Source: Shigella phage Moonfish. From it: a DNA stretch of 64,000 nt. Under the pieces are notes generated by a model. The model had not been told where the DNA came from, searched no databases, and saw only the letters and a list, made by a program, of their open reading frames with translations. The position numbers were made by a program, and so were the translations under genes. Positions within the stretch are counted from its first letter, which is position 1. Each line of letters begins with the position of its first letter. This document shows, one piece after another, positions 1-64,000 of this stretch. The stretch lies in the sequence record PQ613263. One strand, written 5' to 3'.

Positions 1-8
1 ATTCTACG

Positions 9-974
9 TTGCGTAACTGCACTACTAGTAGCTGCCGTATGGGGTTACATCTATGGGGGCAAAACGTTTCTATCAATATCACGGGATGCCATTTCCGCCG
101 TGATCATTATTCTACATTGGGTAACACGTTTGGCATTCGCATCCAGCCTAGGGTGTATGCGTGGAGTCCTGACCAGAGTTCAGGATCTCGTAGTGAAGCC
201 ATCGTTATTGACGGGGAAACTATGTGTATTTCTGTAGATTATGGCATCTATGTTGATGACTGCCTGGACTTGCAGATGAGTAATCTGGATTTGGATTACA
301 TTCGAAAGAATGCCGTGTCTATTATTAACGTTAATGGTGGATTTAACCTATCAGATTCGTGGATAGCTGGCGATGGTGAGTCCACAGAGCAATTTTTTGC
401 AGTTTCTTTAAACGCTAACGCAATCCAACAACAGAAATCAATTACTGGTTTGCACTGTAATTTGCATAATGCCAACCCCCTCAATAATAACATTGGTATT
501 AACATTGCTGGCCAAAATGTTGGGCCTGTATATATCGGCCAGTCTACGTTTGTCGGTGGGTGGTCGGGTATAGCAATTTTTAACCATACAAGTGGGGGTA
601 TTGTTATTGATTCGTGTACTTTGGCAAATCAGTTGTACCTAACTGGTTCTAGTGATGTTGTAGTGCAAAATTCTGGATTAACTGGTATTGAGGAAACATT
701 TAAGCCTTCCAATTCTCATCATTACTATCGTTCTAATAGAGGCACACCTGCCACTAATGGGATAGTAAATGTTCCTGTTGCTAGTGGGGCCACTTCAGGA
801 ACATTAACTATACCTAATGCAGACACAACTAAGTCGTATAGCGTTCGCCCATGGGTAGTTGACCCAGCTACTGCAAACGATACTGCTTCCTGCTCTGCTG
901 GTGTAATTACAGTAAACAGGCCTATAGCAGTAGGTATCCCACTCCCATCTACAGTGGAATACTCTTTGTTTTAA
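9..974 (+). CDS. C-terminal part of a tail/appendage protein (beta-helix-like); 5' end probably lies outside the window
   Basis: ORF runs from the window edge; Gly/Asn/Thr-rich repeats typical of tailspike beta-helices; sits upstream of the lysis and head genes. Confidence 0.4.
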   Translation: MRNCTTSSCRMGLHLWGQNVSINITGCHFRRDHYSTLGNTFGIRIQPRVYAWSPDQSSGSRSEAIVIDGETMCISVDYGIYVDDCLDLQMSNLDLDYIRKNAVSIINVNGGFNLSDSWIAGDGESTEQFFAVSLNANAIQQQKSITGLHCNLHNANPLNNNIGINIAGQNVGPVYIGQSTFVGGWSGIAIFNHTSGGIVIDSCTLANQLYLTGSSDVVVQNSGLTGIEETFKPSNSHHYYRSNRGTPATNGIVNVPVASGATSGTLTIPNADTTKSYSVRPWVVDPATANDTASCSAGVITVNRPIAVGIPLPSTVEYSLF

Positions 975-978
975 TCAA

Positions 979-1006
979 AGCCCCCGTAGTTGGGGGCTTT
1001 TTTGTT
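979..1006 (+). terminator. Rho-independent terminator
   Basis: GC hairpin aagcccccgtagttgggggctt followed by a T-run, directly after the stop at 974. Confidence 0.6.
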
Positions 1007-1075
1007 GTACCTCAAACATCCCATTATGTAGACTGTTTCGGTCAATTACGACTTAACCAACCTGAGAATGCCTAT

Positions 1076-1408
1076 ATGGGAAATGAACCAGATAACGTAA
1101 CTCTAGCCAGACTCGAAGAGAGACTGAGAAACATTTTCGAAAACCAAACTCGTGAATCGAGGGAAAGGGAGAAAATGGAAGAGTCTATTAAAAAACTAAG
1201 TGAATCTATGGGTGACCTTAGTACCCGACTTAAACGGGTAGAAGAGAGTATCACTAAGTCTGAACCTACTATCGAAGAGTTCATCACCATCAAACATAAA
1301 GTTGTTGGTGCTGGAATCTTTGGTAAGTGGGTATGGGCTGGAGCAGGTGTAATCATTGGTGTATTGGCTGCTGCACGTCGGGAGATATTTACATGGTTCG
1401 CAAGCTAA
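1076..1408 (+). CDS. Hypothetical membrane-anchored protein (coiled-coil N-terminus, C-terminal TM segment)
   Basis: 110-aa ORF; C-terminal hydrophobic stretch VVGAGIFGKWVWAGAGVIIGVLAAA. Confidence 0.4.
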   Translation: MGNEPDNVTLARLEERLRNIFENQTRESREREKMEESIKKLSESMGDLSTRLKRVEESITKSEPTIEEFITIKHKVVGAGIFGKWVWAGAGVIIGVLAAARREIFTWFAS

Positions 1409-1515
1409 AAGGTAAAGTGGGGATTCATCCCCACTGGAAGTTCTCATGGAAGAAATTGGACTTACAGATAAGTTCATTTCTTCTGATACTATTCACTGGC
1501 ATTGATGTACTACAG

Positions 1516-1653
1516 ATGTCCTTCTCTGGATTACCTAAGCACCTTCTTGAATTGGTTCCATATGGTAATACTGTTGCATTAGCACTGTTTGGTCTTAATG
1601 TAGTAGGGCGTCTCTTTGTTCTTAAGAAGAAGGATAAGTCTCATGAAAGCTAA
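1516..1653 (+). CDS. Small one-TM protein, candidate holin/pinholin
   Basis: In-frame ATG inside track ORF 1327..1653; TM segment LVPYGNTVALALFGLNVVGRLFVL then a Lys-rich tail; directly upstream of the endolysin. Confidence 0.25.
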   Translation: MSFSGLPKHLLELVPYGNTVALALFGLNVVGRLFVLKKKDKSHES

Positions 1654-2278
1654 GCAGAAACTTGCTGCCAAAGGTGGTGCAGTGGGAGGAGTAGTCGCTG
1701 CTATTCTGGGGGCAGTGTTCTACATGGAAGGGGGGTATGTAAATAATCCTCGTGACCCAGGTGGGGAAACTAATCATGGTATTACTCATTCAGTTGCTAA
1801 AACACACAAAGAAGTACTGGCAACTGAATATGGTTGGGATGGTTCCATGAAGGGTCTGTCTAAAGAGATGGCTGCTGAGATATACATTGATGATTACGTA
1901 CTTAAACCTAACTTCGTAGCCTTCGCTGATATATCTCCTGCTGTAACACACAAACTGGTTGATGCTGGTGTTAACACTGGTGTATCTCGTCCGGCTAAGT
2001 GGTTGCAGTTATCCCTTAATGAAATGTCCCGTGATGGCAAAGACTACCCTAAAGTACAAGTTGATGGTAAAGTCGGTGTAGGTACTGTTAATGCATATAA
2101 AGCATTACAGAAAAAACGAGGCAAAGTTGCAGCGTGTCAGGTAATAATCAAGTTGCTTGATGCTAAACAACTGAACCACTATACCTCACTAAACATGCCA
2201 GACTTTACGTATGGTTGGGTAGCTAACCGAATAGGCAATGTGCCACTGGAGGCATGTAATGAAGATGCTAATCTCTAA
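1616..2278 (+). CDS. Endolysin, GH108-type N-acetylmuramidase with N-terminal signal-anchor (SAR-like)
   Basis: Motif EGGYVNNPRDPGGETNHGIT matches the GH108 signature; N-terminal hydrophobic GGAVGGVVAAILGAVFY; C-terminal peptidoglycan-binding-like region. Confidence 0.6.
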   Translation: MFLRRRISLMKAKQKLAAKGGAVGGVVAAILGAVFYMEGGYVNNPRDPGGETNHGITHSVAKTHKEVLATEYGWDGSMKGLSKEMAAEIYIDDYVLKPNFVAFADISPAVTHKLVDAGVNTGVSRPAKWLQLSLNEMSRDGKDYPKVQVDGKVGVGTVNAYKALQKKRGKVAACQVIIKLLDAKQLNHYTSLNMPDFTYGWVANRIGNVPLEACNEDANL

Positions 2279-2759
2279 AGGTTGGCCTTATCTTCTGGTG
2301 GTGGTCCTCGGGGCCACCATTTACTTTTGGGGTAATTCCAACGGACAGTCTACTGTTCAAAAGAAGTGGGATGACCAAAAGGTCGAAGACCTGAAGGCAA
2401 CACAAAAATTACAGGACAAATACAATGCTCTCCAAAGAAACCATAGTTATGAAGTTGGGTTACTCACTTCCCGGTTGCAGACGGCTGAAAGTAATTACGC
2501 AAGCGAGCTTGCTCGCGTTAGCAGTGATTACGATAGCCGGATGCAACAGTCTGAAAGACGAGCATCGGTATATAAACGTCAAGTCGAAGCCGGAACCCTT
2601 GAGTGCAGAAGTCTTGCAAGCCATGCAGCCAGACTCGACAATAGTCTTGAAGAGGGCAGACGTTTGGTTGAAGAACTCCGGGCAACTGTTAGACTCCGTG
2701 ACAACCAACTAATTGAGTTGGGTAAACAAATTCAGGCTGACCGTAAACTTTTTGAATAG
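2238..2759 (+). CDS. i-spanin (Rz-like)
   Basis: N-terminal TM ([16 protein letters not shown]) followed by coiled-coil-rich periplasmic domain; immediately after the endolysin. Confidence 0.5.
2449..2712 (+). CDS. o-spanin (Rz1-like lipoprotein) embedded in the i-spanin gene in another frame
   Basis: ORF wholly inside 2238..2759; lipoprotein signal with lipobox LAVITIAGC; Pro-rich mature part. Confidence 0.5.
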   Translation: MKLGYSLPGCRRLKVITQASLLALAVITIAGCNSLKDEHRYINVKSKPEPLSAEVLQAMQPDSTIVLKRADVWLKNSGQLLDSVTTN

Positions 2760-2767
2760 GAATAACT

Positions 2768-5038
2768 ATGGAACACCAAGATACTATGAAGCCGTTACCA
2801 GACCCGGCTCAATCGGATAAGCTGACAGACTGGAAGAAGGAACCAAGCATCCAACTACTAAAGGGTGACTTGGAATCAGCCAAGCCTGCTCATGATGCCA
2901 TCATGTCCCAGATTCGTGAGTGGAATGACTTGATGGAAATCAAGGGTAAGGCTAAACCCCCAAAGGTTAAGGGACGATCACAAGTCCAACCTAGACTGGT
3001 TCGCCGTCAGGCAGAGTGGCGATATGCACCATTGTCTGAACCATTCCTCTCATCCAGTAAACTCTTTAAACTAACTCCGGTTACTTTTGAAGATGAGTTA
3101 GCTGCTCGACAGAATGAGTTAGTTCTTAATTACCAATTCCGTACACAGCTTAACAAAGTGAAGCTAGTGGATGATTACGTACACAGTGTTGTAGATGATG
3201 GTACTGGTATCGCTCGTATTGGGTGGGAACGTAAGACCGTTAAGATTAAAACAGAAACCCCAGTATTCCAGCTGTATCCAATTGAGAACCAGGAACAGGC
3301 AGATGTTCTTCAACAGGCTTTACAACTTCAAGAAGAAAACCCTCGTGAATATGATGAAACAATGCCAGAGGATATTAAGGAATCTGTTAACTACTTCAAC
3401 GAAACTGGAGAAGCTACTTATGCAATCCAGACTGGGGTTACAGAGGTAGAGGTAGAGAAAGCACTGGTTAACAGACCTACCGTTGAAATGCTTAATCCTA
3501 ATAACGTAGTTATTGACCCAAGCTGTAATGGTGATTTGGATAAGGCTCTGTATGCGGTTATCTCTTTTGAGACATGCAAAGCAGACCTCATGAAGAATAA
3601 GGACCGTTATCACAATTTAGATAAGATTGACTGGGAAAGCTCCAGCCCTATGACTGACCCAGACCATGAGAGTAAAACCCCTAGCGACTTCCAGTTCAAG
3701 GATTCGCTCCGTAAGAAAGTAATTGCTTATGAGTACTGGGGATTTTACGACATCAACGATGATGGTTCACTGGAACCAATTGTTGCTACCTGGATTGGTT
3801 CTACTCTTATCCGTATGGAGAAGAACCCATTCCCGGATGGTAAGTTACCTCTGGTAGTTGTTCCATACATGCCCCGTAAACGTGAACTCTATGGTGAAGC
3901 TGATGCTGAACTGTTGGGAGATAACCAAGCTATTCTTGGTGCAACTATGCGTGGGATGATTGACCTGTTAGGCCGAAGTGCTAATGGACAACGTGGTTAT
4001 CCTAAGGGGATGTTGGATACCCTGAACCGTCGTCGATATGACGATGGTCAAGACTACGAATATAACCCAATGCAGGGTAATCCTAGTCAGGCCATTATGG
4101 AACATAAGTTCCCTGAGTTACCTCAGTCGGCAATAGTAATGACCCAGATGCAAAACCAGGAAGCGGAATCATTAACTGGGGTTAAAGCATTCTCTGGTGG
4201 TGTAACTGGTTCAGCTTATGGAGACGTAGCTGCCGGTATACGTGGTGCACTGGATGCAGCATCCAAACGTGAGATGGCAATCCTTCGTCGATTAGCTAAG
4301 GGTATGGCAGACATTGGTACTAAGATATGTGCAATGAATGCTGTGTTCTTATCTGAGAAGGAAGTAGTACGTATTACCAATGAACAGTATGTAGAGATTA
4401 ACCGAGAAGACCTTAAAGGTAACTTCGACATTGAGGTTGACATTAACACTGCTGAAATTGATAACCAGAAATCCCAGGACTTGGGCTTCATGGTTCAAAC
4501 GTTAGGTAACACAGTTGACCAGTCTATTACGTTATCTCTTGTAGCTAAGATTGCGGAACTTAAACGTATGCCTGACCTTGCACATGAGTTACGTACTTGG
4601 CAACCACAGCCTGACCCCTTGGACGAACAGCTTAAGCAATTGGCAATTCAGAAAGCACAGCTTGAGAATGAAGAGCTGCAAAGTAAGATTGCACTCAATA
4701 TGGCTAAAGCTAAAGAGGCTGCTTCTAGTGGTGACCTTAAAGACCTGGATTATCTGGAACAGGAATCTGGTACTAAACATGCTCGTGATATGGAAAAACA
4801 AAAAGCACAATCTCAAGGAAACCAGAACCTTCAGATAACTAAGGCATTGACAACACCTACCAAAGAAGGTGAAACTACCCCCAACATATCTGCTGCTGTT
4901 GGATATAACACTTTGACTAACGGGAACTCTCCACAAGAACGTGACCTAGCTGCTCAGCAAGACCCGGCTTATTCACTTGGTTCCCAATACTATGACCCTA
5001 GCCAAGACCCAGCATCGGCTCTTGGCATGAACTTGTAA
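2768..5038 (+). CDS. Portal protein (N4 gp59-like)
   Basis: 756-aa ORF upstream of head genes; size and position match the N4-type portal; low-complexity acidic C-terminus. Confidence 0.5.
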
Positions 5039-5051
5039 GGCAGACCTTCAC

Positions 5052-5396
5052 ATGAGTAAAGAATTAACAATCGCTGGACTGGAACATCGACTGGAAGCTG
5101 CTAAAGGTGCAGTTGCACATGCAGAAGATGTACGTAAACTTCTGGAGAATCCACTGTTCCGTAAAGTAATCCTTCGCCAGTTCTGTGTGGAAGATTGTGC
5201 ACGTTACGTGCAAGAGTCTGGTGACCCACTGCTTGAAGCTAACAACCGTGCAGATGCACTGAACATGGCTCAAGCTGCTGGTCACTTACGTCGTTGGCTC
5301 GACCTCGCCATTCGTATGGGCGAACGTGAAGCTGATGTTATTCTACAGGTACAAGAAGAACTCGATGTAGTTCGTGCTGAACCTGAAGACGAATAA
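5052..5396 (+). CDS. Hypothetical head-module protein
   Basis: 114-aa ORF tightly packed between portal and scaffold-like gene. Confidence 0.35.
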   Translation: MSKELTIAGLEHRLEAAKGAVAHAEDVRKLLENPLFRKVILRQFCVEDCARYVQESGDPLLEANNRADALNMAQAAGHLRRWLDLAIRMGEREADVILQVQEELDVVRAEPEDE

Positions 5397-5415
5397 TTAA
5401 CCGGAGATATTTCCT

Positions 5416-6636
5416 ATGACTACGGAAGCTGCAACCACAGCTTCCGACATTCTCGCAATGTCGGATGATGAGATTCTGAATATGGAAGCCCCAGCAGTTA
5501 TTGCTGAGGAAGATACTTCCACTCAGAACAACCCAGAAACCAACGGCGTACAGACTCCTGCTGAAGAAGTTGACACCCCTGCTGTTGAAGACCAACCAAC
5601 CGAAGAAACCTCCCCTGAAACTGAGCCAAACGAAGAAGATGCAGCAAATGCTTTAACTTCTGATAAAGTTGATGATAAAGTTGTCGACACAGAAGTTGAT
5701 AGTAACGGTAAGCCGATTACTAAAGCTGAACCTTCTACTGCTGAACCAGGCCAGGAACAGAAAGAAGAAGGCAAACAGTCTGAAGGTCTGCCTGCTGACT
5801 TCAACTATAAGGAAGGTTATGAGAAGTTGATGGCTCCTTTTAAAGCTAACGGCAAAATGATTACTCCCCGTTCACCGGAGGAGGCCATTAGCCTGATGCA
5901 GATGGGTGCTAACTATACTCGCAAGATGCAAGAACTTCAGCCGTACCGTAAGGTAATGCTGATGTTACAGAACAACGGTTTAATGGATGAGGATAAACTT
6001 TCTTACCTGATTGACCTGGATAAGAAGAATCCTGAAGCTATTAAAAAGTTGCTGAAAGACTCTGGTACAGATCCTCTGGAATTTAATCCAGATGAAGAAA
6101 TTAACTACCAGGGTGGCAATCACCGTGTTACCGACACCGAAGCAGATTTTGCAACCGAAATTGACGACTTAAAGTCTACTCAAGAAGGACAAGCTACATT
6201 AGGTGTTATCGGCTCGACGTGGGATGCTGCCAGTAAAGATGCTCTTTATCAGAATCGTGGTTTACTTCAGACTATTCACGAACAACGTGAGAATGGTATT
6301 TATGACACCATTGCTAACGAAGTGAATCGTCTTCAGATGTTAGGCCAGATTCCGGTTGGTACTCCGTTCATTCAGGCGTATAACCACGTTGGTAATCTCC
6401 TTGCACAACAGGGAGCATTTAACCAAGTGGCTAAGCCAGAACCAGTACAAGCAGTTAAGCCAGTGGTTCAGCCGGTAGTGCGTGTAGCACAACCCAAGCA
6501 GACCCTGACTAACAATGAGCAAGCTAAAGCAGCTTCCCCTAGTCGGGCTGCTACACGTAAAGCAACACCTATTGTAAACCCACTCGCTATGAGTGATGAA
6601 GATTTCGCTAAACTCCCAGTACCGGGTAGTCTTTAA
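5416..6636 (+). CDS. Putative scaffolding/head-assembly protein
   Basis: Highly acidic, low-complexity N-terminal third (E/D/T/P-rich); immediately upstream of the major capsid gene. Confidence 0.3.
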   Translation: MTTEAATTASDILAMSDDEILNMEAPAVIAEEDTSTQNNPETNGVQTPAEEVDTPAVEDQPTEETSPETEPNEEDAANALTSDKVDDKVVDTEVDSNGKPITKAEPSTAEPGQEQKEEGKQSEGLPADFNYKEGYEKLMAPFKANGKMITPRSPEEAISLMQMGANYTRKMQELQPYRKVMLMLQNNGLMDEDKLSYLIDLDKKNPEAIKKLLKDSGTDPLEFNPDEEINYQGGNHRVTDTEADFATEIDDLKSTQEGQATLGVIGSTWDAASKDALYQNRGLLQTIHEQRENGIYDTIANEVNRLQMLGQIPVGTPFIQAYNHVGNLLAQQGAFNQVAKPEPVQAVKPVVQPVVRVAQPKQTLTNNEQAKAASPSRAATRKATPIVNPLAMSDEDFAKLPVPGSL

Positions 6637-6652
6637 ACAGGAATAAGATGAT

Positions 6653-7855
6653 ATGTTAAACTATAACGCTCCAATTGACGGTCAGAAATCTAGTATTGAT
6701 GGTGCTGGTTCCGACCAGATGAATACCTTTTACTGGCTGAAGAAGGCTATTATTCAGTCCCGTAAAGACCAGTACTTCATGCCACTGGCTAACACCATTA
6801 ACATGCCGAAAAACTACGGTAAGACTGTTAAGGTGTATGAGTACGTTCCTCTGCTCGACGACAAGAACATTAACGACCAGGGTATCGATGCTAATGGTGC
6901 TACCATCGTTAACGGTAACCTGTATGGTTCTTCTAAAGACGTTGGTAACATCACCTCTAAACTGCCTCTGCTGACAGAGAATGGTGGCCGTGTTAACCGT
7001 GTAGGCTTTACCCGCCTGTCTCGTGAAGGTTCTATTCATAAGTTCGGTTTCTTCTACGAATTTACTCAAGAGTCCCTGGACTTTGATTCTGATGACCAAC
7101 TGAAAGAACACCTGTCTCGTGAACTGCTTAATGGTGCTATTCAGTTGACTGAAGCTGTTCTCCAGAAAGACTTGCTGGCTGCTGCCGGTACTGTACTGTA
7201 TGCAGGTGCAGCTACCTCTGATGCTACCATCACTGGTGAAGGTGCTACCCCGTCTGTAGTTTCTTATAAGAACCTGATGCGTCTTGACCAGATTCTTACT
7301 GAGAACCGTACCCCGACTCAGACCACTATCATCACTGGTTCCAAGCTGACTGATACCAAAGTACTTGGTGGTACTCGTGTAATGTACGTTGGTTCTGAAC
7401 TGGTTCCAGAACTGAAAGCGATGAAAGACCTGTTCGGTAACAAAGCATTCATCGAAATTCAGCACTATGCTGATGCTGGTACTCTGATGAATGGTGAAGT
7501 TGGTTGTATCGACAAGTTCCGTATTATTCAGGTTCCTGAGATGCTGCATTGGGCAGGTGCTGGTGCTGCTGCAACTACTAACCCGGGCTACCGTTCTTCT
7601 ATGGTTGGTGGTGAAGAACACTACGATGTATTCCCGATGCTGGTAGTTGGTGATGACTCCTTCTCTACCATTGGCTTCCAGACTGATGGTAAGTCTGTTA
7701 AGTTCTCCATCATGACTAAGATGCCGGGTAAAGAAACTGCTGACCGTAATGACCCATATGGTGAGACTGGCTTCAGTTCAATCAAGTGGTACTACGGTAT
7801 CCTGGTTAAACGTCCAGAGCGTCTGGCCCTGATTAAGACTGTTGCTCCTCTGTAA
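6653..7855 (+). CDS. Major capsid protein (N4 gp56-like)
   Basis: 400-aa ORF with strongly biased codon usage; position between scaffold-like gene and a strong terminator; size matches N4 MCP. Confidence 0.6.
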
Positions 7856-7873
7856 TAGTCTGAAATAAAACAA

Positions 7874-7897
7874 GGGGGACTCATGTCCCCCTCTTAA
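7874..7897 (+). terminator. Rho-independent terminator after the capsid gene
   Basis: Hairpin gggggactcatgtccccc followed by a T-rich tract. Confidence 0.45.
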
Positions 7898-7922
7898 TAA
7901 AACTAAATGAACCACAGGAAAT

Positions 7923-8564
7923 ATGAACATGAGTATTAACGATAAACCGACCACTGACGTAGAACTGGACGTACAGGGCAACGAAGATACCGTTAACGAT
8001 ATTGCAATGCCTAGCGAACTTGAAGTTCTTAAGCAACGTGCAACGTTGATGAATATTAAGTTCTCTAACAACATCTCCGTTGAAAAACTCCGTGAGAAAA
8101 TTGAAGCTGCACAAGCAAGCGACGAACCAGAAGTAACAGAAGCTGCTGTTAACCCACTGGGGGCTAAACAGGAAGCAGGTGCTAAGAAGATGACTCTGGG
8201 TCAGAAGATTCGTGCAGAACAGACTCGTTTGATTCGTGTACGTATCCAGAACCTTGACCCCAAGAAGAAAGACCTGCCGGGTGAGATTATCACCGTAGCT
8301 AACGAATATATGGGTACTGTACGTAAGTTTGTTCCATTCGGTGAAGTAACCGACAATGGTTATCATATTCCGTACTGTATTTATGAGTTCCTTAAAGAAC
8401 GTAAGTTCATCAACATTACGACTCGTAAAGGTAAGAATGGCTTACCGGATATCCGTGCAACAGAAGCACGTGAGTTCTCCATTGAGGTACTGCCTCCGCT
8501 GACTGAAGCAGAATTGGCTCAACTGGCTCAAGCACAGATTGCTGCTGGTAGCCTGAACGATTAA
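7923..8564 (+). CDS. Hypothetical virion protein (N4 gp55-like by position)
   Basis: 213-aa ORF with good coding bias and an RBS. Confidence 0.4.
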   Translation: MNMSINDKPTTDVELDVQGNEDTVNDIAMPSELEVLKQRATLMNIKFSNNISVEKLREKIEAAQASDEPEVTEAAVNPLGAKQEAGAKKMTLGQKIRAEQTRLIRVRIQNLDPKKKDLPGEIITVANEYMGTVRKFVPFGEVTDNGYHIPYCIYEFLKERKFINITTRKGKNGLPDIRATEAREFSIEVLPPLTEAELAQLAQAQIAAGSLND

Positions 8565-8634
8565 CGTATAAGCTACAGTTCAACACGGCTCACTGGGGTA
8601 ACTCCGTGGGCCGTTTCTTTTTGAACCAAGAGGA

Positions 8635-9477
8635 ATGATTATGTCTTGTTCTGCTGAGGTAGAAGCTAACCGACTCCTAGAAGAGTTAACTAAGGGTGAT
8701 GACTTTACCCTTCCCGATATTGATATGTCCGGTCCTGAATGGGATATCCCAGGTGGGGATGATTCTCCAATCTTTGGTGCTATTACCAAAGTAACCAATG
8801 AATCACTTACTACCCGCGAAGTAGGTGGTAGTGGTACGTTTGATGCATTAATGGAATCTGCACACAATCACCTTAAAGCTGAGTTTAAAGCTAATCGTAT
8901 TACCGGTGGTGAGTATACCAAGGCATATATTGCTATGATGGAATCTTGCATGGGGAATGCTGTTCAGTTCTTACTTGGTCGTGACCAAGCATACTGGGCT
9001 GCTGCTATGGCACAGATTCAGGCAGTTACTGCTCGTGTTCAACTGGCAACCTCTAAAGCACAGTTTGTACTGGCTAAGATTCAGGCACTGTCCGCTAAGA
9101 GTGAATATGCTCTTACTAAGATGAAGATTGCTACTGAGTCTGAAACGTACTGTGCTGCATTGTTTAATGCTAGTCAGATGTTACCTCAACAGCTTAAGCT
9201 GATTACAGAACAGACCGAAGCACAACGTGCACAGACTCTGGATACCCGTACTGATGGTACTGCCGTTAAAGGTTCTGTAGGTAAACAGAAAGAGTTGTAC
9301 ACCCAACAGATTACTTCTTACCAACGTGATGCAGAAGTTAAAGCATCTAAGCTGTTTACTGATGCATGGATTACTCAGAAGACTATTGATGAAGGCTTGA
9401 ATCCACCTAATGGTTTCACTAACGCAAGTATTGATACTATTCTGACCAAGCTGAAGTCTAACAACGGGCTGAACTAA
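8635..9477 (+). CDS. Hypothetical virion protein (N4 gp54-like by position)
   Basis: 280-aa ORF, coiled-coil-rich. Confidence 0.4.
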
Positions 9478-9478
9478 T

Positions 9479-12121
9479 ATGGGCTTATTCAGTGGGAAGA
9501 CCAAAGTATACGTAGCATCCTCTGTCTATAACATGGCAGGGGATATACAGAAACGTCCAAACTATATGAAGACTGTGGTCATTGGTAAGATTGTTGCTGA
9601 TACAGGATTTACTATGGCAGACACTATCTCTGATAGTTATCTGAATGGACCGGGCATTCGTATGCGACTGTTCTCCGGCTGGAGTAAGAACCACTATGAC
9701 TCAGTAGTTGGTATGGCAGGTTCTTCATTAGGTGTACTAGCTAAGATTGACCCTACTGTTATAGAGGGACAAATTACCCCACCTGCTGGAGAATCTGTCT
9801 ATGTTCAGGCAGCAGAGATTGGCTTTGCTGACTTTGAACAATGGTGTGACCAGTATCTTTATGAGAATGCCCCTAGTCGAATCATGGAACGATTCGACGT
9901 AGACATTGATGAAGATACTAATGAGATTACTATGACCTCCTTAGATGGAGGTTCTACTATTACATTCACACCTACTAACTTTGAACCAGGTGCTTTGTAT
10001 CTCTATGCTGATTACACATTCTATAAGTCCCCTTCTACCAATCCACCGGTAGTAGGGCCGACTACTGTCTACGATGATGAAGATGACCTACCTTCTACTT
10101 TGTTATGGACTACCGTTTCAAGTGATACTACAGCTAATACAACCAATCTTACTAAGACTATACAGACCCATTCTGTTTACTCTGATGGCAGATCGGATGA
10201 AGATAGTACTGTTACTGAACCAAGTGTGGATAACTGGAACTCCTACGTTAAGGTTTATCGTAGAGGATTCACTGAGAAACCCAATGATGTAACTGTAGTT
10301 GTATCTGACAGGGTAATGACCCATACAAAGTTTGGTGAGATTCAAACCAGTACTGCTGTAACTACCAATGTTGTTGATTTAGGTGGGGGTGTTACCCGTA
10401 CTGACACAATCACTACAACTACAGAGACACTGGTTCGTAAGTATTCATCCCAGACTACTCGTACTGATACTGAGATGACTGCTGTTGGTACACCTAAGCT
10501 GCTTATCTACAAGCAGAACTCCGGTAATGTTGCTCTGGATTCACTGTTTGAAACCGAGGCTACTGATAACCGATTCTACCCATTCATCCCAATCAGGAAT
10601 GATAAACAGTGGGTAGAAAATGACCCAATCTACCCGTACTGCAAGAAGGCTCTTTATAAAGCTACTGGTGGTAAACTCAATACAGTAATGACTGAGCTTA
10701 AGAAGAATGAGGACATAGGTGATATTCAATACATTTATGGCTCATTCGGTGTGTCTCTTAATACCCCAGAGGATACTGCTAAGGAATACATCTATCGTTT
10801 CTTTCAGATGGCTACTGAAGCATTCCCACCTGACCCAACCTACCCTACATTGGAAGCAGTGATTGCAGGTTATCAGGCAGCAAATGATGCAGTTGATGAA
10901 TATGTAGCATGGTGGAACAGGCAGGAAGGTCAGATTGTTGGAACACCCCCTCCACTGCCAGAATACCCAGTCATACCTAAACGAGAGTTTAGGGTACATA
11001 GTAATAAGCAGTACAAGTACGACATGACCATTGGCTGGAACTATGTATCTGAAACTACTCATTCAGGTGAAGCATGGTCTGGTGCTAAGCAGGGACAACT
11101 TCGAGCCAGATATGCAGGAGATATAACTCTTACTCGCAAGAACATACGTACAGGTGCTAACAACAAACTGGAAGTTACTACTACGTTTTACTCTATGCAG
11201 GAGTACGAGTTACTTTGGCAGGATGGTAATGACACTTACCGTAAACTTAGAGTACTGGGTCTAAATCACAATAACAGGGTATACAAAAATAAATCAGTAA
11301 GTATTGACGTTGCCGAAGCAATGGGTGATGCAGAAGAGAGTGGTTTCATTATTCCACTGCACACTAACATCTACCGTTCAATGTCACTGGTTCGTAGTAC
11401 CCAATTGTCTACTGCTTGCTCTTACTTAGTGATGAACTCATATAAGAAGGTTAAGCAGAAATGGTATACATCATCTGCATTTAAGATTGTGGTTGTTGTA
11501 GTTGCTGTTGTTGTATCCGTATTCACTATGGGTGCTGGTGGTGCAGGTATTCTTGGGGCATATGGTGCAGTTGGTGCATCACTTGGTTTTGTTGGATTAG
11601 CTGCTGTAATAGTGGGTGCTGTAGCAAACGCTATTGCTGCAATGATTCTGGTATCCATCATCACTAAAGTATCCACTTCACTGTTTGGTGATAAGCTGGG
11701 CTTTATTGTTGCAGCTATTGCTTCAATGGTGGCTATGAACGTTGGTACTGCTATGTCTACTGGAACATCCTTATCCACCTTAGCTGGTGAGATGATGAAT
11801 GCCCAAAACATCATGCAGCTTACTAGTTCAGTAGGTAATGGTATTAGTCAGTATATTAATGCATCCACGGCTGCTACTATTCAGAAAGCAGAGAGTGTAA
11901 TGCAGCAGTACAATACTGATATGATGGCAATCAATAAGCAGTATGAAGAGATGTTTGGTACTGCTGGACAGGGTGTAATTGACCCTATGCAATTTGTGTC
12001 AATGGAGTCGTTGGATTCTTTCTTATCACGTACTCTTATGACTGGTTCAGATATAGCTGACATGTCTTTAAACATGGTTGGAAGCTACTCTGATATGACT
12101 CTTAATACAGACCTTGTTTAA
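9479..12121 (+). CDS. Large internal virion protein with Gly/Ala-rich hydrophobic C-terminal segments (N4 gp53-like by position)
   Basis: 880 aa; Thr-rich central region; C-terminal VVVVAVVVSVFTMGAGGAGILGAYGAVGASLGFVGLAAVIVGAVANAIAAMILVSIIT predicted membrane-inserting. Confidence 0.45.
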   Translation: MGLFSGKTKVYVASSVYNMAGDIQKRPNYMKTVVIGKIVADTGFTMADTISDSYLNGPGIRMRLFSGWSKNHYDSVVGMAGSSLGVLAKIDPTVIEGQITPPAGESVYVQAAEIGFADFEQWCDQYLYENAPSRIMERFDVDIDEDTNEITMTSLDGGSTITFTPTNFEPGALYLYADYTFYKSPSTNPPVVGPTTVYDDEDDLPSTLLWTTVSSDTTANTTNLTKTIQTHSVYSDGRSDEDSTVTEPSVDNWNSYVKVYRRGFTEKPNDVTVVVSDRVMTHTKFGEIQTSTAVTTNVVDLGGGVTRTDTITTTTETLVRKYSSQTTRTDTEMTAVGTPKLLIYKQNSGNVALDSLFETEATDNRFYPFIPIRNDKQWVENDPIYPYCKKALYKATGGKLNTVMTELKKNEDIGDIQYIYGSFGVSLNTPEDTAKEYIYRFFQMATEAFPPDPTYPTLEAVIAGYQAANDAVDEYVAWWNRQEGQIVGTPPPLPEYPVIPKREFRVHSNKQYKYDMTIGWNYVSETTHSGEAWSGAKQGQLRARYAGDITLTRKNIRTGANNKLEVTTTFYSMQEYELLWQDGNDTYRKLRVLGLNHNNRVYKNKSVSIDVAEAMGDAEESGFIIPLHTNIYRSMSLVRSTQLSTACSYLVMNSYKKVKQKWYTSSAFKIVVVVVAVVVSVFTMGAGGAGILGAYGAVGASLGFVGLAAVIVGAVANAIAAMILVSIITKVSTSLFGDKLGFIVAAIASMVAMNVGTAMSTGTSLSTLAGEMMNAQNIMQLTSSVGNGISQYINASTAATIQKAESVMQQYNTDMMAINKQYEEMFGTAGQGVIDPMQFVSMESLDSFLSRTLMTGSDIADMSLNMVGSYSDMTLNTDLV

Positions 12122-12578
12122 CAGGAGAATCCTCATGGATTTGTCATTCTTAACAGGCAACCAAACCCCACAGCCAGCGGCTATGTCTTGGATGTCTAAT
12201 AACAACCAGAACTTTAATACCCCAGCTATGAACTATAACCCAGGTGCTGCCATTGGTATGGGTGCAGATACAGGAGTAACCTCACCTACTTCTTTCTTGT
12301 CTGGTTCAGCTAATCAGTTGGGCATGAACGTACCTACCTTCCAACTAGGACTGGGTGCACTTGGTTCATTAGCTAATATCTATGGTGGTTTCCAGGCTAA
12401 TAAGTTAGCCAAAGACCAGTTGAACTTTACTAAGAGTGTTACTAACACTAACCTGAATAACCAGATTAAGTCTTATAACACTGCATTAGAAGACCGTGCT
12501 CGTAGTCGTGCTACAGCAGAGAACCGTGACCAGTCTTCAGCCGATGCTTACATTGCAGCTAATAAACTAACTCGTTAA
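12114..12578 (+). CDS. Hypothetical virion protein
   Basis: 154-aa ORF overlapping the stop of the upstream gene by 8 nt. Confidence 0.4.
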   Translation: MFNRRILMDLSFLTGNQTPQPAAMSWMSNNNQNFNTPAMNYNPGAAIGMGADTGVTSPTSFLSGSANQLGMNVPTFQLGLGALGSLANIYGGFQANKLAKDQLNFTKSVTNTNLNNQIKSYNTALEDRARSRATAENRDQSSADAYIAANKLTR

Positions 12579-12590
12579 TAGGAAACCATC

Positions 12591-14546
12591 ATGGCTCAAA
12601 TTACATGGCGAAATGTTGACGCACCTAACTTCTCTGGAGTTGGTGACAGCATTCGCACATTTGGCAGCATGATTGGTAACGCTACCTCCGGCTTAAGTGA
12701 TGCACTGGGTAATTTCCAGAACGCTGCTAAGCAGGAGGCTGGCAATGCCGTCATGATGAATGCTATGCAATACCAAGACCCTACTGAGTATCGTAATGCT
12801 TTGGCATCTGGTGCACTGTTTCAGGGGGTTGACCCTTCTCTGGTAAACCAACGTACTCTCCAGAATCTGGATGAGCGAGCAGGTACATTACTGGCTCAGC
12901 AAGGTCAACAGGGAACCAACGACTACAATGCTTATCGTTTTGGTCGTTTACAAGATACCAATACTGCATTGGATAATGCTTCCCCTGCTGTACGTTTACT
13001 GTCTGAGGCTTACCAGTCTGGGGACCAGAACCGTATTAATGCTGCACTGAGTCAGACTCGTGATGCACTGTCTGCACTACCTGCCGACCAGCAACTTGAG
13101 ATGATGAGTCGTCTACAGGGACAAGGTGGTCAGGCTATTAATCAAGCACAGAACCGTTTTGATTTGGGTGTGGCTCAACGTAATGATGCTGATAGTCAGG
13201 CAGCACAGGGTGTTATGGCCCAGATTACTCGTGGTGCAGAAAACCCCAATGATGCTCGTCTGTTGGCAGAAGCATATAGCAAGAATCTGTCTCCGGTTGC
13301 ACAGGCACTTTTGCAGGGATTACTGGCTAATGCTTACCCAGGTGTATATGGTAATGGTGTAGGTGCTGCTTCTGCTCCGGGTACTGCTGGTACTCGTCAG
13401 GGTTCTCCTTATGATGTTACTTACCAGTTTGCTGGTACATCTACTCCTATTACTCAAATGAGTATTGGTGATGTAATTAAACACCAGGATGGTATGAAGT
13501 CTAACCAGGGTGCTTCACCTGTTGGGGCATTCCAGATTAACCAAGCTACCCTAAAAGACTTTGCTCCCAAAGTACTTGGTTCAGATTGGCAGAGCCAGCC
13601 ACTTTCTCCTGAGAACCAGGATAAGATTGGTAAGGCTATCTTCGAACAGCGTAAGAATGGCAACCTTAAAGATACTTGGGCTGCACTTCCTAATGCTGGT
13701 GTCGGTGCTTATAAGGACATGTCATGGGAAGAGATTAAGCCAATCATTGCACAGGCTGAGGTTGGTGCTAATCCATTAGCTATGCGACAGACTGCACAAG
13801 GTAACCAAGCCGTATCTACTCTGGCTCAGGGTATGATTGGTACTCGTTCTATGCAGGACAATACCGGTAGCCTTAACACTGACTTCCTCGGTACTGTTAC
13901 CGACAATACTCCAGTAGGTGAGATTGCTAACCGTTTGTTGGAAGGCGACTTTAAGGGTGCTGACCGAAACTGGGTACTTAACCGACTGACCGATATTTCT
14001 CAACGTGGGAATATGTCACCAGCTATGGCTGCTGCTGTTATGCAACGTTCACAGACTGGTGTTCCAGAAGGTTACATTAGTCGTGCTATTGATGCAGTTA
14101 ACCCATTTATTACCAATGAAGCTGGTAATGGTATGCGTCTTAATGACCGTCAGGTAGACCAGCTAATTGAGGGTGTACGTCGAGGTGAACCACTGGAAGG
14201 TAGTGTACGTAATCTTGGGCGTGCACAGGCAGCACAGAACATTCAGGCAGCACAGACTGCTTATGATGCTGCTGTAGCTGCACTGACAAATACTCAGAAC
14301 AAGATTAACACCGGACAAACTGGTCTTACTGCATTGTTACCTGCTCGACGGGAAGCTGTTACCAGAGCTGCTGCAATGCTCCAAGCTGCACAAGGGCAAG
14401 TTCAAGCAGACCCAGCTAACCTGGCTCCAAGAGGTTTCCAGTCACAGTCTAGTGTGGACCGGGCACGAGCCAAGGAAGATGAAGAACGTGCTGCACGGTA
14501 CTTACGTCAGGCGCAAGGTTTACCTGAGTATATGCAACCTCGCTAA
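12591..14546 (+). CDS. Internal virion protein (N4 gp51-like by position), possibly with a lytic-transglycosylase-like motif
   Basis: 651-aa ORF directly upstream of the vRNAP gene; segment SNQGASPVGAFQINQATLKDF resembles the SLT signature region. Confidence 0.4.
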   Translation: MAQITWRNVDAPNFSGVGDSIRTFGSMIGNATSGLSDALGNFQNAAKQEAGNAVMMNAMQYQDPTEYRNALASGALFQGVDPSLVNQRTLQNLDERAGTLLAQQGQQGTNDYNAYRFGRLQDTNTALDNASPAVRLLSEAYQSGDQNRINAALSQTRDALSALPADQQLEMMSRLQGQGGQAINQAQNRFDLGVAQRNDADSQAAQGVMAQITRGAENPNDARLLAEAYSKNLSPVAQALLQGLLANAYPGVYGNGVGAASAPGTAGTRQGSPYDVTYQFAGTSTPITQMSIGDVIKHQDGMKSNQGASPVGAFQINQATLKDFAPKVLGSDWQSQPLSPENQDKIGKAIFEQRKNGNLKDTWAALPNAGVGAYKDMSWEEIKPIIAQAEVGANPLAMRQTAQGNQAVSTLAQGMIGTRSMQDNTGSLNTDFLGTVTDNTPVGEIANRLLEGDFKGADRNWVLNRLTDISQRGNMSPAMAAAVMQRSQTGVPEGYISRAIDAVNPFITNEAGNGMRLNDRQVDQLIEGVRRGEPLEGSVRNLGRAQAAQNIQAAQTAYDAAVAALTNTQNKINTGQTGLTALLPARREAVTRAAAMLQAAQGQVQADPANLAPRGFQSQSSVDRARAKEDEERAARYLRQAQGLPEYMQPR

Positions 14547-14564
14547 AATACTTCATACTAATAA

Positions 14565-14586
14565 AAGCCCTCCGGGGCTTTTTTCT
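14565..14586 (+). terminator. Rho-independent terminator
   Basis: Hairpin aagccctccggggctt followed by tttttt. Confidence 0.55.
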
Positions 14587-14631
14587 TACACTGGCTTACT
14601 GTAGAGTAGGCTTCCTATATACGATATAAGT

Positions 14632-17600
14632 TTGAACAGGAAACATGCTATGTCAACATTTGACCGTCTGGCAGGTTTCGCAGACAGCATCACTAATGCC
14701 AAGCAAGTCGATGTCTCTACTGCAACCTCTCAGAAGCAAGCTGCACAAGGGCAAAGCCCTTTCCAATTAACCCCAGAGAATGCTTACAATCTCCAGACTG
14801 GACGTGTAGGTAATCTTGGAACTGGTGCATTCGAACCAGGTTCACTTCAGGCTGACTTCACTCAAGCCTCCCCATTAGAAATCATTAATAAGTACGGTAA
14901 TGAGAAAGGTTTACAGATTCTTAATAGCCGAGCTAATGCTGCTGATGTTGTACGTCAGGACTTATCTAAACAGCGTACTAACGCAGAAGCATTTGGCGAT
15001 ACTCTTTCTGGTGTTGGTCTTGGTGTTGCTAATACCCTTGGGGGCATTGCTGCTCTTGGCACAGGTCTGGTCAATGATAATGCCGGGGCATCCATTGCTT
15101 CCGGGATGGATTGGCTGAATGAAGGTGTACGCAATCTCCAGTCTGATGCACTGAATGCTACCCGTAAAGTTGTTCAGAATCAGAACCAGATTTCTGCTCA
15201 AAAGAACCAGAAACTTTACGAGCAAGATATTAAGAATGGGGAGAACGATTTGGTTGCCTCCCTGTCTCGCATTGGTCGTGACGCTTTTGATTCTGTTGCT
15301 AATACACTTGATAATGGTATGGCTGCTACCGATGGACTGAGCGAAGGTGTTGGTTCCCTCTTTACTGCTGGTCCACTTATCCGTGGTGTGTCTGCATTAG
15401 GTAAAGTAATGGTTGGTGGTGATAAAGCTGTTAGGGGTATTACCTTAGCTGCTGAGTTGGGTTCACGTCCTGCACAGGTTGCACTGTCTGCTGGTCGCGT
15501 TGCTGCACCTGCTATTGCAATCGGTGGCATGGAAGCAGGTGGTGCATACCAACAGACTGCATCTGAAATCATGAAGATGTCCCACCAAGAATTGGCAAGT
15601 AAGTCTCCTGTTTACCAACAACATATTGCTGATGGTTTACCTCCTGATGAAGCACGTCGTCAGACTGCATCTGAAACAGGTATCACTGCTGCTGGCTTAA
15701 CTGCTCCAGTTGCTGCTGCTACTGGTCCACTGGTATCTCGCTTTGAACTTAACCCACTTAGAGTAGGTTCACTGGCTGGTGCTGGTTCTAATATGTTACG
15801 TGAGACTGTAGAAGAAGGTATTCAATCCGGCTTTGGTCAGTTCGCACAGAATACTGCAATCAAGGAAAATGTTGATGCATCCCGTGACACCCTCAAAGGG
15901 GTCGGTGAGCAAGCAGGGCTTGGTGCACTCTACGGCTTCGGTAGTGCTGGAGTTGCTCAAGCTCCTGGTGCAACTGTTAAAGCTGCTGGTGCTGCCACTG
16001 CTCCTGTTGTACGTACTACCCTGGCTGGTGCTTCTCTGGTTGGTAATGCATTAGCTAAAGCTGCTTCCCCTATTACTAACATTCTGGTTCAACGTGGTGA
16101 AGAAGTTGCTAAGCGTAATGAACAAGCATCCCCTGTAGCTGATGCTACGGTTAATGCTGCTGCACAAGAAGCTACTGCTCAGGCAGAACAAGCACAAGCG
16201 ACTGTACAGGAAGCAGTAGATGCAATGGATATCTCTCCTGAGGAGAAGGCTGCTGCTACTCAGTATGCTGCTGACTTAACTCAGGCAATGAACTTTGACC
16301 CTGTAGAATTGGAACAAGCTAACCCGGTAATTCGTGAAGCTGTTTCTGGTTCCACTAACCGTGTTGAAGCTATTCAGAAGATGGCTGACTTGGTTAATAC
16401 AGCAGAAGACCCTAACGTTCAAATGGAAGCTGCTATCCAGATGTATGACAACATCATGTCTATGGATAGCTTCATTAACCGTGACCCAGGTGCACTGGCT
16501 AATCTGGAACAGGGTTCACCTGCTGCTACAATCGTAGACCAGTTCTCTGGTCTGATGGCTAACGTACAGAATACACCGAAGGTACTTCGTGCATTCCGTG
16601 CTATCCATTCCATGATTCAGGAACAGGCTGAAGCAGGTAAGCTGAAAGCTACTGAAGAAGCTAACCAAGCTCAAGCAAACAACATTGCCATGGCTGCTGA
16701 CGTGTCTCCAGAAGTATTGGATGCAGATTCAGTGAACATGGTTCTGAAACATGCAAGTGAAGGTAAGATTACACTGGGGAATCGTCAACGTGCTGCCCTG
16801 CAATCTGCTGCTGCCTTGTTACAGGGTGCACGAGAGTTTGACGCTAAAGCAGAAGAACTAGGCTTACGTCCTCAAGACATTGTTAGTAAACAAATTAAAA
16901 CCGACGAGTCTCGTTCTAACGAAGGACAGTACTCTGCGTTGCAACATGCGAAACGCATTCGTTCTGCGTATAACTCTGGTAACTTCGATTTGGCTTACGC
17001 TTATCTGAGCGACTTTATGAAGTTCGCCCAGCACATGCAGAATAAGGTCGGAGCGTTGAATGAGCATCTGATTTCTGGGAATGCGGATAAGAATAAGTCT
17101 GTTCATTATCAGGCTCTCTCGCCTTCCCGTGAATGGGTACGTAGTCGTACTGGCCTCGGTGTCAATCCTTACGATACCAAGTCTGTTAAGTTTGCCCAGC
17201 AAGTAGGACTGGAGGCCAAAACCGTAGCTGATATTGCTAACGCACTTGCTACGGCTTACCCGGAGCTTAATGTTTCTCATGTGAAAGTTACCTCGTTGGA
17301 TTCACGTCTGAACAAGCCAGCTGCCCAGGTAGTTAAAGAGTTCCGTCAAGGTGGTCTTGATGCCACTCAGTCTCAACAGACCAATGAACCAGTGAATCAG
17401 GTTGATGAATCTCCTGCACCAGTGCAAGAGGACACTACTACTGTACAGCCTAAAGCTAAACCTGTGGTAGAAAATAAGACTGCTCCTACTAAGGAGACTA
17501 GCCCAAAAACAGAAGAAGTCTCTACTACCAAGTCTGAAACAGTAGAAGCTACCCTCACTAATGAGGATACCATCCAGGAAGTAGCTGAAACCAAAACAGA

Positions 17601-20600
17601 AATGGAAACAGTGTTCCCCGTCTATAACAATGAAAAGACACCGAACCAGTTCCTGAAAGCATTTACCCTACCAGAAGAACCTAAGTCTCGTACCATTGGT
17701 TCTGAGTCTCCGTTGACTGATGTTAAGCAAGCACTGTCTTCTGTTGCTCGCTTTGAAGCATTCACTCAAAAAGAAAATAACGCTCTCACAGGTGATGTGA
17801 TTAAGCGTTATCAGGACTTAATGGACTTTGGTGAAACTCTGAAGACTACTTTGTCTGAACGACTGGCTAAGTTCCTTGCTAACAAAAATGTCGGTAAACG
17901 TTTTGCAGAAGGTACGGAAGCTAACCGTTGGGTAGGTGGCAAACTACTGAATATCGTTGAACAAGATGGTGACACCTTTAAGTTCAATGACCAGTTGTTA
18001 GAGACTGCTGTGCTTGCTGGTCTGCAATGGCGACTAACTGCTACACAGAATGCTGCTGTTAAAGACATGAAAGACGTAGCTGCTATTACGGGTGTAGAAG
18101 CATCTCTGTTACCAGAAGGTATTCTGGCTGAGTTCGAGAATGCTCAGACTCTGGTTGAAGCTACTAACTCACTGGCTCAGAAGATCGAATCCTACTGGGG
18201 TTTGAACCGTAACCCTAATGCACCACTGGGTTATACCAAGGGTATCCCAATGGCAATGGCTACAGAGATTCTGTCTTCCCTCATTGAGATGGGTGAAGTT
18301 AAAGAGTCTATGCTGGATGTGTCTGAGATTGACCCAGATTCCAATAAGACTGTCGGCCTGTATACCATTGAGAAGCTGGATGACAATGATGCCATTAACA
18401 AATTCCCTACTGCTATTGAGGAAGCTGTCCTCTTAGAACCAGAAGAGAAAATGTATTTCGGTGACGACATTCCTTCCGTGGCTCAAACTCAATTACGTAA
18501 TCCTGCTGTTAAGAATACCCCGGAACAGAAAGCTGCTCTGAAAGTAGAACAGGCTACTGAGTTCCGTGTACACATGCCGATGGTTAACTTCTATGAAGCT
18601 ATGGGCCGTGACAACATACTGGAATTGATGGGTGCTGGTTCTCTTAATCCTGAACTGTTGAACGTGAACACTGCTAAGTCACTGGAGGGTAAAAACCTGT
18701 CCGTGTCCATGGCATATGATTCCTTGTTTGGTGTAATCAATCAGATTAAGGAACAGGAGAATGGACTAGATACACCTATCCACTATGGCTACAACATGAC
18801 CCGTGTAGGTCGTATGCAGATGCTTGGTAAGAACAACCCACAGTCCAGCAAACTGGTACGTGAAGCAATCCTGCCAACCTTCTCTACTATTGACTTGAGT
18901 AATGAAAACAGCCAAACGTTCTCTGACTTCCAGTTAGGTCTGGCTCAGGCATTGGGTATCAAGGTTCATAATATGTCCCGTGAAGCTATGTCTGAAAAGC
19001 TGACCAAAGCTTTGGAAGGTAATCTGAAACCTGCTGTTGATATGATGGTTGAGTTTGATAAGTCTGGTCACTTACCTGCTGATGCAGTTGATATTCTGAA
19101 GACATCTCTGGGTGGCGATAAATCATTCGTAGCTCTCATGGCTCTTATGGAATATGCCCGTTACCTGAACAGTGATGACCGTGCCAACTTTAATACCCCT
19201 CTGTACGTTGAAGCCGATGGTGTAACCAACGGTCCGATTAACGCAATGGTATTAATGACTGGTGGTAAGTTCACTCCAGACTGGATTAAGAATACTGCTA
19301 AAGGTGGTTTGTTCTTCGGTAAAGCTGGTAAGACTATGAACGAACATCGTTCACAGGATGACAGTGTTGACTTGTATGAAGCATCCACCAATGGTCTGCA
19401 ACAAGCATTGGGTGAATTGCGTAGTACTTACCGTAACAACGTTCCTGTTATGAGCCAGATGAACCATCTCCAGAAGTTAATGGACCTGTTCATCAAAGAC
19501 TTTAACTTGAATGAAGACGGTACTTTGGACCTGAAACGTGGTATCGCTAAAAACCCACTGACTATTACCATCTATGGTTCTGGTGCACGTGGTATTGCTG
19601 GCAAGATGGTTAGTGCAATTACTGACACCATCTATGAACGCTTCAGTGACGTTCTGCAAGCACGTGCTGCTGACCCTAGCATTTCCCCAGCTATGGCGAT
19701 GTTTGGTAAGGAGGCTGCGTCTGAGGCTGATGCTCAGGCTATGCTGGATACTTTCCTTACTTCTATGGAAGCACTGACTGGTAATGTTCCAGTTATGCGT
19801 AAAGGCGAACTGTCTATTCAACAGGCAGAAGGTGCTCTGACTGGTAAGTTAGACCCTCAGAAGTTTACTGTATCTGGTAATGCCTTGAAGAACCTACAAG
19901 AGAACATGCTTCACTTGTTCGTTGAACCAATGCGTACAGGTATCCGTAATACTGTTGGTGAAGGTCTGATGCACTCTACTGAGAACTTGCAGAAGGCTAC
20001 TCAGATTCAGTCTCTGGTATTGCAGGATATGTTCCAACAAGCAGTACAGGCTAAACTGGCAGAAAAAGAAAATGACCCAACGTGGAAGAAGGGTGATTTC
20101 TTAACACAGAAAGAACTGAATGAAATTCAGGAATCATTATCTCCACTGGCTCCAATGATTGAGACTGGCGCACAGACTTTCTACATTGCTGGCAGTGAGA
20201 ATACTGATGTTGCTAACCAAGTACTGGCTACCAACTTAGATGACCGTATGCGTGTGCCAATGAGCATCTATGCCCCGTCACAAGCAGGTGTTGCTGGTAT
20301 TCCATTTATGACCATCGGTACTGGTGATGGCATGATGATGCAGACCCTTTCTACTATGAAAGGTGCTCCGAAGAATACCCTGAAAATCTTTGATGGCATG
20401 AACATTGGTATCAATGACATCACTGATGCAAGCCGTAAAGCTAATGAGGCTGTATACACTTCCTGGCAGGGTAACCCTATCAAGAATGTTTATGACTCCT
20501 TCGCTAAGTTCATGAAGAATGTAGACTTCAGTAAACTGTCTGATGAAACCAAACAGGCTATCGCTAAGTCTGCTCTGGAATACGACCAGCGTGAAGGTGC

Positions 20601-28200: not shown

Positions 28201-28677
28201 TTAACTACGTTTCAGGCCAGCGAACAGTGAAGGTTTCGCAGCAGGTTTCTCTGCTGGTTCTTCAACCTTAACTTCTTCCTGCACAACTTCTTCTTGTGCT
28301 TCTGGTTCAGCTACTGCTTCTTCTTCTACAGCAACTTCTACTTCAGGTTCCGGCGTAGAACTCTCGTTCTGACCACCAGTAGAGGTCTGGGTTTCCTCTT
28401 CCTTTACCTCTTCAGCCTGAGCTTCTTCTTCTTCCTCTACAACTTCCGGTTCTACCGGACGATGTTTGGCTTCCTGAGGGTTCTTACGAGGACGACGTGT
28501 CTTCTTACCTACCAAGGGTGGAGTATCATCGTTATGATTTACCTCTTCGTTGATACCAACGGAGGCTGTACCATCTGCATTGATGACAATACTAATGTCA
28601 CCAGCAAGATTGATTTGATCATCTACATAAGCCTGTACAGCAGCTTCTACTTCGGACTGGTTCAAAATGATTTGCAT
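28201..28677 (-). CDS. Highly acidic Glu-rich low-complexity protein
   Basis: 158 aa; ordered N-terminal 45 aa then EEEEEAQAEEVKEEE-type tracts. Confidence 0.4.
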   Translation of the reverse strand: MQIILNQSEVEAAVQAYVDDQINLAGDISIVINADGTASVGINEEVNHNDDTPPLVGKKTRRPRKNPQEAKHRPVEPEVVEEEEEAQAEEVKEEETQTSTGGQNESSTPEPEVEVAVEEEAVAEPEAQEEVVQEEVKVEEPAEKPAAKPSLFAGLKRS

Positions 28678-28678
28678 G

Positions 28679-29233
28679 TTACGCCTTTAATAATTTAATG
28701 AGGTTCTGGAAAGATGGGAGATTTACACCAGCGTGGATTGCACCGATTGCATCAGCCAAGTGCTCATTCTTATTTAGAAGTTTGCCTTTCTTATCAGTGA
28801 GCCAGTTGGCTTCAGGATAAATGGCATGAGCAGCACGAATCATCGTGTCTTTGGATGCAGTCTTATCACCGACCAGTGCAAGTTTGTTTTCAATTGGGGA
28901 TACTTCAAAGATTGGACAACCCAATGCACGAAATGCACCGATTAATCCTACGCATACACCATAGGACTTCATACCGTTAGCGGACTGAGAGCCTACTGGT
29001 ACTTCTACGAATACTGCTTTAGCAGACCGTAACCATTCCTCACAACCAAGAAACAAATCATGAGAGGCTTGTATATCTTTGGAGTTGGTTCGAACTTGTT
29101 TGTTGTGGTCAACTTCAGTTTGAACCAGTTTAAGTTCGACCTGCTCGAAGACGCCGGACTCAATGTCCAGCATCCCACGAGCTAAACCCCAATTGCGGAG
29201 ACTAATATCTGCACCAACAATTGGGATTTTCAT
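28679..29233 (-). CDS. RuvC-like Holliday-junction resolvase
   Basis: N-terminus MKIPIVGADISLRNWG (RuvC-like first acidic motif) and C-terminal HLADAIGAIHAG. Confidence 0.45.
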   Translation of the reverse strand: MKIPIVGADISLRNWGLARGMLDIESGVFEQVELKLVQTEVDHNKQVRTNSKDIQASHDLFLGCEEWLRSAKAVFVEVPVGSQSANGMKSYGVCVGLIGAFRALGCPIFEVSPIENKLALVGDKTASKDTMIRAAHAIYPEANWLTDKKGKLLNKNEHLADAIGAIHAGVNLPSFQNLIKLLKA

Positions 29234-30030
29234 TATTTCTTACCGAACAGTGATTTACCACCTGCCGGAGCAGGACCAGTGTTAGCACCCGGTTTAGGAG
29301 GCAAGCCACCTTTACCATTACCACCAGCAGAACCCTTGGTCTTATCACGGGTTTTACCTTTGTTCTTTTCCAACCATGCTGTATGGAATACAGCCAGTTC
29401 TGGGGTCAGTTCTTTCTCAGCCTTCTCTGCTTCCTGAGCCTCGATGACTGTGACCAGCAGTTCCGGGTGAAACACTTTCTGAATCTCGTTTACTTCACGA
29501 GTTTCACCAGAGTCAACGTAACCGTTGTCACCTTTAACCTGCTTAGCTTCCAGAACCTTTTCCAGAGCAAAGGTAACAGTCTGACCTACCAGTTCAACTG
29601 GAACCATGACAGACTTGTTGGTTTCTGCTTTCAGGTCAAAGTCATAGACTTTAACAATCTTCTCTTCGAAGTCAGCATCCGGCAGTTCATTACCAGTAGC
29701 CATCAGCATCATGTCATTAATGACAGTGTAACCAGGCAGGAAGTATTCTTTACCGTTCTTCTCGTAAGTCGGCTTGTTGCCTTTAGCATTACCAGAAGTG
29801 AAGTACACCTGGGCACGGAACTCACCAGCATCATTTCCATCGGAACCTTTCAGGTTTTCGATGATTAACTGCATCCAGTCTGCACCGGAGTCAGCTTTAC
29901 CTACGTAAGCTACTTTTACAGTACCGGTATAGATATCAGTTTCTTTGGCACCGAAGCCACCACCACCAAGGGAGTCTTTTGCAGCTTCAACGTTTTTGGT
30001 TTTTTCTTTCAAGTTACCGAACAGTGACAT
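29233..30030 (-). CDS. Single-stranded DNA-binding protein (N4 gp45-like)
   Basis: 265 aa, matching the N4 SSB length as I recall it; Gly/Lys-rich flexible termini; sits in the replication module. Confidence 0.45.
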   Translation of the reverse strand: MSLFGNLKEKTKNVEAAKDSLGGGGFGAKETDIYTGTVKVAYVGKADSGADWMQLIIENLKGSDGNDAGEFRAQVYFTSGNAKGNKPTYEKNGKEYFLPGYTVINDMMLMATGNELPDADFEEKIVKVYDFDLKAETNKSVMVPVELVGQTVTFALEKVLEAKQVKGDNGYVDSGETREVNEIQKVFHPELLVTVIEAQEAEKAEKELTPELAVFHTAWLEKNKGKTRDKTKGSAGGNGKGGLPPKPGANTGPAPAGGKSLFGKK

Positions 30031-30071
30031 AGTATTTTTTCCTATTAAGTGATTAACAACCAGGCAAACGC

Positions 30072-30824
30072 TTAAGCGTAGTATTCAGCCAGATGGTCTA
30101 AGAGTTTTTGAGCGTCATTATCAATGTACGTCTCTGATTTATCGAACATACCCATTGGGGAACGTAAGCGTTTACCAACAGACTTCTTGGTTGGGCGAGT
30201 CTGGAATACGTGCTTATAGCCTAAGTCACGTTCTTCTTCGGTAATTTCAAGCATCTTGTTGCCATACTTCTCCAGTTCTTTAATGTCTACACGTTCTGCG
30301 TAAACCACTGTAGAGAAGTATGCCTCAAGGCCATTATTCTTCAGGGAGCCTTTCACTGGGATGAAGGTTTTCATCACACCAGCTGCCTCGTCGAGTTCAT
30401 CTTTGGCATGAGCAGTAATGATTACAGGCTTACCAAACTTAACAACTTTCTGTTGCAGCAGTACTTTAAAGAACTGTGCAAAGTCTCCCCAGGCTTTCTG
30501 GGTATTAGCAGATGGCAATACATATTGTGATTCCAACATGTCCATCATGAAGGTAGCAGAGTCGATAATGATACCATCAACATCGTCTGCCATTTCCCCA
30601 CCCGGAGATGCAACATCAAATGCTTCCCAAATCTGATATGGGTCTTCAATGTTGTAGGTGTTGAACTTATTACGGAAAGGTAGGCGTTTACCTGCTTCAG
30701 TATTCAGATACAACCAGCGTTCCTGGTTACGAATATTACGCAGTGATGCTGATTTACCACTCGCTGAAAATCCTGCAATCAGGATTAGCTGAGTGTTCAT
30801 ATCATTGGAAATTTCTTCGGACAT
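30072..30824 (-). CDS. P-loop NTPase (putative replication/recombination ATPase)
   Basis: Walker A LILIAGFSASGKS; 250 aa. Confidence 0.45.
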   Translation of the reverse strand: MSEEISNDMNTQLILIAGFSASGKSASLRNIRNQERWLYLNTEAGKRLPFRNKFNTYNIEDPYQIWEAFDVASPGGEMADDVDGIIIDSATFMMDMLESQYVLPSANTQKAWGDFAQFFKVLLQQKVVKFGKPVIITAHAKDELDEAAGVMKTFIPVKGSLKNNGLEAYFSTVVYAERVDIKELEKYGNKMLEITEEERDLGYKHVFQTRPTKKSVGKRLRSPMGMFDKSETYIDNDAQKLLDHLAEYYA

Positions 30825-30880
30825 TATTTTTCCTCGTTTAGTTTAGGAGTCCTTCAAACCAAAGAAAGACTCCTGTTTGC

Positions 30881-33091
30881 TTATTTGCCAGCGTAGCGTT
30901 TAGCCACAGTGACCATTACGGTTGCATTCAATTCATCATCTGGTAATGGATTAGCCAGTTTCTTATTGAATGAGTAGACGGATTGTTGTACTTGAGCAAA
31001 GTCCCAACCACTGTCTACTAATGCCAGTGCGTACTTAATCATTTGATTATTACGATTACCGGAGGCAATGCGATCAGCGAACCAACGCTCCAGATTGTCT
31101 AACGACTGAACTTCCTTCATCTGGTTCTGGAACTGCTCGTTCTTACTGGTACGAGGAATAAAGTCACGCACGTCCAACAGATTCGCATCAAGGTTGTAAT
31201 GATAGGAACCAGTTTCACAGGACATCCACTTCTTGGCTCGTTGGTTAGCAGACTCATCCGTTTCGAATGGTAGCCAAGCCATAACGTTATTCATGAACTC
31301 TTTATACTCCTCAGTATCGAGGTGTAACTCATAGTTCATTGGAATAATCAGACGGAAGCGGTTCTCTTCATCAGTATGACGCTTAGTGGTATAGGTCATG
31401 AACTTATAATCCTTCATTAGTTCATGGCACGTATGCAGTGGTACTCCACCATCACAATCAATAACAATCATGTTAAATCCTGGAATCACGTTCTCATCAG
31501 AACGATGTCCATTCTTCATGTGATGGTTCACCCAGTGCATACCGGGAGCTTGGGTTAATACATGTAGCTGGTCGAACGGTACGCGTTCACCAACATAGTC
31601 ATAAGCAAAGCTTTCACTATAAGCCACCAGCATCTCATTGGTGTCAGTCTCTTTCAGAGTTTCACCACGGAAGAACTCAATACCTTCATTGAATGTCTTC
31701 TTAATAATGATGTGCTGTTTGTAACCCCATGCTGTAGCAAGAGTCATCATCTCATTGCGAGCTGCATTACCACTCTTATAGAACGGTAAGGACTCCAGCA
31801 AGTCAGCATGGGTTACTTCTTTCCCTACTGAAGCAATATACTTAGCCAGCTTCACATAGGCTTTTTCACGATTGAGGATTGTCTGGAATGCTGCCCCGGA
31901 TTCCTCTACAAGCAGGATTGCTTGTTTGAGGTGAGCCATCTCAATGAATGAACTCTGGTCAACAAACGCCAGTGCACCTGCTAGCTTAAGAGCTTTGAAG
32001 TAACGATGGGATATTTCAGCCTTACGAATTTCTTCGTGGTCAGCCATAGCTTCTGCTTGTTTCTCACAATCAATTTTGTAAGTAATCAGAGCAATACCCA
32101 CTGCATCTTCCACAATCATCTTAAAGCCAAACAAGTTTGGGTCAGCCAGACTATGGAAGTGGTTAGCCCACTTACCAAGAGACTGAACGTTATCCTGCTT
32201 AATCAGGTTACGGTAGATTTCTTCAGGAGTCAGTGTTGCATGTGCTCGCTTGTCTAAGTGCCCGATGGCAAACAGGCAACGACGAGCATACCCTGTATCA
32301 AGGAAGTCATAGAACTGGTCTTCAGTTTGCCCACCATCCAGCAGCTTACTCGGAGTACCGAACAGCAGTAGGTTAGCAGGAGTTTTACCATCCAGTTCTT
32401 CGCCACGAACACTTTCAGCAGTGTTCTTGGTTAACTTCTGTTTTACTTTCCCCTGGTCATATAACTCAAGGAACAGGTTAAGTACTTCAACGTTGGCAAT
32501 AAGGTTGGAACCAATCTCGTCAATCTGTAGGTTAATGCCACCACAACCAGCCATAAGCAGTTTGTGACGGAGTTGTTTTACAGCAGGTGCTGTACCAGAG
32601 TCGAATGTGAATGGGAATGCCCCAGCACGTTTATACTCTGCTTCAACTTTATCGAACTCTTCCTGCTGGTCAGTACCCTGACGTGCAGAACGTTCGTTAG
32701 CAATCTTCCATAGACGGTCATTTGCAATGACGGGCATGGTGTCTTCCATAAAACGTTTACGGAAGCCAGTCATGAACCCGTCTTCAATGATATTTACTGA
32801 GTGACCTTTACCGAAACCAGATGTAGCCAACGCCATAGCGTAGATGTTTACTGGCAGGTCACCACGGTCTTTAGTTACGATGGTTGCACCCATGCAGGAT
32901 GCCATTTTAGCCAAGAAGTAGGCTACTTCGACACGGAAGAATCCCCGGTCGTTATTCTGGGTTTTATTGCAGAGCACATCTACGATTTCTTCAATCGCCG
33001 GATGATGCACTACTCCGGTAAGGTCAATACTCATGATGGAAAATATCTCTCTCTTTGTTTGCAAATGGACGCGACAGGGCAATATAAACAA
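30881..33091 (-). CDS. Putative DNA primase (N4 gp43-like)
   Basis: 736-aa ORF between the ATPase/SSB genes and the polymerase; size and position match the N4 primase. Confidence 0.4.
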   Translation of the reverse strand: MFILPCRVHLQTKREIFSIMSIDLTGVVHHPAIEEIVDVLCNKTQNNDRGFFRVEVAYFLAKMASCMGATIVTKDRGDLPVNIYAMALATSGFGKGHSVNIIEDGFMTGFRKRFMEDTMPVIANDRLWKIANERSARQGTDQQEEFDKVEAEYKRAGAFPFTFDSGTAPAVKQLRHKLLMAGCGGINLQIDEIGSNLIANVEVLNLFLELYDQGKVKQKLTKNTAESVRGEELDGKTPANLLLFGTPSKLLDGGQTEDQFYDFLDTGYARRCLFAIGHLDKRAHATLTPEEIYRNLIKQDNVQSLGKWANHFHSLADPNLFGFKMIVEDAVGIALITYKIDCEKQAEAMADHEEIRKAEISHRYFKALKLAGALAFVDQSSFIEMAHLKQAILLVEESGAAFQTILNREKAYVKLAKYIASVGKEVTHADLLESLPFYKSGNAARNEMMTLATAWGYKQHIIIKKTFNEGIEFFRGETLKETDTNEMLVAYSESFAYDYVGERVPFDQLHVLTQAPGMHWVNHHMKNGHRSDENVIPGFNMIVIDCDGGVPLHTCHELMKDYKFMTYTTKRHTDEENRFRLIIPMNYELHLDTEEYKEFMNNVMAWLPFETDESANQRAKKWMSCETGSYHYNLDANLLDVRDFIPRTSKNEQFQNQMKEVQSLDNLERWFADRIASGNRNNQMIKYALALVDSGWDFAQVQQSVYSFNKKLANPLPDDELNATVMVTVAKRYAGK

Positions 33092-34011
33092 CGTTTAACC
33101 TGCCCCTCCACGACCTTGATAGCACCCTTGCCACCTTTTTCAGCCATGAAGATACGGGCAGATGCCATATCATCAAAGTTTTTGGTACTTCTGGCTCCAG
33201 GTACATCTACCCTAGAAGCATCAGAGAAGTATTTGAACTGTGGCTCTGTTCGCCACAACTCCTCGTCAGTACATTCGGGGATTTCCTCTTCAGGTGCATC
33301 CCAGTACTTCTCGATTAAGTGAATTTTCTCTTCCACCCAACGTTCAGTCTTCTCGGCAGACAGCAACGGAATATCCTTATGCATAATACGATTAGCAGGA
33401 TAGTTAGGATTACTGTTAGCCATGTGTTTCATGAAGTCGGTGAAGATGTAGTTAATACGGATTACATCCTCGGTAATGATGTCGTTGTGAATCCAACGAT
33501 ACAAGCTGCCCTGCATCTTGTGTTCATCATCACGGGAACCAGCAACCCAAGAATAGGTTGAGGTAGACTTGAAGTCTTGCAACAGACCTTCTGTTACGAT
33601 GTCGAACTTACCACCGATAGTCCAACCCTTAACTACCTTGGTTCCACGTTGTTCAATGTAGATTGGGATAAGGTCAGGGTTAGCAGCAAAGTCTGCTTTG
33701 GTTGGGTTAATGACTACTGCATCAATGACTCGCTGAGGATAACCCAGCTTCTTCAATGCAGTCTTGTGGCCTAGCTTCCAGGCTTTCTCGATAGAATCAT
33801 GTAAGCCAGTGCCCATTGATGTGGCGACGAAATCCATAACATCAATAGACTGGTCACTAAAATCTACACGATGCTTCATGACGATTTGCTTAATAGGCTT
33901 AAGCAATGTAGTAGCAGACAGATACTTAGGATTGTCTACGTAATCATACTCGTCATGCAATAGCCATACAGCCAGAGCCAGTGAGACATCATGATTGTTG
34001 GTTATCCTCAT
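33031..34011 (-). CDS. Putative PD-(D/E)XK-type nuclease with C-terminal Cys cluster (Cas4/RecB-like)
   Basis: 326 aa; C-terminal CLYCPVASIC; 3' end overlaps the primase ORF start by about 60 nt. Confidence 0.35.
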   Translation of the reverse strand: MRITNNHDVSLALAVWLLHDEYDYVDNPKYLSATTLLKPIKQIVMKHRVDFSDQSIDVMDFVATSMGTGLHDSIEKAWKLGHKTALKKLGYPQRVIDAVVINPTKADFAANPDLIPIYIEQRGTKVVKGWTIGGKFDIVTEGLLQDFKSTSTYSWVAGSRDDEHKMQGSLYRWIHNDIITEDVIRINYIFTDFMKHMANSNPNYPANRIMHKDIPLLSAEKTERWVEEKIHLIEKYWDAPEEEIPECTDEELWRTEPQFKYFSDASRVDVPGARSTKNFDDMASARIFMAEKGGKGAIKVVEGQVKRCLYCPVASICKQRERYFPS

Positions 34012-34273
34012 TGTAAGCCTTTTTTAATATGCGGTTGGCATAGTGCACAATCTTCTCTGAGTCATACACCGAAGAGTTTCCGGGTTTACCATTACCCATA
34101 CGGGCAGCAGCATTTCGCCATAGAGCTTTAAAGGCACAACCTTCATCGAAGGTCATGCCCAGTGCTTGGATAATATCCTCACACTCTGCTTGATATGGTT
34201 TTTGCTCTATCCGTTGAGGGTTCTTAACTGACACTACATAGTAGTTATTAAGACCGCCGGAGAGCTTAGTCAT
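33989..34273 (-). CDS. Hypothetical protein
   Basis: 94-aa ORF. Confidence 0.3.
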   Translation of the reverse strand: MTKLSGGLNNYYVVSVKNPQRIEQKPYQAECEDIIQALGMTFDEGCAFKALWRNAAARMGNGKPGNSSVYDSEKIVHYANRILKKAYNEDNQQS

Positions 34274-34578
34274 TATTCCCCCTTAGGAACCATGTTTGCT
34301 TGGAACTCTGGTTCAGACATTAGACCCAGATTGTTAATAGACAGATAAACAATGTCTTTTAAATCAACTGAGGTGTCGAAACGCTGGTCCAGACTAATCT
34401 TCAAGGAATGGTTGGCACGGGCCAAATCTTTGTAGGTCACATGAGGTTCGTCAGTGAGCAGCATTGTGTTCATGGTAAGCAGGGAACCATCATCAGCTTT
34501 AGGAAGCTGGAAGATTACCTGTGCTGCTACCATCCAATGATATTTTCTGACAACGGTTTCTTTAGTACTTTTAGTCAT
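34273..34578 (-). CDS. Hypothetical protein
   Basis: 101-aa ORF, start/stop overlap with neighbours. Confidence 0.3.
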   Translation of the reverse strand: MTKSTKETVVRKYHWMVAAQVIFQLPKADDGSLLTMNTMLLTDEPHVTYKDLARANHSLKISLDQRFDTSVDLKDIVYLSINNLGLMSEPEFQANMVPKGE

Positions 34579-35498
34579 GCGAATGCCTTTTGAATTATTT
34601 GATGAACTTCTTCAGGGGTAGCGTGATTTGGAATCTCAATCTCGTTAGCCCACGTTGGGTAGAACAAGGACAGTTCCCCACCCAAACCAACTTCTGGATG
34701 AGCAATATCAGGATGGTCTTGCCAGTTAACGGCTTCAACCAAATGCTTGTTCGTGTACTGCAAGGTATCCATGTTGTCACGAATCATGAAGTACTGAGCA
34801 TCATGAATGTGAATACTAGGACGAATATCTAACCTGAACTCACTGGCTCTAACTTTACGCATAAACTCCGAGCCAGCACGGTTATTCAGTAGGCACCAGC
34901 TTTGCCCTAAGGCATTACCAGCAGTTCTACCTTCAGCTTCTGCTTCATATGGAGTCTTACATGTCCCACGTAAAACCTGAGCCAGTAAAGGAGTACGCAC
35001 TCTCAAACCAAATGCAGCAGTTACATAACCAGTCTTGGCAGCTTCGTCTAGCTTAGCCTGAACCCAAGCATCACTAACTACATAAAGGTCGTGATAACGT
35101 TTCTCTGTGAGCTTTGCTTTCTCTTCCGAGAAGCCACAGTTCTTCATTAAGCCCATATACGTACCACCATAGGTAAGCAGGAAGGTTGGAGCCTTCGAGT
35201 CACCTCGTAATGATTTGTATTTGTGCTGGATGGAGTTGATGGATTCAACCGTATCTACAATGTCTGGCATCTGCTCACCGAAGTAAGCATACGCACGAAG
35301 ACTGTGCCCATCATAACCATCGGTATATACCTTAAGTTTCTGGGGGTCTTTCGTAGTCAATGCAGAGATACGGTCTTCAAGGCTTGCAAAGTCCAGTCCA
35401 CAAAATATCCAACCTGGGGGTGCTTCGAAGCATTTCTTAATCTTCTTGGCATATTTGGAACCACTAGGGATGGTCTGTAGATTCCTGATGTTCAGCAT
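34575..35498 (-). CDS. DNA polymerase, family A, C-terminal part (downstream exon or fragment)
   Basis: Contains NLQTIP, the second half of the conserved PolA motif RLSSSDPNLQNIP, and a motif-C-like IHIHDAQ. Confidence 0.65.
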   Translation of the reverse strand: MLNIRNLQTIPSGSKYAKKIKKCFEAPPGWIFCGLDFASLEDRISALTTKDPQKLKVYTDGYDGHSLRAYAYFGEQMPDIVDTVESINSIQHKYKSLRGDSKAPTFLLTYGGTYMGLMKNCGFSEEKAKLTEKRYHDLYVVSDAWVQAKLDEAAKTGYVTAAFGLRVRTPLLAQVLRGTCKTPYEAEAEGRTAGNALGQSWCLLNNRAGSEFMRKVRASEFRLDIRPSIHIHDAQYFMIRDNMDTLQYTNKHLVEAVNWQDHPDIAHPEVGLGGELSLFYPTWANEIEIPNHATPEEVHQIIQKAFA

Positions 35499-35561
35499 GG
35501 GTCGTTAATCCATGCCCGTCTTTCGACTGCTGCATATTCCTATGCAGAGCAGACTATATCA

Positions 35562-36095
35562 TCACGCCAGATAGTAAGGCGTGCCATGCGCTTCCACCCA
35601 CTTGAGTGTACTCTCTTTCGAGATAGTCGTTGCACCTTTCAATGCTGCGTGTAACCGAGCGTGGTCAGGAACACTTAGCAATACAAGATTATCAAAGTCG
35701 TTGTTATACGGATTCTCATCACAATGATGCACACACCAGCCTTTTGGTATTTCACTGATATTAAGTGCCTCACATACTACCACATGGTGAGCAAAAACGT
35801 GTTTACTGCCTTTGCGTGCAGTATACCAATCCGGTTTAAGTACCATTAAGTAACCTTTACTGTCGGATACTAAACCTTTGTAGTTATGATGGTCTTTCCC
35901 AAATTTACCTAGCATGGGGTTATTTTCCCCCAGCTTGGAGCGTCGGTAAGACTTTGCATTTCTGTTTTGACGGTATTCTTTACTGTAGTTCTCCATAATA
36001 TATTTAGAGACTTTTTTGTAATTAATACCTAAACGCTTTGATATTTCTGCTTGAGATAGGTCAGTATTCTCGTACAGAGTCTTGATATCCATCAT
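35562..36095 (-). CDS. HNH homing endonuclease inserted in the DNA polymerase gene
   Basis: HNH core HHVVVCEALN...CVHHCDENPYNNDFDNLVLL...DHARLH; own RBS TAGGAGG; lies between the two polymerase pieces. Confidence 0.6.
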   Translation of the reverse strand: MMDIKTLYENTDLSQAEISKRLGINYKKVSKYIMENYSKEYRQNRNAKSYRRSKLGENNPMLGKFGKDHHNYKGLVSDSKGYLMVLKPDWYTARKGSKHVFAHHVVVCEALNISEIPKGWCVHHCDENPYNNDFDNLVLLSVPDHARLHAALKGATTISKESTLKWVEAHGTPYYLA

Positions 36096-36168
36096 GTGCC
36101 TCCTAAGGCAGGTATGGTTGATTTGGCTCAGGATTGCCCGGTCTGGGTTTCCCCTGAATTCACATGGT

Positions 36169-37860
36169 TTAAATAGCCCAATTTATTTTAGGCTCTGAAG
36201 CCGATAACCTGCCGGAGACCGTGCCTCCCAAATTGAGATTACCGAACAGATAGTGCCAGCCATCCGGTCCCGGTTGGGCGTTCCTGAAAGCTGGTATAAA
36301 GCTAGTAATAATCTTATCCACGAGCTTATAGTCGATAAGAGCATTGAGCAGTTCCTTAACATCTTCACTCTGCGTATGTGTACGCAGTGCTTTAATAGTG
36401 TCACCATCAGTAGCTGGTTGCTTGCTCTTAGTAAGACCAAGAACTGGTAAGCCAATAAAATCAAATAACAATTTCTGTAACTGTGGACCGGAGTTAGGAT
36501 TGAACTCGATGTCACAATCAGCCAATGTTACCTGCTTCTTCTTAAGCTTGGTATTCTTATCGTCTACCCATTCCTGACGAAGCATCAGGGTGAAATTCTT
36601 CATGAGCTTAGACTCACGAATAGTTTTCAGAGCCTGGTTCCTGTCAGTTTCCATTTCCTCAGCTACTTGGTTAACGGTTTCCATATTCATTGGCATACCG
36701 GTTAACTGCATCTGAATAATGTCTTCACAGGCAGGTTTAAAGATGTTGTTATAAACATCCAGTTGGTCATCAGCAATGAGAGTATCCCAGTGCTTCTCGT
36801 AGGTGTACCACGTACACAGTCCATCGATTAGGTTGTAGCGTAACAATTGCTCATTAGGAATAAGACAAATGTCTTTGATATCGTCTTGAGCATAGTTACC
36901 GGCATACTCCTGAGCCTGGTCTTTCAGACTAAGGTGATTACCAGCACAACTGTTAGTAGCCAGATAAGTGATTAACTTAGTGCAGTCCCAGTTACGTAGC
37001 ATGACGTTCATGCCATACAGTAGACCTTCTGTATCAATCAGGTTATCCATGAATAACTGATAGATAAGTACATACACGTCATAGCTAATGTTGTGATACA
37101 TCTGCCGTTGGGTGTACTTAATGAAGAACTCACGTAACAGGTTACGGACAATATCATTTCTGTTGATACGCCCATAAGGTGCTTCAGTAGCTCCCTTAAT
37201 TGGCTCGTAGTCCACATTAAAAGCTATGCCTTGTGTCTTACTCCAACAGAATGTAATCGTTCCTATACCGGCGTTATAGTGCTTTAAACCGAATGATTCG
37301 ATGTCTATAGCCAATGGCTTATTCATCTCCAGCAACTGGTCTAGCCAGGCTTTAATCTCTTCGGGGGTATCTGGGTAGGCCTCAAACTCAATGATTCCCT
37401 GACCTGGTTCAGCATACTGTCCACGTATGTGGTTAAGTAGTGCATCCATACCCTGAGCAATTTTAGCTCTCACTACAGGTGGGTCATAAAAGACCTGTCT
37501 GTAGTTAGGCGTATAGATAACCTTCTGCTTACCCCATACTGAGTCACAAACGTAGCCGAGGTTGGCCTCTGCTTTAGCTTCTTTAGTCAGTATTTTAAAG
37601 TAATCAGAATCGGTACAGATGACGTACTGAGTTTCTGCATCATCCAGTACTTGTTGCAGTTCCTGCTGTATGAACTCCTTAATCTCCTTTGCAGGAGTCT
37701 TCTTTTTGCCGGGGGCAGAGTGAAGTTCAAGGAAGATAAAATCTTCCATGCTTAGGTCATATGGCAGCAGGTAGGTTTTAATCATCTCCTCCCTTCGGAT
37801 TTGATGACCGAGGATAGCAATAGGATATTTACCCGTATCCTGAGAGGTGATGTAACGCAT
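36169..37860 (-). CDS. DNA polymerase, family A, N-terminal part (3'-5' exonuclease and start of the polymerase domain)
   Basis: Exo I motif LAIDIESFG; ORF ends inside SGRLSASEP, the first half of the PolA motif. Confidence 0.7.
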   Translation of the reverse strand: MRYITSQDTGKYPIAILGHQIRREEMIKTYLLPYDLSMEDFIFLELHSAPGKKKTPAKEIKEFIQQELQQVLDDAETQYVICTDSDYFKILTKEAKAEANLGYVCDSVWGKQKVIYTPNYRQVFYDPPVVRAKIAQGMDALLNHIRGQYAEPGQGIIEFEAYPDTPEEIKAWLDQLLEMNKPLAIDIESFGLKHYNAGIGTITFCWSKTQGIAFNVDYEPIKGATEAPYGRINRNDIVRNLLREFFIKYTQRQMYHNISYDVYVLIYQLFMDNLIDTEGLLYGMNVMLRNWDCTKLITYLATNSCAGNHLSLKDQAQEYAGNYAQDDIKDICLIPNEQLLRYNLIDGLCTWYTYEKHWDTLIADDQLDVYNNIFKPACEDIIQMQLTGMPMNMETVNQVAEEMETDRNQALKTIRESKLMKNFTLMLRQEWVDDKNTKLKKKQVTLADCDIEFNPNSGPQLQKLLFDFIGLPVLGLTKSKQPATDGDTIKALRTHTQSEDVKELLNALIDYKLVDKIITSFIPAFRNAQPGPDGWHYLFGNLNLGGTVSGRLSASEPKINWAI

Positions 37861-37869
37861 GGCTTTACC

Positions 37870-38400
37870 TTAGAAAATCAGATGGGAAGCTGCATAGTAC
37901 TCAATGGAAGGTAGAATCTTCTCATACTGCTTGATTGCTAAATCATCACCAGCAAGAGTCCAAGCTGCTTCACGAGTACGCTGTAGTCCTTTGTACTGAC
38001 CAGTCTGGTCTTGAGCTACCAGACATTCAGGTAGAGCATCACGTACATCCTGATAGGACATACAACCACGAACCAGACGATATACAGTCTGGTTCACAAG
38101 GTGTACTTCCATAATCAGACTACTGGAGGCTTTCAGATACTTGTCCATTGCTGGCCATAGTTCTGGATTAAGTGTTAATCGTTCGCCGTAGGTTGGGGGT
38201 CTAGAAGCATTAGAACGTTGATAGAACTCCCCCTGATAAAGGAATCCAGCCGATATATCTACACCGTTGATACGGTCATTCTTATCAATGATACTGTTTA
38301 GCACACCATCAAGACGAACCAGTTCTGCTAAGAACAGGTGTTTGACTATCTCACTACTATTGGCAACCTGACCAATAGTCGTTGAACCAATCTGAGGCAT
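37870..38400 (-). CDS. Hypothetical protein
   Basis: 176-aa ORF between helicase and polymerase. Confidence 0.35.
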   Translation of the reverse strand: MPQIGSTTIGQVANSSEIVKHLFLAELVRLDGVLNSIIDKNDRINGVDISAGFLYQGEFYQRSNASRPPTYGERLTLNPELWPAMDKYLKASSSLIMEVHLVNQTVYRLVRGCMSYQDVRDALPECLVAQDQTGQYKGLQRTREAAWTLAGDDLAIKQYEKILPSIEYYAASHLIF

Positions 38401-38410
38401 ACACCCTCCC

Positions 38411-39721
38411 TTAAAAAGTTAGACCACCGTACTTGCTAGCAAGATTGCCATAGAACACTACACGCTTACGTGCACGGGACACAGCGACGTAAAGCAGACG
38501 GGCAACCATATCTGGTTGGCGACAGCTTGAGAGGTCATCTGCATCAATGAAGATTGTGTCGTAAGTGGAGCCTTGTGATTTATGGACGGTACATGCATGA
38601 GTAGCACGTAGGTCTGGAATGTTTTCTTTAAGACGGAAGTAAGGTTCCCAGTTCTTTTCTTTACCCAACCATTTAACCAAACGGTTAAAATAGTCTGGGT
38701 CAGTAGGAACAGGAACTTCACTTACGATACCACCATAACCAAGGTCAAGAGTACTATCACGGACTTCCAGTTCCAGGTCACCTGTAACTTTAATCATGCG
38801 AGTACTGCTATCCTGGTCGATGAGTTTAACGTCTTGCTCAATAGACAGACGGTCTTCCGCACCTAAGCGAACAGCAGAGTTAGAAACTAACTGTTCCCCG
38901 ATGGAGTACTCACCCACGTAGCCTTTAGCTTCACGAATGTAGTTATTGTAATTAATAACTTGGTCATTGGTGTAAGCAACAATACGGCTATTAGTAGGTT
39001 GAGTGAAGTGACTGAGAACCAGTTTCTCCATCTCTTCCCCCTGTACCCAGTCAATGATGCCTGGAATACATTTAATAGGAAGGAAGCCTGTCTTACCTTC
39101 CACCGTATCACGCAATTGCTGGTGCAATGCTTTGAGTTCTGGTGTATCGGTACGCATCTGTTCAGTCAGATAGTGTGTTGGTATATTACCTGCATACACC
39201 GGAGACTTATTCTCTTTAACAGGTAGAAGCTGAGAAGCATCACCTACGAATACCAGTTTGCACTGGTGAGTACCTTCACGAGCATACTTAAGTAACTGAC
39301 GGTCAATCATGGATGCTTCATCTACGAAGATGATTTTATTCTTCTTAATATTGAATGATTTGGATGGTACGACATTAGCCTCACCAGTCTTAAAATCATT
39401 CTTAACAATCAGACCCTGAAAGGAGTGATAGGTAGAGGTTGGACGTCCAGTAGCTTGAGCTAGAACTTCAGCAGCTTTGTTCGTGGTCGCTGTCATGACA
39501 ACTTCGTTATACAGAGGCTTGGTCCCCATCAGAGAACAGGTTTCCATATATGCAGGCATAGTGTCATCAATTAGGTGCGACATCAGGAATGTCTTACCAG
39601 TTCCTCCAGGTCCACTGATCCCGAACTCTGTGGCATTAGGGTCGAGCAGGAAGTCGAAGAACTCCTTCGCAACCGCTTCTTGCCCCTGGTTCAATGGGGC
39701 TTTGGTAGGTTTGGAAAACAT
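38411..39721 (-). CDS. SF1 DNA helicase (RecD/Pif1-like; N4 gp37-like)
   Basis: Walker A GPGGTGKT, motif II-like VFVGDASQLLPV, C-terminal TVHKSQGSTYDTIFID. Confidence 0.65.
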   Translation of the reverse strand: MFSKPTKAPLNQGQEAVAKEFFDFLLDPNATEFGISGPGGTGKTFLMSHLIDDTMPAYMETCSLMGTKPLYNEVVMTATTNKAAEVLAQATGRPTSTYHSFQGLIVKNDFKTGEANVVPSKSFNIKKNKIIFVDEASMIDRQLLKYAREGTHQCKLVFVGDASQLLPVKENKSPVYAGNIPTHYLTEQMRTDTPELKALHQQLRDTVEGKTGFLPIKCIPGIIDWVQGEEMEKLVLSHFTQPTNSRIVAYTNDQVINYNNYIREAKGYVGEYSIGEQLVSNSAVRLGAEDRLSIEQDVKLIDQDSSTRMIKVTGDLELEVRDSTLDLGYGGIVSEVPVPTDPDYFNRLVKWLGKEKNWEPYFRLKENIPDLRATHACTVHKSQGSTYDTIFIDADDLSSCRQPDMVARLLYVAVSRARKRVVFYGNLASKYGGLTF

Positions 39722-39754
39722 TTAAATCTCCAGTAAAAAACCCTCCGTAGAGGG

Positions 39755-40216
39755 TTAGACGTATGGTTTGAGGTTAGGCTTGGTGTAATGTGGGCCTTTC
39801 ATTACTTTCATATTTTCATTGAAGATGGGATTACCGTCTTCGCCGAACTTAGAATAGTTTGAGCGATTGACTTCAGCTAATGCTCCAGGGACATTCATCC
39901 CAAGGAAAGTACCGACGCCAGTTGCTGTAACAATCTGGTCAGCCAGAGCGTCCAGCAGTTCCACTCGGTCTTTAACCATAATACCCCCATCCTTTTTGAT
40001 GAGGTTACCTACGTGGTCAATGGCTTCACTTAAGAAGCCCATCTTAGTAGCTAACTCTGGGTCAGCGTTAGTGAGAGCATTAAGCATCTCTGCTACTTCT
40101 TCCAGGTGACAGCCCACCTGGGTACTAATGTTCTTACTCGTCGGATTCTCCACTGCCTTCTTGAACCAGGCTTCGGTTCTTGCCAGCGTACAAACGGATG
40201 AACTTGTCATGCTCAC
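39755..40216 (-). CDS. MazG-like nucleotide pyrophosphohydrolase (tentative)
   Basis: Helical 153-aa protein with HLEEVAEMLNAL and ELLDALADQIV-type motifs; overlaps the upstream ORF, so the true start may be internal. Confidence 0.3.
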   Translation of the reverse strand: MSMTSSSVCTLARTEAWFKKAVENPTSKNISTQVGCHLEEVAEMLNALTNADPELATKMGFLSEAIDHVGNLIKKDGGIMVKDRVELLDALADQIVTATGVGTFLGMNVPGALAEVNRSNYSKFGEDGNPIFNENMKVMKGPHYTKPNLKPYV

Positions 40217-40559
40217 TCTCTTGGTTAAGGTGGCGATTATTATATGCCTCCAGAATCAAGTCTCTTATGTATGAGCGAATCTCATACTTAGGACCAACTT
40301 GTTCTGAAAGCCAATCAGCCACATGGGTTGGTAATGGACGGAGTACATTCTCCATGAACGTCCGACGTGTGTCGGCTGGTTCAATGTTTAAAGAACGCAA
40401 TCGCAAAGTAACCGTAGTGGGGTGAACCCCCAACGTCTTAGCGATAGTTGCGAGGGACAGTCCAACAGCATTCATACGAATGATGTCTTCATCAGTTGCT
40501 TTGCGATTAACTCTGTAAACTTTACTCATAGTACATTTCCTCTTCAAATTTACCCTCAC
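40134..40559 (-). CDS. HTH DNA-binding protein
   Basis: Helix-turn-helix-like LSLATIAKTLGVHPTTVTLRL. Confidence 0.35.
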   Translation of the reverse strand: MRVNLKRKCTMSKVYRVNRKATDEDIIRMNAVGLSLATIAKTLGVHPTTVTLRLRSLNIEPADTRRTFMENVLRPLPTHVADWLSEQVGPKYEIRSYIRDLILEAYNNRHLNQESEHDKFIRLYAGKNRSLVQEGSGESDE

Positions 40560-40591
40560 TTTATTATAAGTGAGGGCATTTGAACAGGCTA

Positions 40592-42625
40592 TTACTTAAC
40601 GGCTTTGACCAGTTTGGTAGCTAACTTAGCTTCTTCTTCAGTCAGTCCCATTGCAGTGAATGACTTCTTAGCATGGCGCTTATAGTCTTGCAGAGCATGG
40701 CCTTTCTGATAGTCAGGATATGACTCATCATTCAGGATACTACGCAGGTTATCAGCGTGTTTGCTATTGGCAGGTGCTTTAGCCACTGGAGCTTTAGCAA
40801 CCTTAATCGGTTTGCCAACAGGCTTACAGGAGCAGGTTGCACGTACATCAGCAATCTTAGCAACAACATCATTGCCAACATCGAATGCAGCCCAAGGCTT
40901 ACGAGCTTTTCCACGTAACTCTACCAGCAGGTCAGCAGCAGCTAACTTATCTTCCGGGGTAGTTGCATTAAGGAACTCTTTAACCAGTTCCTGGATTTGT
41001 TCTTTCACAGTCGGAGCCTTCTTAATAACAGGTTTAAGGTCAGTAGCCTTCACTGGTTCAGAAGCTACAGCTTCATTCAGTGACTCTTCCATATTCAGTG
41101 CTTCTTTATTAGCAACAGTACGGAATTGTTCTACGGAACCAGATGATAGATTGGTGTATTTGAGGTTAGTACCATAATGACCACCAACCATAACAAGTGT
41201 GGTAGGTGAGCTGTGGTTCCCAACGATAGCATCGTTAAGCAATTTCTTGCCTACTTCTGTTTTAGACAGGTAGATACCTTTATTAACGTTACTACGTTCC
41301 TCTTCTGGCAGTTCAGCAATAATGTGATACGCAGCTACACGCATCTTATTGGTGTTGTATTCAGGAACAGCAAATACATCTTCCGGTGCTACTTTACCGA
41401 GGATAGTTACATCACCGCCGAAGGTGCGGATATAGCTCATGGATGCTACATGCAGACCATTGGAGCAGTCCTGACGGCGGTCAGGGTCTACCAGGTCTTC
41501 ACGTATCTGTACTTTACATCCTACCCATTGACGGATGTTGCCTGAGTGACAGTCAACGAATACACGTTTACCGTCTTCTGTACCTTTATACTTAAGGCGT
41601 TTCAGGAACAGGATTGAACCATCATCAGCAATAGGTAGTTCAGCAGTTTCCATGAACTTCATCAGGTCTTCCACTGAATGCAGACGGTCTTTAATAACTG
41701 GAGCCAGACGTTCAAGGAACTTAGTAAATCCCTTGTAGTCTTTCAACTTGGCAGACTGACGCAGGTGACGTTGTAGGTTCTCAACTCCAGGGATAACCCC
41801 ATCGTTGGTAACAGCAACAACCACTTCATCTTCCTTCACATCAGTGTGGAAGTTGGCGTCATCGGTACAAATAGCCCCCAATGCAGTTAGCTTCTCAGAA
41901 GCAGCAGCCAGTTTATCCTGGTTCGTAACTTTATCCTCTTCTACGTAAGGTAGAGGGGTTTCCTCACGATTGGTAAATACAATTTGTACGCCTTTGATGT
42001 TCCGGGCTTGTTTAGCAAACTCACCCATTTCATCATCAGATACCCCACGAATTGCAATAGGCCATTCCTGTGCAAGAATGTTGTTGGTGTGGTAATAACC
42101 CCAACCCAACACATCGTTAATAAAACGAACCAGTGCAGTATGGTTATGGTCTTTATCCCAGCCGGTAACCCACATCAGATTGTCGCGTTTGTCACGCCAA
42201 CCCTCTGATACAGTTACTACTGGTTCATTAGCCTGTACAGCCAGGAAGGTATCCATAGCTTTTGACACCAACGTCTTGGTAGGACTGCCCAGCTTAATAT
42301 CTGAAATGATACGAGTAGGTGGAACACCTGTACCATCTTCGAAGAACTCTTTGAGTTTAGCTTTTGCTACCTTGAAGAAACGGACGAATCCGTTAGTATT
42401 CTTCTCTGCTTCCAGATACTCGATACGTAGGCTTACTTCTGGTGCAATGTTTACTTCTATTTGGTCCAGGATAGTACCCAGACCTTTGGTTTGTGCTTCG
42501 GATACAATGCGAGCAACCCGAGGGTCGCTCTGGGGATATACAACCGTGGAGCCATCAGGCTTCCACAATGTGAGGTTACGACTGTCAACTGCCAGTGCGA
42601 TGATAGAAATCAGCTCGATTTTCAT
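40592..42625 (-). CDS. rIIB-like protein (by position after the rIIA-like gene)
   Basis: 677-aa ORF immediately downstream of the rIIA-like gene; assignment is positional only. Confidence 0.3.
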   Translation of the reverse strand: MKIELISIIALAVDSRNLTLWKPDGSTVVYPQSDPRVARIVSEAQTKGLGTILDQIEVNIAPEVSLRIEYLEAEKNTNGFVRFFKVAKAKLKEFFEDGTGVPPTRIISDIKLGSPTKTLVSKAMDTFLAVQANEPVVTVSEGWRDKRDNLMWVTGWDKDHNHTALVRFINDVLGWGYYHTNNILAQEWPIAIRGVSDDEMGEFAKQARNIKGVQIVFTNREETPLPYVEEDKVTNQDKLAAASEKLTALGAICTDDANFHTDVKEDEVVVAVTNDGVIPGVENLQRHLRQSAKLKDYKGFTKFLERLAPVIKDRLHSVEDLMKFMETAELPIADDGSILFLKRLKYKGTEDGKRVFVDCHSGNIRQWVGCKVQIREDLVDPDRRQDCSNGLHVASMSYIRTFGGDVTILGKVAPEDVFAVPEYNTNKMRVAAYHIIAELPEEERSNVNKGIYLSKTEVGKKLLNDAIVGNHSSPTTLVMVGGHYGTNLKYTNLSSGSVEQFRTVANKEALNMEESLNEAVASEPVKATDLKPVIKKAPTVKEQIQELVKEFLNATTPEDKLAAADLLVELRGKARKPWAAFDVGNDVVAKIADVRATCSCKPVGKPIKVAKAPVAKAPANSKHADNLRSILNDESYPDYQKGHALQDYKRHAKKSFTAMGLTEEEAKLATKLVKAVK

Positions 42626-42629
42626 CAGA

Positions 42630-45293
42630 TTAATTACCTTTCAGTTTATTTAGACGATTACGGTAGAGGGACTTAAACCCAGGAATATCATCTGGATGTT
42701 TCTTGAGATACCTGACTAAGCTAGTCAAGTCCAGGTTTTGCAGGATGTCATCCTTATTCCAGCTATAACAAAATAAAGCTTTGTACTTGCTGAGTATTTC
42801 GTAATGTTTATGATTACGTGGGTTAGTCATTGTCATGTATGGCACTAAGTCTTCCTCTGACTTAATGTAACCCATTTCAATGAGCTTCCTCTCTTTACTC
42901 CGATGATTTCTTAGGAAATCATACGCCCATTCATACTCTGGATTAAAAATCAGATTTTGTAGTGGTTTGAATGTTAGACCAAGAATACCGAGGATTTCCC
43001 AATACTCTCTGTCATCCAATCCTATGTACTCAGTAATACCAATACGCTGTTCAGTGACATACTTCTTGAATCCCTTACTGGAAATAACAGACATCAATTC
43101 ACTGAGTCGAATATCGTCAATGTGAATAGCACCACGTCGTTTAGCCTTGTTAACTTCGATTTGATTGCGACAGACAACAGTTTCTGCTTTCATCTCATCG
43201 GACAACTCATACCATTTCCACATGGTTCCAATCCGGGCATTATCTGGTCTACCAGAACTAACCTGATTGGCTAGTACGTAGTACTTAGGCTGTTCCACTT
43301 CAACGAAACCAGATTTCTCATGGTAGATTGGGTCAGCAAACTCCTTCTGGATATACGGTTTATATATCCGATCTCCATTTTCATCTCGTACAAGAGTAGT
43401 ACCTAGTACTGCATTCAATGAAATTAGAGCATTGGTTTTACCCCCTGCTTTGGTTTTATTGTCAGCTAGTGTCTTAGCTCGATTCTCGGCAGCTATCCTA
43501 GCTTGCTCCTTACGGAAGTTAGTTGGTTTGTCCCACTCATTGTATTGAGTAAGGTCAATTACCCGATAACCCATAGCAGTGAATTTAGCTACAGCCTCCT
43601 CTGCTGCACCCTTCTTAGAACTAACGTTGTCCCACTCATTGTATTGAGTAAGGTCAATTACCCGATAACCCATAGCAGTGAATTTAGCTACAGCCTCCTC
43701 TGCTGCACCCTTCTTAGAACTAACGACGTGAACAAAAGCTGTACGCTCCAGGTCACCTCGGTTGTACTCAGGGAAGTATGAGAAAGAGTCTGCACAATCA
43801 GATAAACGGCGAGTAACTACAACGTTCTTGGTAGTGAATATACCAATACCTAGATGGGAGTGATAATCCACCTTAAAGTAATCAGTAAGTTTACCTTTCA
43901 CCAGTTTGGTACAGCTACCCTGGTTCATTATGTAACCTGACCACTTAATACCAGTAGCTTTTAAAGCAGCAATCTGAGGTAAGTGCAGATGGCGATATAC
44001 GAATCCCTGGAATGGATAGCGTGTACCATTTGCACGAGTATGCTTAAGAGCACTTATAGCCTTACTATACAGTTTTTTAAGACCTGCATATTCAGGACGA
44101 GCTAGTAATGCTTTATTGGATAAATTACGCCAGTGTTTGATGTGGTGCTTGCGTTGCTTAGCCCATAAACTAGAGGACATATAGCGTTGAACAATAGGGT
44201 CTGTAACAGCAAGTAGGAAAGGTGGATACCTCCAGAAGCAGGAAGAAGCTTTAGAAGCATATTCTTCAATCTGCTTAATAGCTTCAGGAATCTTAGCCTT
44301 AATCTCTTTCTCCATACGGTCTACTAAATCTACACATAGAGCAGTAATACCATCGTCGGTTAACTTCTGGTTAGACAGGGTTTCTCGACTAGGAGCAATA
44401 GCTAAGGTATCCGGTGCAGCCTGAACTACTAAATTAGAAGCACCAATGATGTTCATAAAGTTGAGAATAAGACCTACAGCTTCTTCACTAGCTGGGCTGG
44501 ATACTATTGGGTACATTACATTACCGTAACGAATAAAGATGTTACTGCTACCCATATAGTTTTGATACCAGCTATCAGACATATCATATGAACCAGGTTT
44601 AAATGACATACCTAACGTAGGTAATAAAGTGTAGTCACCTTGTAGAATACTATTACCCGTTTCTTCACGAGTGAGTTTGGGGGTACTAAGCTCAGCCTTA
44701 ATTTCACCGTTAAACACAATAGATTTGATGTAGTGAATAAAGGTACTTACGTCGTGTTTACCTAGCTGGAATTTAACTTCCAGACCGGATTCCTCAGTAG
44801 GAATACCAGTAACGATAGGAACAATACCTGGTTTACCATCATTCTCTATTGCAGCTTTAGCTACGTTATATACCGACATCTTTCCTTGGTTCCACGAAGT
44901 AACCTGGAAGCTATCTGTATAAGCGAATGGGGACTTACATCCCAGACCAAATCCACCAGTAACACTACTGTTGGACTTCTTGGTAGATGCACCATAGACA
45001 CCATAAATGGAACCAATGAGTTCATCTGGGATACCGTTACCAAAGTCACGGAAGGTAATAAAGTTGTCTGTATCAATAGTAATACGGATAGGAGTATCAG
45101 TCTTACCTGCTTCAATATGAGCATCCCAACTGTTACAGATAGTCTCACGGACTACTGCCAGAGTAGGATTGTTATATAGGGAAGTACTTAATACGTGAAA
45201 GAATGCCGGGTCATCAGAGATGCCAAAGGCGATTGCTTCTTTACCACCCAGTGTCGCTGAAGTGGCTGATTGATTAGTATCTGCAACTAACAT
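42630..45293 (-). CDS. rIIA-like protein with N-terminal GHKL ATPase domain
   Basis: GHKL motifs ETICNSWDA, RDFGNGI, GGFGLGCKS; 887 aa; contains an in-frame 33-aa tandem duplication. Confidence 0.55.
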   Translation of the reverse strand: MLVADTNQSATSATLGGKEAIAFGISDDPAFFHVLSTSLYNNPTLAVVRETICNSWDAHIEAGKTDTPIRITIDTDNFITFRDFGNGIPDELIGSIYGVYGASTKKSNSSVTGGFGLGCKSPFAYTDSFQVTSWNQGKMSVYNVAKAAIENDGKPGIVPIVTGIPTEESGLEVKFQLGKHDVSTFIHYIKSIVFNGEIKAELSTPKLTREETGNSILQGDYTLLPTLGMSFKPGSYDMSDSWYQNYMGSSNIFIRYGNVMYPIVSSPASEEAVGLILNFMNIIGASNLVVQAAPDTLAIAPSRETLSNQKLTDDGITALCVDLVDRMEKEIKAKIPEAIKQIEEYASKASSCFWRYPPFLLAVTDPIVQRYMSSSLWAKQRKHHIKHWRNLSNKALLARPEYAGLKKLYSKAISALKHTRANGTRYPFQGFVYRHLHLPQIAALKATGIKWSGYIMNQGSCTKLVKGKLTDYFKVDYHSHLGIGIFTTKNVVVTRRLSDCADSFSYFPEYNRGDLERTAFVHVVSSKKGAAEEAVAKFTAMGYRVIDLTQYNEWDNVSSKKGAAEEAVAKFTAMGYRVIDLTQYNEWDKPTNFRKEQARIAAENRAKTLADNKTKAGGKTNALISLNAVLGTTLVRDENGDRIYKPYIQKEFADPIYHEKSGFVEVEQPKYYVLANQVSSGRPDNARIGTMWKWYELSDEMKAETVVCRNQIEVNKAKRRGAIHIDDIRLSELMSVISSKGFKKYVTEQRIGITEYIGLDDREYWEILGILGLTFKPLQNLIFNPEYEWAYDFLRNHRSKERKLIEMGYIKSEEDLVPYMTMTNPRNHKHYEILSKYKALFCYSWNKDDILQNLDLTSLVRYLKKHPDDIPGFKSLYRNRLNKLKGN
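43528..43725. repeat. Perfect 99-bp direct tandem duplication (2 copies) inside the rIIA-like CDS
   Basis: Two identical adjacent 99-nt units beginning ttgtcccactcattgtattgagtaaggtc; encodes VSSKKGAAEEAVAKFTAMGYRVIDLTQYNEWDN twice. Confidence 0.9.
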
Positions 45294-45320
45294 TTATTTA
45301 CTCTCCAGTTTAAATGTTGC

Positions 45321-45512
45321 TTAAAGTAGTACTTGTTTACACTTATCAAAAATAGCTTTACGTAGTTCAGCTTCTTCCAGCGGTTCATCATTGGGGTGAT
45401 GACCCAATGGACTGTTTTGAAAAGCATTCATTAGGAATAAGACTTGATATTCTGTTAAGCCATTGATCTGAATGCTATACGTTTTCTCTGAGGCGATATT
45501 TACATTAACCAT
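45321..45512 (-). CDS. Hypothetical protein
   Basis: 63-aa ORF. Confidence 0.3.
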   Translation of the reverse strand: MVNVNIASEKTYSIQINGLTEYQVLFLMNAFQNSPLGHHPNDEPLEEAELRKAIFDKCKQVLL

Positions 45513-45837
45513 TACGTTTACTTGCCATTGCTTGTAGGACGAATACAGCTATATCACTTGCAGTGTCATCAGTAAGTTCCTCCACTGAATAGTGACTTTC
45601 ACCATCAAGTTCACCATTTTGCCATTCATCCAGCATACGCTGCACTTCAGCTAATCCAGCCTGTATCATTTTCTTGCTTGGTTCCAGCCATAATTTACGT
45701 TCCTCTGCCAGTGCAGCAATGCACATACACAGTGAAGCGATGTTAGCCGGACAAGCAGCAATATCACCAGTGAGAGCTATCTCACTTAAAGGTTTAGCTT
45801 CCCCAGTTTGGGCCAGTATAACTTCAGGATTAATCAC
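45505..45837 (-). CDS. Hypothetical protein
   Basis: 110-aa ORF. Confidence 0.3.
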   Translation of the reverse strand: MINPEVILAQTGEAKPLSEIALTGDIAACPANIASLCMCIAALAEERKLWLEPSKKMIQAGLAEVQRMLDEWQNGELDGESHYSVEELTDDTASDIAVFVLQAMASKRNG

Positions 45838-46075
45838 GGATTTGCTCCAGGTTATGAGTAGGAATAGGGAAGAACGGATAGTCCCCAGTAGGGTCTAAGG
45901 TTACGGACACATGATGAATACCAGTAATCTGGGACATGCTGAGAGCAGTGTCGAAATCATCCTGTGTACAGGCATAAACAACATCACCTTTATTGACTTG
46001 TGGATCCATTACAGGTGTGTCTTTGATACGGTATTTAGCAGGCATATGCCCCCCTAAAAGGGTTAATAGAATCAA
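45830..46075 (-). CDS. Hypothetical protein
   Basis: 81-aa ORF. Confidence 0.3.
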   Translation of the reverse strand: MILLTLLGGHMPAKYRIKDTPVMDPQVNKGDVVYACTQDDFDTALSMSQITGIHHVSVTLDPTGDYPFFPIPTHNLEQIRD

Positions 46076-46098
46076 AAAAAGACCTCCCGGAGGAGGTC
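46073..46098 (-). terminator. Rho-independent terminator
   Basis: Hairpin gacctcc-cgga-ggaggtc; on the - strand it is followed by TTTTTTT. Confidence 0.6.
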
Positions 46099-46104
46099 TT
46101 AGGT

Positions 46105-46341
46105 TTACTTACTATTTCTCCCAAAGAAGCGTATTACACGTTCCTTTGCTTCATCCTGCTCCTTAATGGCTACATAATCTCGTGCATAGTAATACACACA
46201 CCATAAGCCAAGAACACATGCAGAAAAACGGGCTACTACGAAGAACATCTCTTCCAGGCTCTGTGCACCATGTAGTGCAAATACAAATTCCAGAACCAGG
46301 ATGATACTTATAATCATTGCTTGGATAGCTAAACGTTTCAT
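46105..46341 (-). CDS. Small membrane protein (2 TM)
   Basis: 78 aa with two hydrophobic segments. Confidence 0.35.
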   Translation of the reverse strand: MKRLAIQAMIISIILVLEFVFALHGAQSLEEMFFVVARFSACVLGLWCVYYYARDYVAIKEQDEAKERVIRFFGRNSK

Positions 46342-47282
46342 TCTGTAATTGTTTCTCCTGGGATTAACTTACGGAATTGGATGAAATCTAGCAGGTTGCC
46401 TGAATACAGATTACCTTCACGGTCCATAGAGGTAACACCCTGTTCCCAGGTTAATGGGTTCTGGTTGTTAATGAACTTATCACCGAATAGCATAGGAGTT
46501 GCTTGGTGTTCAGTAGGGGATGCATGAATAGGTTGGTCTTCGACTAACTTAGCAAACAATCCCAAGTCCTCTTCAATAGTAGAAGGGCGGCCTTCGAAAT
46601 TGTTGTAAGAAGCACGAGCACAACGAGCAGCACTTACTTTAAGAAGTAAGCCATACACTTCTTCACGACTTGGCTCATCACGAGTAATTCGTTGATGTTT
46701 GCAGTAATTATAAGCCCCGACACGATCAATATGAGCAATATACGGTAAATGCCATTCCCCTTGTGGGAGTGCTCTTGGAGTGCTTTCATTATGAGCCTTA
46801 CGCATTGCTTGAGCCAGTTCACGAATCTCCGGTTGGGCATCTTCATGGTCACGCAGTCCATAGAAGTTAGTCCAGCTAGTTGAAGTTACCACTACACGAA
46901 TATGTGTGAATGGTTCCAGAATACGGTTAACAATCTGCTTATGTACTTGCCCACGACGCAGCATTTCTGCATAGGTAGCAGCACTGGACGCAGCCTGGTT
47001 CCAGATAAAGATTGCATCACTACGTTGGTCTTCGGACAATTCTTCAAATGCCTGCATCCCTTTCTGGTTCTTACCCCAGTGACTTGGCATCACTGGTTCA
47101 TTACGAACCTGTTCGATGAACTTAGAAGTAGGGATAGCACGACTACTTGAAGCGTTGCGGTTAAACACACGGTGGGTCATAAACTCACTGTGAATGAATC
47201 GGGGATAGACCAATTCAAAGGTAGTAATACGAGTACCCGTTGCATGATGAACGGAATCTGCAATGACAGTTGCCTTAATCAT
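46338..47282 (-). CDS. thyX: Flavin-dependent thymidylate synthase (ThyX-like)
   Basis: ThyX signature region SEFMTHRVFNRNASSSRAIP (RHR-x7-S-like); 314 aa. Confidence 0.5.
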   Translation of the reverse strand: MIKATVIADSVHHATGTRITTFELVYPRFIHSEFMTHRVFNRNASSSRAIPTSKFIEQVRNEPVMPSHWGKNQKGMQAFEELSEDQRSDAIFIWNQAASSAATYAEMLRRGQVHKQIVNRILEPFTHIRVVVTSTSWTNFYGLRDHEDAQPEIRELAQAMRKAHNESTPRALPQGEWHLPYIAHIDRVGAYNYCKHQRITRDEPSREEVYGLLLKVSAARCARASYNNFEGRPSTIEEDLGLFAKLVEDQPIHASPTEHQATPMLFGDKFINNQNPLTWEQGVTSMDREGNLYSGNLLDFIQFRKLIPGETITE

Positions 47283-47725
47283 TAGAATGACCTTAGATAG
47301 TTGGTAATACCACTACGGTTTTCTGTAATCTTCTTGGCCTGAACATATACCAGCTTAAACTCACTACGGGGTAGTTCCTGTAATACTGCTATACCTTCAG
47401 TAAGAGCCACAGAACACGCTACAGCGGTTTCTTTTTTAAAGGAGTACAAGTCTTCATACAAGAGGGCTTCATACTCTTTACGGAGCATACAGAGAGCATC
47501 TCTTGCCTTATCACTTACTTCTTTTGAACCAGCAGACATAGCTAAACTGTATATGATAAAGACTTGTTCAAAAACAAAGTCCAGTAATCTATCAGGGTTG
47601 TTAGTACCCATGAATAATTTTGTTGTGTAGGAACGGGCTTTACGGTTGAGTACATACTCATCCTCTATACCTTTCTTATAAAGAACGGGGCTTCGTTCCC
47701 TTTTCCGTAGGAATGGAATACGCAT
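47282..47725 (-). CDS. Hypothetical protein
   Basis: 147-aa ORF. Confidence 0.3.
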   Translation of the reverse strand: MRIPFLRKRERSPVLYKKGIEDEYVLNRKARSYTTKLFMGTNNPDRLLDFVFEQVFIIYSLAMSAGSKEVSDKARDALCMLRKEYEALLYEDLYSFKKETAVACSVALTEGIAVLQELPRSEFKLVYVQAKKITENRSGITNYLRSF

Positions 47726-47745
47726 TAGTAAATCTTTCTTAGTAA

Positions 47746-47773
47746 ATAAAAAAGCCCACGGGTTAGGTGGGCT
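47746..47773 (-). terminator. Rho-independent terminator
   Basis: Hairpin agcccac-gggttag-gtgggct preceded on + by an A-run (U-run on the - strand). Confidence 0.55.
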
Positions 47774-47853
47774 TGGGTTAGGAGAAGGATAAGCAATGAT
47801 CTGGAAGTAACTTCCACAAATAGCCCTACTAGAGGGCTATACAGGTAAGTTGC

Positions 47854-48060
47854 TTATTCAGCTTCTGCTTCAGGCTTAGCTCCAGACAGTGCTTTAGCTA
47901 CATTACGACGAACAGAGTCGTAACCTACTTCAGTTCGTAGAAGAGAGCCGTCAACAAAAGCAATATCTGCTTTTCCGTCATCGCTGCATTGTACTGTTAC
48001 TACGTTTGCTGCAACTACTGTAAACTTACGACCATTTGCTTTGGTAGTGAATACTGACAT
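47854..48060 (-). CDS. Hypothetical small protein
   Basis: 68-aa ORF. Confidence 0.3.
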   Translation of the reverse strand: MSVFTTKANGRKFTVVAANVVTVQCSDDGKADIAFVDGSLLRTEVGYDSVRRNVAKALSGAKPEAEAE

Positions 48061-48069
48061 GTTGTTTCC

Positions 48070-48576
48070 TTATTTACTGCTTCTCGCAGCTACTGGTTTG
48101 TTTTCCTGGTTATTGTACTTGCCTGTGTATGTGGCAGGTTCTTGAACCAGATGAAATAATACTTGAGCTATCCCGGAACCAGCCGGGATATGTAATTTCT
48201 TACGTCCGTGATAGACCAGTTCAAGGGTAAGATACCCTTTCCATCCTGGTTCAATCACGGTATTGAACACTGATAATGCACGTCTTGCCCATGTAGACTT
48301 ATCGTGAACGATTGCTACACAGGATGGGGACATGTTGAACTTCTCAATGGCTGAAGCCAATGCGAACTTACCGAGATGGTGTGATACCTGTTTTCCATCA
48401 ATGATTTTCACCATTGGAATCAACCCAAATAAGCGATAGAAGGTAATATCTTGTTTGATACGAATATCATAACCAGCTTCACCCAACCCATAGCTTACAC
48501 CATGCTCGGATACCTTACGGTCTGGGACATCCAGTAATTGAGAGGAACGATATAGGGAATTACCGTTAACAACCAT
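48070..48576 (-). CDS. dcd: dCTP deaminase / dUTPase-superfamily protein
   Basis: Motif VIEPGWKGYLTLEL resembles the dCTP deaminase signature; 168 aa. Confidence 0.5.
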   Translation of the reverse strand: MVVNGNSLYRSSQLLDVPDRKVSEHGVSYGLGEAGYDIRIKQDITFYRLFGLIPMVKIIDGKQVSHHLGKFALASAIEKFNMSPSCVAIVHDKSTWARRALSVFNTVIEPGWKGYLTLELVYHGRKKLHIPAGSGIAQVLFHLVQEPATYTGKYNNQENKPVAARSSK

Positions 48577-49751
48577 TATTTCATTCCTTTAGGGATATGA
48601 ACTACCTCCCCAAAAGGTACGGTAGCACTAGGATTATTCAGAACACACCATATGATAGGGATATCAAATGGTAATTCCTCCATTGGATGAACATACATAT
48701 CGGAGAATATGATTGCAGCGGTTGGCTTATTCTTAATAATCCAATCCCGTACTGGCACAAGACTTGTACCACCACGGCCCGTAATCTTAATCTCTTCAAA
48801 AGTATCTTCTTCAGTGATGTCTATTTCTTCTTGGATAATATCGTCGAAGGTAATTAAGGACATCTTCTTAGGATTGAACTGGCTCTTAACGTAGGCAACC
48901 TCAGAGTTAAAACGCAGAGAGTCAGCACTACTAATAGAACCAGATACATCCTCAAAGTAAGCTAAGTGTCGTAAGCGTCCTTCATCATCTTCCAGGGATG
49001 GTAGATAGATGTCAGTGAAACGACGGTTAGGTCTGGCCCACGTATAACGTGAGTCATCAATGTCAGTGAAGAAATCCATCAAGACTTCCTGCCATGGAAC
49101 TACTGGCTTAAGGAATTGGGTAATAACCTCTTCCATATGACCAGCACCCTTACCAGGCATTGTTCCACCAGCCATCTTCTGGCTTTGCATCGCACGTACT
49201 ACGTTGTTGACAACAGCACCCTGGGACTGCCCCGGAGTGGGAGCTTTCATGTCGCCAGCAAGACCTGCTCCAGCACCCCCTGACGGCTGCTGCCTTTTCT
49301 GAGGGTTCTTCATCAGGTCATCGTAGATGTCTTCTTCAACCCATCCTTTGTATTGAGGGTCTTTGCAAATACCTTCGTCGATACCAGTGAACTTGTAACC
49401 ATCTTCCTCTAACTGAAGATTAATGAAGTGGTCACATGCCTGGTTCCAGACTTCTGGGTCACGGCTTCCACATCGGATGCCATGCAGATATGCCACATGC
49501 CAGAGTTCGTGCATTAATACGGTTTCTCTGGCATCTGGACACATCCAGACAAAGAAATCGGGATTGAAATGGAGTTCTATCCCATCAGTACATGCAGTGG
49601 GACAATCCTCACGTCTCCATGAGAATTTAAGGCTACACAGCAATGAACCAAAAAACGCTGCGCTGCGTCCAAGAAATGCGTTGGCTTGTATTCTATCGTA
49701 CTCCCTCATTAACTGTTCATCAGTGAGGGTATGTGAAGGTATGTTATTCAT
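48576..49751 (-). CDS. VWA-domain protein with N-terminal metallopeptidase-like domain (partner of the MoxR-like ATPase)
   Basis: HExxH in LMHELWHVAYLH; MIDAS-like FEDVSGSIS; 391 aa. Confidence 0.45.
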   Translation of the reverse strand: MNNIPSHTLTDEQLMREYDRIQANAFLGRSAAFFGSLLCSLKFSWRREDCPTACTDGIELHFNPDFFVWMCPDARETVLMHELWHVAYLHGIRCGSRDPEVWNQACDHFINLQLEEDGYKFTGIDEGICKDPQYKGWVEEDIYDDLMKNPQKRQQPSGGAGAGLAGDMKAPTPGQSQGAVVNNVVRAMQSQKMAGGTMPGKGAGHMEEVITQFLKPVVPWQEVLMDFFTDIDDSRYTWARPNRRFTDIYLPSLEDDEGRLRHLAYFEDVSGSISSADSLRFNSEVAYVKSQFNPKKMSLITFDDIIQEEIDITEEDTFEEIKITGRGGTSLVPVRDWIIKNKPTAAIIFSDMYVHPMEELPFDIPIIWCVLNNPSATVPFGEVVHIPKGMK

Positions 49752-49845
49752 TAAGATGCTCCATGATTAGGGTGATAGCCATACAGTTTTTCAGCTGCTT
49801 TTCTAGCGTCTATGGCATCCTGCTTTTCAGCAAAAGTGCCTAAAC

Positions 49846-50199
49846 TTACCAGATGGAATCTCGTTTATGCCAGTACACCCCAGTTACTCCACTGGAATTA
49901 GTTACACGTTTCTTTTGGTTTCTACTGTTAGTTTTGCTGTCCACCAACCTAAAGTTACTTAATAGATTGTTAACCCTATTATGGTCTATGTGGTCAACCT
50001 GCATTCCCTTTGGTATAGGTCCATTGTGCATTTCCCATATGACACGATGCACTTTGTAGCTTTTGCACTTATAGTTAAAACACAGATACCCATCACCATT
50101 TAAAGAGCCAACCCTGCCCCCAGCAATGGCCCTTGAGGACAATGTAACTTTCCAGAATAGCTCACCATTTTCATAAACGAGTATGTCATTCCAGTTCAT
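49846..50199 (-). CDS. HNH homing endonuclease (free-standing)
   Basis: HRVIWEMHNGPIPKGMQVDHIDHNRVNNLLSNFRLV; wedged between the AAA and VWA genes. Confidence 0.55.
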   Translation of the reverse strand: MNWNDILVYENGELFWKVTLSSRAIAGGRVGSLNGDGYLCFNYKCKSYKVHRVIWEMHNGPIPKGMQVDHIDHNRVNNLLSNFRLVDSKTNSRNQKKRVTNSSGVTGVYWHKRDSIW

Positions 50200-50202
50200 A
50201 GA

Positions 50203-51255
50203 TTATCCGTGAATGTAACGAGAGATATTGGCAGCAGCCTTACGCCATTCAGGGGTAGCCTGAATTTCTGGTAATGCTCTACCTACTGTACGGAAGTACA
50301 GAATCTTATGAGTGAACGTTTTAAAGCGTTCAATGTACTGAAGAACATCAGCGAAGTTTTCTTCAGTAGTTTTGTTAGCCAGATGGTTAACGGTAGCCCA
50401 ACACAGGTTGTTATCTTCCGGTAGTGCACAGCCCATAGGGTCTTTGACTACTTTCTCAATCGTAATCATACGATTGTATACCTGAGTGAACTGAACAAAT
50501 TCTGTAGCCTTACCAGCAGTAACGTGGCCTGCATAATAGATAGAATCTTCATCAGGCAGAGCACCTTCTGGTCGGTTCTTGAGGTCTTTATTAACAAAGT
50601 CCCAGGTACGAGGGCAACAGAATGTTTTGTTCTTGTGGGCAGGATCGAAGTCATGCAGATAACCAGGGTTAGCATGTAAGAATGCAACCAGACGCTCGTC
50701 CCATTCCTGTGGAATCATTACGTCTTCAACAAAGATGTCGAAGTTAAGTTCCATTTCGAAGTGGACAACTCGAGACTGCATTGCAGTACCTAGTGGGTTA
50801 ACAATGGCACGGTCAGTAGCTTTGTTACCAGCACAGACAATCATCACATTAGGGTGAAGTTTTTTCTGACCAGTCATGCGGTCAAGAATTAGTTTGTATG
50901 CAGCAGCTACTACTTCTTTCTTAGCTGAGTTGAACTCATCAAGGAACAGGAGCCATCCATTGTAACCTTCAGGGATTTCATCCCCTTCAATTGGGAACAA
51001 GTCAGCGAATGGAATAAACTCTGCACGGTCACCATTACGGAATGGTAGACCTGATAGGTCTTCTGGGGCAGAAGTAGACAGACGATGGTCAATCAGCTTC
51101 ATACCAAATTCATCTGCAACAGAACGAATAATTGCAGATTTACCCATGCCTGGTGATGAAGTCAGGAACGGTACGTTACCTGCTTGTAAGGCACGGATAA
51201 TAAAGTTACGGGCTTGACGTGTGTTACATACAGTCAAGGAGTCAATGCTTGCCAT
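50203..51255 (-). CDS. MoxR-like AAA+ ATPase
   Basis: Walker A SSPGMGKSAI, Walker B LLFLDEFN; 350 aa. Confidence 0.55.
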   Translation of the reverse strand: MASIDSLTVCNTRQARNFIIRALQAGNVPFLTSSPGMGKSAIIRSVADEFGMKLIDHRLSTSAPEDLSGLPFRNGDRAEFIPFADLFPIEGDEIPEGYNGWLLFLDEFNSAKKEVVAAAYKLILDRMTGQKKLHPNVMIVCAGNKATDRAIVNPLGTAMQSRVVHFEMELNFDIFVEDVMIPQEWDERLVAFLHANPGYLHDFDPAHKNKTFCCPRTWDFVNKDLKNRPEGALPDEDSIYYAGHVTAGKATEFVQFTQVYNRMITIEKVVKDPMGCALPEDNNLCWATVNHLANKTTEENFADVLQYIERFKTFTHKILYFRTVGRALPEIQATPEWRKAAANISRYIHG

Positions 51256-51289
51256 TTACTTACTCTCCTAAAGGTAATGGAATTACTAA

Positions 51290-51619
51290 TTAAGATTTAA
51301 CACAAGGGTATGCTTTATTAACGGCGTAGCTCATGATTGCGAATGAGGACTGCATCGATAATACTTCAGGGTCATACACAATTACTCGCGCTACACGATC
51401 GGTGATGCTTCCGTACTTCATTCCTTCCGGGATACAGTTTTCAGTACTATCCCCATACAATTGAACCATGCCAGAGAAGTAACCTTGTAGGAAATGCCTA
51501 CCAGCGTCATTGTGGTAAGCTTGTGCAGCCTTAATAAGGTTATCTGCTGAGCCAGATGCCTTAGCAGAAAAGGACAGAGCTGACAAAGCTACTACAGCAA
51601 CAGCAATTAAAGTTTTCAT
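51290..51619 (-). CDS. Secreted/periplasmic small protein
   Basis: Signal peptide MKTLIAVAVVALSALSFSAKASG; 109 aa. Confidence 0.4.
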   Translation of the reverse strand: MKTLIAVAVVALSALSFSAKASGSADNLIKAAQAYHNDAGRHFLQGYFSGMVQLYGDSTENCIPEGMKYGSITDRVARVIVYDPEVLSMQSSFAIMSYAVNKAYPCVKS

Positions 51620-51805
51620 TTAGTTACCTTTTAACTCGTTGAGTTGAAGTACTCCGGTAGGGGTTAATGACCACCCAAGACCAGCATTGAACTGTACTAA
51701 GCCCAGTTTCTTAAGAGACTGTGCGGTTTTGTTATTACGGTTGCTGGTGGCAGAACCACCTTGAACCATGCGAAGGAATATTACTTGGGACTGGGTAAGT
51801 TTCAT
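51620..51805 (-). CDS. Hypothetical small protein
   Basis: 61-aa ORF. Confidence 0.25.
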   Translation of the reverse strand: MKLTQSQVIFLRMVQGGSATSNRNNKTAQSLKKLGLVQFNAGLGWSLTPTGVLQLNELKGN

Positions 51806-51990
51806 TTCTTCTCCGGTACGAACTGTATTACACAGCTTTGGTTACGAGGGATATTCAATTCACATTCATGCTTGAGGGTTTGTGTTACAGAAATTGGAAT
51901 AGAACCAAAGTAGGTATTAGAAATAGCTACAATTCCTGCACCAATTAACCCTCCTAACATGAACGAGAATAATGAAAGCTCTTTATACAT
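51802..51990 (-). CDS. Small membrane protein
   Basis: 62 aa with TM segment LFSFMLGGLIGAGIVAI. Confidence 0.3.
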   Translation of the reverse strand: MYKELSLFSFMLGGLIGAGIVAISNTYFGSIPISVTQTLKHECELNIPRNQSCVIQFVPEKK

Positions 51991-52014
51991 TTCCTGGCTC
52001 CAGTTTGTTTAAGT

Positions 52015-52044
52015 CAAAAAAAGACCTCCCTTCAATAGGGAGGC
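52015..52044 (-). terminator. Rho-independent terminator
   Basis: Hairpin cctccc-ttcaata-gggagg with flanking A-run on + (U-run on -). Confidence 0.5.
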
Positions 52045-52095
52045 CAAACTTGAGGGTTTCATGTCAGGGTTTGTAACCCCAAATAAGGGATACCC

Positions 52096-52677
52096 TTACT
52101 CTTCAACAGTATCAGCGTAGTAGCCTACAGCCAGCAATGAGGTATCTTCTACCGTGGTTCCATTAGCATCAGTAACAATCACTTTATAAGTACCAGCAGA
52201 AGCAGCTGTTACGTTACTAAGGGTCAATGTTGCAGTAGCAGCAGATGCGTTATCGCCAGAATCAATATCAGCGAATACTGCACCATCAGTGTCTGCTTTG
52301 AATTGCCACTTATAAGTAAATGGTGCTTTACCACCTGCTACATCAATATGCCAGTTAATATCTTCACCTTCGATGGCAGAGATTACACGAGGCAGTTTGG
52401 TAGCAATAGTCAGTCGTGGAGTAGCTTTCATATCAATAGAGATAGACTGCATATCCACGATGTTGTCAGGCCAGAAGCCTTCTTCAGCAGGGTTTTTAGC
52501 AGATCGTTTATACAACAGGTCACGTACACCGTGATAAATAACCAAGCTATCAGGGTAAGTGGCATCTGGATGTTCAAAAGTACCTACTTCCACGGAACCA
52601 CCTGGAACACTGCCACCTGAATCAAGCACGGTAGCAACGTTGGTAGTTTTATTAAACGCAATCTTTAGGGTTGGCAT
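52096..52677 (-). CDS. Ig-like-domain protein (possibly N4 gp17-like capsid decoration protein)
   Basis: C-terminal TATLTLSNVTAASAGTYKVIVTDANGTTVEDTS resembles bacterial Ig-like domains; followed by a strong terminator. Confidence 0.35.
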   Translation of the reverse strand: MPTLKIAFNKTTNVATVLDSGGSVPGGSVEVGTFEHPDATYPDSLVIYHGVRDLLYKRSAKNPAEEGFWPDNIVDMQSISIDMKATPRLTIATKLPRVISAIEGEDINWHIDVAGGKAPFTYKWQFKADTDGAVFADIDSGDNASAATATLTLSNVTAASAGTYKVIVTDANGTTVEDTSLLAVGYYADTVEE

Positions 52678-52723
52678 GTATGTATCCTCTTGAGTAAATA
52701 TGCCTAATCATTATGAAGGCTGA

Positions 52724-52754
52724 TAAAAAAGAAAGCCACCCTTGAGGGTGGCTA
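52724..52754 (-). terminator. Rho-independent terminator
   Basis: Hairpin agccaccc-ttga-gggtggct with A-run on +. Confidence 0.5.
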
Positions 52755-52970
52755 GTTGTTGATGTGGTAAATCCAGTAAGCTATCCAACCGGCTAATACA
52801 AAGCATCCGGCAGAGTACGCCCCATAGTAGCAATAGGCAAACTTGGATTTATGAGCGTTAACCATAGTGAGTATTACAATAGCAGATAAAACTATCAGTA
52901 CGGTTTTAGTAATAACATCATAGATGTCTGGCATGTTGACTACCTCCAAGCAAAAAATAAAAGGCCTCAC
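52752..52970 (-). CDS. Small membrane protein
   Basis: 72 aa, two hydrophobic helices. Confidence 0.3.
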   Translation of the reverse strand: MRPFIFCLEVVNMPDIYDVITKTVLIVLSAIVILTMVNAHKSKFAYCYYGAYSAGCFVLAGWIAYWIYHINN

Positions 52971-52988
52971 ACCCGAAGGTATGAGGCC
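52952..52988 (-). terminator. Rho-independent terminator after the RNA polymerase II gene
   Basis: Hairpin ggcctca...tgaggcc preceded on + by AAAAAATAAAA. Confidence 0.5.
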
Positions 52989-52994
52989 AGTTTA

Positions 52995-53222
52995 TTAACT
53001 TAATGCATAATCCGTTTCAAGAATGTCCTGCCAGAGGCTGTCATCCAGCTTACCCGCAGAGAACTCTTGTCCCAGTACCTGAGATAGGATGAAGCCCAGC
53101 AAGTCACTCTTAGCAATGTCAGATAGAATCTGATTGTACTGACGACGTAGGTCATTACCATAGTTAGGATGACAACGAAAACCATTAGTTAAACGAGTCG
53201 TTAGCTCGCCCTTACCTTCCAT
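52995..53222 (-). CDS. RNA polymerase II large subunit, C-terminal segment (downstream exon or fragment)
   Basis: Ends WQDILETDYALS, resembling the T7 RNAP C-terminus LRDILESDFAFA; overlaps the HNH ORF stop. Confidence 0.5.
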   Translation of the reverse strand: MEGKGELTTRLTNGFRCHPNYGNDLRRQYNQILSDIAKSDLLGFILSQVLGQEFSAGKLDDSLWQDILETDYALS

Positions 53223-53856
53223 GATTAACATGAAAGCCATATGTAGCATCTGCTTGTTTACGAGCAAGCATTGCCTCCTCAAGTGTGTCGTACGTACCCA
53301 GACCGATCTGTTTGCGATTGACTGTGATGTGTGCCTGAAATCTACCAGAAGGCAGTATTCTCACACCGTTCACTTTGCTTGAAGTATTACTAGATAAACT
53401 CATATTCATCTGGTTCTGTCTGCTGGTTACATTTCTCAAATTAGACCAACGATTGTCGTTTCTAGTATGATTGATGTGGTCCACCTGGTTAGGTGTTTCC
53501 CCAGTTTCCATTATCCAGATTATTCGATGTAGTAAGTACTCTTTGCGGCCCAGGCTAACGGATAGATACCCTTCTTTGTGAGGATACCCCACAATTGTTC
53601 CGGCTAACCCACTGGCAGAGTCATAACGATGAGTCACTAGCCCACTATCCCTGTCATACCTTAAAACCTTCTGCAAAGATTCTTGGGTAATATTACCCAA
53701 GTTTATTATTAGGTTTTTACAGGTAGAGCATAGATGACCTATTGGACTCTTTCTAGCATCATAGAAGTTACAAACAAACTCATTAGAGCATTGCTTGCAA
53801 CTACAGATAGCTGTGTACTTACCAGTTTTACGTAATATTTGAGAGTTATCTAACAT
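53212..53856 (-). CDS. HNH-AP2 homing endonuclease inserted in the RNA polymerase II large-subunit gene
   Basis: HNH motif HRIIWIMETGETPNQVDHINHTRNDNRWSNL plus AP2-like NGVRILPSGRFQAHITVNRKQIGLGTYDTLEEA; own RBS. Confidence 0.6.
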   Translation of the reverse strand: MLDNSQILRKTGKYTAICSCKQCSNEFVCNFYDARKSPIGHLCSTCKNLIINLGNITQESLQKVLRYDRDSGLVTHRYDSASGLAGTIVGYPHKEGYLSVSLGRKEYLLHRIIWIMETGETPNQVDHINHTRNDNRWSNLRNVTSRQNQMNMSLSSNTSSKVNGVRILPSGRFQAHITVNRKQIGLGTYDTLEEAMLARKQADATYGFHVNHGR

Positions 53857-54148
53857 ATGGATTCCTTAGTAATTTTGCATACAATTTCAGATTGTATCCT
53901 AACCAAGGAAGTAAGTCTCCAATTTTCACTGGAGTATCGGACTATATCATCACCCACTAATCAGTGGGGCAAGGCGCTTGGGTGGTCACTTGACTCACCT
54001 ACTCTACTCACATACGAAATGCTTTCGATAGTCTCTGAACCTTCCCTCATAGAGGGCTTGGCTGCTGATTGGCATATCCATAGGACTTAGCTTTCCAGCA
54101 ATTCACCTTGTTTTCGACACGGATTACTCCGTGAAGGATCATTTATGT

Positions 54149-55180
54149 TTAATCATGTACAGTCAATACAGGGAATGGCTTCTTAGGTAAAGTGTCCAGC
54201 ATGTCTGCTACTACCTGACGGTCAACCATAGCAATAGTGCCTGGGTCGAGATAGTCGATAATAGACATAGATAAGAATCCAGACTTCTCGTAGTGTTCCC
54301 ACAAGGTCTGTACCATTTCCATGTTACCTTCAATCTCCCCATACTCTGCTGGGCCTGTGTCGCAGAGTTCACGAACAGCAGCAACCAGGTTAGCATCGAA
54401 GTTACAACGACGCAGCATCTCGCGTACCACCATCCCATCAATAGAGTGGGTGATGTTAGCAGAGAGCATACGAGTCTTCTCTTCAGTACCCTGAACCATG
54501 CGGGTAATGTCGAATGGTTTACCTAAGAAGTTAACAGTCTGTACTTCTGGAACCATGACCTTAATGACGGCATGGAAGTTGTCAGACAATACCCATACGT
54601 AACGGTTAGCATCCGGGTTACCACATTGCAGTAAGAACTTGTTCAATGCCCAAGGCCCACTAGCAACAGTTTCCATTACATTCTCAAAAGTCTTGAGACG
54701 GATACCCTCACCGAATACTTCTTTAGGCTTAGCTTCTGAACCGTAGAATGCAGTCATAACTGCCTGCTTAGTGTCACTACGCTTAATACGAGATGCTTCA
54801 CCAAGGATGTCCAACATCTTGTGATAGATAACTGTATAAGCATCACGACGTAATGGCTTACCGTTTTCACCCATGTAGTTAACTACGTTACACAGTTCAG
54901 CAGCAGAACGGTCACCAGTCAGGCAAGCCAGTAACTGCAAGCCTGATGATGTAGCATCCAGAGCTACGGCATAGCCAATAGGCTTACCGGCTTTCATATC
55001 TTTCCATGCGTTTACACCTGCATAGAACAATGCGGATTCTTCAGCTTCATCTACCAGATTAAGCAGGTTAGCTTCGTTTTCATCGAACCAGCTAATACGT
55101 TCATCCCATGTTTTCTTATCCAGACCCATGTTATTCGCAATATCAATCTTTAAATATTCTTTCGCTGTGAAAAGCTGCAT
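54149..55180 (-). CDS. T7-like single-subunit RNA polymerase, N4 RNAP II large subunit (gp16-like), N-terminal segment ending at motif C
   Basis: Motif A ALDATSSGLQ (T7 DGSCSGIQ), motif B RSDTKQAVMTAFYGSE (T7 RSVTKRSVMTLAYGSK); ORF stops right after VHD (T7 motif C IHDSFG). Confidence 0.7.
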   Translation of the reverse strand: MQLFTAKEYLKIDIANNMGLDKKTWDERISWFDENEANLLNLVDEAEESALFYAGVNAWKDMKAGKPIGYAVALDATSSGLQLLACLTGDRSAAELCNVVNYMGENGKPLRRDAYTVIYHKMLDILGEASRIKRSDTKQAVMTAFYGSEAKPKEVFGEGIRLKTFENVMETVASGPWALNKFLLQCGNPDANRYVWVLSDNFHAVIKVMVPEVQTVNFLGKPFDITRMVQGTEEKTRMLSANITHSIDGMVVREMLRRCNFDANLVAAVRELCDTGPAEYGEIEGNMEMVQTLWEHYEKSGFLSMSIIDYLDPGTIAMVDRQVVADMLDTLPKKPFPVLTVHD

Positions 55181-55181
55181 C

Positions 55182-55763
55182 TTAAGCTCCTAGTTTCCAC
55201 GTATAGCCATATGCTTGTGCATATGTACCAATAATTGATTGTTTAATGTTTGATGGTATTCCATTTACACTGCGTGCTGCTGCACTCAGTGAATGGAATG
55301 TCTGGATGTAAATACCATCCAGTGTGTATTGCTCTACAGGGATAGCAGATTTGGTATTAATACCGTTGATTGCATCAGAGTAATACCTTCTTACATTGGC
55401 GTTTACCGTAACAACACGAATGTTATCCAGTGAGTAACCTTTATAGTCATCCAGCCTGTCAAGGCTTGGCTTCAGGTTGGTTGGGTAATCCTCTATTACC
55501 CATTTATCATACAGAGTGTGAAACTCTTTCTTTGATAACACCCATTGTTCTAGTTCCTCTTTAGTAAAAGTAACAGGATTAAACCCTTTCTTCTTGGTTC
55601 TGCTTACGCAACCGGAGTACATTTGATTAATGACTCCTTGTTTGGAATGGATAAAACGTTTCACACAGTCTTTACAGTCTGCTCTTACACCCTGTTTACC
55701 TGTGGACTGTTTATTGAACATGTCCAGAGGCAAGTTCTGCTTACATACTGAACATGTCTTCAT
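55182..55763 (-). CDS. Putative homing-endonuclease-like DNA-binding protein (Cys-rich N-terminus, NUMOD-like HTH C-terminus)
   Basis: CSVCKQ...CKDC at N-terminus; C-terminal FHSLSAAARSVNGIPSNIKQSIIG...GYTWK; stop/start within 1-3 nt of both neighbours. Confidence 0.35.
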   Translation of the reverse strand: MKTCSVCKQNLPLDMFNKQSTGKQGVRADCKDCVKRFIHSKQGVINQMYSGCVSRTKKKGFNPVTFTKEELEQWVLSKKEFHTLYDKWVIEDYPTNLKPSLDRLDDYKGYSLDNIRVVTVNANVRRYYSDAINGINTKSAIPVEQYTLDGIYIQTFHSLSAAARSVNGIPSNIKQSIIGTYAQAYGYTWKLGA

Positions 55764-55764
55764 A

Positions 55765-56583
55765 TTAATCCTCGTTTACTAACTCTTTATCTGCGAACTC
55801 TATAACTGCCTTATTGTAAGAGGTTCCCGCATAGTTAATATGGTATCCACATGCATATGTTCTTCCCCTCTTATCAAATTTATGTGCTAGTGAGAAGTTA
55901 TTACCTTCTTTGGTCACTAACTCCATTACTTCCTTAGCTGTACGGCTGTACTTCTCAAAGGCTTTAACTCGTTTCTCATAGTCCTGACGGGTTTCACCCT
56001 CTTTGGGTTTATCCATGTTAGGACGAGAGTCTTTTACATAGTTGGCAACGTCCCAGTTAATACAGAGTCGTTGGTTGTTCATACGGTTAATGTGGTCAAG
56101 GCAGACGTCCATCTCATGATGGTTCTTCTTGAGGATGATTGAGCCTTTAGATTCATAGTAGCCAGTGTCCCGATTAGTCAGGACTGGCTTAGGCTTACTG
56201 ACGATAGGTAATGGATACTGGAATGCCTCCAGTTCCATCTGAACATCTTCACTAATCTCATAAATAACACCGAACTTGTCGATGGTAGGGTCATAGTTGA
56301 AGCAGTCATTCTCTGCCATCTTATACAGACAGTCAGCGATATACTGAGCGTCATCTGAGTGACTCATGAGAGAGCCAATCATAGTCTGAATGTCAGCACG
56401 TTTATGTAGGGCAATCTGCACCATTGCATCAATGAGCAGCTTATAATCAATTTCTAAATAGGCGGCGAATGCCTTAAAGTCAATTTCTTTGGAGTCCTCA
56501 AATTCCTTCCTCATGCGAGGGAGTAATTGGTTTTTGTTGAAAAGGATTTCAAGTTGCTTCTGATGTTCAATAGATGAGTACAT
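55765..56583 (-). CDS. RNA polymerase II small subunit (N4 gp15-like)
   Basis: 272-aa ORF immediately upstream of the large subunit; sizes match the N4 two-subunit RNAP II. Confidence 0.45.
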   Translation of the reverse strand: MYSSIEHQKQLEILFNKNQLLPRMRKEFEDSKEIDFKAFAAYLEIDYKLLIDAMVQIALHKRADIQTMIGSLMSHSDDAQYIADCLYKMAENDCFNYDPTIDKFGVIYEISEDVQMELEAFQYPLPIVSKPKPVLTNRDTGYYESKGSIILKKNHHEMDVCLDHINRMNNQRLCINWDVANYVKDSRPNMDKPKEGETRQDYEKRVKAFEKYSRTAKEVMELVTKEGNNFSLAHKFDKRGRTYACGYHINYAGTSYNKAVIEFADKELVNED

Positions 56584-56616
56584 CGCATATTCTCCTAAAT
56601 GTTATTAATAACCAAA

Positions 56617-56631
56617 AGCTGCGGAGCAGCT
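56617..56631 (-). promoter_or_regulatory. Hairpin promoter candidate (N4 vRNAP-type), core agctGCGGAGCagct
   Basis: 6-bp stem, 3-nt GGA loop; 35 nt upstream of the RNAP II small-subunit start; identical core at three other sites. Confidence 0.55.
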
Positions 56632-56636
56632 ATTAC

Positions 56637-57017
56637 CTAAAAGGTTCCCCAGTAGATATAGTCATCTCCCAGGATAGGTTTCCAGGCTTCGTCAAACATG
56701 ACGTTGCCTGTAGCATTTGCAAACATAGGGGCAATGTCCTTGTCTTCATAACCAGCCAGTCCACAACCAATGCGTGTTACTTTAAAGTCCCACTCTGGGT
56801 GTGCTGCTGCATACAGGATGAATGCTGCTACAAATTTCTCAATATCCTCTAAGGACATAGTCTTGATTGACTGGTTTTTGGTTGGGATTGCATAGCTGCA
56901 ACCATAATGGCCTACGCCCATACCCCAACGAGCACCGTGCTTCTTATATGCAACTTTCGCTGCACCAGCACCGTGACGGCCTGCTAAATTACTACCGAAT
57001 ACTAATATCTCTTTCAT
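56637..57017 (-). CDS. Hypothetical protein (Gly-rich nucleotide-binding-like motifs)
   Basis: 126 aa; VFGSNLAGRHGAGAAK and IGCGLAG. Confidence 0.3.
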   Translation of the reverse strand: MKEILVFGSNLAGRHGAGAAKVAYKKHGARWGMGVGHYGCSYAIPTKNQSIKTMSLEDIEKFVAAFILYAAAHPEWDFKVTRIGCGLAGYEDKDIAPMFANATGNVMFDEAWKPILGDDYIYWGTF

Positions 57018-57021
57018 GCTA

Positions 57022-57342
57022 TTAATCCTTTGGTTTAAGAACTTGGAATGCGAACACAGGACGTTTACTACGCCACTGGTTCATAGCTAGTTCACTAGCA
57101 GGAGAGCCATCATGTAAGTCATATATGAATGTAATCATATACTCTGGTTCCTCTGGGAAGTTCTCTGTAGAGAACGGTAGACCTGCTTCTTTTAATACAG
57201 GAACCAGTGGTGATTCAGCTGCACAATAAATAATGAACTTTTCGCTGAATGCTTTACTGGTCTGAGATACGTAATCAATATTACGCATCATCTTATCGAC
57301 ATCAGTAAATGTATTATCATGTACTACTACGATGTTATTCAC
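57022..57342 (-). CDS. Hypothetical protein
   Basis: 106-aa ORF. Confidence 0.3.
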   Translation of the reverse strand: MNNIVVVHDNTFTDVDKMMRNIDYVSQTSKAFSEKFIIYCAAESPLVPVLKEAGLPFSTENFPEEPEYMITFIYDLHDGSPASELAMNQWRSKRPVFAFQVLKPKD

Positions 57343-57596
57343 TCTACTTTCTCCAGGGTTAGATATACTGTATTCATTTGAGGCACATAATCACAAAAAC
57401 CAATTTCCTCTTGTCTGCCACTAGACTTCCAAATACAGTTTTCAGTTAGTTTAGGCTTTCTACTAAATCCAATTAGTGAGGCATTCTTACTCTTCTGAGG
57501 ACGAGGTAATAAGGCTACATATTTAACCCATAATGGGACTTCAATAGTTTGTCCCATATAGTTAAATGATTTAGTTACAGGGAATGTAATAATCAC
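57339..57596 (-). CDS. Hypothetical protein
   Basis: 85-aa ORF. Confidence 0.3.
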   Translation of the reverse strand: MIITFPVTKSFNYMGQTIEVPLWVKYVALLPRPQKSKNASLIGFSRKPKLTENCIWKSSGRQEEIGFCDYVPQMNTVYLTLEKVE

Positions 57597-57956
57597 TTAG
57601 TACCTCACCACTATTACTTTCTTATTATTTAACCGAGTCATGATATCAATCATGTGTTTGGTTCCTTTTGACTTACCATCCCAGAATGCTACAAGAGTAT
57701 CTGCGAAATTAGCCATTTCAGTATTACGTACATAACCTGCACGCTTACCTAATCTGTCCCAGTCAGCAGGAAATTCATGTATTATCATCCCTGCCTCTTT
57801 CCAGAGATTATATGCTGTAATGTCTGCTCCTCTAGCCATACCACATACAAGTTCAGGTGAATCAGTTATTTCACCAGATTCTACTAGCTTCTGTAATTCA
57901 GCAATCATGCGATTAGTGTCAATGAAGTCACGTCCACCAGCTACAATTAGTCTCAT
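57597..57956 (-). CDS. SLOG-family protein (DUF2493/YspA-like)
   Basis: Motifs IVAGGRDF, CGMARGADI, FPADWDRLGKRAGYVRN, VAFWDGKSKGT. Confidence 0.5.
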   Translation of the reverse strand: MRLIVAGGRDFIDTNRMIAELQKLVESGEITDSPELVCGMARGADITAYNLWKEAGMIIHEFPADWDRLGKRAGYVRNTEMANFADTLVAFWDGKSKGTKHMIDIMTRLNNKKVIVVRY

Positions 57957-58174
57957 TTCTGATACCCCTGAATATAGTTAATACGGCGAATACGTTGAGT
58001 AGATGCCTTAACAGCCATCTGATGATTTTCTTCTTTGTGCTGATTTTCCAGCACCTTAGCCCATTCTTCCTGGTTCCGTTGTTTCTGTAATATACGACTA
58101 CAACGTTTATGATTGGCAACTCCACGTCCTTTCTTACAGACTGGGCATATACCATAATCGTTTGAGTACATCAT
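57953..58174 (-). CDS. Small zinc-ribbon protein
   Basis: 73 aa with CPVCKK...HKRC. Confidence 0.3.
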   Translation of the reverse strand: MMYSNDYGICPVCKKGRGVANHKRCSRILQKQRNQEEWAKVLENQHKEENHQMAVKASTQRIRRINYIQGYQK

Positions 58175-58479
58175 TGGCTTAAAGCCTCCATTAATATTTT
58201 ACGAATAACGTTAACATCAGATTCAGTACCAATTAAACCAACAGGTTTCTTTGTACTATCTGTGACAAAGGATGCAATCCTTTCCATCTCTGCTGTAATT
58301 AATTTGTCACCACTAATAAGACGATTACGAAGGTAAGCCTCATAAGCTACCTCTATATCTTCTACTGTGGTTCTTTCATTACGAGTGAATGGATTACTTA
58401 ATGGGAAGGGTAAATGTACCCGTATATTCCTGTCAGCTACCTTAGCTAAGTGAGGGAGTATACATACTATTTCATTCAA
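58171..58479 (-). CDS. Hypothetical protein
   Basis: 102-aa ORF. Confidence 0.3.
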   Translation of the reverse strand: MNEIVCILPHLAKVADRNIRVHLPFPLSNPFTRNERTTVEDIEVAYEAYLRNRLISGDKLITAEMERIASFVTDSTKKPVGLIGTESDVNVIRKILMEALSQ

Positions 58480-58520
58480 GATTCTTTCTCCTATTTAAAT
58501 ACATATCTAAACTATTCAAG

Positions 58521-58557
58521 AATAAAAAATAGGAGCCTCCTATTGGAGGACTCCTTA
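58521..58557 (-). terminator. Rho-independent terminator
   Basis: Hairpin aggagcctcc-tatt-ggaggactcct with A-run on +. Confidence 0.45.
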
Positions 58558-58848
58558 CTATTTGATACATGGGTGATTGAAGGTAACAATCTTACGTACT
58601 GGTTCAGATGTCTGTTGCTTAGCAGCCAGACGCCCTTTCATCTTTTGTACGTCAGCTTTGGTTCCCATGATTAATGACTTACGCATGTTTAGTACTCCAC
58701 ATAAAGTTATAAGGTTTACCGTTACGTACAATTCTTACAGCCATTTGATAACCATTGATTTGTACAACACCATAGTGTCTCTTTTGGTCACCAGTCTGGT
58801 TCCGTCTGAAGATACACTCTTCAATAGCATCATTGATATTAGTGAACA

Positions 58849-59037
58849 TCATTGGTTCCTCTTTGCAAACTCTTCTGCTTGTTGCTTGTAGTACTGAGTC
58901 ATTGCTTTCTTGTGTTTAACACTAGCAATGAGACACTCGATAGTAACGAATGGCAGCTTAGCAATAAGCAGCCACTTTTGACGTAACTTCCAGCCTAGAA
59001 AGTAGAAGATTACACAGAAAGCGATGAAGTCTAACAT
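58849..59037 (-). CDS. Small membrane protein
   Basis: 62 aa with TM segment. Confidence 0.3.
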   Translation of the reverse strand: MLDFIAFCVIFYFLGWKLRQKWLLIAKLPFVTIECLIASVKHKKAMTQYYKQQAEEFAKRNQ

Positions 59038-59139
59038 GGTTATTTCCTCTTCTAAGATAGCTCTAATGGGATAGGTTTTAATTTTAGACCCCCTTCGTCG
59101 AAAGAGGCGTAAAAGTTAAACTTAGCTTATCGCATAGTT

Positions 59140-59168
59140 AAAATAAAAGGACTCCCCGAAGGGAGTCC
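59140..59168 (-). terminator. Rho-independent terminator
   Basis: Hairpin ggactccc-cgaa-gggagtcc with preceding A-run on +. Confidence 0.55.
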
Positions 59169-59177
59169 AGTTGTTGA

Positions 59178-59564
59178 TTAGAAAGTCAGTTTACGAGCAT
59201 ATTTATTCTCATCGGCAGGAATAGATTCTTCCTGAGCCTTCACGCGTCTTAACTGAACTTGCAGGTTAATGATACCTTCTTCACCTGGTTCCAGGTTCTG
59301 AGCATATTCGATTAACTGTTCCAGCAAATCGTTCTGTGCACAACGCATAGCACGGAAGTCAGCATTGCTGCTATTAGTAGGCAGTGCTTCCTGAGTATCC
59401 AGTGGAATACCAGTAGGCAGAGAGATGAATTTCTCATCATCAGAGCCTTCATTAGCAACATAACCAATGTTCAGCCAGAACTGAGCCTTAGGCTTAGCAG
59501 CTTTAGTTTCAGCAGTGGTAGCAGCAACGTTAGATTGACCGAAAGTGAATTTTTGAATAGACAT
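59178..59564 (-). CDS. Early protein, unknown function (start at internal ATG with GGAGAG RBS)
   Basis: Track ORF 59178..59663; the ATG at about 59564 has an RBS; first gene downstream of a hairpin promoter. Confidence 0.35.
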
Positions 59565-59674
59565 TTTGTACTCTCCAGATAAATGATTGTTTGATTGATG
59601 GGTTTGTCTGTCGGTGACTAAACCCAAGAAAAGACTTAGGATTTCAATGATTAGTGGATGCATTTACGTCCTCA

Positions 59675-59689
59675 AGCTGCGGAGCAGCT
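59675..59689 (-). promoter_or_regulatory. Hairpin promoter candidate (N4 vRNAP-type), core agctGCGGAGCagct
   Basis: Identical to the 56617 hairpin; intergenic. Confidence 0.55.
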
Positions 59690-59693
59690 ACTT

Positions 59694-59897
59694 TCAGACC
59701 GACTGCAATACTGACTTATCGTGAGGTAAGTCCTCAAGGGAGTTGAATACTTCTTCTGTGCTATCCAATCGGATACCAATGGATGGATCTTCAACCATTA
59801 CACAGTTGTAATCAGTTGATTCATTTACTTTTTGTAACTCAAATCCACCATGTACAAAGAACTTTTCACCATCTTTAACGTCAACAAATGTAGCCAT
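59694..59897 (-). CDS. Hypothetical early protein
   Basis: 67-aa ORF 34 nt downstream of a hairpin promoter. Confidence 0.3.
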   Translation of the reverse strand: MATFVDVKDGEKFFVHGGFELQKVNESTDYNCVMVEDPSIGIRLDSTEEVFNSLEDLPHDKSVLQSV

Positions 59898-59930
59898 TTT
59901 ATTACTCCAGTAGTTATAGGGATACCCAAT

Positions 59931-59945
59931 AGAAGCGGAGCTTCT
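59931..59945 (-). promoter_or_regulatory. Hairpin promoter candidate (N4 vRNAP-type), core agaaGCGGAGCttct
   Basis: 6-bp stem, GGA loop; intergenic. Confidence 0.55.
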
Positions 59946-59951
59946 TGGTTT

Positions 59952-60305
59952 TTAAGACAAGCGTTTAAGTAATTCTGCCTTAGCAGACTCATACTCTTGT
60001 TTAGCTTTAGTGAGGTCAATGGTTGACTCACCCCAGTGAAGGATATCTATTGTATAGGTTGTAAGAACATCGACTGCATCTTCGAAGCGAGCCAGTAGTT
60101 CTTCCTTATCAGGACCATCGAATTGTTCCCATTGCCATACATAACCGGATAACTTAACTGTTTCCCCTTTCTCAAAGTAAGGTTCTTCTCCAAATAGGAA
60201 AGTAGAATCTTCAGTTAATCGGATATGTTCTCCTTCCAATTCTCCTACGATAATTGTTCCAATAGGGATGTCAGAATTACCCCTGATACAACGGAATTTA
60301 GTCAT
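59952..60305 (-). CDS. Hypothetical early protein
   Basis: 117-aa ORF. Confidence 0.3.
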   Translation of the reverse strand: MTKFRCIRGNSDIPIGTIIVGELEGEHIRLTEDSTFLFGEEPYFEKGETVKLSGYVWQWEQFDGPDKEELLARFEDAVDVLTTYTIDILHWGESTIDLTKAKQEYESAKAELLKRLS

Positions 60306-60361
60306 GATTTTCTATCCTAGAAGTAGATAGTTATCTACTTAGTCTATCTATCTAATGTTTA

Positions 60362-60388
60362 TAAAAGGAGACTCCGAAGAGCCTCCAT
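60362..60388 (-). terminator. Weak terminator-like hairpin
   Basis: Imperfect hairpin ggagactc-cgaa-gagcctcc with A-run on +. Confidence 0.3.
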
Positions 60389-60398
60389 ATTTGATTTA

Positions 60399-60719
60399 CT
60401 ATTTAGTCAGGATGTCGATTACTTTTGAATATTCTGCGTTATAGATACGAGCGTTCTCTGAATCTTTGCAGAATTCTTCGATACTTTTCTTACGCATAGT
60501 CTCGTTCATAGCTGTTTCTTCAGCTAATTTGTTTACGAATGTATGCATTTCTAATTTAGTACGGATGGCTTGTTTCTCTGCCATAGTAGATACATATGAA
60601 TTAAGCATACCTACTGCTTTAGTAGCTGTGCCGAATGTATCTGCAACAGTAGTAGCAGCTGAGTTAACAGTACCCAGTAAAGTTCCTGCGGTCATACGTA
60701 CAGTAGCGGTAGTAGTCAT
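60399..60719 (-). CDS. Hypothetical early protein (coiled-coil)
   Basis: 106-aa ORF 43 nt downstream of a hairpin promoter. Confidence 0.3.
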   Translation of the reverse strand: MTTTATVRMTAGTLLGTVNSAATTVADTFGTATKAVGMLNSYVSTMAEKQAIRTKLEMHTFVNKLAEETAMNETMRKKSIEEFCKDSENARIYNAEYSKVIDILTK

Positions 60720-60761
60720 GATGATAGCTCCAATAGTTGATGATAGGACGACATGTCCATA

Positions 60762-60776
60762 ACATGCGGAGCATGT
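60762..60776 (-). promoter_or_regulatory. Hairpin promoter candidate (N4 vRNAP-type), core acatGCGGAGCatgt
   Basis: 6-bp stem, GGA loop; in a 267-nt intergenic region. Confidence 0.5.
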
Positions 60777-60986
60777 GTAACGTGTAAGGTGGGGTAGGGT
60801 AGTGGCTACAGGGTCAACATACCGGGGGGGATGGTTGAGTGTAAGGGTGTAGCCCCAGCCACACCACTAAAGCTGAACATAGCTATGATGAAATCCCTAA
60901 GAAAAAATATGAGAAGTACTTTCCCTATGCGACTACTGCTAGACATAGCTATCAACATTTTGACATGCAAAAATATCATAGCTATC

Positions 60987-61313
60987 TCACTTATAAGCAG
61001 CTAAATAGGAGGGAGCATACACCAGGAATATGGATTGAAGGGTATCGCTCGATGTGAAGGTAAGGGTGTACTTATCAGTGTTCACATGCCAGGGGGAATG
61101 TACATATGTAGACCAGGGTAATTCCTTTCCTGGTTCCTGAAGTTTTACAATAACTTTCCTGCCTAGTATTAGAGCCAGACCTTTCACTTCATGAAGGGTT
61201 TGCTCATCTGGTACTAGGATAATAGGAGTGAGTCTACCTGGTTCGAGGTCTTGTAAGGTTGTATGGGCAGTGGGATTGGGTCCACCAGCATAACCTATCT
61301 TAGTGAGTTTCAT
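60987..61313 (-). CDS. Small early protein, paralog family member A
   Basis: Shares IILVPDEQTLHEVKGL and SPWHVNTDKYTLTF with 62014..62298. Confidence 0.4.
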   Translation of the reverse strand: MKLTKIGYAGGPNPTAHTTLQDLEPGRLTPIILVPDEQTLHEVKGLALILGRKVIVKLQEPGKELPWSTYVHSPWHVNTDKYTLTFTSSDTLQSIFLVYAPSYLAAYK

Positions 61314-61316
61314 TTG

Positions 61317-61694
61317 TTATACCCCGTAATCTATCTTAACCAGTCTACCTTTGTAGTAACCAAAGTTCTTAGGGAAGGCATCATACTCAAAGAACTCTTT
61401 ACCGAGTGGCTGTGGTTCATTGGCTGCATCTAAGTATAGCTTCTCTAACTCTACCCAGAATAAACCAGTATGTTTCACAGGCTTAGCCCTGTGCATGATT
61501 AGAACCAGACCAAATCTATTAGAGTACTTGATTGGGCATAGGAACTTATTGTTGTAATCCTTCCACTGTCCTTCAGTTAGATTGCTTAACATACCTTGTA
61601 CGAAGTGTTTCCATGTAGAGAGGATAGGGAACTTAATTGCGTAATGACGAGTGAGTATTACCCATCTGGTTCCACCGGAGCGTATTAGTTTCAT
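61317..61694 (-). CDS. Hypothetical early protein
   Basis: 125-aa ORF. Confidence 0.3.
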   Translation of the reverse strand: MKLIRSGGTRWVILTRHYAIKFPILSTWKHFVQGMLSNLTEGQWKDYNNKFLCPIKYSNRFGLVLIMHRAKPVKHTGLFWVELEKLYLDAANEPQPLGKEFFEYDAFPKNFGYYKGRLVKIDYGV

Positions 61695-62017
61695 TTGGTA
61701 GCCTTGAATTGTGGTAACTGATTAAGAAGACTATCCATGTAGTAGCAGTATGCCTCGGAGGATTCGTCATTAATTGGAAGACCAATGAATCCAAAGGTAT
61801 AAATGCAGAAGTGATTAAGCTCATGAACCAAGGTTATCTTACTATCATCAAATATACCCATAAGCACAAAGTTGTCCGCTATGTAGCAGGTTTTTCCTTT
61901 AAGGGTTGTTTCCTTTTCTGGTTCAGTACCACGGTATGCTTTATGCTTCTTAGAGAATGTAGCCCAGTCATATACTACTTCTAACTGTACTGGATAGGGG
62001 GATGTGTTTAGTTTCAT
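61691..62017 (-). CDS. Hypothetical early protein
   Basis: 108-aa ORF. Confidence 0.3.
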   Translation of the reverse strand: MKLNTSPYPVQLEVVYDWATFSKKHKAYRGTEPEKETTLKGKTCYIADNFVLMGIFDDSKITLVHELNHFCIYTFGFIGLPINDESSEAYCYYMDSLLNQLPQFKATK

Positions 62018-62298
62018 TGTCTTTCCTTATAGATTAGGGTGTTATCCTCGAAGGATAGAATGTACTTGTCTGTATTGAGATACCAAGGACTGAAGCTCCC
62101 CTGCCAGGACATAGGTGCACTTGGTTCAAGTAGATGTACTTCTGCTTTCTTATTGTATAAGAAAAGTAATCCTTGTAGTTCATACAAGGACTGTTCGTCT
62201 GGAACCAGGATAAGTATATCAGCATCCATGCGAGCTACTTCTTTATGGTGGGAGCAAACATTTCCGAATTCTCCTGAATAATTTTTATAGATAACCAT
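62014..62298 (-). CDS. Small early protein, paralog family member B
   Basis: ILILVPDEQSLYELQGL and SPWYLNTDKYILSF. Confidence 0.4.
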   Translation of the reverse strand: MVIYKNYSGEFGNVCSHHKEVARMDADILILVPDEQSLYELQGLLFLYNKKAEVHLLEPSAPMSWQGSFSPWYLNTDKYILSFEDNTLIYKERQ

Positions 62299-62618
62299 TA
62301 GCAGCTCCCGTCGCTAGATAAATATGAGGTAGAAGGATAGAGGGTAATGAGTCTACCAGTAAGAGTAGTAGCTACCATAGGTTCGCTGGAGGAGTAGATG
62401 TATACCCTCTTACCTTCTGGTATCTCAATAGAGGTATCTATCTTAACAAAGTTAATAGGTACACCTAACATTAGACAAGAACCAATGAACTCATCTGCTT
62501 CCTCACTGGGTTCATAATAGACAGTGACACCATCCAGTTTACCTTCGAAGAAATCCCTCTTAGTTAGACCAGGCCATCTAATGTTAGAACTGTATGCAGC
62601 TAATGTGTAGAAGTGCAT
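62298..62618 (-). CDS. Small early protein, possible distant family member
   Basis: VTVYYEPSEEADEFIGSCLMLG resembles the family motif. Confidence 0.3.
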   Translation of the reverse strand: MHFYTLAAYSSNIRWPGLTKRDFFEGKLDGVTVYYEPSEEADEFIGSCLMLGVPINFVKIDTSIEIPEGKRVYIYSSSEPMVATTLTGRLITLYPSTSYLSSDGSC

Positions 62619-62621
62619 AGC

Positions 62622-62936
62622 TTACTTCCTTACATAGTAATAACGGTATTCGTCATTCTCATAACGACTAACCCATTGGTAGTCATCAGACACCAACATA
62701 TATGGGATAGGGTCACCTGCACTGTAGTCGGTATAGACAGAAGGAGGAACAATGCATACAACCTTACGGGCATTACCTGCTAAGAAGAGTTGACCCCTTA
62801 CTTCGTGATAATCTTCTAAAGTAGGAACCAGGATTACTTGGTGAGGATTACTGTTCATGACTTCTTCTAAAGTGAAGTCAGTTGTGTACAGTAACTTCTC
62901 TTTAGTAAAACTGAGGACGGTCATTATGAATTTCAT
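62622..62936 (-). CDS. Small early protein, paralog family member C
   Basis: VILVPTLEDYHEVRGQLFL. Confidence 0.35.
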   Translation of the reverse strand: MKFIMTVLSFTKEKLLYTTDFTLEEVMNSNPHQVILVPTLEDYHEVRGQLFLAGNARKVVCIVPPSVYTDYSAGDPIPYMLVSDDYQWVSRYENDEYRYYYVRK

Positions 62937-63300
62937 GATGGATTCTCCTTCCTTTGGGAAGAGGTCTGAAGTAAATGGAAAGTGTTTTATTAAATACGTT
63001 ATGGTCAGCTATCAATTCCCAACCATCAATCTTATAGAAGCGTACACCGGGAAAGAATGTAGTGAAGTCACTATACTTAGTGAGGTCATACACCCTTGGT
63101 TCAGTAAGTATCTCGGTATTGAGTTGCAGGTTGGATAAGAAAAAAGAACCAATAACTTCATGGGACTCTTCACAATCAGGTAAGAAGACTTGCTGCCATG
63201 GAGCAATGAACTTACTTACTGCTTCTGGTTCTCCTAAGAGATAAGGCTCCTGCCCTCGTAGTACTCCGGTAATATCAAAATCAAAACAGTAGATGCTCAT
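62902..63300 (-). CDS. Small early protein, paralog family member D
   Basis: VFLPDCEESHEVIGSFFL; start may be internal because the ORF overlaps its neighbour. Confidence 0.35.
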   Translation of the reverse strand: MSIYCFDFDITGVLRGQEPYLLGEPEAVSKFIAPWQQVFLPDCEESHEVIGSFFLSNLQLNTEILTEPRVYDLTKYSDFTTFFPGVRFYKIDGWELIADHNVFNKTLSIYFRPLPKGRRIHHEIHNDRPQFY

Positions 63301-63315
63301 AATTGCATACCTCCA

Positions 63316-63352
63316 GAAAAAGAAATGGGGTAGAGCCTCTCGACTCTACCCC
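63316..63352 (-). terminator. Terminator-like hairpin
   Basis: 9-bp stem ggggtagag...ctctacccc preceded on + by an A-rich run. Confidence 0.4.
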
Positions 63353-63501
63353 TTACCGTTTTCAATCACGGGTCAGTTCATCCCCCTAGGTACTTATGTA
63401 CCATTAGACCTACGGAGTAGGAAAGGAGCCGGGGAACCCTGACTGTAGAAGTTATTAACTCTTTACGAGTACCGCCACTGTCTACTAGGCGGTATGACTA
63501 A

Positions 63502-63792
63502 TCACATCATCTCCGTCATCCGAACGCTATCTTTGCTTCGTTTGATGGAGACACTATGAGGTAATTTTGTGAAGAACACAATAGCAGAAATAGCTTTTTC
63601 TAAAGAGTAACTTTTTGCAGGTTCTTTGACGGTAACCCCTGAAACGTTTTCAAGGAGGAGTATACCGGACAACTCGTGGTATTCCTGCTCGGTCGTGGTA
63701 ATGATGATATCTCCTGGCAGGAACCCAGCCTTCTTGTGGTCAAGTTCTACATATCCGTCAAAGGTATCATCGCTTTTGGTAAATAGTCTCAA
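63502..63792 (-). CDS. Small early protein, paralog family member E
   Basis: IIITTTEQEYHELSGILLL. Confidence 0.35.
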   Translation of the reverse strand: MRLFTKSDDTFDGYVELDHKKAGFLPGDIIITTTEQEYHELSGILLLENVSGVTVKEPAKSYSLEKAISAIVFFTKLPHSVSIKRSKDSVRMTEMM

Positions 63793-64000
63793 GGTAGTAC
63801 TCCTTGGGGAATAAGGTCATCGGAACATTACATACTATTTAGTATCATGAACTTTTTCTATATCATGACTAAAGTGTAACTGTATGGTATGGTTTCTTCA
63901 AGGGGTATCTCACCCCAAGAAAAGAATCTTCGTTAATAGACATAACTTTGTAGAGAGATAAGTATGAGTGAGCTAACTAAGCAGCAGATCATTAATGCCT

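Follow-up and report, generated by a model that had tools for sequence, protein, structure and literature searches.

The region between positions 1076 and 2759 of the window, by which we mean the whole 64,000-nt stretch of Shigella phage Moonfish (sequence record PQ613263) that was analyzed, very probably constitutes a complete N4-type lysis cassette, located in a Gamaleyavirus (G7C-like Schitoviridae) genome and expected to work like that of N4. The original prediction of a lysis cassette at this location was upheld, the five genes being collinear and homologous with N4 gp63-gp62-gp61-gp60/gp60a. Gene models, domains and motifs, topology features, orthology, synteny, and dual-frame selection were computed here, with topology calls resting on hydropathy, charge, and motif rules; the functional roles of all five genes are transferred from N4 experiments at 46 to 67% identity, the main functional source being a 2025 preprint (Awuah et al., bioRxiv 10.1101/2025.11.12.688109).

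Gene content and genomic setting of the cassette

The features considered in this study are the following.

977..1000, plus strand: intrinsic-terminator-like hairpin (10-bp stem, 6 GC pairs) followed by the T-run TTTGTTGT
1076..2759, plus strand: lysis cassette of five genes
1076..1408, plus strand: gp63-like tail-anchored membrane protein, 110 aa, candidate pinholin (phrog_5211, E=1.2e-48)
1393..1653, plus strand: gp62-like protein with two transmembrane domains (TMDs), 86 aa (phrog_1356 "holin," E=2e-16)
1643..2278, plus strand: GH108 N-acetylmuramidase endolysin, 211 aa (PF05838, PF09374, N4 gp61 orthology)
2259..2759, plus strand: i-spanin (Rz-like, N4 gp60 family), 166 aa (phrog_6197 "Rz-like spanin," E=1.9e-76)
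2449..2712, plus strand: o-spanin (Rz1-like, N4 gp60a family), nested within the i-spanin gene (+1 frame)

The cassette is flanked by a tailspike gene upstream and by the portal gene downstream, the i-spanin gene being its last member and lying immediately upstream of the portal gene. The order tail fibre-gp63-gp62-gp61-gp60(+60a)-portal is common to N4 and to eight more Schitoviridae (six host genera). In particular, Moonfish and N4 share the same five genes, with the same order, orientation, overlaps, and flanking tail and portal genes, and the encoded proteins are 60%, 46%, 67%, and 55% identical to gp63, gp62, gp61, and gp60, respectively. Furthermore, an N4 hallmark is found in the Moonfish genome as an open reading frame (ORF) of 3,456 aa at the place expected for the virion RNA polymerase. 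The two phages differ in genus (Gamaleyavirus for Moonfish and Enquatrovirus for N4) and in that the Moonfish gp62 is far more divergent than its other four genes.

The cassette region shares 89 to 94% DNA identity with G7C-like phages, whose annotations for it read holin, endolysin, Rz-like spanin, and o-spanin. In the Escherichia phages vB_EcoP_G7C (HQ259105, gp63-gp60') and Bas96 (PQ850623), DNA identity amounts to 89 to 90% over the whole region, the gp63, endolysin, and i-spanin proteins are 95 to 98% identical to those of Moonfish (98% for the i-spanin), and the gene boundaries are identical, including those of the embedded o-spanin; different from Moonfish, however, are gp62 (52 to 53% protein identity and 57% DNA identity) and the upstream tailspike, which is unrelated. 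As a system, the cassette is already known, since G7C (2011) and Bas96 annotate five genes including the embedded o-spanin.

At 977..1000, the hairpin terminates the tailspike gene upstream and delimits the cassette on its 5' side. Similarity to G7C-like genomes begins at about position 993, and 5' of this boundary the match is instead the tailspike of Shigella phage SFN6B. A scan of positions 1000 to 1075 revealed no sigma-70 consensus promoter upstream of the cassette, and the best candidate found by hand is weak (TTGTAC and TAGACT, 18 nt apart, with 7 of 12 matches). ORFs on the minus strand of this region (e.g., 1072-1356 and 1196-1477) are unsupported and were taken as shadows of the plus-strand genes.

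Endolysin and spanins

The protein encoded at 1643-2278 contains the GH108 domain (PF05838, E=1.8e-19, 70.5 bits against a cutoff of 21.2), followed at the C terminus by the PG_binding_3 domain (PF09374, E=1.6e-6, 28.6 bits against a cutoff of 24.6). The catalytic motif reads E29GGYVNNPRDPGGETNHGIT, in which an alignment of 50 sequences shows E29, G30, G31, D38, P39, G40, G41, T43, and G46 to be invariant. Sequence searches of the PDB returned Sen1395 (6V3Z, 1.2e-26) and TtsA (6V40, 7.5e-20), and the AlphaFold model (pLDDT 92.6, with a helix over residues 12 to 29) presents a fold that matches those of TtsA, Sen1395, SagA, and NMB1012. Foldseek retrieved TtsA and Sen1395 with a probability of 1.00, and the matches to 6V40, 6V3Z, 7DNP, and 2IKB had E-values from 2.5e-9 to 1e-4 and TM-scores of 0.6 to 0.8. 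These bacterial GH108 muramidases, some of which are used for type 10 secretion, share with the phage enzyme the two-domain fold and the EGGY...DxGGxTxxG motif (sequence E-values of 1e-26 to 1e-11), and Glu29 aligns with the Glu of TtsA that is named catalytic E14 in the TtsA paper, with an inferred numbering offset. However, the bacterial proteins are devoid of the hydrophobic N-terminal extension of the phage enzyme, and helix 1, amphipathic in these proteins (DEIFAAILSRE), corresponds to AAILGAVFYME in the phage enzyme.

The original prediction had placed this gene at 1616..2278, with a GH108 motif and a hydrophobic N terminus. The motif and the segment were found, whereas the start was revised: although the ORF is open from TTG 1616, translation almost certainly begins at ATG 1643, as deduced from an AAGGA Shine-Dalgarno sequence 8 nt upstream of it, from the length of 211 aa shared with the annotated orthologues in G7C and Bas96, and from the block of high identity with relatives, which begins at about position 1650. 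The N terminus thus defined (MKAKQKLAAK) carries a charge of +4 over its first 10 residues and precedes an uncharged stretch of 18 residues, GGAVGGVVAAILGAVFYM, with 50% Gly and Ala and a mean Kyte-Doolittle value of 1.87, so that the signal-arrest-release (SAR)-type segment (residues 1 to 28) directly adjoins the catalytic EGGY motif, as it does in N4. The stretch is kept in all 12 phage orthologues and in about 100 of 102 database homologues, and the SAR-type segment that had been predicted, with its basic start and its weakly hydrophobic, Gly/Ala-rich stretch, is therefore both present and conserved.

By orthology with N4 gp61, the founding member of the GH108 family, the product of 1643-2278 is a predicted SAR endolysin with muramidase activity. 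N4 gp61 is membrane associated, works together with the pinholin, and gives slow holin-independent lysis, and single acidic substitutions in its SAR segment (G12E) lead to rapid lysis (bioRxiv 10.1101/2025.11.12.688109); the residue equivalent to G12 in Moonfish is the conserved Gly15. Muramidase activity of gp61 was shown by Stojkovic and Rothman-Denes (2007), as related in the same preprint. The holin independence contained in the original prediction holds for export only, because in N4 the gp63 pinholin is needed for the SAR enzyme to be released and activated in synchrony. Moreover, residues 19 to 28 of the Moonfish enzyme, the C-terminal half of the SAR segment, align with the first helix of soluble TtsA and Sen1395, which indicates that they are part of the folded enzyme. 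In light of this homology, there is a modest possibility that membrane insertion of the SAR segment could unfold part of the catalytic domain and that release would complete the active site around Glu29, thus acting as a GH108-specific latch.

The i-spanin is composed of an N-terminal TMD (residues 8 to 25) and a periplasmic helical domain of 141 aa, with a single Cys (C116). Its ORF opens with ATG 2238, which is less likely to be the start because the orthologues begin with MKM or ML. The o-spanin ORF is open from 2395 and stops at 2712, with candidate starts at ATG 2449 and, alternatively, at ATG 2425, neither of which is preceded by a strong Shine-Dalgarno sequence. The lipobox I-A-G-C, which confirms the IAGC of the original prediction, has its Cys codon at 2542-2544 and leaves a mature part of 56 aa; the signal peptide and the lipobox were called by regular-expression and hydropathy rules. 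The residue at position +2 is Asn rather than Asp, on the basis of which the lipoprotein is predicted to sort to the outer membrane. The interval 2449-2712 corresponds to the o-spanin genes annotated in Bas96 (264 nt) and G7C (gp60'), and its mature product closely resembles N4 gp60a, whose mature length is also 56 aa (bioRxiv 10.1101/2025.11.12.688109). Different from N4, where a leader of 16 aa is possible, the Moonfish leader is predicted to have 31 aa, because no Met occurs close to the lipobox.

In family searches, the o-spanin gave a marginal PHROG match and no Pfam match. Among 20,000 shuffles of the synonymous codons of Rz, a +1 ORF of at least 87 codons arose in 10% and one of at least 60 codons with a lipobox at residues 10 to 45 in 0.9%; ORF length by itself is therefore nonsignificant, and we relied on comparative evidence. 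In all 13 Schitoviridae cassettes compared, an embedded +1 ORF with a hydrophobic leader, a lipobox, the Cys, and a conserved mature peptide of 56 to 63 aa is retained, even though i-spanin identity to Moonfish falls as low as about 37 to 41%. Furthermore, in relatives with about 45 to 57% Rz identity (N4, VLCpiP4b, inbricus, Axy10, HN01, and Fifi287), the same codon is kept at identical Rz residues in 70 to 80% of cases inside the overlap versus 32 to 53% outside it, the difference being smaller for the most distant relatives. We regard this comparison of related sequences as decisive in indicating that the embedded o-spanin frame is under selection, with synonymous change suppressed in the overlap. 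As the N4 gp60/gp60a pair complements lambda Rz/Rz1 amber mutants (bioRxiv 10.1101/2025.11.12.688109), the Moonfish pair would represent two-component spanins, for which complex formation and outer membrane disruption may be assumed from N4. The spanin survey PMC6139136 does not mention N4 or G7C in its main text.

The two small membrane proteins

The original prediction had proposed both ORFs upstream of the endolysin as holin or pinholin candidates, and both proved to be genuine membrane proteins, of which orthology singles out the 110-aa one as the pinholin. This gp63-like protein (1076-1408) consists of a charged helical N-terminal domain, a conserved segment, SEPTIEEFITIKHK (the "Receiver"), and a C-terminal Gly/Ala-rich TMD (residues 85 to 100, 50% Gly and Ala). 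Compared with N4 gp63, there is almost no change over residues 63 to 110, which comprise the Receiver and the TMD; T65 and T71, at which mutations lead to faster lysis in N4, are kept (bioRxiv 10.1101/2025.11.12.688109). Basic residues occur on both sides of the TMD (KHK before it and RR after it), which makes its orientation ambiguous to predictors, an ambiguity likewise noted for gp63 in the N4 preprint (bioRxiv 10.1101/2025.11.12.688109). The N4 protein can substitute for a defective S21 pinholin but not for a defective lambda S, and its gene can be deleted only if suppressor mutations are present in the SAR domain (bioRxiv 10.1101/2025.11.12.688109); by orthology, the 110-aa protein of Moonfish is thus a probable pinholin.

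In many GenBank records, the 110-aa protein is labelled "tail length tape-measure protein." Its Pfam matches (CLZ, DUF1515, and leucine zippers) are weak, all below cutoff, and reflect coiled-coil composition, and we consider the label an annotation artefact due to this composition. A tape-measure identity is ruled out by the C-terminal TMD and by the place of the gene inside a lysis cassette.

The gp62-like protein (1393-1653) is preceded by a GGGAG Shine-Dalgarno sequence 8 nt upstream of its start, and its gene overlaps the start of the endolysin gene. Hydrophobic segments at about residues 26 to 44 and 61 to 77, together with charges of +6 at the N terminus, 0 in the loop, and +2 at the C terminus, suggest an N-in/C-in topology of the class II holin type. 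No Pfam holin family matched, and the sole Pfam match, DUF7940, reached 20.1 bits (cutoff, 27), compared to 50 to 54 bits for gp62 of N4 and Bas96. In N4, gp62 can be deleted, no rapid-lysis mutants mapped to it among more than 60 isolates, and it failed to make up for holin defects in the usual span of time; it shows late lethality that can be triggered by CCCP, and it is able to release soluble as well as SAR endolysins (bioRxiv 10.1101/2025.11.12.688109). By analogy, the Moonfish protein would be a lysis regulator or an auxiliary holin, nonessential for lysis. This role is the least secure of the five because the protein is so divergent (46% identity to N4, below the DUF7940 cutoff).

This sharply bounded divergent allele is the sole unusual point of the cassette. 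Its core (1409-1642) shows 55 to 58% nucleotide identity to G7C-like genomes, whereas the flanks have 92% or more and the change is abrupt at about positions 1409 and 1643, and the protein shares only 52 to 53% of its residues with gp62 of G7C and Bas96, where the flanking genes reach 95 to 98%. The best match among 50,697 phage records has 53.5% amino acid identity, and metagenomic relatives reach 74 to 94%. The type of gp62 allele did not covary in any consistent way with the residues of the gp63 TMD. It is possible to speculate, although we consider it rather improbable, that gp62 is an exchangeable allele cassette of a lineage unseen in cultured phages and that, provided gp62 sets the moment at which the SAR endolysin is freed, its swap alters lysis timing or lysis inhibition compared to G7C; if so, natural gp62 alleles would offer a handle on the regulatory function of gp62.

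A longer gp62 isoform (106 to 108 aa, starting at GTG 1327 or ATG 1333) was considered and rejected, as it is not conserved: the extension is open in 9 of 14 sequences (7 of 12 cultured phages and both metagenomic contigs) and closed by stops in Moo19, VLCpiP4b, Fifi287, Pokken, and Ebordelon. Because the extension overlaps the conserved gp63 TMD in another reading frame, its preservation needs no further explanation. Such a form would mimic the 109-aa form of N4 and its lambda-S-like dual start.

Alternative readings, known systems, and proposed mechanism

Compared with N4, the two small membrane proteins could have exchanged roles, with the gp62-like protein acting as the holin or pinholin and the 110-aa protein as an antiholin, a regulator, or a tape-measure protein. 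PHROG 1356 is annotated as "holin," the curators of Pokken labelled the gp62 homologue a class II holin, two TMDs with both termini inside are the classical S21/class II topology, and N4 gp62 has the late, CCCP-triggerable lethality and the ability to release SAR and soluble endolysins described above; to these points can be added the tape-measure label of so many records. Nevertheless, it is N4 gp63 that complements the S21 defect and whose loss requires SAR-domain suppressors, whereas gp62 is deletable and yielded no rapid-lysis mutants. Moreover, the TMD and Receiver of the gp63-like protein are far more conserved than gp62, and a C-terminal TMD and a gene located among lysis genes are incompatible with a tape-measure role, so we judge the reversal unlikely and retain the 110-aa protein as the candidate pinholin.

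A still smaller probability can be assigned to a cleavable Sec signal peptide or a permanent anchor at the endolysin N terminus in place of a SAR segment, with lysis timed otherwise. Cleavable signal peptides are known from some phage endolysins, signal peptidase I might in principle make use of the small residues G23 and A24, and the cases cannot be separated by sequence alone. However, the hydrophobic stretch meets the invariant Glu29 without a polar c-region, so that cleavage would fall within 5 residues of the active site, in a portion (residues 19 to 28) that aligns with helix 1 of soluble TtsA and Sen1395. The 50% Gly/Ala composition and the length of 17 to 18 residues, conserved in all orthologues, as well as the membrane association of N4 gp61, its work with the pinholin, and the rapid lysis caused by acidic substitutions in its segment, also argue for the SAR endolysin. 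Hardly any weight is left for the embedded +1 ORF being an unexpressed by-product of i-spanin composition, with the Rz-like protein acting alone or outer membrane disruption being unneeded. The 10% of Rz shuffles with an ORF of this length, the lack of a strong Shine-Dalgarno sequence at ATG 2449 or 2425, and the marginal PHROG and absent Pfam matches would agree with it, but not the retention of leader, lipobox, Cys, and mature peptide in 13 of 13 relatives despite the low i-spanin identity, the markedly higher codon retention inside the overlap, or the complementation of the lambda Rz/Rz1 double defect by N4 gp60 and gp60a.

Retaining the assignments made by orthology with N4, where experiments identified a pinholin, a regulator of lysis that acts late as a holin, a SAR endolysin, and a working two-component spanin pair (bioRxiv 10.1101/2025.11.12.688109), we propose the following course of lysis. 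The host Sec system would export the GH108 muramidase through its weakly hydrophobic N-terminal SAR segment, and the enzyme would build up inactive, tethered at the periplasmic face of the inner membrane, with Glu29 adjoining the membrane segment. The gp63-like protein would meanwhile accumulate in the inner membrane and, at a programmed time, form small lethal pinholes that collapse the membrane potential; upon depolarization, the SAR segment would exit the bilayer, and the freed enzyme would degrade the peptidoglycan around the whole cell. The inner membrane i-spanin and the outer membrane lipoprotein o-spanin would form a periplasm-spanning complex, which would disrupt the outer membrane after the loss of the wall. 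The two-TMD gp62-like protein may intervene as an accessory regulator or a slow holin, dispensable for lysis.

This arrangement resembles that of phage 21 (S21/R21/Rz-Rz1) and P1 Lyz in the Sec-exported, tethered endolysin, its release by depolarization, and the small-hole holin, features that we infer for Moonfish, and it shares with lambda and phage 21 the two-component spanins with an o-spanin embedded in the +1 frame. However, the Moonfish enzyme belongs to GH108 and does not have the T4-lysozyme-type (GH24) fold of its counterparts in phage 21 and P1. In addition, the candidate pinholin has a single, C-terminally anchored TMD with a cytoplasmic domain of 74 residues, different from the two TMDs of the S21 type. 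No sequence relation to S21 or R21 was found: no Pfam holin family scores, and PDB sequence matches are to GH108 only. Lysis inhibition is seen in N4 and reported to be absent in G7C, which suggests that regulation may differ even with the same parts.

As a discovery, the cassette carries little weight, being a canonical N4-like lysis module that has been annotated since 2011 (G7C) and dissected in N4. Its value lies rather in annotation, in that the 110-aa gene mislabelled "tail length tape-measure protein" would be named as the pinholin orthologue, the gene labelled "holin" as a probable accessory regulator, and the embedded o-spanin called wherever it is unannotated. Taken together, these comparisons show that the regulatory parts of the module are mosaic (gp62 with its divergent allele, gp63 with its variable N-terminal domain) and its executing parts fixed (the SAR enzyme, the pinholin TMD, and the spanins), and this regulatory mosaicism could guide work on lysis timing and phage yield.

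Organization and relatives of the lysis cassette

Five tightly packed plus-strand genes are located between a tailspike ORF and the portal gene, and for the cassette that they form, we could establish the gene models together with their motifs, topology features, and orthologues, as well as selection on both overlapping frames. Neighboring cassette genes overlap by 11 to 20 nt; such overlaps are usual in translationally coupled phage cassettes.

Features of the cassette and its flanks
9-974: tailspike ORF, followed by a terminator-like hairpin (977-1000)
1076-1408, plus strand: gp63-like protein, 110 aa; charged helical N-terminal domain and C-terminal Gly/Ala-rich hydrophobic segment WVWAGAGVIIGVLAAA (residues 85-100)
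1393-1653, plus strand: gp62-like protein, 86 aa; two hydrophobic segments, N terminus +6, C terminus +2
1643-2278, plus strand: GH108 enzyme, 211 aa
2259-2759, plus strand: putative i-spanin, 166 aa; N-terminal TMD and helical periplasmic domain of 141 residues
2449-2712, +1 frame of 2259-2759: putative o-spanin, 87 aa; hydrophobic leader, alternative start ATG 2425
2768-5038: portal gene (Pfam SU10_portal, E=2.6e-150)

The cassette region is 89 to 94% identical in DNA to G7C-like coliphages (Gamaleyavirus, Schitoviridae), with 92 phage records matching, and a 3,456-aa ORF (14632-25002) fits the giant virion RNA polymerase by which N4-like phages are defined. The N4 genes gp63-gp62-gp61-gp60 are collinear with the cassette (protein identities of 60%, 46%, 67%, and 55%, respectively), and the same gene order occurs between tail-fiber and portal genes in eight more distant Schitoviridae. 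Every feature that can be tested by sequence places the cassette in the N4 lysis-cassette family. The record of G7C, deposited in 2011, already lists gp63, gp62 as "putative holin," gp61 as "N-acetylmuramidase," and gp60 and gp60' as "Rz/Rz1 spanin, embedded," and the five genes are annotated equivalently in Bas96 and Mimir124. Being annotated in near-identical phages and experimentally characterized in N4, the cassette as described holds no novelty. Its operating logic is like that of phage 21 (pinholin, SAR endolysin, embedded spanin), but the phage 21 enzyme is a GH24 protein, non-homologous to the GH108 enzyme found here, and the phage 21 pinholin has two TMDs, in contrast to the non-homologous, tail-anchored single-TMD protein of the cassette.

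Misannotation of the cassette genes in public records is widespread. Many entries in GenBank and UniRef give the 110-aa gp63 homologue the name "tail length tape-measure protein," one Klebsiella phage record calls the i-spanin "RIIA lysis inhibitor," and most records leave the embedded o-spanin without annotation.

Upstream of the cassette, positions 1-984 of the window hold the 3' portion of the tailspike gene along with its terminator. They match the tailspike of the podophage SFN6B of Shigella (43 kb) with 95.1% identity but have no match among Gamaleyavirus records; G7C-like homology resumes at about 993. This pattern suggests that a receptor-binding module was swapped, the breakpoint lying at the terminator. 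Elsewhere in the window, ARAGORN detected one tRNA gene (26817-26895, minus strand), a tRNA-Ile whose anticodon, AAT, is unusual.

Endolysin and embedded o-spanin

The GH108 assignment of the endolysin is solid, and Pfam scores, solved homologues, and the structural model agree with the motif noticed in the original prediction. Both PF05838 (70.5 bits) and PF09374 (28.6 bits) exceed the curated cutoffs, the sequence matches the solved GH108 enzymes Sen1395 (E=1e-26) and TtsA (E=8e-20), and the AlphaFold model (mean pLDDT, 92.6) matches TtsA, Sen1395, SagA, and NMB1012. The start had been placed at TTG 1616; we favor ATG 1643, since it is preceded at 8 nt by an AAGGA Shine-Dalgarno sequence, the resulting 211 aa are the length of all annotated orthologues, and high identity to relatives begins in this region.

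The protein opens with MKAKQKLAAK, followed by 18 uncharged residues (50% Gly plus Ala) that directly adjoin the invariant catalytic motif E29-G-G-Y, an arrangement common to 12 of 12 phage orthologues compared and to about 100 of 102 database homologues with the EGGY motif. Composition, catalytic-motif junction, and conservation are in agreement with the proposed SAR-type hydrophobic segment, which shows SAR-domain features at the sequence level. Furthermore, the enzyme, when embedded in the membrane, probably withholds part of its catalytic domain, because the first helix of soluble TtsA and Sen1395, which is amphipathic, aligns with residues 19 to 28, and the AlphaFold model features a single continuous helix (residues 12 to 29) ending at the catalytic Glu.

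In N4, gp61 is a membrane-associated N-acetylmuramidase that functions with a pinholin as well as with a large-hole holin and lyses slowly without a holin, and acidic substitutions in its N-terminal segment, e.g., G12E, lead to rapid lysis (Awuah et al., bioRxiv 10.1101/2025.11.12.688109). It follows that N4 gp61 is a SAR endolysin; the equivalent of its G12 is here the conserved Gly15. The suggested holin independence would hold for export only, and not for timing.

As for the embedded o-spanin, 10% of synonymous shuffles of Rz yield a +1 ORF equally long or longer, and the length of the ORF is by itself not significant. The lipobox I-A-G-C (Cys codon at 2542) is followed by Asn at position +2, and the mature peptide counts 56 residues. 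All 13 Schitoviridae cassettes compared keep the +1 ORF, including its leader, lipobox, Cys, and conserved mature peptide; the hosts of these phages are Escherichia, Shigella, Klebsiella, Achromobacter, Burkholderia, Erwinia, Stenotrophomonas, Pseudomonas, and Xanthomonas. In relatives with about 45 to 57% Rz identity, identical Rz residues retain the same codon in 70 to 80% of cases within the overlap versus 32 to 53% outside it, the difference being smaller in the most distant relatives; we read this as a sign that a second reading frame is under selection. Conservation and codon retention thus uphold the earlier proposal of an o-spanin nested in another frame of the i-spanin gene. The N4 counterparts gp60/gp60a fully complement lambda Rz/Rz1 (bioRxiv 10.1101/2025.11.12.688109).

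Small membrane proteins and the proposed order of lysis

In complementation, N4 gp63 makes up for a defective phage 21 pinholin but not for a defective lambda S; it is lethal upon CCCP triggering and conditionally essential (bioRxiv 10.1101/2025.11.12.688109), and is therefore a pinholin. Its T65 and T71, which N4 genetics singled out, are conserved here inside the invariant segment SEPTIEEFITIKHK, and orthology points to the single-TMD protein (1076-1408) as the pinholin. The two-TMD gp62-like protein, which PHROGs (phrog_1356) and GenBank label "holin" and whose topology is that of a class II holin, would by orthology not be the pinholin, and it showed no membership in a characterized holin family. 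Its N4 orthologue is dispensable, has late, slow holin-like activity without timing-holin behavior, and was named a lysis regulator (bioRxiv 10.1101/2025.11.12.688109). Of the two holin or pinholin candidates put forward originally, only the first would then stand as a pinholin.

All functional roles in the cassette are inferred from N4. The muramidase would be exported by Sec to an inactive pool tethered to the inner membrane; triggering of the 110-aa tail-anchored protein would depolarize the membrane, whereupon the SAR segment would leave the bilayer and the enzyme degrade the wall. Lastly, the spanin complex would disrupt the outer membrane.

Allelic variation of the gp63-like and gp62-like genes

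In G7C-like genomes, at least three allele types exist for the N-terminal cytoplasmic domain of gp63 (window 1076-1300; loci L003, L005, and L010-L013 among those compared), beginning with MGNEPDNV, MSDESTSV, and MNESGELL, while residues ~62 to 110 are nearly invariant across them. The gp63 N-terminal domain is mosaic, with the gp63 TMD, SAR enzyme, and spanins conserved. No co-variation between gp63 and gp62 allele types was seen among the G7C-like genomes compared.

A longer gp62 isoform of 106 to 108 aa (GTG 1327 or ATG 1333), which would resemble the 109-aa form of N4 gp62 with its proposed dual start, was rejected: the 22-codon extension (1327-1392) is open in 9 of 14 sequences examined, with stop codons in the other five, and it runs across the conserved gp63 TMD in a different frame. 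A terminator scan also flagged two GC-rich inverted repeats within coding sequence, one (2297-2321, GGTGGTGGTCCtcgGGGCCACCATT) in the TMD-coding part of the i-spanin gene and one (1417-1434, GTGGGGAttcaTCCCCAC) directly downstream of the gp62-like start; protein-level preservation of the latter is absent in the more distant gp62 alleles P0005 and P0006.

In gp63, gp61, and Rz, the DNA is at least 92% identical to that of G7C-like genomes; at ~1409-1642, identity drops to 52 to 58%, recovering on either side within one 60-nt window. Correspondingly, protein identities to Bas96/G7C are 96/95% for both gp63 and gp61 and 98/98% for Rz, against 53/52% for gp62, and nothing above 53.5% amino-acid identity to the gp62-like protein was found among 50,697 phage genome records. 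It scores 20.1 bits with Pfam DUF7940, under the cutoff, compared to 50 to 54 bits for N4 and Bas96 gp62. G7C gp62, like that of N4, passes this cutoff. In G7C, N4's lysis inhibition is reported to be absent. The relatives of the gp62-like protein are seven metagenomic proteins, each of 86 aa and 74 to 94% identical, in the same cassette context. In particular, both gp63 and gp62 are 94% identical in contig L025, and the N4-like contig L023 (70.7 kb) shows a uniform 73 to 88% identity over the cassette. From these sequence comparisons we conclude that a second gp62 allele lineage circulates in uncultured G7C-like phages and that recombination has put this allele into a cassette that is G7C-like in all else. 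The divergent gp62 allele adds one minor novelty.

Follow-up and report, generated by a model that had tools for sequence, protein, structure and literature searches.

The gene at positions 9479-12121 of Shigella phage Moonfish (sequence record PQ613263) encodes a protein in which a long Gly/Ala-rich stretch is hydrophobic enough to resemble membrane-spanning segments. What is the role of such a stretch in a phage particle? A preliminary description, made from the sequence of the window (the whole 64,000-nucleotide stretch of DNA analysed here), regarded the product as a virion protein that is ejected and inserts its hydrophobic segments into the host envelope. Our analysis leads to another answer. 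That is, the gene product is quite probably the single-copy tail plug of a G7C-like (Gamaleyavirus) podophage of the N4 family, with the hydrophobic segment acting as a cork.

The open reading frame begins with ATG and encodes 880 residues, exactly as first read. It lies among the following genes.

8635..9477, plus strand: tail tube gene, orthologue of N4 gp54 (68% identity), encoding the structure that the plug seals
9479..12121, plus strand: tail plug gene, orthologue of N4 gp53 and DEV gp74 (880 aa plus stop)
12135..12578, plus strand: gene of a gp52-like ejection protein (58% identity to N4 gp52)
12591-14546: gene at the gp51 position in the N4-type order
14632-25002: vRNAP gene (3456 aa)

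The plug frame starts one base past the TAA stop of the tail tube gene, the product of which matches phrog_2050 (virion structural protein). For the gp52-like gene, a start at TTG 12114 was rejected and ATG 12135 is likely the true start, because the alignment of N4 gp52 begins at M8 and an AGGAG ribosome-binding site precedes ATG 12135. An antisense frame at 11422-11814 was set aside as a by-product of a run of GCN/GTN/GGN codons. The window belongs to a Gamaleyavirus, that is, a G7C-like member of the Schitoviridae, with 96% nucleotide identity to phi G17. The order of genes, namely gp54, gp53, gp52, gp51 and gp50 (vRNAP), is identical to that of N4, and this is the gene order of a Schitoviridae tail plug.

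The present analysis establishes both this synteny and the orthology of the protein itself. In BLASTP the protein aligned with N4 gp53 at 55% identity over 886 columns, which makes it a full-length orthologue. The search against solved structures matched chain 9yft_FA (N4 gp53) over residues 1-879 with E=0, and phrog_2220 was matched over the same residues, also with E=0. A search of PHROGs with fragments returned phrog_2220, a family of unknown function, as the sole significant match, and the hydrophobic domain was found in no other phage family there. In Pfam, the whole protein gave no match at E<=0.01, and four fragments searched up to E=10 gave only noise (Chordopox_A30L and Cor1, both under their own cut-offs). 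Among representative sequences clustered at 50% identity, the family has at least 2,554 members at E<=1e-3 and 1,357 at E<=1e-30; it falls into two length classes, and every one of the 150 matches listed was a close family member. The structural search also found the plug of Pseudomonas phage DEV. All other structural matches were weak, and we read them as a generic resemblance to long twisted strands of the kind described below as a feather.

The equivalent proteins are well characterised. N4 gp53 was solved by cryo-EM as a single-copy tail plug (PDB 9YFT; Bellis et al., Nat Commun 2026, PMC13434306) in a tail with a 12:6:1 symmetry mismatch. LC-MS detected it, and it was built into the virion model, in which most of it lies outside the tube. 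Its residues 29-56 and 670-716 fold as six short helices into a "hydrophobic knot", the cork of the 12-mer gp54 tube, and its last ~160 residues, which were not resolved, lie in the tail lumen beside gp52 (PMC13434306). DEV gp74 (PDB 9ZE4 chain M; mBio 2026, PMC12892993) is the equivalent plug of that phage. The Moonfish protein resembles N4 gp53 in length, gene position, beta-feather and knot segments; DEV gp74 has only 740 residues, lacks the feather and shares a structure-based identity of only about 13% with the Moonfish protein. Virion mass spectrometry has also detected LIT1 gp74 and, in a phage with G7C-like tailspikes, Moo19 gp70; a weak unassigned density lies at the tube tip of Moo19. 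The assignment to the virion thus holds. Plug position, single copy and knot are established for N4 and DEV, and by analogy the same would apply to Moonfish.

We then located the features of the protein as follows.

9563..9646, plus strand: aa 29-56, N-terminal contributor to the putative knot, by homology to N4 gp53 29-56
10091..10498, plus strand: aa 205-340, protruding "beta-feather" rich in Ser and Thr, where the protein varies most
11486..11665, plus strand: aa 670-729, full uncharged block, the feature of the preliminary description
11486..11626, plus strand: aa 670-716, main segment of the putative knot, that is, the tail-tube cork, by homology to N4 670-716
11696..11752, plus strand: aa 740-758, an extra marginally hydrophobic helix (Hessa sum 2.24, Kyte-Doolittle 1.85)
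11651..12118, plus strand: aa 725-880, C-terminal tail expected in the tail lumen, with a conserved motif at aa 841-880

The block of aa 670-729 contains no D, E, K or R in its 60 residues. G, A, V and I make up 75% of it, and 88% when L, M and F are added; in aa 670-716, which are likewise free of charge, they make up 79%. The region had been placed at aa 640-720 and called almost entirely G, A, V and I. The region certainly exists, but it lies about 30 residues downstream, at aa 670-760, and the wording suits aa 670-729, whereas the share of these residues in aa 640-720 is only 54%. A polar break (K730...D738 K739) follows aa 729, and Lys-rich flanks (KKVKQKW...FK) stand ahead of the first hydrophobic helix. 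Kyte-Doolittle values in 19-residue windows exceeded 1.6 across 661-760. On the Hessa biological scale, the 19-mers 670-688 (sum -0.01) and 710-728 (sum -0.71) were insertion-competent, and 691-709 (2.58) and 740-758 were marginal, so that "two or three" membrane-spanning segments is a fair description of the sequence. When the protein was shuffled 20,000 times, an uncharged run of 60 residues was reached in 7 shuffles, and the mean hydropathy of 2.17 over 60 residues was equalled in none. The other late proteins in the window have no such segment, barring three windows near the N-terminus of vRNAP.

The alignment used to judge conservation contained 54 homologues, the most distant of them about 30% identical. 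Each has kept a run of 42-81 residues without charge, which in all but three stands about 150 residues from the C-terminus. The columns of 670-716 held 0.2% charged residues. G703, together with N717 just past the knot segment, was invariant, and the block was among the best-conserved parts of the family, with Gly and Asn positions invariant or nearly so. Conservation of the knot residues is thus established here, and it is more in keeping with a specific packed fold than with a membrane anchor of a generic kind. The two segments 29-56 and 670-716 aligned to N4 gp53 without any shift, the second being nearly identical. At the C-terminus, identity over aa 841-880 was 0.50, with E843, F848 and R851 invariant.

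The AF2 model was confident over aa 9-658, and the core that it predicts has the globular fold common to the solved plugs. The N-terminal knot segment was modelled as helices 29-40 and 46-55. In aa 205-340 the model showed four strands of 24-31 residues, with a block-mean pLDDT mostly >90 and never <81. This feather was cleanly missing in 8 of the 54 homologues (forms of 695-787 aa) and shortened in three more. We considered whether it might be an amphipathic insertion hairpin, but the strand faces do not look so: Thr, Ser and charged residues occupy both faces, e.g. VTRTDTITTTTETLV. Over aa 659-880 of the isolated chain, pLDDT was mostly <50 and never above about 63, and the knot was not reproduced in that model.

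From these results and the N4 structure, we can describe how the protein may work. Residues ~60-660, with the globular core and the long feather, would lie outside the tube, and aa 670-716 and aa 29-56 would pack together as short helices in a compact knot, in which the regularly spaced G690, G693, G696, G699, G703, G706 and G713 probably allow very tight packing. The knot would be wedged in the tube opening as a cork, retaining the DNA, which is under pressure, and the ejection proteins of the lumen, and the last ~155 residues would run up into the tail lumen. When the receptor is engaged, the plug may be displaced sideways and its C-terminal part drawn out like a ripcord. Such unplugging would allow the exit of the gp52-, gp51- and vRNAP-like proteins and of the DNA.

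Most likely, the membrane-spanning segments of the preliminary description are this cork; points that speak against a cork are that two of them are bilayer-competent by hydropathy and that the emptied N4 particles on which the plug is seen had lost their DNA in vitro rather than to cells. The proposal of an ejected (pilot) protein, of which two to four helices span the host membrane in a trans-envelope channel for DNA and vRNAP, draws on the same Hessa sums at or below 0 for 670-688 and 710-728, on the Lys-rich flanks and on a gene that directly adjoins the ejection cassette. Podovirus ejection proteins (N4 gp52/gp51/gp50; DEV gp72/gp73; the internal virion proteins of T7 and P22, PMC4819975) are indeed encoded by adjoining genes in the same late operon, and they and the plug act in one release cascade. 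They differ from it in that they are multi-copy, are stored in the lumen or capsid, leave the particle and form channels, whereas the plug is a single-copy, largely external protein that is present on both full and genome-emptied N4 particles (PMC13434306). The N4 proteins that are ejected are gp50 (vRNAP), gp51 and gp52, and channel formation has been shown for gp52 and gp51, not for gp53. Furthermore, the N4 equivalents of the stretch were resolved as a folded cork in the tube mouth, and three or four helices from one copy are too few to enclose the ~35 Å conduit that has been quoted for the channel of tail and ejection proteins. The idea of an ejected protein spanning the envelope is therefore not supported by the N4 findings, and we consider it very unlikely for Moonfish. 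Less credible still is an inner-membrane anchor in morphogenesis, by which the plug would nucleate assembly of the tail tube at the membrane and later end in the tube. Hydropathy alone speaks for it, together with the need to shield an exposed greasy segment of 60-90 residues during synthesis, but within the same chain segment 29-56 can cover the block, the N-terminus has neither signal nor anchor, and membrane-bound tail assembly is not suggested in the N4 or DEV literature consulted; this we hold to be very improbable. That the block is an accident of composition, a functionless piece of low-complexity sequence, has nothing beyond the simple composition in its favour. It can practically be dismissed in view of the shuffling results, and it is refuted by the position-specific conservation in the homologues and across the large family.

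Another explanation combines both roles. The segment would first serve as a cork, and then the dislodged knot and the C-terminal tail would unfold and enter the outer membrane, where they would anchor the tip or nucleate a gp52-like complex. The segments are competent for this by hydropathy, gp52 is the luminal neighbour of the C-terminus, for which a "ripcord" function has been proposed by the N4 authors. A precedent exists in the L loops of the phi29 tail knob protein gp9, the membrane-active hydrophobic loops of a tail-tip protein, which in six copies leave the knob late in infection and assemble a barrel of hydrophobic helices placed so as to penetrate the membrane. Before infection these loops reportedly lie inside the knob. 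On the other hand, gp9 is unrelated to the Moonfish plug in sequence and fold, and the plug forms its knot as one copy, against six in phi29. The N4 authors ascribe the plug on emptied particles to re-binding through the knot, and the knot fold by itself is enough to account for the conservation of G703 and N717. We therefore regard such dual use as unlikely. It is just as doubtful that in G7C-like phages, which lack the N4 sheath, the plug itself meets the outer membrane and doubles as gate and membrane probe, like the gp9 loops but as a monomer. In that case the tailspikes would draw the tip down, and contact would be sensed by the beta-feather and core; the knot and the C-terminal tail would then be the first elements to penetrate or anchor in the outer membrane, into which they would unfold, and would seed a gp52-like channel.

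The cork reading raises the matter of how the plug is held in place. The N4 plug is held by D9-D10 of gp65, the sheath and receptor-binding protein, which is paired with gp64; DEV gp74 is held by the gp56-gp55-gp54 receptor-binding fibre. When the DEV plug is deprived of its support, particles reportedly still assemble but lose DNA and cannot infect, as would be expected of a cork. Gamaleyaviruses lack both gp64 and gp65. In tblastn (E<=1e-3), N4 gp64 and gp65 matched nothing in the window, which does not take in what lies upstream of the last tailspike gene, nor in the late region of the complete Bas96 genome, while the controls gp63, gp67, gp68, gp53 and gp54 were all matched. The gene map of Bas96 has two tail (spike) genes at the gp64/gp65 position. 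In a search of phage records with gp65, no G7C-like phage was among the 40 matches listed (a spread sample of 120). Thus, the gp65 sheath of the N4-type tail-gating complex was not found here. Because gp64 and gp65 have no homologue, the retention and release of the plug must differ from those in N4; candidate anchoring partners are the gp66-like and gp63.1-like tailspikes. With the gp65 sheath missing, it may be the tip of the plug that comes closest to the membrane, a point in favour of the dual use considered above.

In conclusion, the hydrophobic segment first noticed is real, yet it is already explained by the published N4 plug. It indicates that a sequence resembling transmembrane segments in a virion protein need not imply membrane insertion; here it would be a protein cork. 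Public Gamaleyavirus records, including those of phi G17 and Bas96, label the gene "hypothetical protein", and our results allow a confident re-annotation as "tail plug (N4 gp53-like)". The plug is conserved over at least ~2,500 sequence clusters, and its retaining and trigger partner is swapped, being gp65 in N4 and gp56 in DEV. Since the partner is swapped between lineages, the G7C-like phages offer a natural test of the way in which a tail without a sheath links receptor binding to unplugging.

The open reading frame at 9479-12121 (+), which we call the plug gene after its orthologue N4 gp53 (the tail plug), has an ATG start and 880 codons. The ATG lies one base past the stop codon of the upstream gene (TAATATG junction). 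The surrounding genes are as follows, with gp numbers denoting N4 gene products.

Genes around the plug gene
2768-5038 (+), portal
6653-7855 (+), major capsid protein
between the major capsid protein and tail tube genes (+), gp55-like gene
8635-9477 (+), tail tube gene, 68% identical to N4 gp54
12135-12578 (+), directly after the plug gene, gp52-like gene, 147 aa, 58% identical to N4 gp52
after the gp52-like gene and before the virion RNA polymerase gene (+), gp51-like gene, 651 aa
14632-25002 (+), virion RNA polymerase (vRNAP), 3456 aa

This order matches that of N4 exactly (gp59...gp56, gp55, gp54, gp53, gp52, gp51, gp50). The DNA of the plug gene showed 96.4% identity to Escherichia phage phi G17 and 91-93% identity to many G7C-like phages (genus Gamaleyavirus; Schitoviridae, Enquatrovirinae).

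The automatic call for the gp52-like gene began at TTG 12114 (12114-12578, +) and ran into the end of the plug gene. The true start is most likely ATG 12135 (147 aa), because M8 is the first residue to align with N4 and an AGGAG ribosome-binding site lies upstream; the phi G17 annotation likewise starts this gene, of 147 aa, at the equivalent of 12135. The phi G17 record (MH358458), which is the closest public record, carries misleading annotations. That is, the vRNAP is labelled 'translation initiation factor 2', the gp57-like gene 'tape-measure protein', a 77-aa ORF 'tail length tape-measure protein', and the plug, tube and ejection genes all 'hypothetical protein'. Its length is 68.3 kb, about 3-4 kb below that of other Gamaleyavirus genomes.

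The plug gene is a 'hypothetical protein' in public records; no Pfam model matched its product, and the full-length PHROGs match, phrog_2220, is labelled 'unknown function'. The search of solved structures matched chain FA ('Gp53') of the N4 structure 9YFT (E=0, residues 1-879) and chain M ('N4 gp53-like protein') of the DEV structure 9ZE4 (E=1e-14). The identity with N4 gp53 was 55% over the whole length, with the same numbering at residues 609-835. A profile search against 1.84 billion representatives gave 2,554 clusters at E<=1e-3; with the cut-off set at E<=1e-30 there were 1,357. The matches listed had two length forms, a long one of about 880-930 aa and a short one of about 730-850 aa. 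The plug protein is a large, unremarkable component of a phage family with a wide distribution, and the gene is a straightforward orthologue of the N4 and DEV plugs.

The C-terminal quarter of the protein contains a strongly hydrophobic region with many small residues, in which 19-residue Kyte-Doolittle windows exceeded 1.6 over aa ~661-760. The preliminary description had rightly noticed this region, but placed it at 640-720, about 30 residues too far upstream; G, A, V and I, said to fill that range almost entirely, make up only 54% of it. The core is aa 670-729, of which all 60 residues are free of D, E, K and R, 75% are G/A/V/I and 88% are G/A/V/I/L/M/F. A short polar break (K730...D738 K739) and a hydrophobic helix (aa 740-758) follow. 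On the Hessa scale, the 19-mers 670-688 (sum -0.01) and 710-728 (sum -0.71) were insertion-competent and 691-709 and 740-758 were marginal, so that transmembrane-like segments were a fair reading of the sequence. An uncharged run as long as that observed occurred in 7 of 20,000 shuffles and the 60-residue hydropathy in none of 20,000, and the other late proteins of the window are without such a segment, except for three windows near the vRNAP N-terminus. The block is therefore no chance feature. The vRNAP segment (aa ~128-146, VGLGVANTLGGIAALGTGL, Kyte-Doolittle up to 1.78) agrees with a published suggestion that the N-terminal domain of gp50 takes part in an inner-membrane complex. Exactly opposite the block lies a 130-aa antisense ORF (11422-11814, -), which we rejected as a gene and which almost certainly results from the long GCN/GTN/GGN codon run.

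In N4, residues 29-56 and 670-716 of gp53 form a knot of six short helices that closes the tail tube like a cork. Window residues 670-716 (IVVVVVAVVVSVFTMGAGGAGILGAYGAVGASLGFVGLAAVIVGAVA) align with the same positions of N4 (VVVVVVAVVVSVFFTPAAGAGVMGTAASIGAALGFAGLAAIIVGAVA), and the presumed transmembrane helices are therefore most likely the knot-forming segment. Among 54 aligned homologues (95% to 29% identity), conservation was highest in the N-terminal 28 residues, residues 601-720 and residues 841-880. The most variable region was the Ser/Thr-rich beta-feather protrusion (the feather, ~205-340), which is cleanly deleted in 8 of the 54 (DEV-like forms of 695-787 aa) and shortened in three more. 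Columns 670-716 held 0.2% charged residues, and every homologue had an uncharged run of 42-81 residues, located about 150 residues from the C-terminus in all but three. G703 and N717 are invariant, and conservation is 90% or higher at G690, G693, G699, G706, A709 and G713; small residues 3-4 apart and an invariant Asn in a hydrophobic helix would suit tightly interdigitated short knot helices.

The AlphaFold2 model made from this alignment was confident over aa 9-658, with helices at 29-40 and 46-55 and four strands of 24-31 residues each at 211-334, corresponding to the feather. Residues 659-880 mostly had pLDDT <50 (maximum ~63), as expected if this region were to become ordered only inside the tube. 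Residues 1-28 (9479-9562; MGLFSxKxKxYVSSxVYNMAGD..., mean identity 0.69) belong to the best-conserved sequences in the family. Residues 841-880 (11999-12118) carry the motif ESxDxFLxRTLMTGSDIAxMS, with invariant E843, F848 and R851; it falls in a stretch without resolved structure in the N4 tail lumen and may serve to bind the tube or gp52.

Bellis et al. (Nat Commun 2026, PMC13434306; preprint PMC12633501) reported an asymmetric reconstruction of the N4 tail tip, in which the tube consists of 12 gp54 copies, the gp53 model stops at residue 724, and the plug core is held by the D9-D10 domains of one gp65 sheath subunit (a 12:6:1 mismatch). They proposed that receptor binding by gp65 pushes the plug sideways and that the plug C-terminus serves as a ripcord for gp52, then gp51, gp50 and DNA (PMC13434306). 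In Pseudomonas phage DEV, the plug orthologue gp74, which lacks the feather, is kept in place by the gp56-gp55-gp54 receptor-binding fibre, and loss of gp56 leads to loss of DNA. In earlier proteomics gp53 of N4 went undetected and its LIT1 orthologue was detected with low coverage, consistent with a single copy. In Moo19 (Enquatrovirinae, with G7C-like tailspikes), mass spectrometry found a gp53-like protein in the virion, and the tube tip shows weak density without an assigned protein.

The N4 structure and these virion detections bear out the earlier assignment as a virion protein. The further suggestion that it is ejected and inserts into the host envelope finds no support in the N4 structure and is very improbable. 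In N4 the hydrophobic segment serves as the cork, and the protein, of which there is a single copy, lies mostly outside the tube and is carried by full and emptied particles alike (PMC13434306). Of the three proteins ejected there, gp52 and gp51 form the pores, and vRNAP (gp50) is the third. By analogy with the phi29 gp9 loops, a precedent for membrane contact, the segment might act as a cork and touch the membrane secondarily upon release, which we consider unlikely. The hydrophobic block is a real feature, correctly spotted, and papers of 2025-2026 on the orthologues in N4 and DEV had already described its function.

The sheath proteins gp64 and gp65, by which the plug is anchored in N4, had no detectable homologue in the window or in the late region of Bas96, a complete Gamaleyavirus genome. 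In the same search the controls gp63, gp67, gp68, gp53 and gp54 all matched, and gp66 matched over its first 72 residues only. The Bas96 map has two tail (spike) genes in place of N4 gp64-gp66. Searching all phage records with gp65 gave matches that included N4-like, Achromobacter and Delftia phages, with no G7C-like phage among the 40 listed of 120 records. At window 1-974 (+), a frame open from the window start holds the C-terminal portion of a tailspike-type gene; it stops a short way upstream of the gp63-like gene (1076-1405), where N4 has gp64/gp65. This fragment showed no significant similarity to the corresponding 642-aa tail protein of Bas96 (best blastp E=0.66) and looks like a swapped host-range module.

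Compared with N4, the plug and tube are conserved in the Moonfish lineage, whereas no homologue of the gp64/gp65 sheath was detected in the regions searched, so that a gating complex of the N4 type cannot form in this phage. With no such sheath, the plug would have to be held and released by another protein, most simply a gp66-like/gp63.1-like tailspike complex; alternatively, the knot alone may retain it.

Follow-up and report, generated by a model that had tools for sequence, protein, structure and literature searches.

In Shigella phage Moonfish, an N4-like podophage of the G7C-like group (Gamaleyavirus, Schitoviridae), the gene at positions 14650..25002 (+) is, with a probability of about 97%, the orthologue of N4 gp50 and encodes the RNA polymerase that is encapsidated in the virion (vRNAP). 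The window, i.e. the whole stretch of 64,000 nucleotides of sequence record PQ613263 analyzed here, had been called N4-like in an earlier note, made from the sequence alone, on account of a vRNAP of the N4 type. The comparison with N4 gp50 proposed in that note gave an end-to-end match: in a phmmer search against all PDB chains, residues 1-3449 of the protein aligned with residues 1-3499 of N4 gp50 (E = 0, 5011 bits), at an amino-acid identity of 67% in the alignment. The full-length chains matched in this search were 11gp, 9pnq and 9pnr, named 'Virion DNA-directed RNA polymerase', and the crystal chains of the mini-vRNAP (2PO4, 3C2P, 3Q0A) match residues 995-2068 of the query with ~1697 bits. 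All four Pfam families of the N4 vRNAP (PF21867, PF21624, PF21894, PF21769) were found, at 102-337 bits against cut-offs of 27; the E-values were 9e-101 for N4_RNAP_helical, 4e-57 for vRNAP_dom_2, 8e-56 for vRNAP_dom and 3e-29 for vRNAP_plug. In PHROGs, phrog_2206 ('virion RNA polymerase') was matched with E = 0 over profile positions 5-3405 of 3406. A very large virion-gene product is also a feature of the crAss-like virion RNAPs of the two-barrel, RNAi-polymerase-like kind (phi14:2 gp66 type), which are structurally distinct from the N4 type (PMC13434306). The Moonfish protein shares no more than its size with them; every significant match was to the T7-like N4 family and none to a two-barrel RNAP, so that membership in that group is extremely improbable. 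A megablast search with the gene returned 84 phage records, in 58 of which 80% or more of the gene is covered; the annotation of the closest ones is 'virion RNA polymerase'. The N4-type vRNAP gene of Moonfish is thus already known, being 97% identical at the protein level to annotated orthologues of E. coli phages such as PhAPEC7 gp81.

The ORF listing contains one uninterrupted reading frame at 14632..25002 (+) with 3456 amino acids and TTG as the first possible start, exactly the position and length given in the earlier note. Translation almost certainly begins six codons inside the TTG frame, at the ATG at 14650: AGGA precedes it 7 nt upstream, the PhAPEC7 CDS starts there, and its methionine is the first residue aligned with N4 gp50. 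The protein therefore has 3450 residues, not 3456, and its gene ends with a TAA stop at 25002. The frame is about four times as long as any other in the window, the runner-up having 887 amino acids, and the chance of 3456 stop-free codons at the base composition of the window is ~1e-87. The GC content at codon positions 1, 2 and 3 (0.59, 0.40 and 0.38) supports its coding character. Comparison with PhAPEC7 revealed 527 codon differences that are synonymous and 104 that are not, evenly distributed along the gene, which points to purifying selection over the full length of the protein, in the polymerase core and the remainder alike. Three antisense ORFs within the gene (15216-15572, 16864-17280 and 19477-19821) were considered and rejected as chance ORFs, the host frame being strongly conserved coding sequence. 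That the long frame was created by an assembly error or by the fusion of several genes has next to no likelihood, since 3449 of its 3450 residues align colinearly with N4 gp50, it shows no indels against PhAPEC7 gp81, and it occurs as the same single gene in at least 58 independent phage genomes.

Aligned with its N4 counterpart, the Moonfish vRNAP is a colinear three-part protein, made up of an N-terminal domain (NTD) with a low-complexity linker behind it, a T7-like core and a large C-terminal domain (CTD; subdomains C1 and C2). The boundaries were taken from the N4 structure paper of 2026 (PMC13434306) and mapped onto the protein by alignment. The NTD (14650..17352, +; residues 1-901) corresponds to N4 gp50 1-906 with 61% identity; in N4 this part is disordered, binds lipid and is implicated in injection (PMC13434306, PMC4496689). 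The linker (17353..17610, +; residues 902-987), also described in N4 (PMC13434306), is rich in T, E, V, P, K and Q and corresponds to N4 907-1006. With 46% identity it is the most divergent part of the protein and holds most of the difference in length from N4, namely a 17-residue deletion and three deletions of one residue each; a further deletion of 6 residues lies just past the linker. The T7-like single-subunit RNA polymerase domain (17608..20859, +; residues 987-2070) corresponds to the N4 mini-vRNAP 998-2103. It is the best conserved part, with 72% identity to N4 overall and 94% in the bin that starts at N4 residue 1901. An 8-residue deletion relative to N4 is found at the junction of core and CTD. 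Subdomain C1 (20896..21627, +; residues 2083-2326) corresponds to N4 2124-2375 with 63% identity, and C2 (21628..24999, +; residues 2327-3450) to N4 2376-3500 with 70% identity and a single gap of one residue. The CTD of N4 serves in autoinhibition of the polymerase and is needed for encapsidation (PMC13434306, PMC4496689). In total, the difference in length between the two proteins (3450 versus 3500 residues) is made up of 18 short indels of at most 17 residues each. Conservation is lowest in the NTD, the linker and C1 (46-63% identity to N4), so that membrane insertion or autoinhibition could depart in detail from the N4 pattern.

The central T7-like polymerase domain that the earlier note had proposed to locate is thus present at residues 987-2070, matched by the mini-vRNAP chains and by Pfam, and its catalytic residues are intact. 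In the alignment, all 13 functional residues checked are identical to those of N4, as are their local contexts. In the numbering of the mini-vRNAP, they are K437 and R440, which contact the initiating NTP; E557 and D559 in motif A; R666, K670 and Y678 in motif B; D951 in motif C; and K114, R119, W129, D901 and R904, which contact the hairpin promoter. The T7-like motifs TxxGR, A, B and C are all intact in the core. We take D559 and D951 to be the catalytic Asp pair and R666, K670 and Y678 to be the motif B residues; the conserved motif contexts agree with this assignment. The catalytic naming of these five residues is reportedly that of Kazmierczak et al. from 2002. The roles of K437, R440 and E557 are described for N4 (PMC4496689), as are the promoter contacts of K114, R119, W129, D901 and R904 (PMC4496689, PMC13492108). 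Two-thirds of the protein (NTD and CTD) are non-catalytic and match no other family, as would suit a giant structural or ejection protein whose polymerase core has decayed while another enzyme takes over early transcription. This is very improbable: all residues of catalysis (TxxGR, A, B, C) and of promoter contact are those of N4, the core is better conserved than any other part and is under equal purifying selection, and cognate hairpin promoters have been kept in the window.

Subdomain C1 contains an HExxH motif, HELVH at residues 2184-2188, which lies within the fully conserved block HELVHASTFE and is identical in N4, PhAPEC7 and Moonfish. The boundaries of C1 and the presence of the motif were remarked upon for N4 (PMC13434306). 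A true metallopeptidase activity of the zincin type in the injected polymerase is unlikely; the alternative is that the motif is only a structural remnant. A putative activity might consist in, for example, self-processing that frees the autoinhibitory CTD, or in cleavage of a target in the host envelope or cytoplasm. If true, the peptidase would be a property of the whole family and not specific to Moonfish. Searches of the NTD, C1 and C2 singly against Pfam (E up to 1), and of the whole protein and C1 against NCBIfam (E up to 0.1), gave no sign of a further activity, be it that of a peptidase or of a lysin; the scores of 13-15 bits were noise below the cut-offs, which range from 23 to 200.

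The gene order in the window, assigned from PHROGs, PhAPEC7 and the N4 record, is endolysin, spanin, portal (2768-5038), gp57-like (5416-6636), major capsid protein (6653-7855), gp55-, gp54-, gp53-, gp52- and gp51-like genes and vRNAP on the plus strand. It is followed on the minus strand by convergent gp49- and gp48-like genes, tRNA-Ile and replication genes. The order from the portal to the convergent gp49/gp48 pair agrees with the N4 record and with PhAPEC7, and bears out the view that it mirrors N4 in reverse orientation. The vRNAP gene closes the gp52-gp51-gp50 block of ejection proteins in the late module. The gp52 orthologue (12135..12578, +; 147 residues) is 58% and the gp51 orthologue (12591..14546, +; 651 residues) 49% identical to the N4 protein; in N4, gp51 and gp52 form an envelope-spanning channel for the vRNAP (PMC13434306). 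The gap between the gp51-like gene and vRNAP holds a terminator-like hairpin (14564..14584, +; AAAGCCC-TCCG-GGGCTTT followed by a T run), which was read directly from the sequence and is absent from the output of a simple terminator scan; PhAPEC7 has an annotated terminator at the equivalent spot. With a terminator upstream of the gene, late expression may therefore need read-through or a promoter of its own. In a scan, sigma-70-like promoters turned up less often than in shuffled sequence, and the spacer 14547-14649 contained none. The late promoters of N4 do not resemble the consensus and have N4SSB as their activator, and because of this dependence on an activator the scan is uninformative for the vRNAP gene. 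Seven nucleotides past the vRNAP stop lies a 10-bp GC-rich hairpin (25010..25033, no strand assigned), flanked by a run of A and, on the opposite side, by a T-rich stretch. Late (+) and middle (-) transcription meet at this place, where PhAPEC7 has terminators annotated on both strands, and the hairpin looks like a bidirectional terminator.

The vRNAP had also been expected to anchor the reading of hairpin promoters in this element. A pattern derived from the P2 hairpin of N4 (GCTYCGC-N3-W4-G on the RNA-sense strand) yields just three sites when run on the first 21 kb of N4, with 0.05 expected; the three are taken as P1-P3. In the window it matches exactly three canonical sites, with 0.16 expected, all of them on the minus strand, which is that of the early genes, and at the early end. 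Read as template strand, all three form a 6-bp stem closed by a GGA loop, and a 4-nt A/T spacer then leads to a C at +1. The P3-like promoter (56613..56631, -; template C(+1)-AAAA-GCTGC-GGA-GCAGC) is situated immediately upstream of the gp15-like gene, like the third site of N4. The P2-like promoter (59927..59945, -; GAAGC-GGA-GCTTC) has a stem-loop identical to that of N4 P2, and the P1-like promoter (60758..60776, -) has the stem-loop CATGC-GGA-GCATG. The gene behind the P3-like site encodes the small subunit of RNAP II, the N4 gp15 orthologue (55765..56583, -; 272 residues; phrog_2166, E = 8e-115), which by analogy with N4 would be a product of early transcription driven by the vRNAP.

A heterodimeric RNAP II had been expected as well, and the genes of both subunits are present, but not as two simple ORFs, for that of the large subunit contains a group I intron. 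The latter gene, the N4 gp16 orthologue, spans 52995..55180 (-) with its exons and intron: exon 1 at 54151-55180, the intron at 53183-54150 and exon 2 at 52995-53182, all on the minus strand, with an ORF for an HNH endonuclease inside the intron (53212-53856). The gp16-like ORF ends after 343 residues at the sequence VHD of catalytic motif C, and the last 61 residues, 70% identical to N4 gp16 344-404, restart ~970 nt downstream. Rfam detected a complete group I intron (RF00028) at 53917-54160 (-) with 91 bits and E = 5e-22. The intron boundaries are canonical, a U ending exon 1 and a G ending the intron, and the predicted splice 54151|53182 yields VHD-C-FRC, the same as HDCFRC in N4. The intron splits the gene at motif C, so that the catalytic subunit of RNAP II would need RNA splicing. 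The same insert is carried only by vB_EcoP-ZQ2 (94% identity), where the region is annotated as two 'RNA polymerase' CDSs and an HNH gene. The core of the intron is similar to sequences that, in phages of Salmonella and E. coli such as Meda and tootiki, fall within annotated DNA-polymerase genes.

The steps by which the Moonfish vRNAP may act were taken from the N4 literature (PMC4496689, PMC13434306, PMC13492108). By this analogy, a few copies of the protein would be packaged in the capsid, for which the CTD would be needed. Upon infection and receptor binding, gp52 and gp51 would be expelled first and make a channel across the envelope. The vRNAP would come next as a loosely folded 'beads-on-a-string' chain, with the NTD assisting at the inner-membrane complex. 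In the cytoplasm the core would bind the promoter hairpins, extruded by gyrase supercoiling and stabilized by host SSB, and would contact the GGA loop through K114, R119 and W129 and the -8G through D901 and R904. It would then transcribe the early genes, including gp15 and gp16 for RNAP II, and this early transcription may help to draw the genome in. Finally, the CTD would dock on the polymerase core and dampen its activity.

The best relatives of the vRNAP gene in the megablast search are phages phi G17, PhAPEC5, PhAPEC7 and IME11, with 93-94% nucleotide identity over the full length. Compared with PhAPEC7, PhAPEC5 and phi G17, the gene is 92-94% identical over 100% of its length (best value 93.8%), and window positions 25003-50000 are 91-93% identical over 89-94%. 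PhAPEC7 is classified in Gamaleyavirus, Enquatrovirinae, Schitoviridae, and Moonfish lies within the range of similarity that defines this genus (above roughly 70% nucleotide identity). Moonfish is assigned to the G7C-like Gamaleyavirus phages and is not a close relative of N4 itself. Over the ~35 kb of the window compared, no Gamaleyavirus species in INPHARED of August 2025 came up to the 95% nucleotide identity expected of members of one species. Moonfish is probably a separate species of this well-known genus, because its best relatives are ~91-94% identical, under the usual 95% line. The exact vRNAP protein has no identical entry in a collection of 15 billion protein sequences. Several database records mislabel the gene as 'DNA polymerase', 'translation initiation factor 2' or 'hypothetical protein'.

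The main value of the gene is for annotation, as it shows the element to be a lytic phage of the N4-like kind (Schitoviridae, Gamaleyavirus). Once the phage is known to be of this kind, its transcription by three polymerases, its hairpin promoters, the way its modules are oriented and the convergent terminator after the gene are accounted for. The vRNAP family of N4 has been studied for ~50 years, and structures of the full-length protein came out in 2025-2026; for this reason the gene adds no new biology. The practical points are the mislabelled GenBank records and the probable standing of Moonfish as a species of its own.

Among known systems, the vRNAPs of PhAPEC7 (gp81, YP_009056186), PhAPEC5, phi G17, IME11 and the other G7C-like phages are closest, with the same length of 3450 residues and no indels; PhAPEC7 gp81 differs from the Moonfish protein by ~104 amino-acid substitutions in an even spread. 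These Gamaleyavirus relatives also have the same flanking genes and terminators. N4 gp50 (YP_950528; 2PO4, 3C2P, 3Q0A, 9PNQ, 9PNR, 11GP) has the same end-to-end architecture, the core with its plug module and the HExxH motif in C1, and in N4 the gene has the same place after gp52 and gp51 and the hairpin promoters the same consensus. N4 differs in belonging to Enquatrovirus, not Gamaleyavirus, and its gp50 is 50 residues longer, mostly in the linker and at domain junctions. Pseudomonas phage DEV, of a distant genus of the Schitoviridae, is similar by the descriptions drawn on from PMC11445570 and PMC13434306, which give it the same three-gene ejection block with a giant vRNAP. The relationship of the N4 vRNAP to the T7-like RNA polymerases is established (PMC4496689), and the Moonfish core shares with T7 RNAP and mitochondrial RNAP the motifs TxxGR, A, B and C, the catalytic Asp pair and the Lys and Tyr of motif B. 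Compared with these enzymes, the vRNAP is about four times larger, would by analogy with N4 be packaged and injected, and reads a DNA hairpin instead of a duplex promoter sequence; the N4-specific plug and the autoinhibitory CTD are found in the vRNAP only.

The large-subunit gene of the heterodimeric RNAP II (the N4 gp16 orthologue, 52995-55180, minus strand) carries a group I intron of 968 nt (53183-54150, minus strand), which matches Rfam RF00028 with 91 bits (E = 5e-22) and contains an HNH homing-endonuclease ORF (53212-53856). The intron is inserted directly after the 'VHD' of catalytic motif C, and the predicted splice yields VHD-C-FRC, the same as in N4. When 50,697 phage records were searched, the insert was found only in vB_EcoP-ZQ2 (94% identity), in whose record it bears no intron annotation. 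A free-standing endonuclease VII / HNH-like ORF of 193 aa (55182-55763, minus strand) lies between the gp16-like gene and the gene for the small subunit (N4 gp15 orthologue), abutting both without a gap. This ORF is shared with G7C and a few relatives, whereas most Gamaleyavirus records are without it (coverage drops to 56-58%). In the relative PhAPEC7, introns with endonuclease genes are annotated in the DNA polymerase gene (35891-39176) and in the gp44-like gene (30387-31935). In contrast, the counterparts in the window appear intact, the DNA polymerase gene (42630-45293, minus strand) being one unbroken ORF of 887 aa and the gp44-like gene (30072-30824, minus strand) one of 250 aa. Close relatives therefore differ, from one gene to the next, in the introns and homing endonucleases that they carry. 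A single tRNA gene, tRNA-Ile with anticodon AAT (26817-26895, minus strand), has the gp48-like gene on one side and the replication module on the other; a 'tRNA-Xle' is annotated at the equivalent place in PhAPEC7.

Within the C-terminal domain of the virion RNA polymerase (vRNAP), residues 2653-3397 (window approximately 22606-24840), which lie in the C2 subdomain, match phrog_19273 (E = 5e-25), a profile of 4846 positions and of unknown function. The region matched is the C-terminus of the profile (4036-4801), suggesting that the C2 domain is also present in still larger phage proteins. Orthologues of the vRNAP are wrongly named 'translation initiation factor 2', 'DNA polymerase' or 'hypothetical protein' in several GenBank records (MH358458, OM982646, PV029541, PP301343, and others).

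The P1 promoter of N4 is less than 100 nt from the genome end, whereas in the window small ORFs occupy approximately 3.2 kb more (60800-64000, minus strand) upstream of the P1-like hairpin promoter (60758), a predicted vRNAP promoter. The source record seems either to have a different start point or to be circularly permuted, as in phi G17, in which case right-end genes similar to gp70-72 would stand ahead of the early region.

Follow-up and report, generated by a model that had tools for sequence, protein, structure and literature searches.

A putative Bes2-family protein of Shigella phage Moonfish with an SSB-like terminal peptide and a conserved link to the Holliday-junction resolvase

The gp47 locus

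The window, meaning the whole stretch of 64,000 nucleotides of Shigella phage Moonfish that was analysed (PQ613263), derives from a Gamaleyavirus (G7C-like, N4-like Schitoviridae), and between positions 27700 and 30100 its DNA is 91-93% identical to that of G7C-like coliphages. The gene studied here, gp47, lies between the genes of the SSB and of the virion RNA polymerase (vRNAP), after a resolvase gene, in the following surroundings:

14632-25002, virion RNA polymerase, 3456 aa
25477-25992, Tad2-like gene (PF11195, E 6e-22)
26084-26476, Acb4-like gene, with hits to the PHROGs that the Acb4-Sequestin protein also hits
28031..28192, minus strand, small transmembrane protein directly downstream of gp47 (phrog_19025)
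28201..28677, minus strand, gp47, putative Bes2-family gene, 158 aa (phrog_7641, orthology to G7C/N4 gp47)
28679..29233, minus strand, gp46, RuvC-like Holliday-junction resolvase, Bes1 orthologue (phrog_159, E 3e-42)
29233..30030, minus strand, gp45, N4-type SSB (phrog_743, E 3e-89)
30072..30824, minus strand, gp44, Sak4-like AAA_24 annealase, candidate receptor of the terminal peptide described below (PF13479, E 6e-11; phrog_124, E 8e-50)
30881-33091, minus strand, gp43, primase

The original prediction, made from the DNA letters and their translations, had set gp47 beside RuvC-like and SSB genes, and the profile matches of gp46 and gp45 bear this out. On the minus strand, gp47 starts with an ATG at 28677, 1 nt apart from the gp46 stop, and ends with a TAA at 28201-28203. 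Its product matches phrog_7641 among the PHROG profiles with an E value of 1.4e-60. The gene is real: more than 600 homologues were found, and distant phages keep its N-terminal domain and C-terminal tip. An open reading frame on the plus strand (28294-28698) was rejected as a gene, since it is an antisense shadow of the GAA-rich gp47 DNA. No Pfam family was matched by gp47 at E values up to 0.1, and its sequence matches in the PDB (ribosomal uS2 and histone H1) were discarded as low-complexity, compositional ones. Promoter and terminator scans around the gene gave results at chance level, and no tandem DNA repeats accounting for its acidic region were found. An equivalent small transmembrane ORF follows gp47 in phiAxp-3, N4, DS-1410Ws-06 and Pylas, among other phages.

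The product had been described as a highly acidic, Glu-rich protein, a description that holds in full. Its 158 residues include 33 E, 19 V, 17 A, 12 P and 10 Q, resulting in a net charge of -25 and a pI of 4.24 (both computed from the sequence). Among the 67 ORFs of the window with at least 100 aa, gp47 has the highest Glu fraction (0.21) as well as the most negative 70-aa stretch (charge -26).

Four-part architecture of gp47

An AlphaFold2 (AF2) model built with 18 family members, combined with the disorder and charge analysis that had been proposed as a check, shows that gp47 is composed of an alpha/beta domain, a basic patch, an acidic linker and a C-terminal tip, in that order:

28543..28677, minus strand, N-terminal globular domain (aa 1-45), beta-alpha-hairpin, supported by AF2 and conserved columns
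28456..28512, minus strand, basic patch (aa 56-74, KKTRRPRKNPQEAKHRPV), net charge about +6
28243..28452, minus strand, acidic linker predicted to be disordered (aa 76-145), 40% Glu, net charge -25
28204..28242, minus strand, C-terminal tip (aa 146-158, AAKPSLFAGLKRS), candidate docking peptide, supported by conservation

The short ordered N-terminal domain that had been anticipated is present in the model at pLDDT values of 83-91, as a helix (residues 7-21) and a hairpin (strands 28-32 and 38-42); a fold match for this domain was searched and none was found. The original prediction had also proposed that the remaining stretch of over 100 aa is dominated by E, V, A, P and Q. This stands as regards composition, with these residues making up 66% of positions 51-158 and 81% of positions 76-145 (where Glu alone accounts for 40%), but not as regards uniformity, because the region encloses both the basic patch, whose EAKH(R/V)PVE motif is shared by N4 and the enterobacterial subfamily, and the basic-hydrophobic tip (aa 146-158, net +3). 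Residues 80-141 are predicted to be disordered, since the AF2 model gives them pLDDT values under 50 and the acidic region is devoid of secondary structure.

The pattern of conservation follows this division. Among 120 close homologues the length of gp47 ranges from 145 to 162 aa, with indels falling in the acidic part and the tip being essentially invariant. When 25 members from distant phages are compared, only six columns are nearly invariant (I3, E9, G36, S150, L151 and F152), half of them within the tip. A profile search retrieved 119 diverse homologues, 116 of which carry [SGTNA][LIM]F within their last 18 residues, and S-L-F is the most conserved element across the family. Linkers are between 32 and 185 aa long and unconserved in sequence, but each of the 228 family members that were parsed has a linker of negative net charge (median charge -15 in the close group versus -8 in the diverse group). 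What selection preserves is therefore the domain, the tip and the linker's charge, and not the linker sequence. It can be considered established, therefore, that gp47 is formed by a folded head, a polyanionic linker predicted to be disordered and a conserved terminal peptide. When representatives were searched exhaustively with residues 1-78, 14 small proteins were true relatives. Two other hits, a VCBS-repeat protein of 2990 aa and one with MORN repeats, matched the 'INADGT...DDTPP' hairpin and were rejected as products of repeats or composition.

Relationship to N4 gp47 and to Bes2 of phage Ab09

The hypothetical proteins gp47 of N4 and gp47 of G7C, the latter annotated as 'similar to N4 gp47', are orthologues of the window protein, with the same position and the same domains. 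The window protein differs from its close relatives in carrying a longer acidic insert (158 aa versus a mode of 147 aa). The reference annotation of N4 gp47 ends in KPNLLCLQV, which reflects a frame change at an A-run (NC_008720, near position 32,040); another frame gives KPSLFAGLKR*.

A more distant relative was found in Ab09, an N4-like Litunavirus of Pseudomonas studied in a June 2026 preprint (10.64898/2026.06.04.730250), where the corresponding protein, gp61, was named Bes2. An N4-type HMM was built from 35 family members, with the window and the Litunavirus sequences excluded, and was searched against 823 ORFs. It found only three of them, namely window gp47 (E 4e-24), Ab09 gp61/Bes2 (8e-13) and the YH30 orthologue of the latter, YH30_41 (2e-12). 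N4 gp47 and Bes2 are related at a BLASTP E value of 1e-9, and the direct comparison of window gp47 with Bes2 is weak (BLASTP E 0.021, A2-HMM E 0.041). The neighbouring pair is closer, window gp46 and Ab09 gp60 (Bes1) sharing 42% identity (E 2e-47). Ab09 gp61 occupies the same slot as gp47, directly after the RuvC-like gene and within the SSB to vRNAP interval. It is of comparable size (145 aa versus 158 aa) and has the same parts, that is, an N-terminal domain, a low-confidence acidic/Ala-rich linker and a C-terminal SLF. Its N-terminal domain differs in being of the N4-type subfamily, with an FxxTRxGDGG insert. The linker of window gp47 is far richer in Glu, and the ends differ as well, with GGSLFS* in Ab09 gp61 (and ASLFS* in the SSB of the same phage) versus SLFAGLKRS* in window gp47. 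The tie between gp47 and Bes2 therefore relies on the intermediate profile, on synteny and on architecture, and on these sequence-level grounds we regard window gp47 as a member of the Bes2 family. It is an ordinary and conserved representative of a family that only recently received its name and a known phenotype.

That phenotype is evasion of nucleotide-signalling defences. Bes1 and Bes2 were each reported to help the phage evade Thoeris I and II as well as CBASS II-A, although neither protein binds or cleaves cGAMP or His-ADPR, and a deletion mutant of Ab09 was rescued by plasmid over-expression of either gp60 or gp61 alone (10.64898/2026.06.04.730250). The same study found the bes1 and bes2 genes to be non-essential in Ab09, aligned a model of Bes1 to RuvC (4EP4, RMSD 2.9 A), and identified the trigger of Thoeris II in Ab09 as the side tail fibre, a late protein, which Bes2 counterbalances; its authors suggested that Bes proteins may alter phage development instead of directly inhibiting the defences (10.64898/2026.06.04.730250). 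With its Tad2-like and Acb4-like genes, the window shares elements of the anti-defence hotspot described in that preprint (10.64898/2026.06.04.730250). An anti-defence direction is plausible for window gp47, and by analogy we infer that the anti-signalling phenotype would carry over to the coliphage protein.

These data also bear on the function that had first been proposed for gp47, that of a polyanionic DNA mimic inhibiting a restriction enzyme or RecBCD, or of a histone-like chaperone. The general notion of counter-defence agrees with the Bes2 results on Thoeris I/II and CBASS II-A, and the locus itself is now described as an anti-defence hotspot. The specific targets do not agree with those results, since Bes2 acts against signalling systems and neither restriction nor RecBCD is implicated. 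The extreme negative charge and the always negative linker are what a mimic would have, and gp47 shares with Ocr and ArdA the traits of a small, very acidic phage or plasmid protein linked to counter-defence. Known anti-restriction mimics are folded, however, and Ocr and ArdA are rigid B-DNA mimics, whereas the acidic part of gp47 is predicted to be disordered, is rich in indels and unconserved over its 32-185 aa, and has no homology to known mimics in Pfam or the PDB. A disordered linker that varies in length and sequence is a poor fit to a rigid, DNA-shaped scaffold. Moreover, conservation is concentrated in the N-terminal domain and in the SLF tip and not in an acidic array, and members of the family are found in hosts whose defence repertoires differ widely. 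There is nothing to suggest that gp47 is a histone-like chaperone, and mimicry of the proposed type is considered very unlikely. Since the linker is net negative in every member parsed, an electrostatic, DNA-like role for the tail may nevertheless remain.

A constant companion of the resolvase

In all 20 loci that were read, a gp47-type gene is directly downstream of a Holliday-junction resolvase gene. The enzyme itself is not always of the same kind. A RuvC-like resolvase precedes gp47 in N4, G7C and in phages of Klebsiella, Achromobacter, Stenotrophomonas, Erwinia, Acinetobacter, Pseudomonas, Agrobacterium and Xanthomonas, and a RusA-like resolvase does so in phages of Vibrio and Salmonella, in Klebsiella Pylas, Enterobacter EcP1 and Erwinia S6.

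The association becomes covalent in roseophages, rhizobiophages and other N4-like phages, where RusA::gp47 fusions of 260-320 aa were found (phrog_14238, 1682, 21721 and 33948). A total of 59 such fusions were parsed, about half of the diverse homologues. According to PHROG profiles applied per domain, a RusA-like domain (residues 1-135) is followed by a complete gp47 module. The RusA part is recognized by these profiles and not by Pfam. The C-terminal 150-170 aa of the fusions match phrog_7641 and phrog_18842, as the gp47 module does, and consist likewise of an N-terminal domain, an acidic linker and an SLF/SIF tip. Unlike these fusions, window gp47 is a separate gene placed after a RuvC-like nuclease. 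An apparent resolvase-gp47 fusion in Pseudomonas phage Zuri was rejected, because the product labels are shifted by one gene.

The retention of the gp47 module next to the resolvase throughout a non-orthologous replacement of the enzyme argues strongly that the two share a function. The coupling and fusion to the resolvase, as well as the SLF peptide common to the SSB that is described below, are informative features that were absent from the original prediction.

A terminal peptide shared with the SSB

The SSB encoded two genes upstream of gp47 has the same motif at both of its termini, starting with MSLFGNLKEK and ending with GGKSLFGKK:

29995..30030, minus strand, SSB N-terminal tip (aa 1-12, MSLFGNLKEKTK), supported by conservation and AF2
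29236..29259, minus strand, SSB C-terminal tip (aa 258-265, GKSLFGKK), supported by conservation

The C-terminal motif is present in 119 of 120 diverse SSB homologues, and 110 of the 120 have [LIM]F within their first 8 aa, the typical start being MSLFGNLK. An alignment of 121 SSB sequences shows no variation at F4, L261 and F262. According to AF2, the SSB has a beta-rich core (residues 30-230) at pLDDT above 90, from which both tips extend on predicted disordered tethers; the N-terminal tip (pLDDT about 59) forms a short helix at residues 5-10 and is followed by a disordered segment (14-25). The tips of gp47 and of the SSB are all conserved aromatic terminal peptides carried by predicted disordered tethers, a trait that they share with docking peptides of the SSB-tail type. 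When other window ORFs were checked for a terminal LF, ORF 9-974 was seen to end in YSLF*, but it is the C-terminal part of a tail spike and its motif was treated as chance; ORF 9479-12121 begins with MGLFSGK.

Comparable devices are known. T7 gp2.5 and gp4 and the E. coli SSB (SSB-Ct, DDDIPF) also have disordered tails with a conserved aromatic end, and T7 equips two of its replisome proteins with one type of tail that addresses a common receptor. In sequence, these tips are unrelated to the ones described here; those of T7 and E. coli are acidic and those of gp47 and the phage SSB are basic-hydrophobic and net positive (S-L-F-A-G-L-K-R and K-x-S-L-F-G-K-K). Two further differences are that acidity is found only in the gp47 linker and that the phage SSB has an N-terminal motif too.

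The SSB C-terminal tip and the gp47 tip were compared in 19 of the 20 loci, which represent different genera, and were seen to vary together. Examples are as follows:

Litunavirus: SSB ASLFS*, gp47-type GSLFS*
Vibrio phage: SSB GSLFG*, gp47-type TSLFG*
Dinoroseobacter phage: SSB KKSSLFDD*, gp47-type KKSSIFDVD*
Salmonella phage: SSB PTKSLFAK*, gp47-type PTKSLFARN*
Acinetobacter phage: SSB SGLF*, gp47-type TSLF*
Erwinia S6: SSB KSMFG*, gp47-type KSIFG*

The mean score of tip pairs from the same phage was 10.5, versus 3.0 for mismatched pairs (19 phages), and the observed total was reached by none of 200,000 permutations, a figure that overstates the strength of the evidence because the 19 phages are not phylogenetically independent. 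Restricting the comparison to 15 lineages that are less related did not change the outcome. The number of residues that follow the Phe is correlated between the two tips (Spearman 0.90, p 1.6e-7, 19 phages). Gene conversion or DNA exchange was rejected as the source of this likeness, because the paired tips differ in synonymous codons, meaning that the likeness is maintained at the protein level. In the enterobacterial group, the gp47 tip (SLFAGLKRS) is closer to the N-terminus of the SSB (SLFGNLK) than to its C-terminus, and its match to the C-terminal tip of its own SSB ranks low.

One explanation for peptides of this kind is that they are divergent beta-sliding-clamp motifs joining the SSB and the resolvase module to the host DnaN. 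The clamp-binding consensus is QL[SD]LF, and an [SD]LF core at a flexible terminus fits its 3' half. The Gln of position 1 and the Leu of position 2 are, however, found in none of the 19 SSB tips and in none of the 19 gp47 tips, and the residues flanking the core vary by phage lineage whereas DnaN is highly conserved. In addition, N4 replication is said to be independent of most host replication proteins. Clamp binding is thus an explanation to which hardly any credence can be given.

A second explanation starts from the SSB itself. The N4-type SSB lacks the acidic C-tail found in E. coli SSB, T4 gp32 and T7 gp2.5, its own C-tail being basic and Gly/Pro-rich (net +8). It could then be supposed that gp47 provides an acidic tail in trans, with the linker filling the ssDNA groove while the SLF tip holds it in place, so that gp47 would either serve as a chaperone of free SSB or control how the SSB is loaded and handed off. 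The universally negative linker and the resemblance between the gp47 tip and the SSB N-terminal peptide are in line with this, as is the docking of tails on the neighbouring protomer in other filament-forming OB-like SSBs; the acidic tail of T7 gp2.5 reportedly competes with ssDNA for the binding cleft. Such a role would leave the N-terminal domain and the fusion to a resolvase unexplained, and the SSB core is itself net negative (-12). The likeness of that core to OB-fold SSBs is also weak, the best Foldseek match being the plasmid protein PrgE at TM 0.28/0.50. A tail acting in trans is accordingly judged unlikely.

How gp47 may act

Taken as a whole, gp47/Bes2 is best explained as a middle-gene product that occurs across the Schitoviridae as a partner of the gp46/Bes1 resolvase. 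For its mode of action we favour a model, which we hold as evenly poised between right and wrong, in which gp47 works with the resolvase, docks through its SLF tip at the site that receives the SSB termini and uses its acidic linker as a spacer. The small folded N-terminal domain would remain with the resolvase, to which gp47 is coupled translationally in the window and joined covalently, as RusA, in other lineages. The SLF tip, copying the terminal peptides of the SSB, would most likely dock where these are recognized, and the candidate sites are the SSB-ssDNA filament, the Sak4-like annealase, the polymerase and the beta' subunit of RNA polymerase. Docking would either couple the resolvase module to the replication and recombination intermediates organized by the SSB or compete there, with the acidic linker serving as a flexible spacer, either repelling DNA and holding the module off it or imitating DNA (ssDNA). 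As a consequence, phage DNA or late-gene development would change, probably with less trigger being made for CBASS and Thoeris and with no direct inhibition of these defences.

Precedents exist for three of the candidate receptors. N4SSB cannot activate the E. coli RNA polymerase at late promoters without its C-terminus (PMC4496689), the cognate SSB of phage HK620 recruits Sak4 by means of its last 6 aa (PMC5928155), and in PrgE and in PRD1 P12 terminal tails dock on neighbouring protomers and make filament contacts, a precedent for the SSB core.

The model has to accommodate two results obtained with Ab09. [quoted passage not shown] Moreover, since gp61 alone rescues the mutant, Bes2 cannot be merely a tether for Bes1.

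The first of the precedents suggests an alternative in which the gp47 tip mimics the activation peptide of the SSB and contends for the same C-terminal region of host beta' as the C-terminus of N4SSB. Late structural genes would then be delayed or lowered in expression, yielding less of the immune-activating tail-fibre and capsid protein. In having an acidic disordered region followed by a hydrophobic peptide, gp47 is similar to classical acidic activation regions, and this alternative is consistent with Thoeris II being triggered in Ab09 by a late side tail fibre while Bes2 leaves the signal untouched. Against it, the RusA fusion and the constant pairing with a resolvase favour DNA transactions, the good growth of Ab09 without the SSB C-terminal tip implies that this tip is non-essential for late expression there, and Bes1, which has a nuclease fold, gives the same phenotype. 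Interference with late transcription through beta' is hence considered unlikely.

Returning to the favoured model, docking at the SSB-terminus site with the resolvase as partner, its extension to immunity can only be advanced tentatively. In this extension, which appears doubtful, gp47/Bes2 mimics the SSB docking motif and competes with or joins the SSB at its receptor, so that replication and recombination intermediates or late timing are altered and less trigger is produced.

Implications for N4-like phages

In the literature searched, no description was found of the co-varying SSB-like tip, of the near-universal presence of gp47 in Schitoviridae or of its fusion to RusA. Core-genome work that relied on orthology had overlooked the family, yet it is present in 20 of the 20 Schitoviridae loci read. 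The study that named Bes1 and Bes2 left their mechanism open, and the present analysis offers two handles on it, one being an SSB-like SLF peptide that co-evolves with the SSB and the other being the obligate association or fusion with a resolvase, whatever the fold of the latter. The gp47 tip also bears on an older question of N4 biology, namely what the C-terminal activation peptide of the SSB contacts and which other proteins use that site. If the proposed mechanism is true, the resolvase module of all N4-like phages would be wired to the SSB through a co-evolving three-residue code, and Bes2 would represent a counter-defence based on sensor evasion, acting neither as a sponge for the signals nor as an enzyme that degrades them.

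The C-terminal tip of the gp47 family

The acidic Bes2-family protein gp47 shares with the SSB a conserved C-terminal tip containing S-L-F, and two genomes bear on this feature:

NC_008720 about 32,008-32,112 (L002:5009-5113, the N4 locus), 3' end of N4 gp47
HG962375 41,096-42,899 (L021), region of the Ab09 delta-gp57-61 mutant, with coordinates from the 2026 preprint (10.64898/2026.06.04.730250)

As annotated in the N4 reference, gp47 terminates in KKYRKKRLKNQYKPNLLCLQV followed by the stop. The gene contains an A-run, GAAGAAGAAAAGAAG, downstream of which an alternative frame gives EVQEEEAKEPVQAKPSLFAGLKR and a stop, that is, the conserved family tip. From the sequence, the annotated end probably reflects either a one-base sequencing error or a true frameshift. 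In the Ab09 mutant, the SSB's final 17 residues, including the terminal ASLFS and stop, are by the preprint coordinates swapped for an out-of-frame tail, meaning that this mutant lacks both C-terminal SLF tips. Good growth was reported for it (10.64898/2026.06.04.730250).

A similar LF peptide, MGLFSGKTK, forms the N-terminal start of another protein of the window:

9479-12121 (+), 880-aa late protein (phrog_2220)

This could be an additional bearer of the motif, or else a chance resemblance. Also on the late strand, a 406-aa ORF (about 5416-6636, +) holds the second most acidic 70-aa stretch of the window (net -21).

Genes flanking gp47

The genes on either side of gp47 include the following:

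29233-30030 (-), N4-type SSB, two genes upstream of gp47
28031-28192 (-), single-pass membrane protein of 53 aa (phrog_19025), directly 3' of gp47

No sequence relatives of the SSB were found in the PDB. Its AF2 model shows a large beta-rich core (pTM 0.74), the closest structural match, a weak one, being PrgE (8s4s, E 2e-4), a plasmid protein that forms filaments, with OB-fold SSBs next. A small transmembrane ORF comparable to that of the window follows the gp47-type gene in N4, phiAxp-3, DS-1410Ws-06 and Pylas, and the same slot holds similar-sized ORFs in inbricus, OLIVR2, S6, XC38 and Zuri. The record of the latter concerns this region:

MK863032 38.5-41.4 kb (L012), Pseudomonas phage Zuri region

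There, a resolvase-sized ORF is labelled "ssDNA binding protein" and the gp47-type ORF "Holliday junction resolvase", so that the product names appear displaced by one gene.

The interval between gp47 and vRNAP

Two further genes lie in this interval:

25477-25992 (-), Tad2-like gene (PF11195, E 6e-22)
26084-26476 (-), N4 gp48/gp49-family protein gene (PF13876; PHROGs 322, 3934, 16684)

The sole ARAGORN call between gp47 and gp48 is a tRNA-Ile with the unusual anticodon AAT (26817-26895, -); N4 carries several tRNAs at the matching position.

All three PHROGs of the second protein are common to the Ab09 Acb4-Sequestin sponge. Both genes are likely anti-signalling genes, and jointly they make up the "hotspot" of the 2026 preprint (10.64898/2026.06.04.730250).

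Follow-up and report, generated by a model that had tools for sequence, protein, structure and literature searches.

gp42 of Shigella phage Moonfish, a Cas4-like RecB-family exonuclease candidate with a putative Fe-S cluster

Several nucleases of the RecB family carry an Fe-S cluster, among them those of eukaryotic Exo5 and Dna2 and the nuclease domains of AdnB/AddB. Cas4 (Sulfolobus SSO0001, PDB 4ic1) is an Fe-S 5'->3' single-stranded DNA exonuclease of CRISPR adaptation. The Fe-S triads of Cas4, AddB, Dna2 and Exo5 are spaced exactly as CX2CX5C. The nuclease domains of Dna2 and AdnB/AddB, unlike Exo5, are joined to helicases or form part of large complexes; gp42 of the N4-like phages, the subject of this study, stands alone. 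Exonucleases of the lambda exonuclease/RecE/YqaJ type are toroidal oligomers without a Cys cluster; gp42 has no Pfam YqaJ match, and its structural similarity to this type is below that to Cas4.

The closest described counterpart of the Moonfish gene is gp42 of N4 and G7C. It was annotated as 'unknown' in 2009 (PMC2784036) and as 'PD-(D/E)XK nuclease domain-containing / N4 gp42-like' in 2021 (PMC7845610). The searchable literature yields genome-annotation mentions only, both on gp42 biochemistry and on which gene encodes the classical N4 5'->3' exonuclease.

The gp42 gene and its nuclease motifs

A gp42-type exonuclease gene was identified on the minus strand at positions 33031-34011, stop codon included, of the window, that is, the whole stretch of 64,000 nt of Shigella phage Moonfish DNA that was analysed (record PQ613263). 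The assignment was based on the ORF, a PHROG match and synteny. The reading frame runs from an ATG at 34011 to a TGA at 33031-33033 and encodes a protein of 326 aa (~37.5 kDa). A 326-aa ORF ending in CLYCPVASIC had been reported in the first-pass annotation with its strand left out; the ORF is real, and this CX2CX5C stretch corresponds to residues 308-317. The match to PHROG 2139 'exonuclease' (E 1.7e-151) joined residues 1-325 to profile positions 2-324 of 330, and homologs with at least 80% coverage were found in 471 phage records. Because of this full-length match and the 471 homolog-bearing records, the ORF is far beyond chance. In favour of this start, residue 1 is where the N-terminal consensus of the family, M-K-I-T-N-N, begins.

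The region shares ~94% nucleotide identity with PhAPEC7 and further Gamaleyavirus genomes, and gp42 of the G7C-like phages G7C, PhAPEC5 and St11Ph5 is 95-99% identical to the Moonfish protein. Judged by these identities, the window is that of a G7C-like N4-like coliphage (Gamaleyavirus). The slot of gp42 between gp41 and gp43 is common to G7C, N4, St11Ph5 and PhAPEC7. No substantive difference from gp42 of N4 and G7C was seen, as the family match is full-length and both the gene order and the ATGA junction with the primase gene are the same. It is almost certain that the ORF is the N4/G7C gp42 ortholog and a RecB-family nuclease. gp42 is an ordinary, known and previously annotated core gene of the N4-like phages (Schitoviridae).

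The gp41 homolog upstream of gp42 is truncated in Moonfish and extends 23 nt into the gp42 start, which differs from N4 and G7C. A further gp42 copy, in Enterobacter phage SonariX, lies in an unannotated record, and its context was uninformative. Four plus-strand ORFs within the gene (32801-33322, 33319-33561, 33577-33774 and 33764-33943) had no credible family match and were set aside as shadows.

Conservation was followed in sets of 36, 150 and 141 relatives, 35-97% identical to gp42, and in 120 LE4-like relatives, whose identity to gp42 is only ~23%. All motifs lie on the minus strand and were assigned by conservation. Motif I, G67-T-G-L-H71-D-S-I-E75 (33787-33813), includes a putative metal/DNA-binding His and Glu; of the 150 representatives covering the position, all have G67 and H71 and 145 have E75, and the three positions are invariant in the LE4-like relatives too. 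Motif II, G133-G-K-F-D137 (33601-33615), includes the predicted catalytic Asp, and motif III, D146-F-K148 (33568-33576), has the form (D/E)-x-K. G134, D137, D146 and K148 were invariant in 151/151 sequences and in 120/120 LE4-like relatives. Q167-G-S-L-Y171 (33499-33513) corresponds to the QxxxY motif of RecB-family nucleases, with Q167 and Y171 invariant in all 151 sequences, and in the LE4-like clade Q was present in 120/120 and Y in 117/120. A Cas4/RecB-like nuclease candidate had been suggested earlier, to be given up if alignment revealed no PD-(D/E)XK motifs. Motifs I-III and QxxxY are present and near-invariant across relatives, and the suggestion holds with the qualification that gp42 is closest to Cas4 in fold and is not a CRISPR Cas4.

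In the predicted structure, gp42 appears to adopt a restriction-endonuclease-like alpha/beta fold, and the best fold match was Cas4. The HMM search for Cas4/PDDEXK_1 that had been proposed with the candidate gave a sub-threshold match to one family and none to the other. PDDEXK_1 (PF12705) matched with 17.9 bits (E 0.0031), under the Pfam gathering cut-off of 22, whereas PF01930 (Cas_Cas4/DUF83) gave no match to gp42 at an E limit of 10 or to any of 141 relatives at a limit of 0.01. PDDEXK_1 was matched by 52 of the 141 relatives at E <= 0.01 (best 3.7e-7), and a PF12705 match is precomputed for many LE4-like relatives. No NCBIfam match was found for gp42. Searches of the PDB by sequence, using the single protein and profiles of 36 and 141 sequences, gave chance-level matches or none, and in an hhalign comparison with the nuclease domain of E. 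coli RecB motif I alone was aligned (H71 with H956; probability 0.2%). By its modelled structure, gp42 is a stand-alone RecB-family PD-(D/E)XK nuclease of Cas4-like fold, with family membership weakly supported at the sequence level.

Neighbouring genes and the role of gp42

Replication of N4 reportedly requires a phage 5'->3' exonuclease. The neighbours of gp42 are the genes for DNA polymerase, gp40, gp41, primase, Sak4 and SSB. The Sak4-like annealing protein (gp44; 30072-30824, minus strand; PHROG 124, E 8.4e-50; Pfam AAA_24) is encoded two genes downstream of gp42, which places nuclease and annealing protein in one gene block. The primase gene separates the two in N4-like phages, a looser adjacency than in lambda or Rac. 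The protein that binds single-stranded DNA (SSB, N4 gp45 homolog; 29233-30030, minus strand; PHROG 743, E 2.7e-89) and a RuvC-like resolvase (gp46; 28679-29233, minus strand; PHROG 159, E 3.4e-42) are encoded in the same region. In the sister, LE4-like clade, an annealing-protein gene is located 1-5 genes from the nuclease gene: RecT in Leptospira phage LE4, and ERF and Sak/Rad52-like in others. A RusA resolvase gene adjoins the sister-clade nucleases. The DNA polymerases of the N4 type are without a 5'-3' exonuclease domain (PMC2784036).

Because of the Sak4-like, SSB and RuvC-like neighbours, and because the sister clade is found beside ERF, Sak or RecT and RusA, end resection for recombination is slightly favoured as the main role of gp42. 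gp42 would degrade DNA from a free end in a Mg2+/Mn2+-dependent manner, most likely 5'->3'. The resulting 3' single-stranded tails would be coated by SSB (gp45) and annealed by the Sak4-like gp44, and the joints would then be resolved by the RuvC-like gp46. gp42 would in this way act as the 'Exo' component of a lambda-Red-like module that serves recombination-dependent replication and the formation of concatemers of the terminally repeated linear genome. A replication-fork nuclease akin to Dna2 or Exo5, removing RNA primers or 5' flaps on the lagging strand, is an alternative to this role and is considered unlikely; the co-occurrence of annealing proteins and RusA with the sister clade is a signature of recombination modules, and the window itself has Sak4, SSB and a RuvC-like resolvase. 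The fork-nuclease and end-resection roles are not mutually exclusive.

Cysteine arrangement

gp42 has four cysteines, C247, C308, C311 and C317, all of them invariant. The first, C247 (33271-33273, minus strand), is part of the sequence P-E-C-T-D-E-E-L-W and lies after the nuclease core and not at the N-terminus. It was Cys in 150/150 sequences covering the position and in 120/120 LE4-like relatives. The other three form the stretch C308-L-Y-C311-P-V-A-S-I-C317 (33061-33090, minus strand), which from its conservation is a putative Fe-S ligand triad. The triad was Cys in 147/147 sequences covering the position, the only exceptions being truncated fragments, and in 120/120 members of the LE4-like clade. 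Within this clade its first spacing ranges from 2 to 4 residues. Between C247 and the triad, residues 248-307 (33091-33270, minus strand) are modelled as an alpha/beta insert of ~60 aa, with strands at 258-262, 277-279 and 297-301, a helix at 282-291 and a block pLDDT of 80-92. A conserved N-terminal Cys was found neither in the gp42 relatives nor in the LE4-like clade.

From this arrangement it is likely that the four cysteines bind an Fe-S cluster, which would stabilise the enzyme's C-terminal part. The Cys cluster had been noted earlier as being of the kind seen in Fe-S PD-(D/E)XK nucleases; the CX2CX5C stretch is indeed invariant, and Fe-S binding by it is putative. In Exo5, Dna2 and AdnB/AddB the first Cys precedes the nuclease core, whereas C247 follows it. 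Profile-profile comparison with Cas4 was performed with a type I-D profile built from Synechocystis pSYSA cas4. Full-length gp42 was aligned off-register except at the Cys triad (Cas4 C171-x2-C-x5-C180), with a non-significant probability of 1.6%. After removal of the 60-aa insert, motif I, motif II, the Q of QxxxY and the Cys triad were colinear with Cas4, again with a non-significant probability (1%). These runs are consistent with the fold result and are not independent proof of it.

The cysteines could also be explained as zinc ligands or as a knuckle with a purely structural function, the nuclease chemistry being unchanged. A first ligand placed differently from that of Cas4, AddB, Dna2 and Exo5, a non-significant full-length Cas4 match confined to the CX2CX5C stretch and a first spacing that varies from 2 to 4 residues in the LE4-like clade would all fit such a site. 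However, the spacing of the triad equals that of the Fe-S triad in the same four enzymes, and the top structural neighbours of gp42 are Fe-S nucleases; zinc or a knuckle is for these reasons distinctly improbable, and Fe-S binding is preferred.

Relation to CRISPR Cas4 and the primase start

gp42 differs from Cas4 in several respects. It is ~125 residues longer, has neither a PF01930 match nor a significant profile-profile match, and is encoded among phage replication and recombination genes instead of beside cas1/cas2. The four-Cys layout of Cas4, an N-terminal Cys plus a C-terminal CX2CX5C, is reproduced only in the triad; the N-terminal Cys is missing, and the fourth Cys, C247, lies after the core and encloses the ~60-aa insert. 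A Lys/Ser-Pro-(Arg) sequence in the gp42 family resembles, by eye only, the N-terminal 'C-P-R' ligand motif of Cas4. K38, considered by eye as a stand-in for the N-terminal Cys, was not supported by the non-significant hhalign alignments, which put Cas4 C16 nearer residue 45. PADLOC found nothing, and no cas genes or CRISPR arrays were present near gp42. gp42 is not a CRISPR Cas4, because a PF01930 match, cas genes and the N-terminal Cys are all absent and the PDDEXK_1 score is below the Pfam cut-off. A true Cas4 homolog that interferes with or hijacks CRISPR adaptation of the host, as has been proposed for the Cas4-like proteins of Campylobacter phages, would agree with the closest fold being Cas4 and with a weak match of gp42 to PHROG 1706 'CRISPR/Cas system associated'. 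This is nevertheless very improbable in view of the negative PF01930 and PADLOC results, the missing canonical Cys, and the presence of gp42 as a core replication-module gene in hundreds of N4-like phages irrespective of host.

The primase gene (N4 gp43 / 'dns' homolog) is located at 30881-33034 on the minus strand. From its corrected start it encodes 717 aa, the length of G7C gp43. Residues 3-715 matched PHROG 2135 at profile positions 2-711 of 713, Pfam PriCT_1 is present, and the N-terminus MSIDLTGVVHHPAIEEIVDV aligns with MIDLTGVSHHPAIEEIVDVL of N4. In St11Ph5 the homolog is named 'DNS protein'. The two genes meet in an ATGA junction at 33031-33034 (minus strand), where the gp42 TGA (33031-33033) and the primase ATG (33032-33034) overlap; the sequence is TAT TTT CCA TCA TGA in the gp42 frame and ATG AGT ATT GAC in the primase frame. 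G7C, N4, St11Ph5 and PhAPEC7 are annotated with an identical 4-nt overlap. From this stop/start overlap, it follows that gp42 and the primase are probably translationally coupled.

An overlap of about 60 nt had been noted in the first-pass annotation, which suspected that one of the two starts was mis-set and advised checking alternative primase starts. The suspicion was correct. The overlap amounts to 61 nt (33031-33091) only when the longest ORF is called from a TTG (33089-33091, minus strand) that follows an in-frame TAA by one codon; of the two starts, that of the primase was the wrong one. The primase starts at the conserved ATG 33034, which is backed by the family profile and the four reference genomes, and the 61-nt overlap is an artefact of longest-ORF calling. 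A start at TTG is permissible and yields the longest ORF, but the 19 additional residues show no conservation at the protein level: the equivalent codon is CTG in G7C, and in N4 a stop interrupts the frame 10 codons upstream of the ATG. The primase profile begins at the ATG, and the additional stretch encodes the invariant Cys triad in the gp42 frame, all of which makes a genuine TTG start highly improbable.

That gp42 is a virion protein, as could be read from a 'structural protein' note in the pVa5 GenBank record and from a gp42-like protein among the SDS-PAGE/MS gel-band identifications of roseophage R7L (PMC11934525), has next to no probability, given the enzyme fold, the invariant catalytic residues, the position in the replication block and an SSB homolog in the same R7L list, which points to abundant replication proteins having been carried over.

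The overall explanation, a blend of a nearly certain identity, a likely Fe-S site and a slightly favoured role in end resection, is regarded as probable. With 4028 cluster representatives at E <= 1e-3, the gp42/LE4-type nucleases may, tentatively and with some doubt, be read as a distinct and very large Cas4-like lineage. Its first ligand would have been relocated from the N-terminus to C247 (invariant P-E-C-T-x-E-E-x-W), the cysteines would form a 'staple' round the 60-residue insert and not round the whole nuclease domain, and the nuclease would be a general 'Exo' partner of four unrelated annealing families (Sak4, ERF, Sak/Rad52 and RecT), gp42 being the biochemically described N4 5'->3' exonuclease.

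The finding matters little beyond correct annotation. The primase CDS should start at ATG 33034, with 717 aa and a 4-nt ATGA overlap instead of 61 nt, and a better product name for gp42 would be 'Cas4-like RecB-family exonuclease with a putative Fe-S cluster, recombination module', not CRISPR Cas4. For the family, the unusual Cys arrangement and the consistent association with interchangeable annealing proteins are of modest wider interest, and gp42 could therefore suit recombineering as the exonuclease partner of a Sak4-type protein.

The gp42 gene and its boundaries

The gp42 ORF runs on the minus strand from an ATG at 34011 to a TGA at 33031-33033 and encodes a protein of 326 aa (~37.5 kDa). 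C247, C308, C311 and C317 are its only cysteines, and residues 308-317 read CLYCPVASIC, i.e. CX2CX5C. An ORF of this length with this cysteine cluster had been reported in the first-pass annotation, strand unstated, and was borne out by the ORF call. The family consensus M-K-I-T-N-N, phage LE4 included, starts at residue 1 of gp42, and AAGG is found 6 nt 5' of the ATG.

It had also been noted that the 3' end of gp42 overlaps the start of the primase ORF and that one of the two starts was probably mis-set. The overlap is present as called, since the longest ORF of the downstream minus-strand primase gene (736 aa from TTG 33091) has 61 nt in common with gp42. The mis-set start is that of the primase, because the alternative start, ATG 33034, fits the protein length, PHROG 2135, the N4 N-terminus and the reference annotations. 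Started at ATG 33034, the primase has 717 aa, as does G7C gp43, and its alignment with PHROG 2135 begins at profile position 2. The N-terminal sequence MSIDLTGVVHHPAIEEIVDV is matched at each residue by N4 MIDLTGVSHHPAIEEIVDVL. The 19-codon extension reaches back to TTG 33091, one codon downstream of an in-frame TAA. The TTG is replaced by CTG in G7C, and in N4 a stop interrupts the extension. Read in the gp42 frame, the extension codes for the invariant Cys triad. The coding-strand junction is ...TAT TTT CCA TCA TGA, with ATG AGT ATT GAC beginning one base before the stop, and this 4-nt overlap is annotated in G7C, N4, St11Ph5 and PhAPEC7. The ATGA arrangement suggests translational coupling of gp42 and the primase.

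At the other end, the gp41 homolog (33989..34273, minus strand) is just 94 aa, aligns to positions 1-91 of 157 of PHROG 9919 and overlaps the gp42 start by 23 nt. This overlap is due to truncation of the gp41 homolog in Moonfish: compared with PhAPEC7 gp41 (155 aa), ~205-225 nt are absent directly 5' of the gp42 ATG, and the shortened gene therefore runs into gp42. At this junction, which looks like an indel hot spot, G7C has a gene for an HNH endonuclease (gp41.1). In other phages the PHROG 9919 domain is fused to polynucleotide kinase (PHROG 7063, PHROG 4521).

Nuclease motifs, fold and relation to Cas4

gp42 gave a full-length match to PHROG 2139 ('exonuclease', E 1.7e-151) and a weaker one to PHROG 1706 ('CRISPR/Cas system associated', E 1.9e-11). 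Towards the Pfam family PDDEXK_1, gp42 scored 17.9 bits, under the 22-bit cut-off. Among 141 diverse relatives, 52 matched PDDEXK_1 and none matched Cas_Cas4 at E <= 0.01. No NCBIfam or PADLOC match was obtained for gp42, and no PDB chain was retrieved by sequence, profile searches included. At the level of sequence, a PD-(D/E)XK or Cas4 reading is weakly supported.

Motif conservation is decisive for the predicted PD-(D/E)XK nuclease. In 150 representatives, 35-52% identical to gp42 and mutually <50% identical, no substitution is seen at G67, H71, G134, D137, D146, K148, Q167 or Y171, and 145 retain E75; these residues make up the RecB-family motif set GxxxH...E, GxxD, DxK and QxxxY. Nor do the four cysteines vary, except in truncated fragments. 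An AlphaFold2 model (36-sequence alignment) had a mean pLDDT of 89.1 and a pTM of 0.77. Its top Foldseek match was 4ic1, Cas4 SSO0001 of Sulfolobus (E 2e-6). Among viral models, an orthologous protein of an N4-like Delftia phage ranked first (TM 0.89), ahead of phage and archaeal-virus Cas4-like or PD-(D/E)XK nucleases. The top fold neighbours, Cas4, Exo5, Dna2 and AdnB/AddB, are RecB-family nucleases carrying an Fe-S cluster, the ligands of which are one distant Cys and a CX2CX5C. Invariant motifs and fold agree, and the earlier proposal of a RecB-like PD-(D/E)XK nuclease was essentially right. The protein is almost certainly the ortholog of N4 gp42 and a nuclease of the RecB family, and it probably binds an Fe-S cluster.

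Compared with Cas4, gp42 is ~125 residues longer and lacks the conserved Cys N-terminal to the core. Its fourth invariant Cys is instead C247, located after the core in P-E-C-T-D-E-E-L-W, and the 60 residues between C247 and the triad form a small alpha/beta unit in the model. Against a genuine Cas4 profile, built from cas4 of Synechocystis pSYSA together with 26 relatives, hhalign gave no significant alignment (probability 1-1.6%). Motif I, motif II, the Q motif and the Cys triad became colinear only once the insert was removed, still without significance. Against the RecB nuclease domain, motif I alone was aligned, with H71 paired with H956. Because neither comparison was significant, it is fold and motifs, rather than sequence profiles, that link gp42 to Cas4, and gp42 ought not to be assigned to the Cas4 family.

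Distribution and genomic setting

tblastn retrieved gp42 homologs from 471 phage records, almost all of them N4-like; identity is 99% in Gamaleyavirus and falls to 35-45% in phages of Vibrio, Pseudomonas and roseobacters. In an exhaustive profile search, 4028 cluster representatives passed E <= 1e-3, and 471 passed E <= 1e-30. The protein is named 'exonuclease' in RefSeq, 'N4 gp42 protein' in some GenBank records and 'PD-(D/E)XK endonuclease-like domain-containing protein' in UniRef; in 2009 it was still given as unknown (PMC2784036). gp42 belongs to the core genes of N4-like phages, is already annotated and is nothing out of the ordinary. Two features alone are mildly unusual: the relocated fourth Cys with the insert it encloses, and the absence of any biochemistry on the family from the searchable literature. 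An N4-like gp42-gp43 pair, 44% identical to the query, was also seen in Enterobacter phage SonariX (PQ898399.1, 228184..229170), a 248.7-kb 'partial genome' with the taxonomy 'Viruses' only. This record may derive from a chimeric assembly, or else from a jumbo phage that carries a replication block of the N4 type.

Over the 4.8 kb around gp42, identity is ~94% to PhAPEC7, PhAPEC5, E20, IME11 and other Escherichia phages, all of the G7C-like group of N4-like phages (Schitoviridae, Enquatrovirinae, Gamaleyavirus). A 3456-aa ORF at 14632..25002 equals the N4-type virion RNA polymerase in length. The gene order is that of the N4 replication block on the minus strand, with helicase (gp37), gp38, DNA polymerase (gp39), gp40 and gp41 before gp42, and primase (gp43), a Sak4-like AAA_24 annealing protein (gp44; PHROG 124, E 8.4e-50), N4-type SSB (gp45; PHROG 743) and RuvC-like resolvase (gp46; PHROG 159) after it.

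The polymerase gene (34575..37860, minus strand) is broken into an N-terminal ORF (36169..37860) and a C-terminal ORF (34575..35498), both on the minus strand, with an HNH endonuclease ORF (35562..36095, minus strand) between them. Rfam Intron_gpI matched 35530..35804 (minus strand) over the full model, E 1.9e-5, at a sub-gathering score (33 vs 50 bits). An intron with an HNH gene is annotated at the same site in PhAPEC7, and the gene is uninterrupted in G7C and N4. The gp44 gene (30072..30824, minus strand; 250 aa) is intact, whereas in PhAPEC7, the closest relative, it is annotated with a putative intron encoding a small endonuclease; mobile-element content therefore varies among very close genomes. 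The sole tRNA gene found by ARAGORN is a tRNA-Ile with the unusual anticodon AAT (26817..26895, minus strand).

The LE4-like sister clade and the role of gp42

A sister clade of gp42, with Leptospira phages LE3 and LE4 as isolated members, is encoded in non-N4-like phage contigs. Its proteins (~290-300 aa) share only ~23% identity with gp42 and retain its catalytic residues in full, together with the four cysteines. The first 60 residues are free of Cys in 115 of 120 members. One to five genes away from the nuclease lies the gene of an annealing protein, the family of which varies: LE4 has RecT, two unrelated metagenomic phages have ERF and another has a Sak/Rad52-like protein. A RusA resolvase is the divergent neighbour in every metagenomic contig examined.

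The annealing gene lies upstream in the same operon as the nuclease. A Toprim-DnaB primase-helicase also always adjoins the nuclease on the divergent side, in LE4 (L006) and the metagenomic contigs L010-L015, and a 3025-aa polyvalent protein (ART-PolyVal, LPD38) is encoded nearby in L014 and L015.

A phage 5'->3' exonuclease is reported to be required for N4 replication in vitro, and gp42 may be this enzyme. The main, less likely alternative to a role in recombination is that gp42 acts at the replication fork, in primer or flap removal of the Dna2/Exo5 style. Such a role would be compatible with the probable coupling of gp42 to the primase, and with the absence of a 5'-3' exonuclease domain from N4-type polymerases (PMC2784036).

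A constant nuclease with a swapped annealing protein, as in the sister clade, is the pattern of lambda Red and RecET-type modules, from which we infer that gp42 would resect DNA ends, most likely 5'->3' as do Cas4, Exo5, AddB, RecE and lambda exonuclease. SSB and Sak4 would act on the 3' tails left by gp42, and the resolvase would cut the joints. The balance tips slightly towards end resection for recombination as the main role of gp42.
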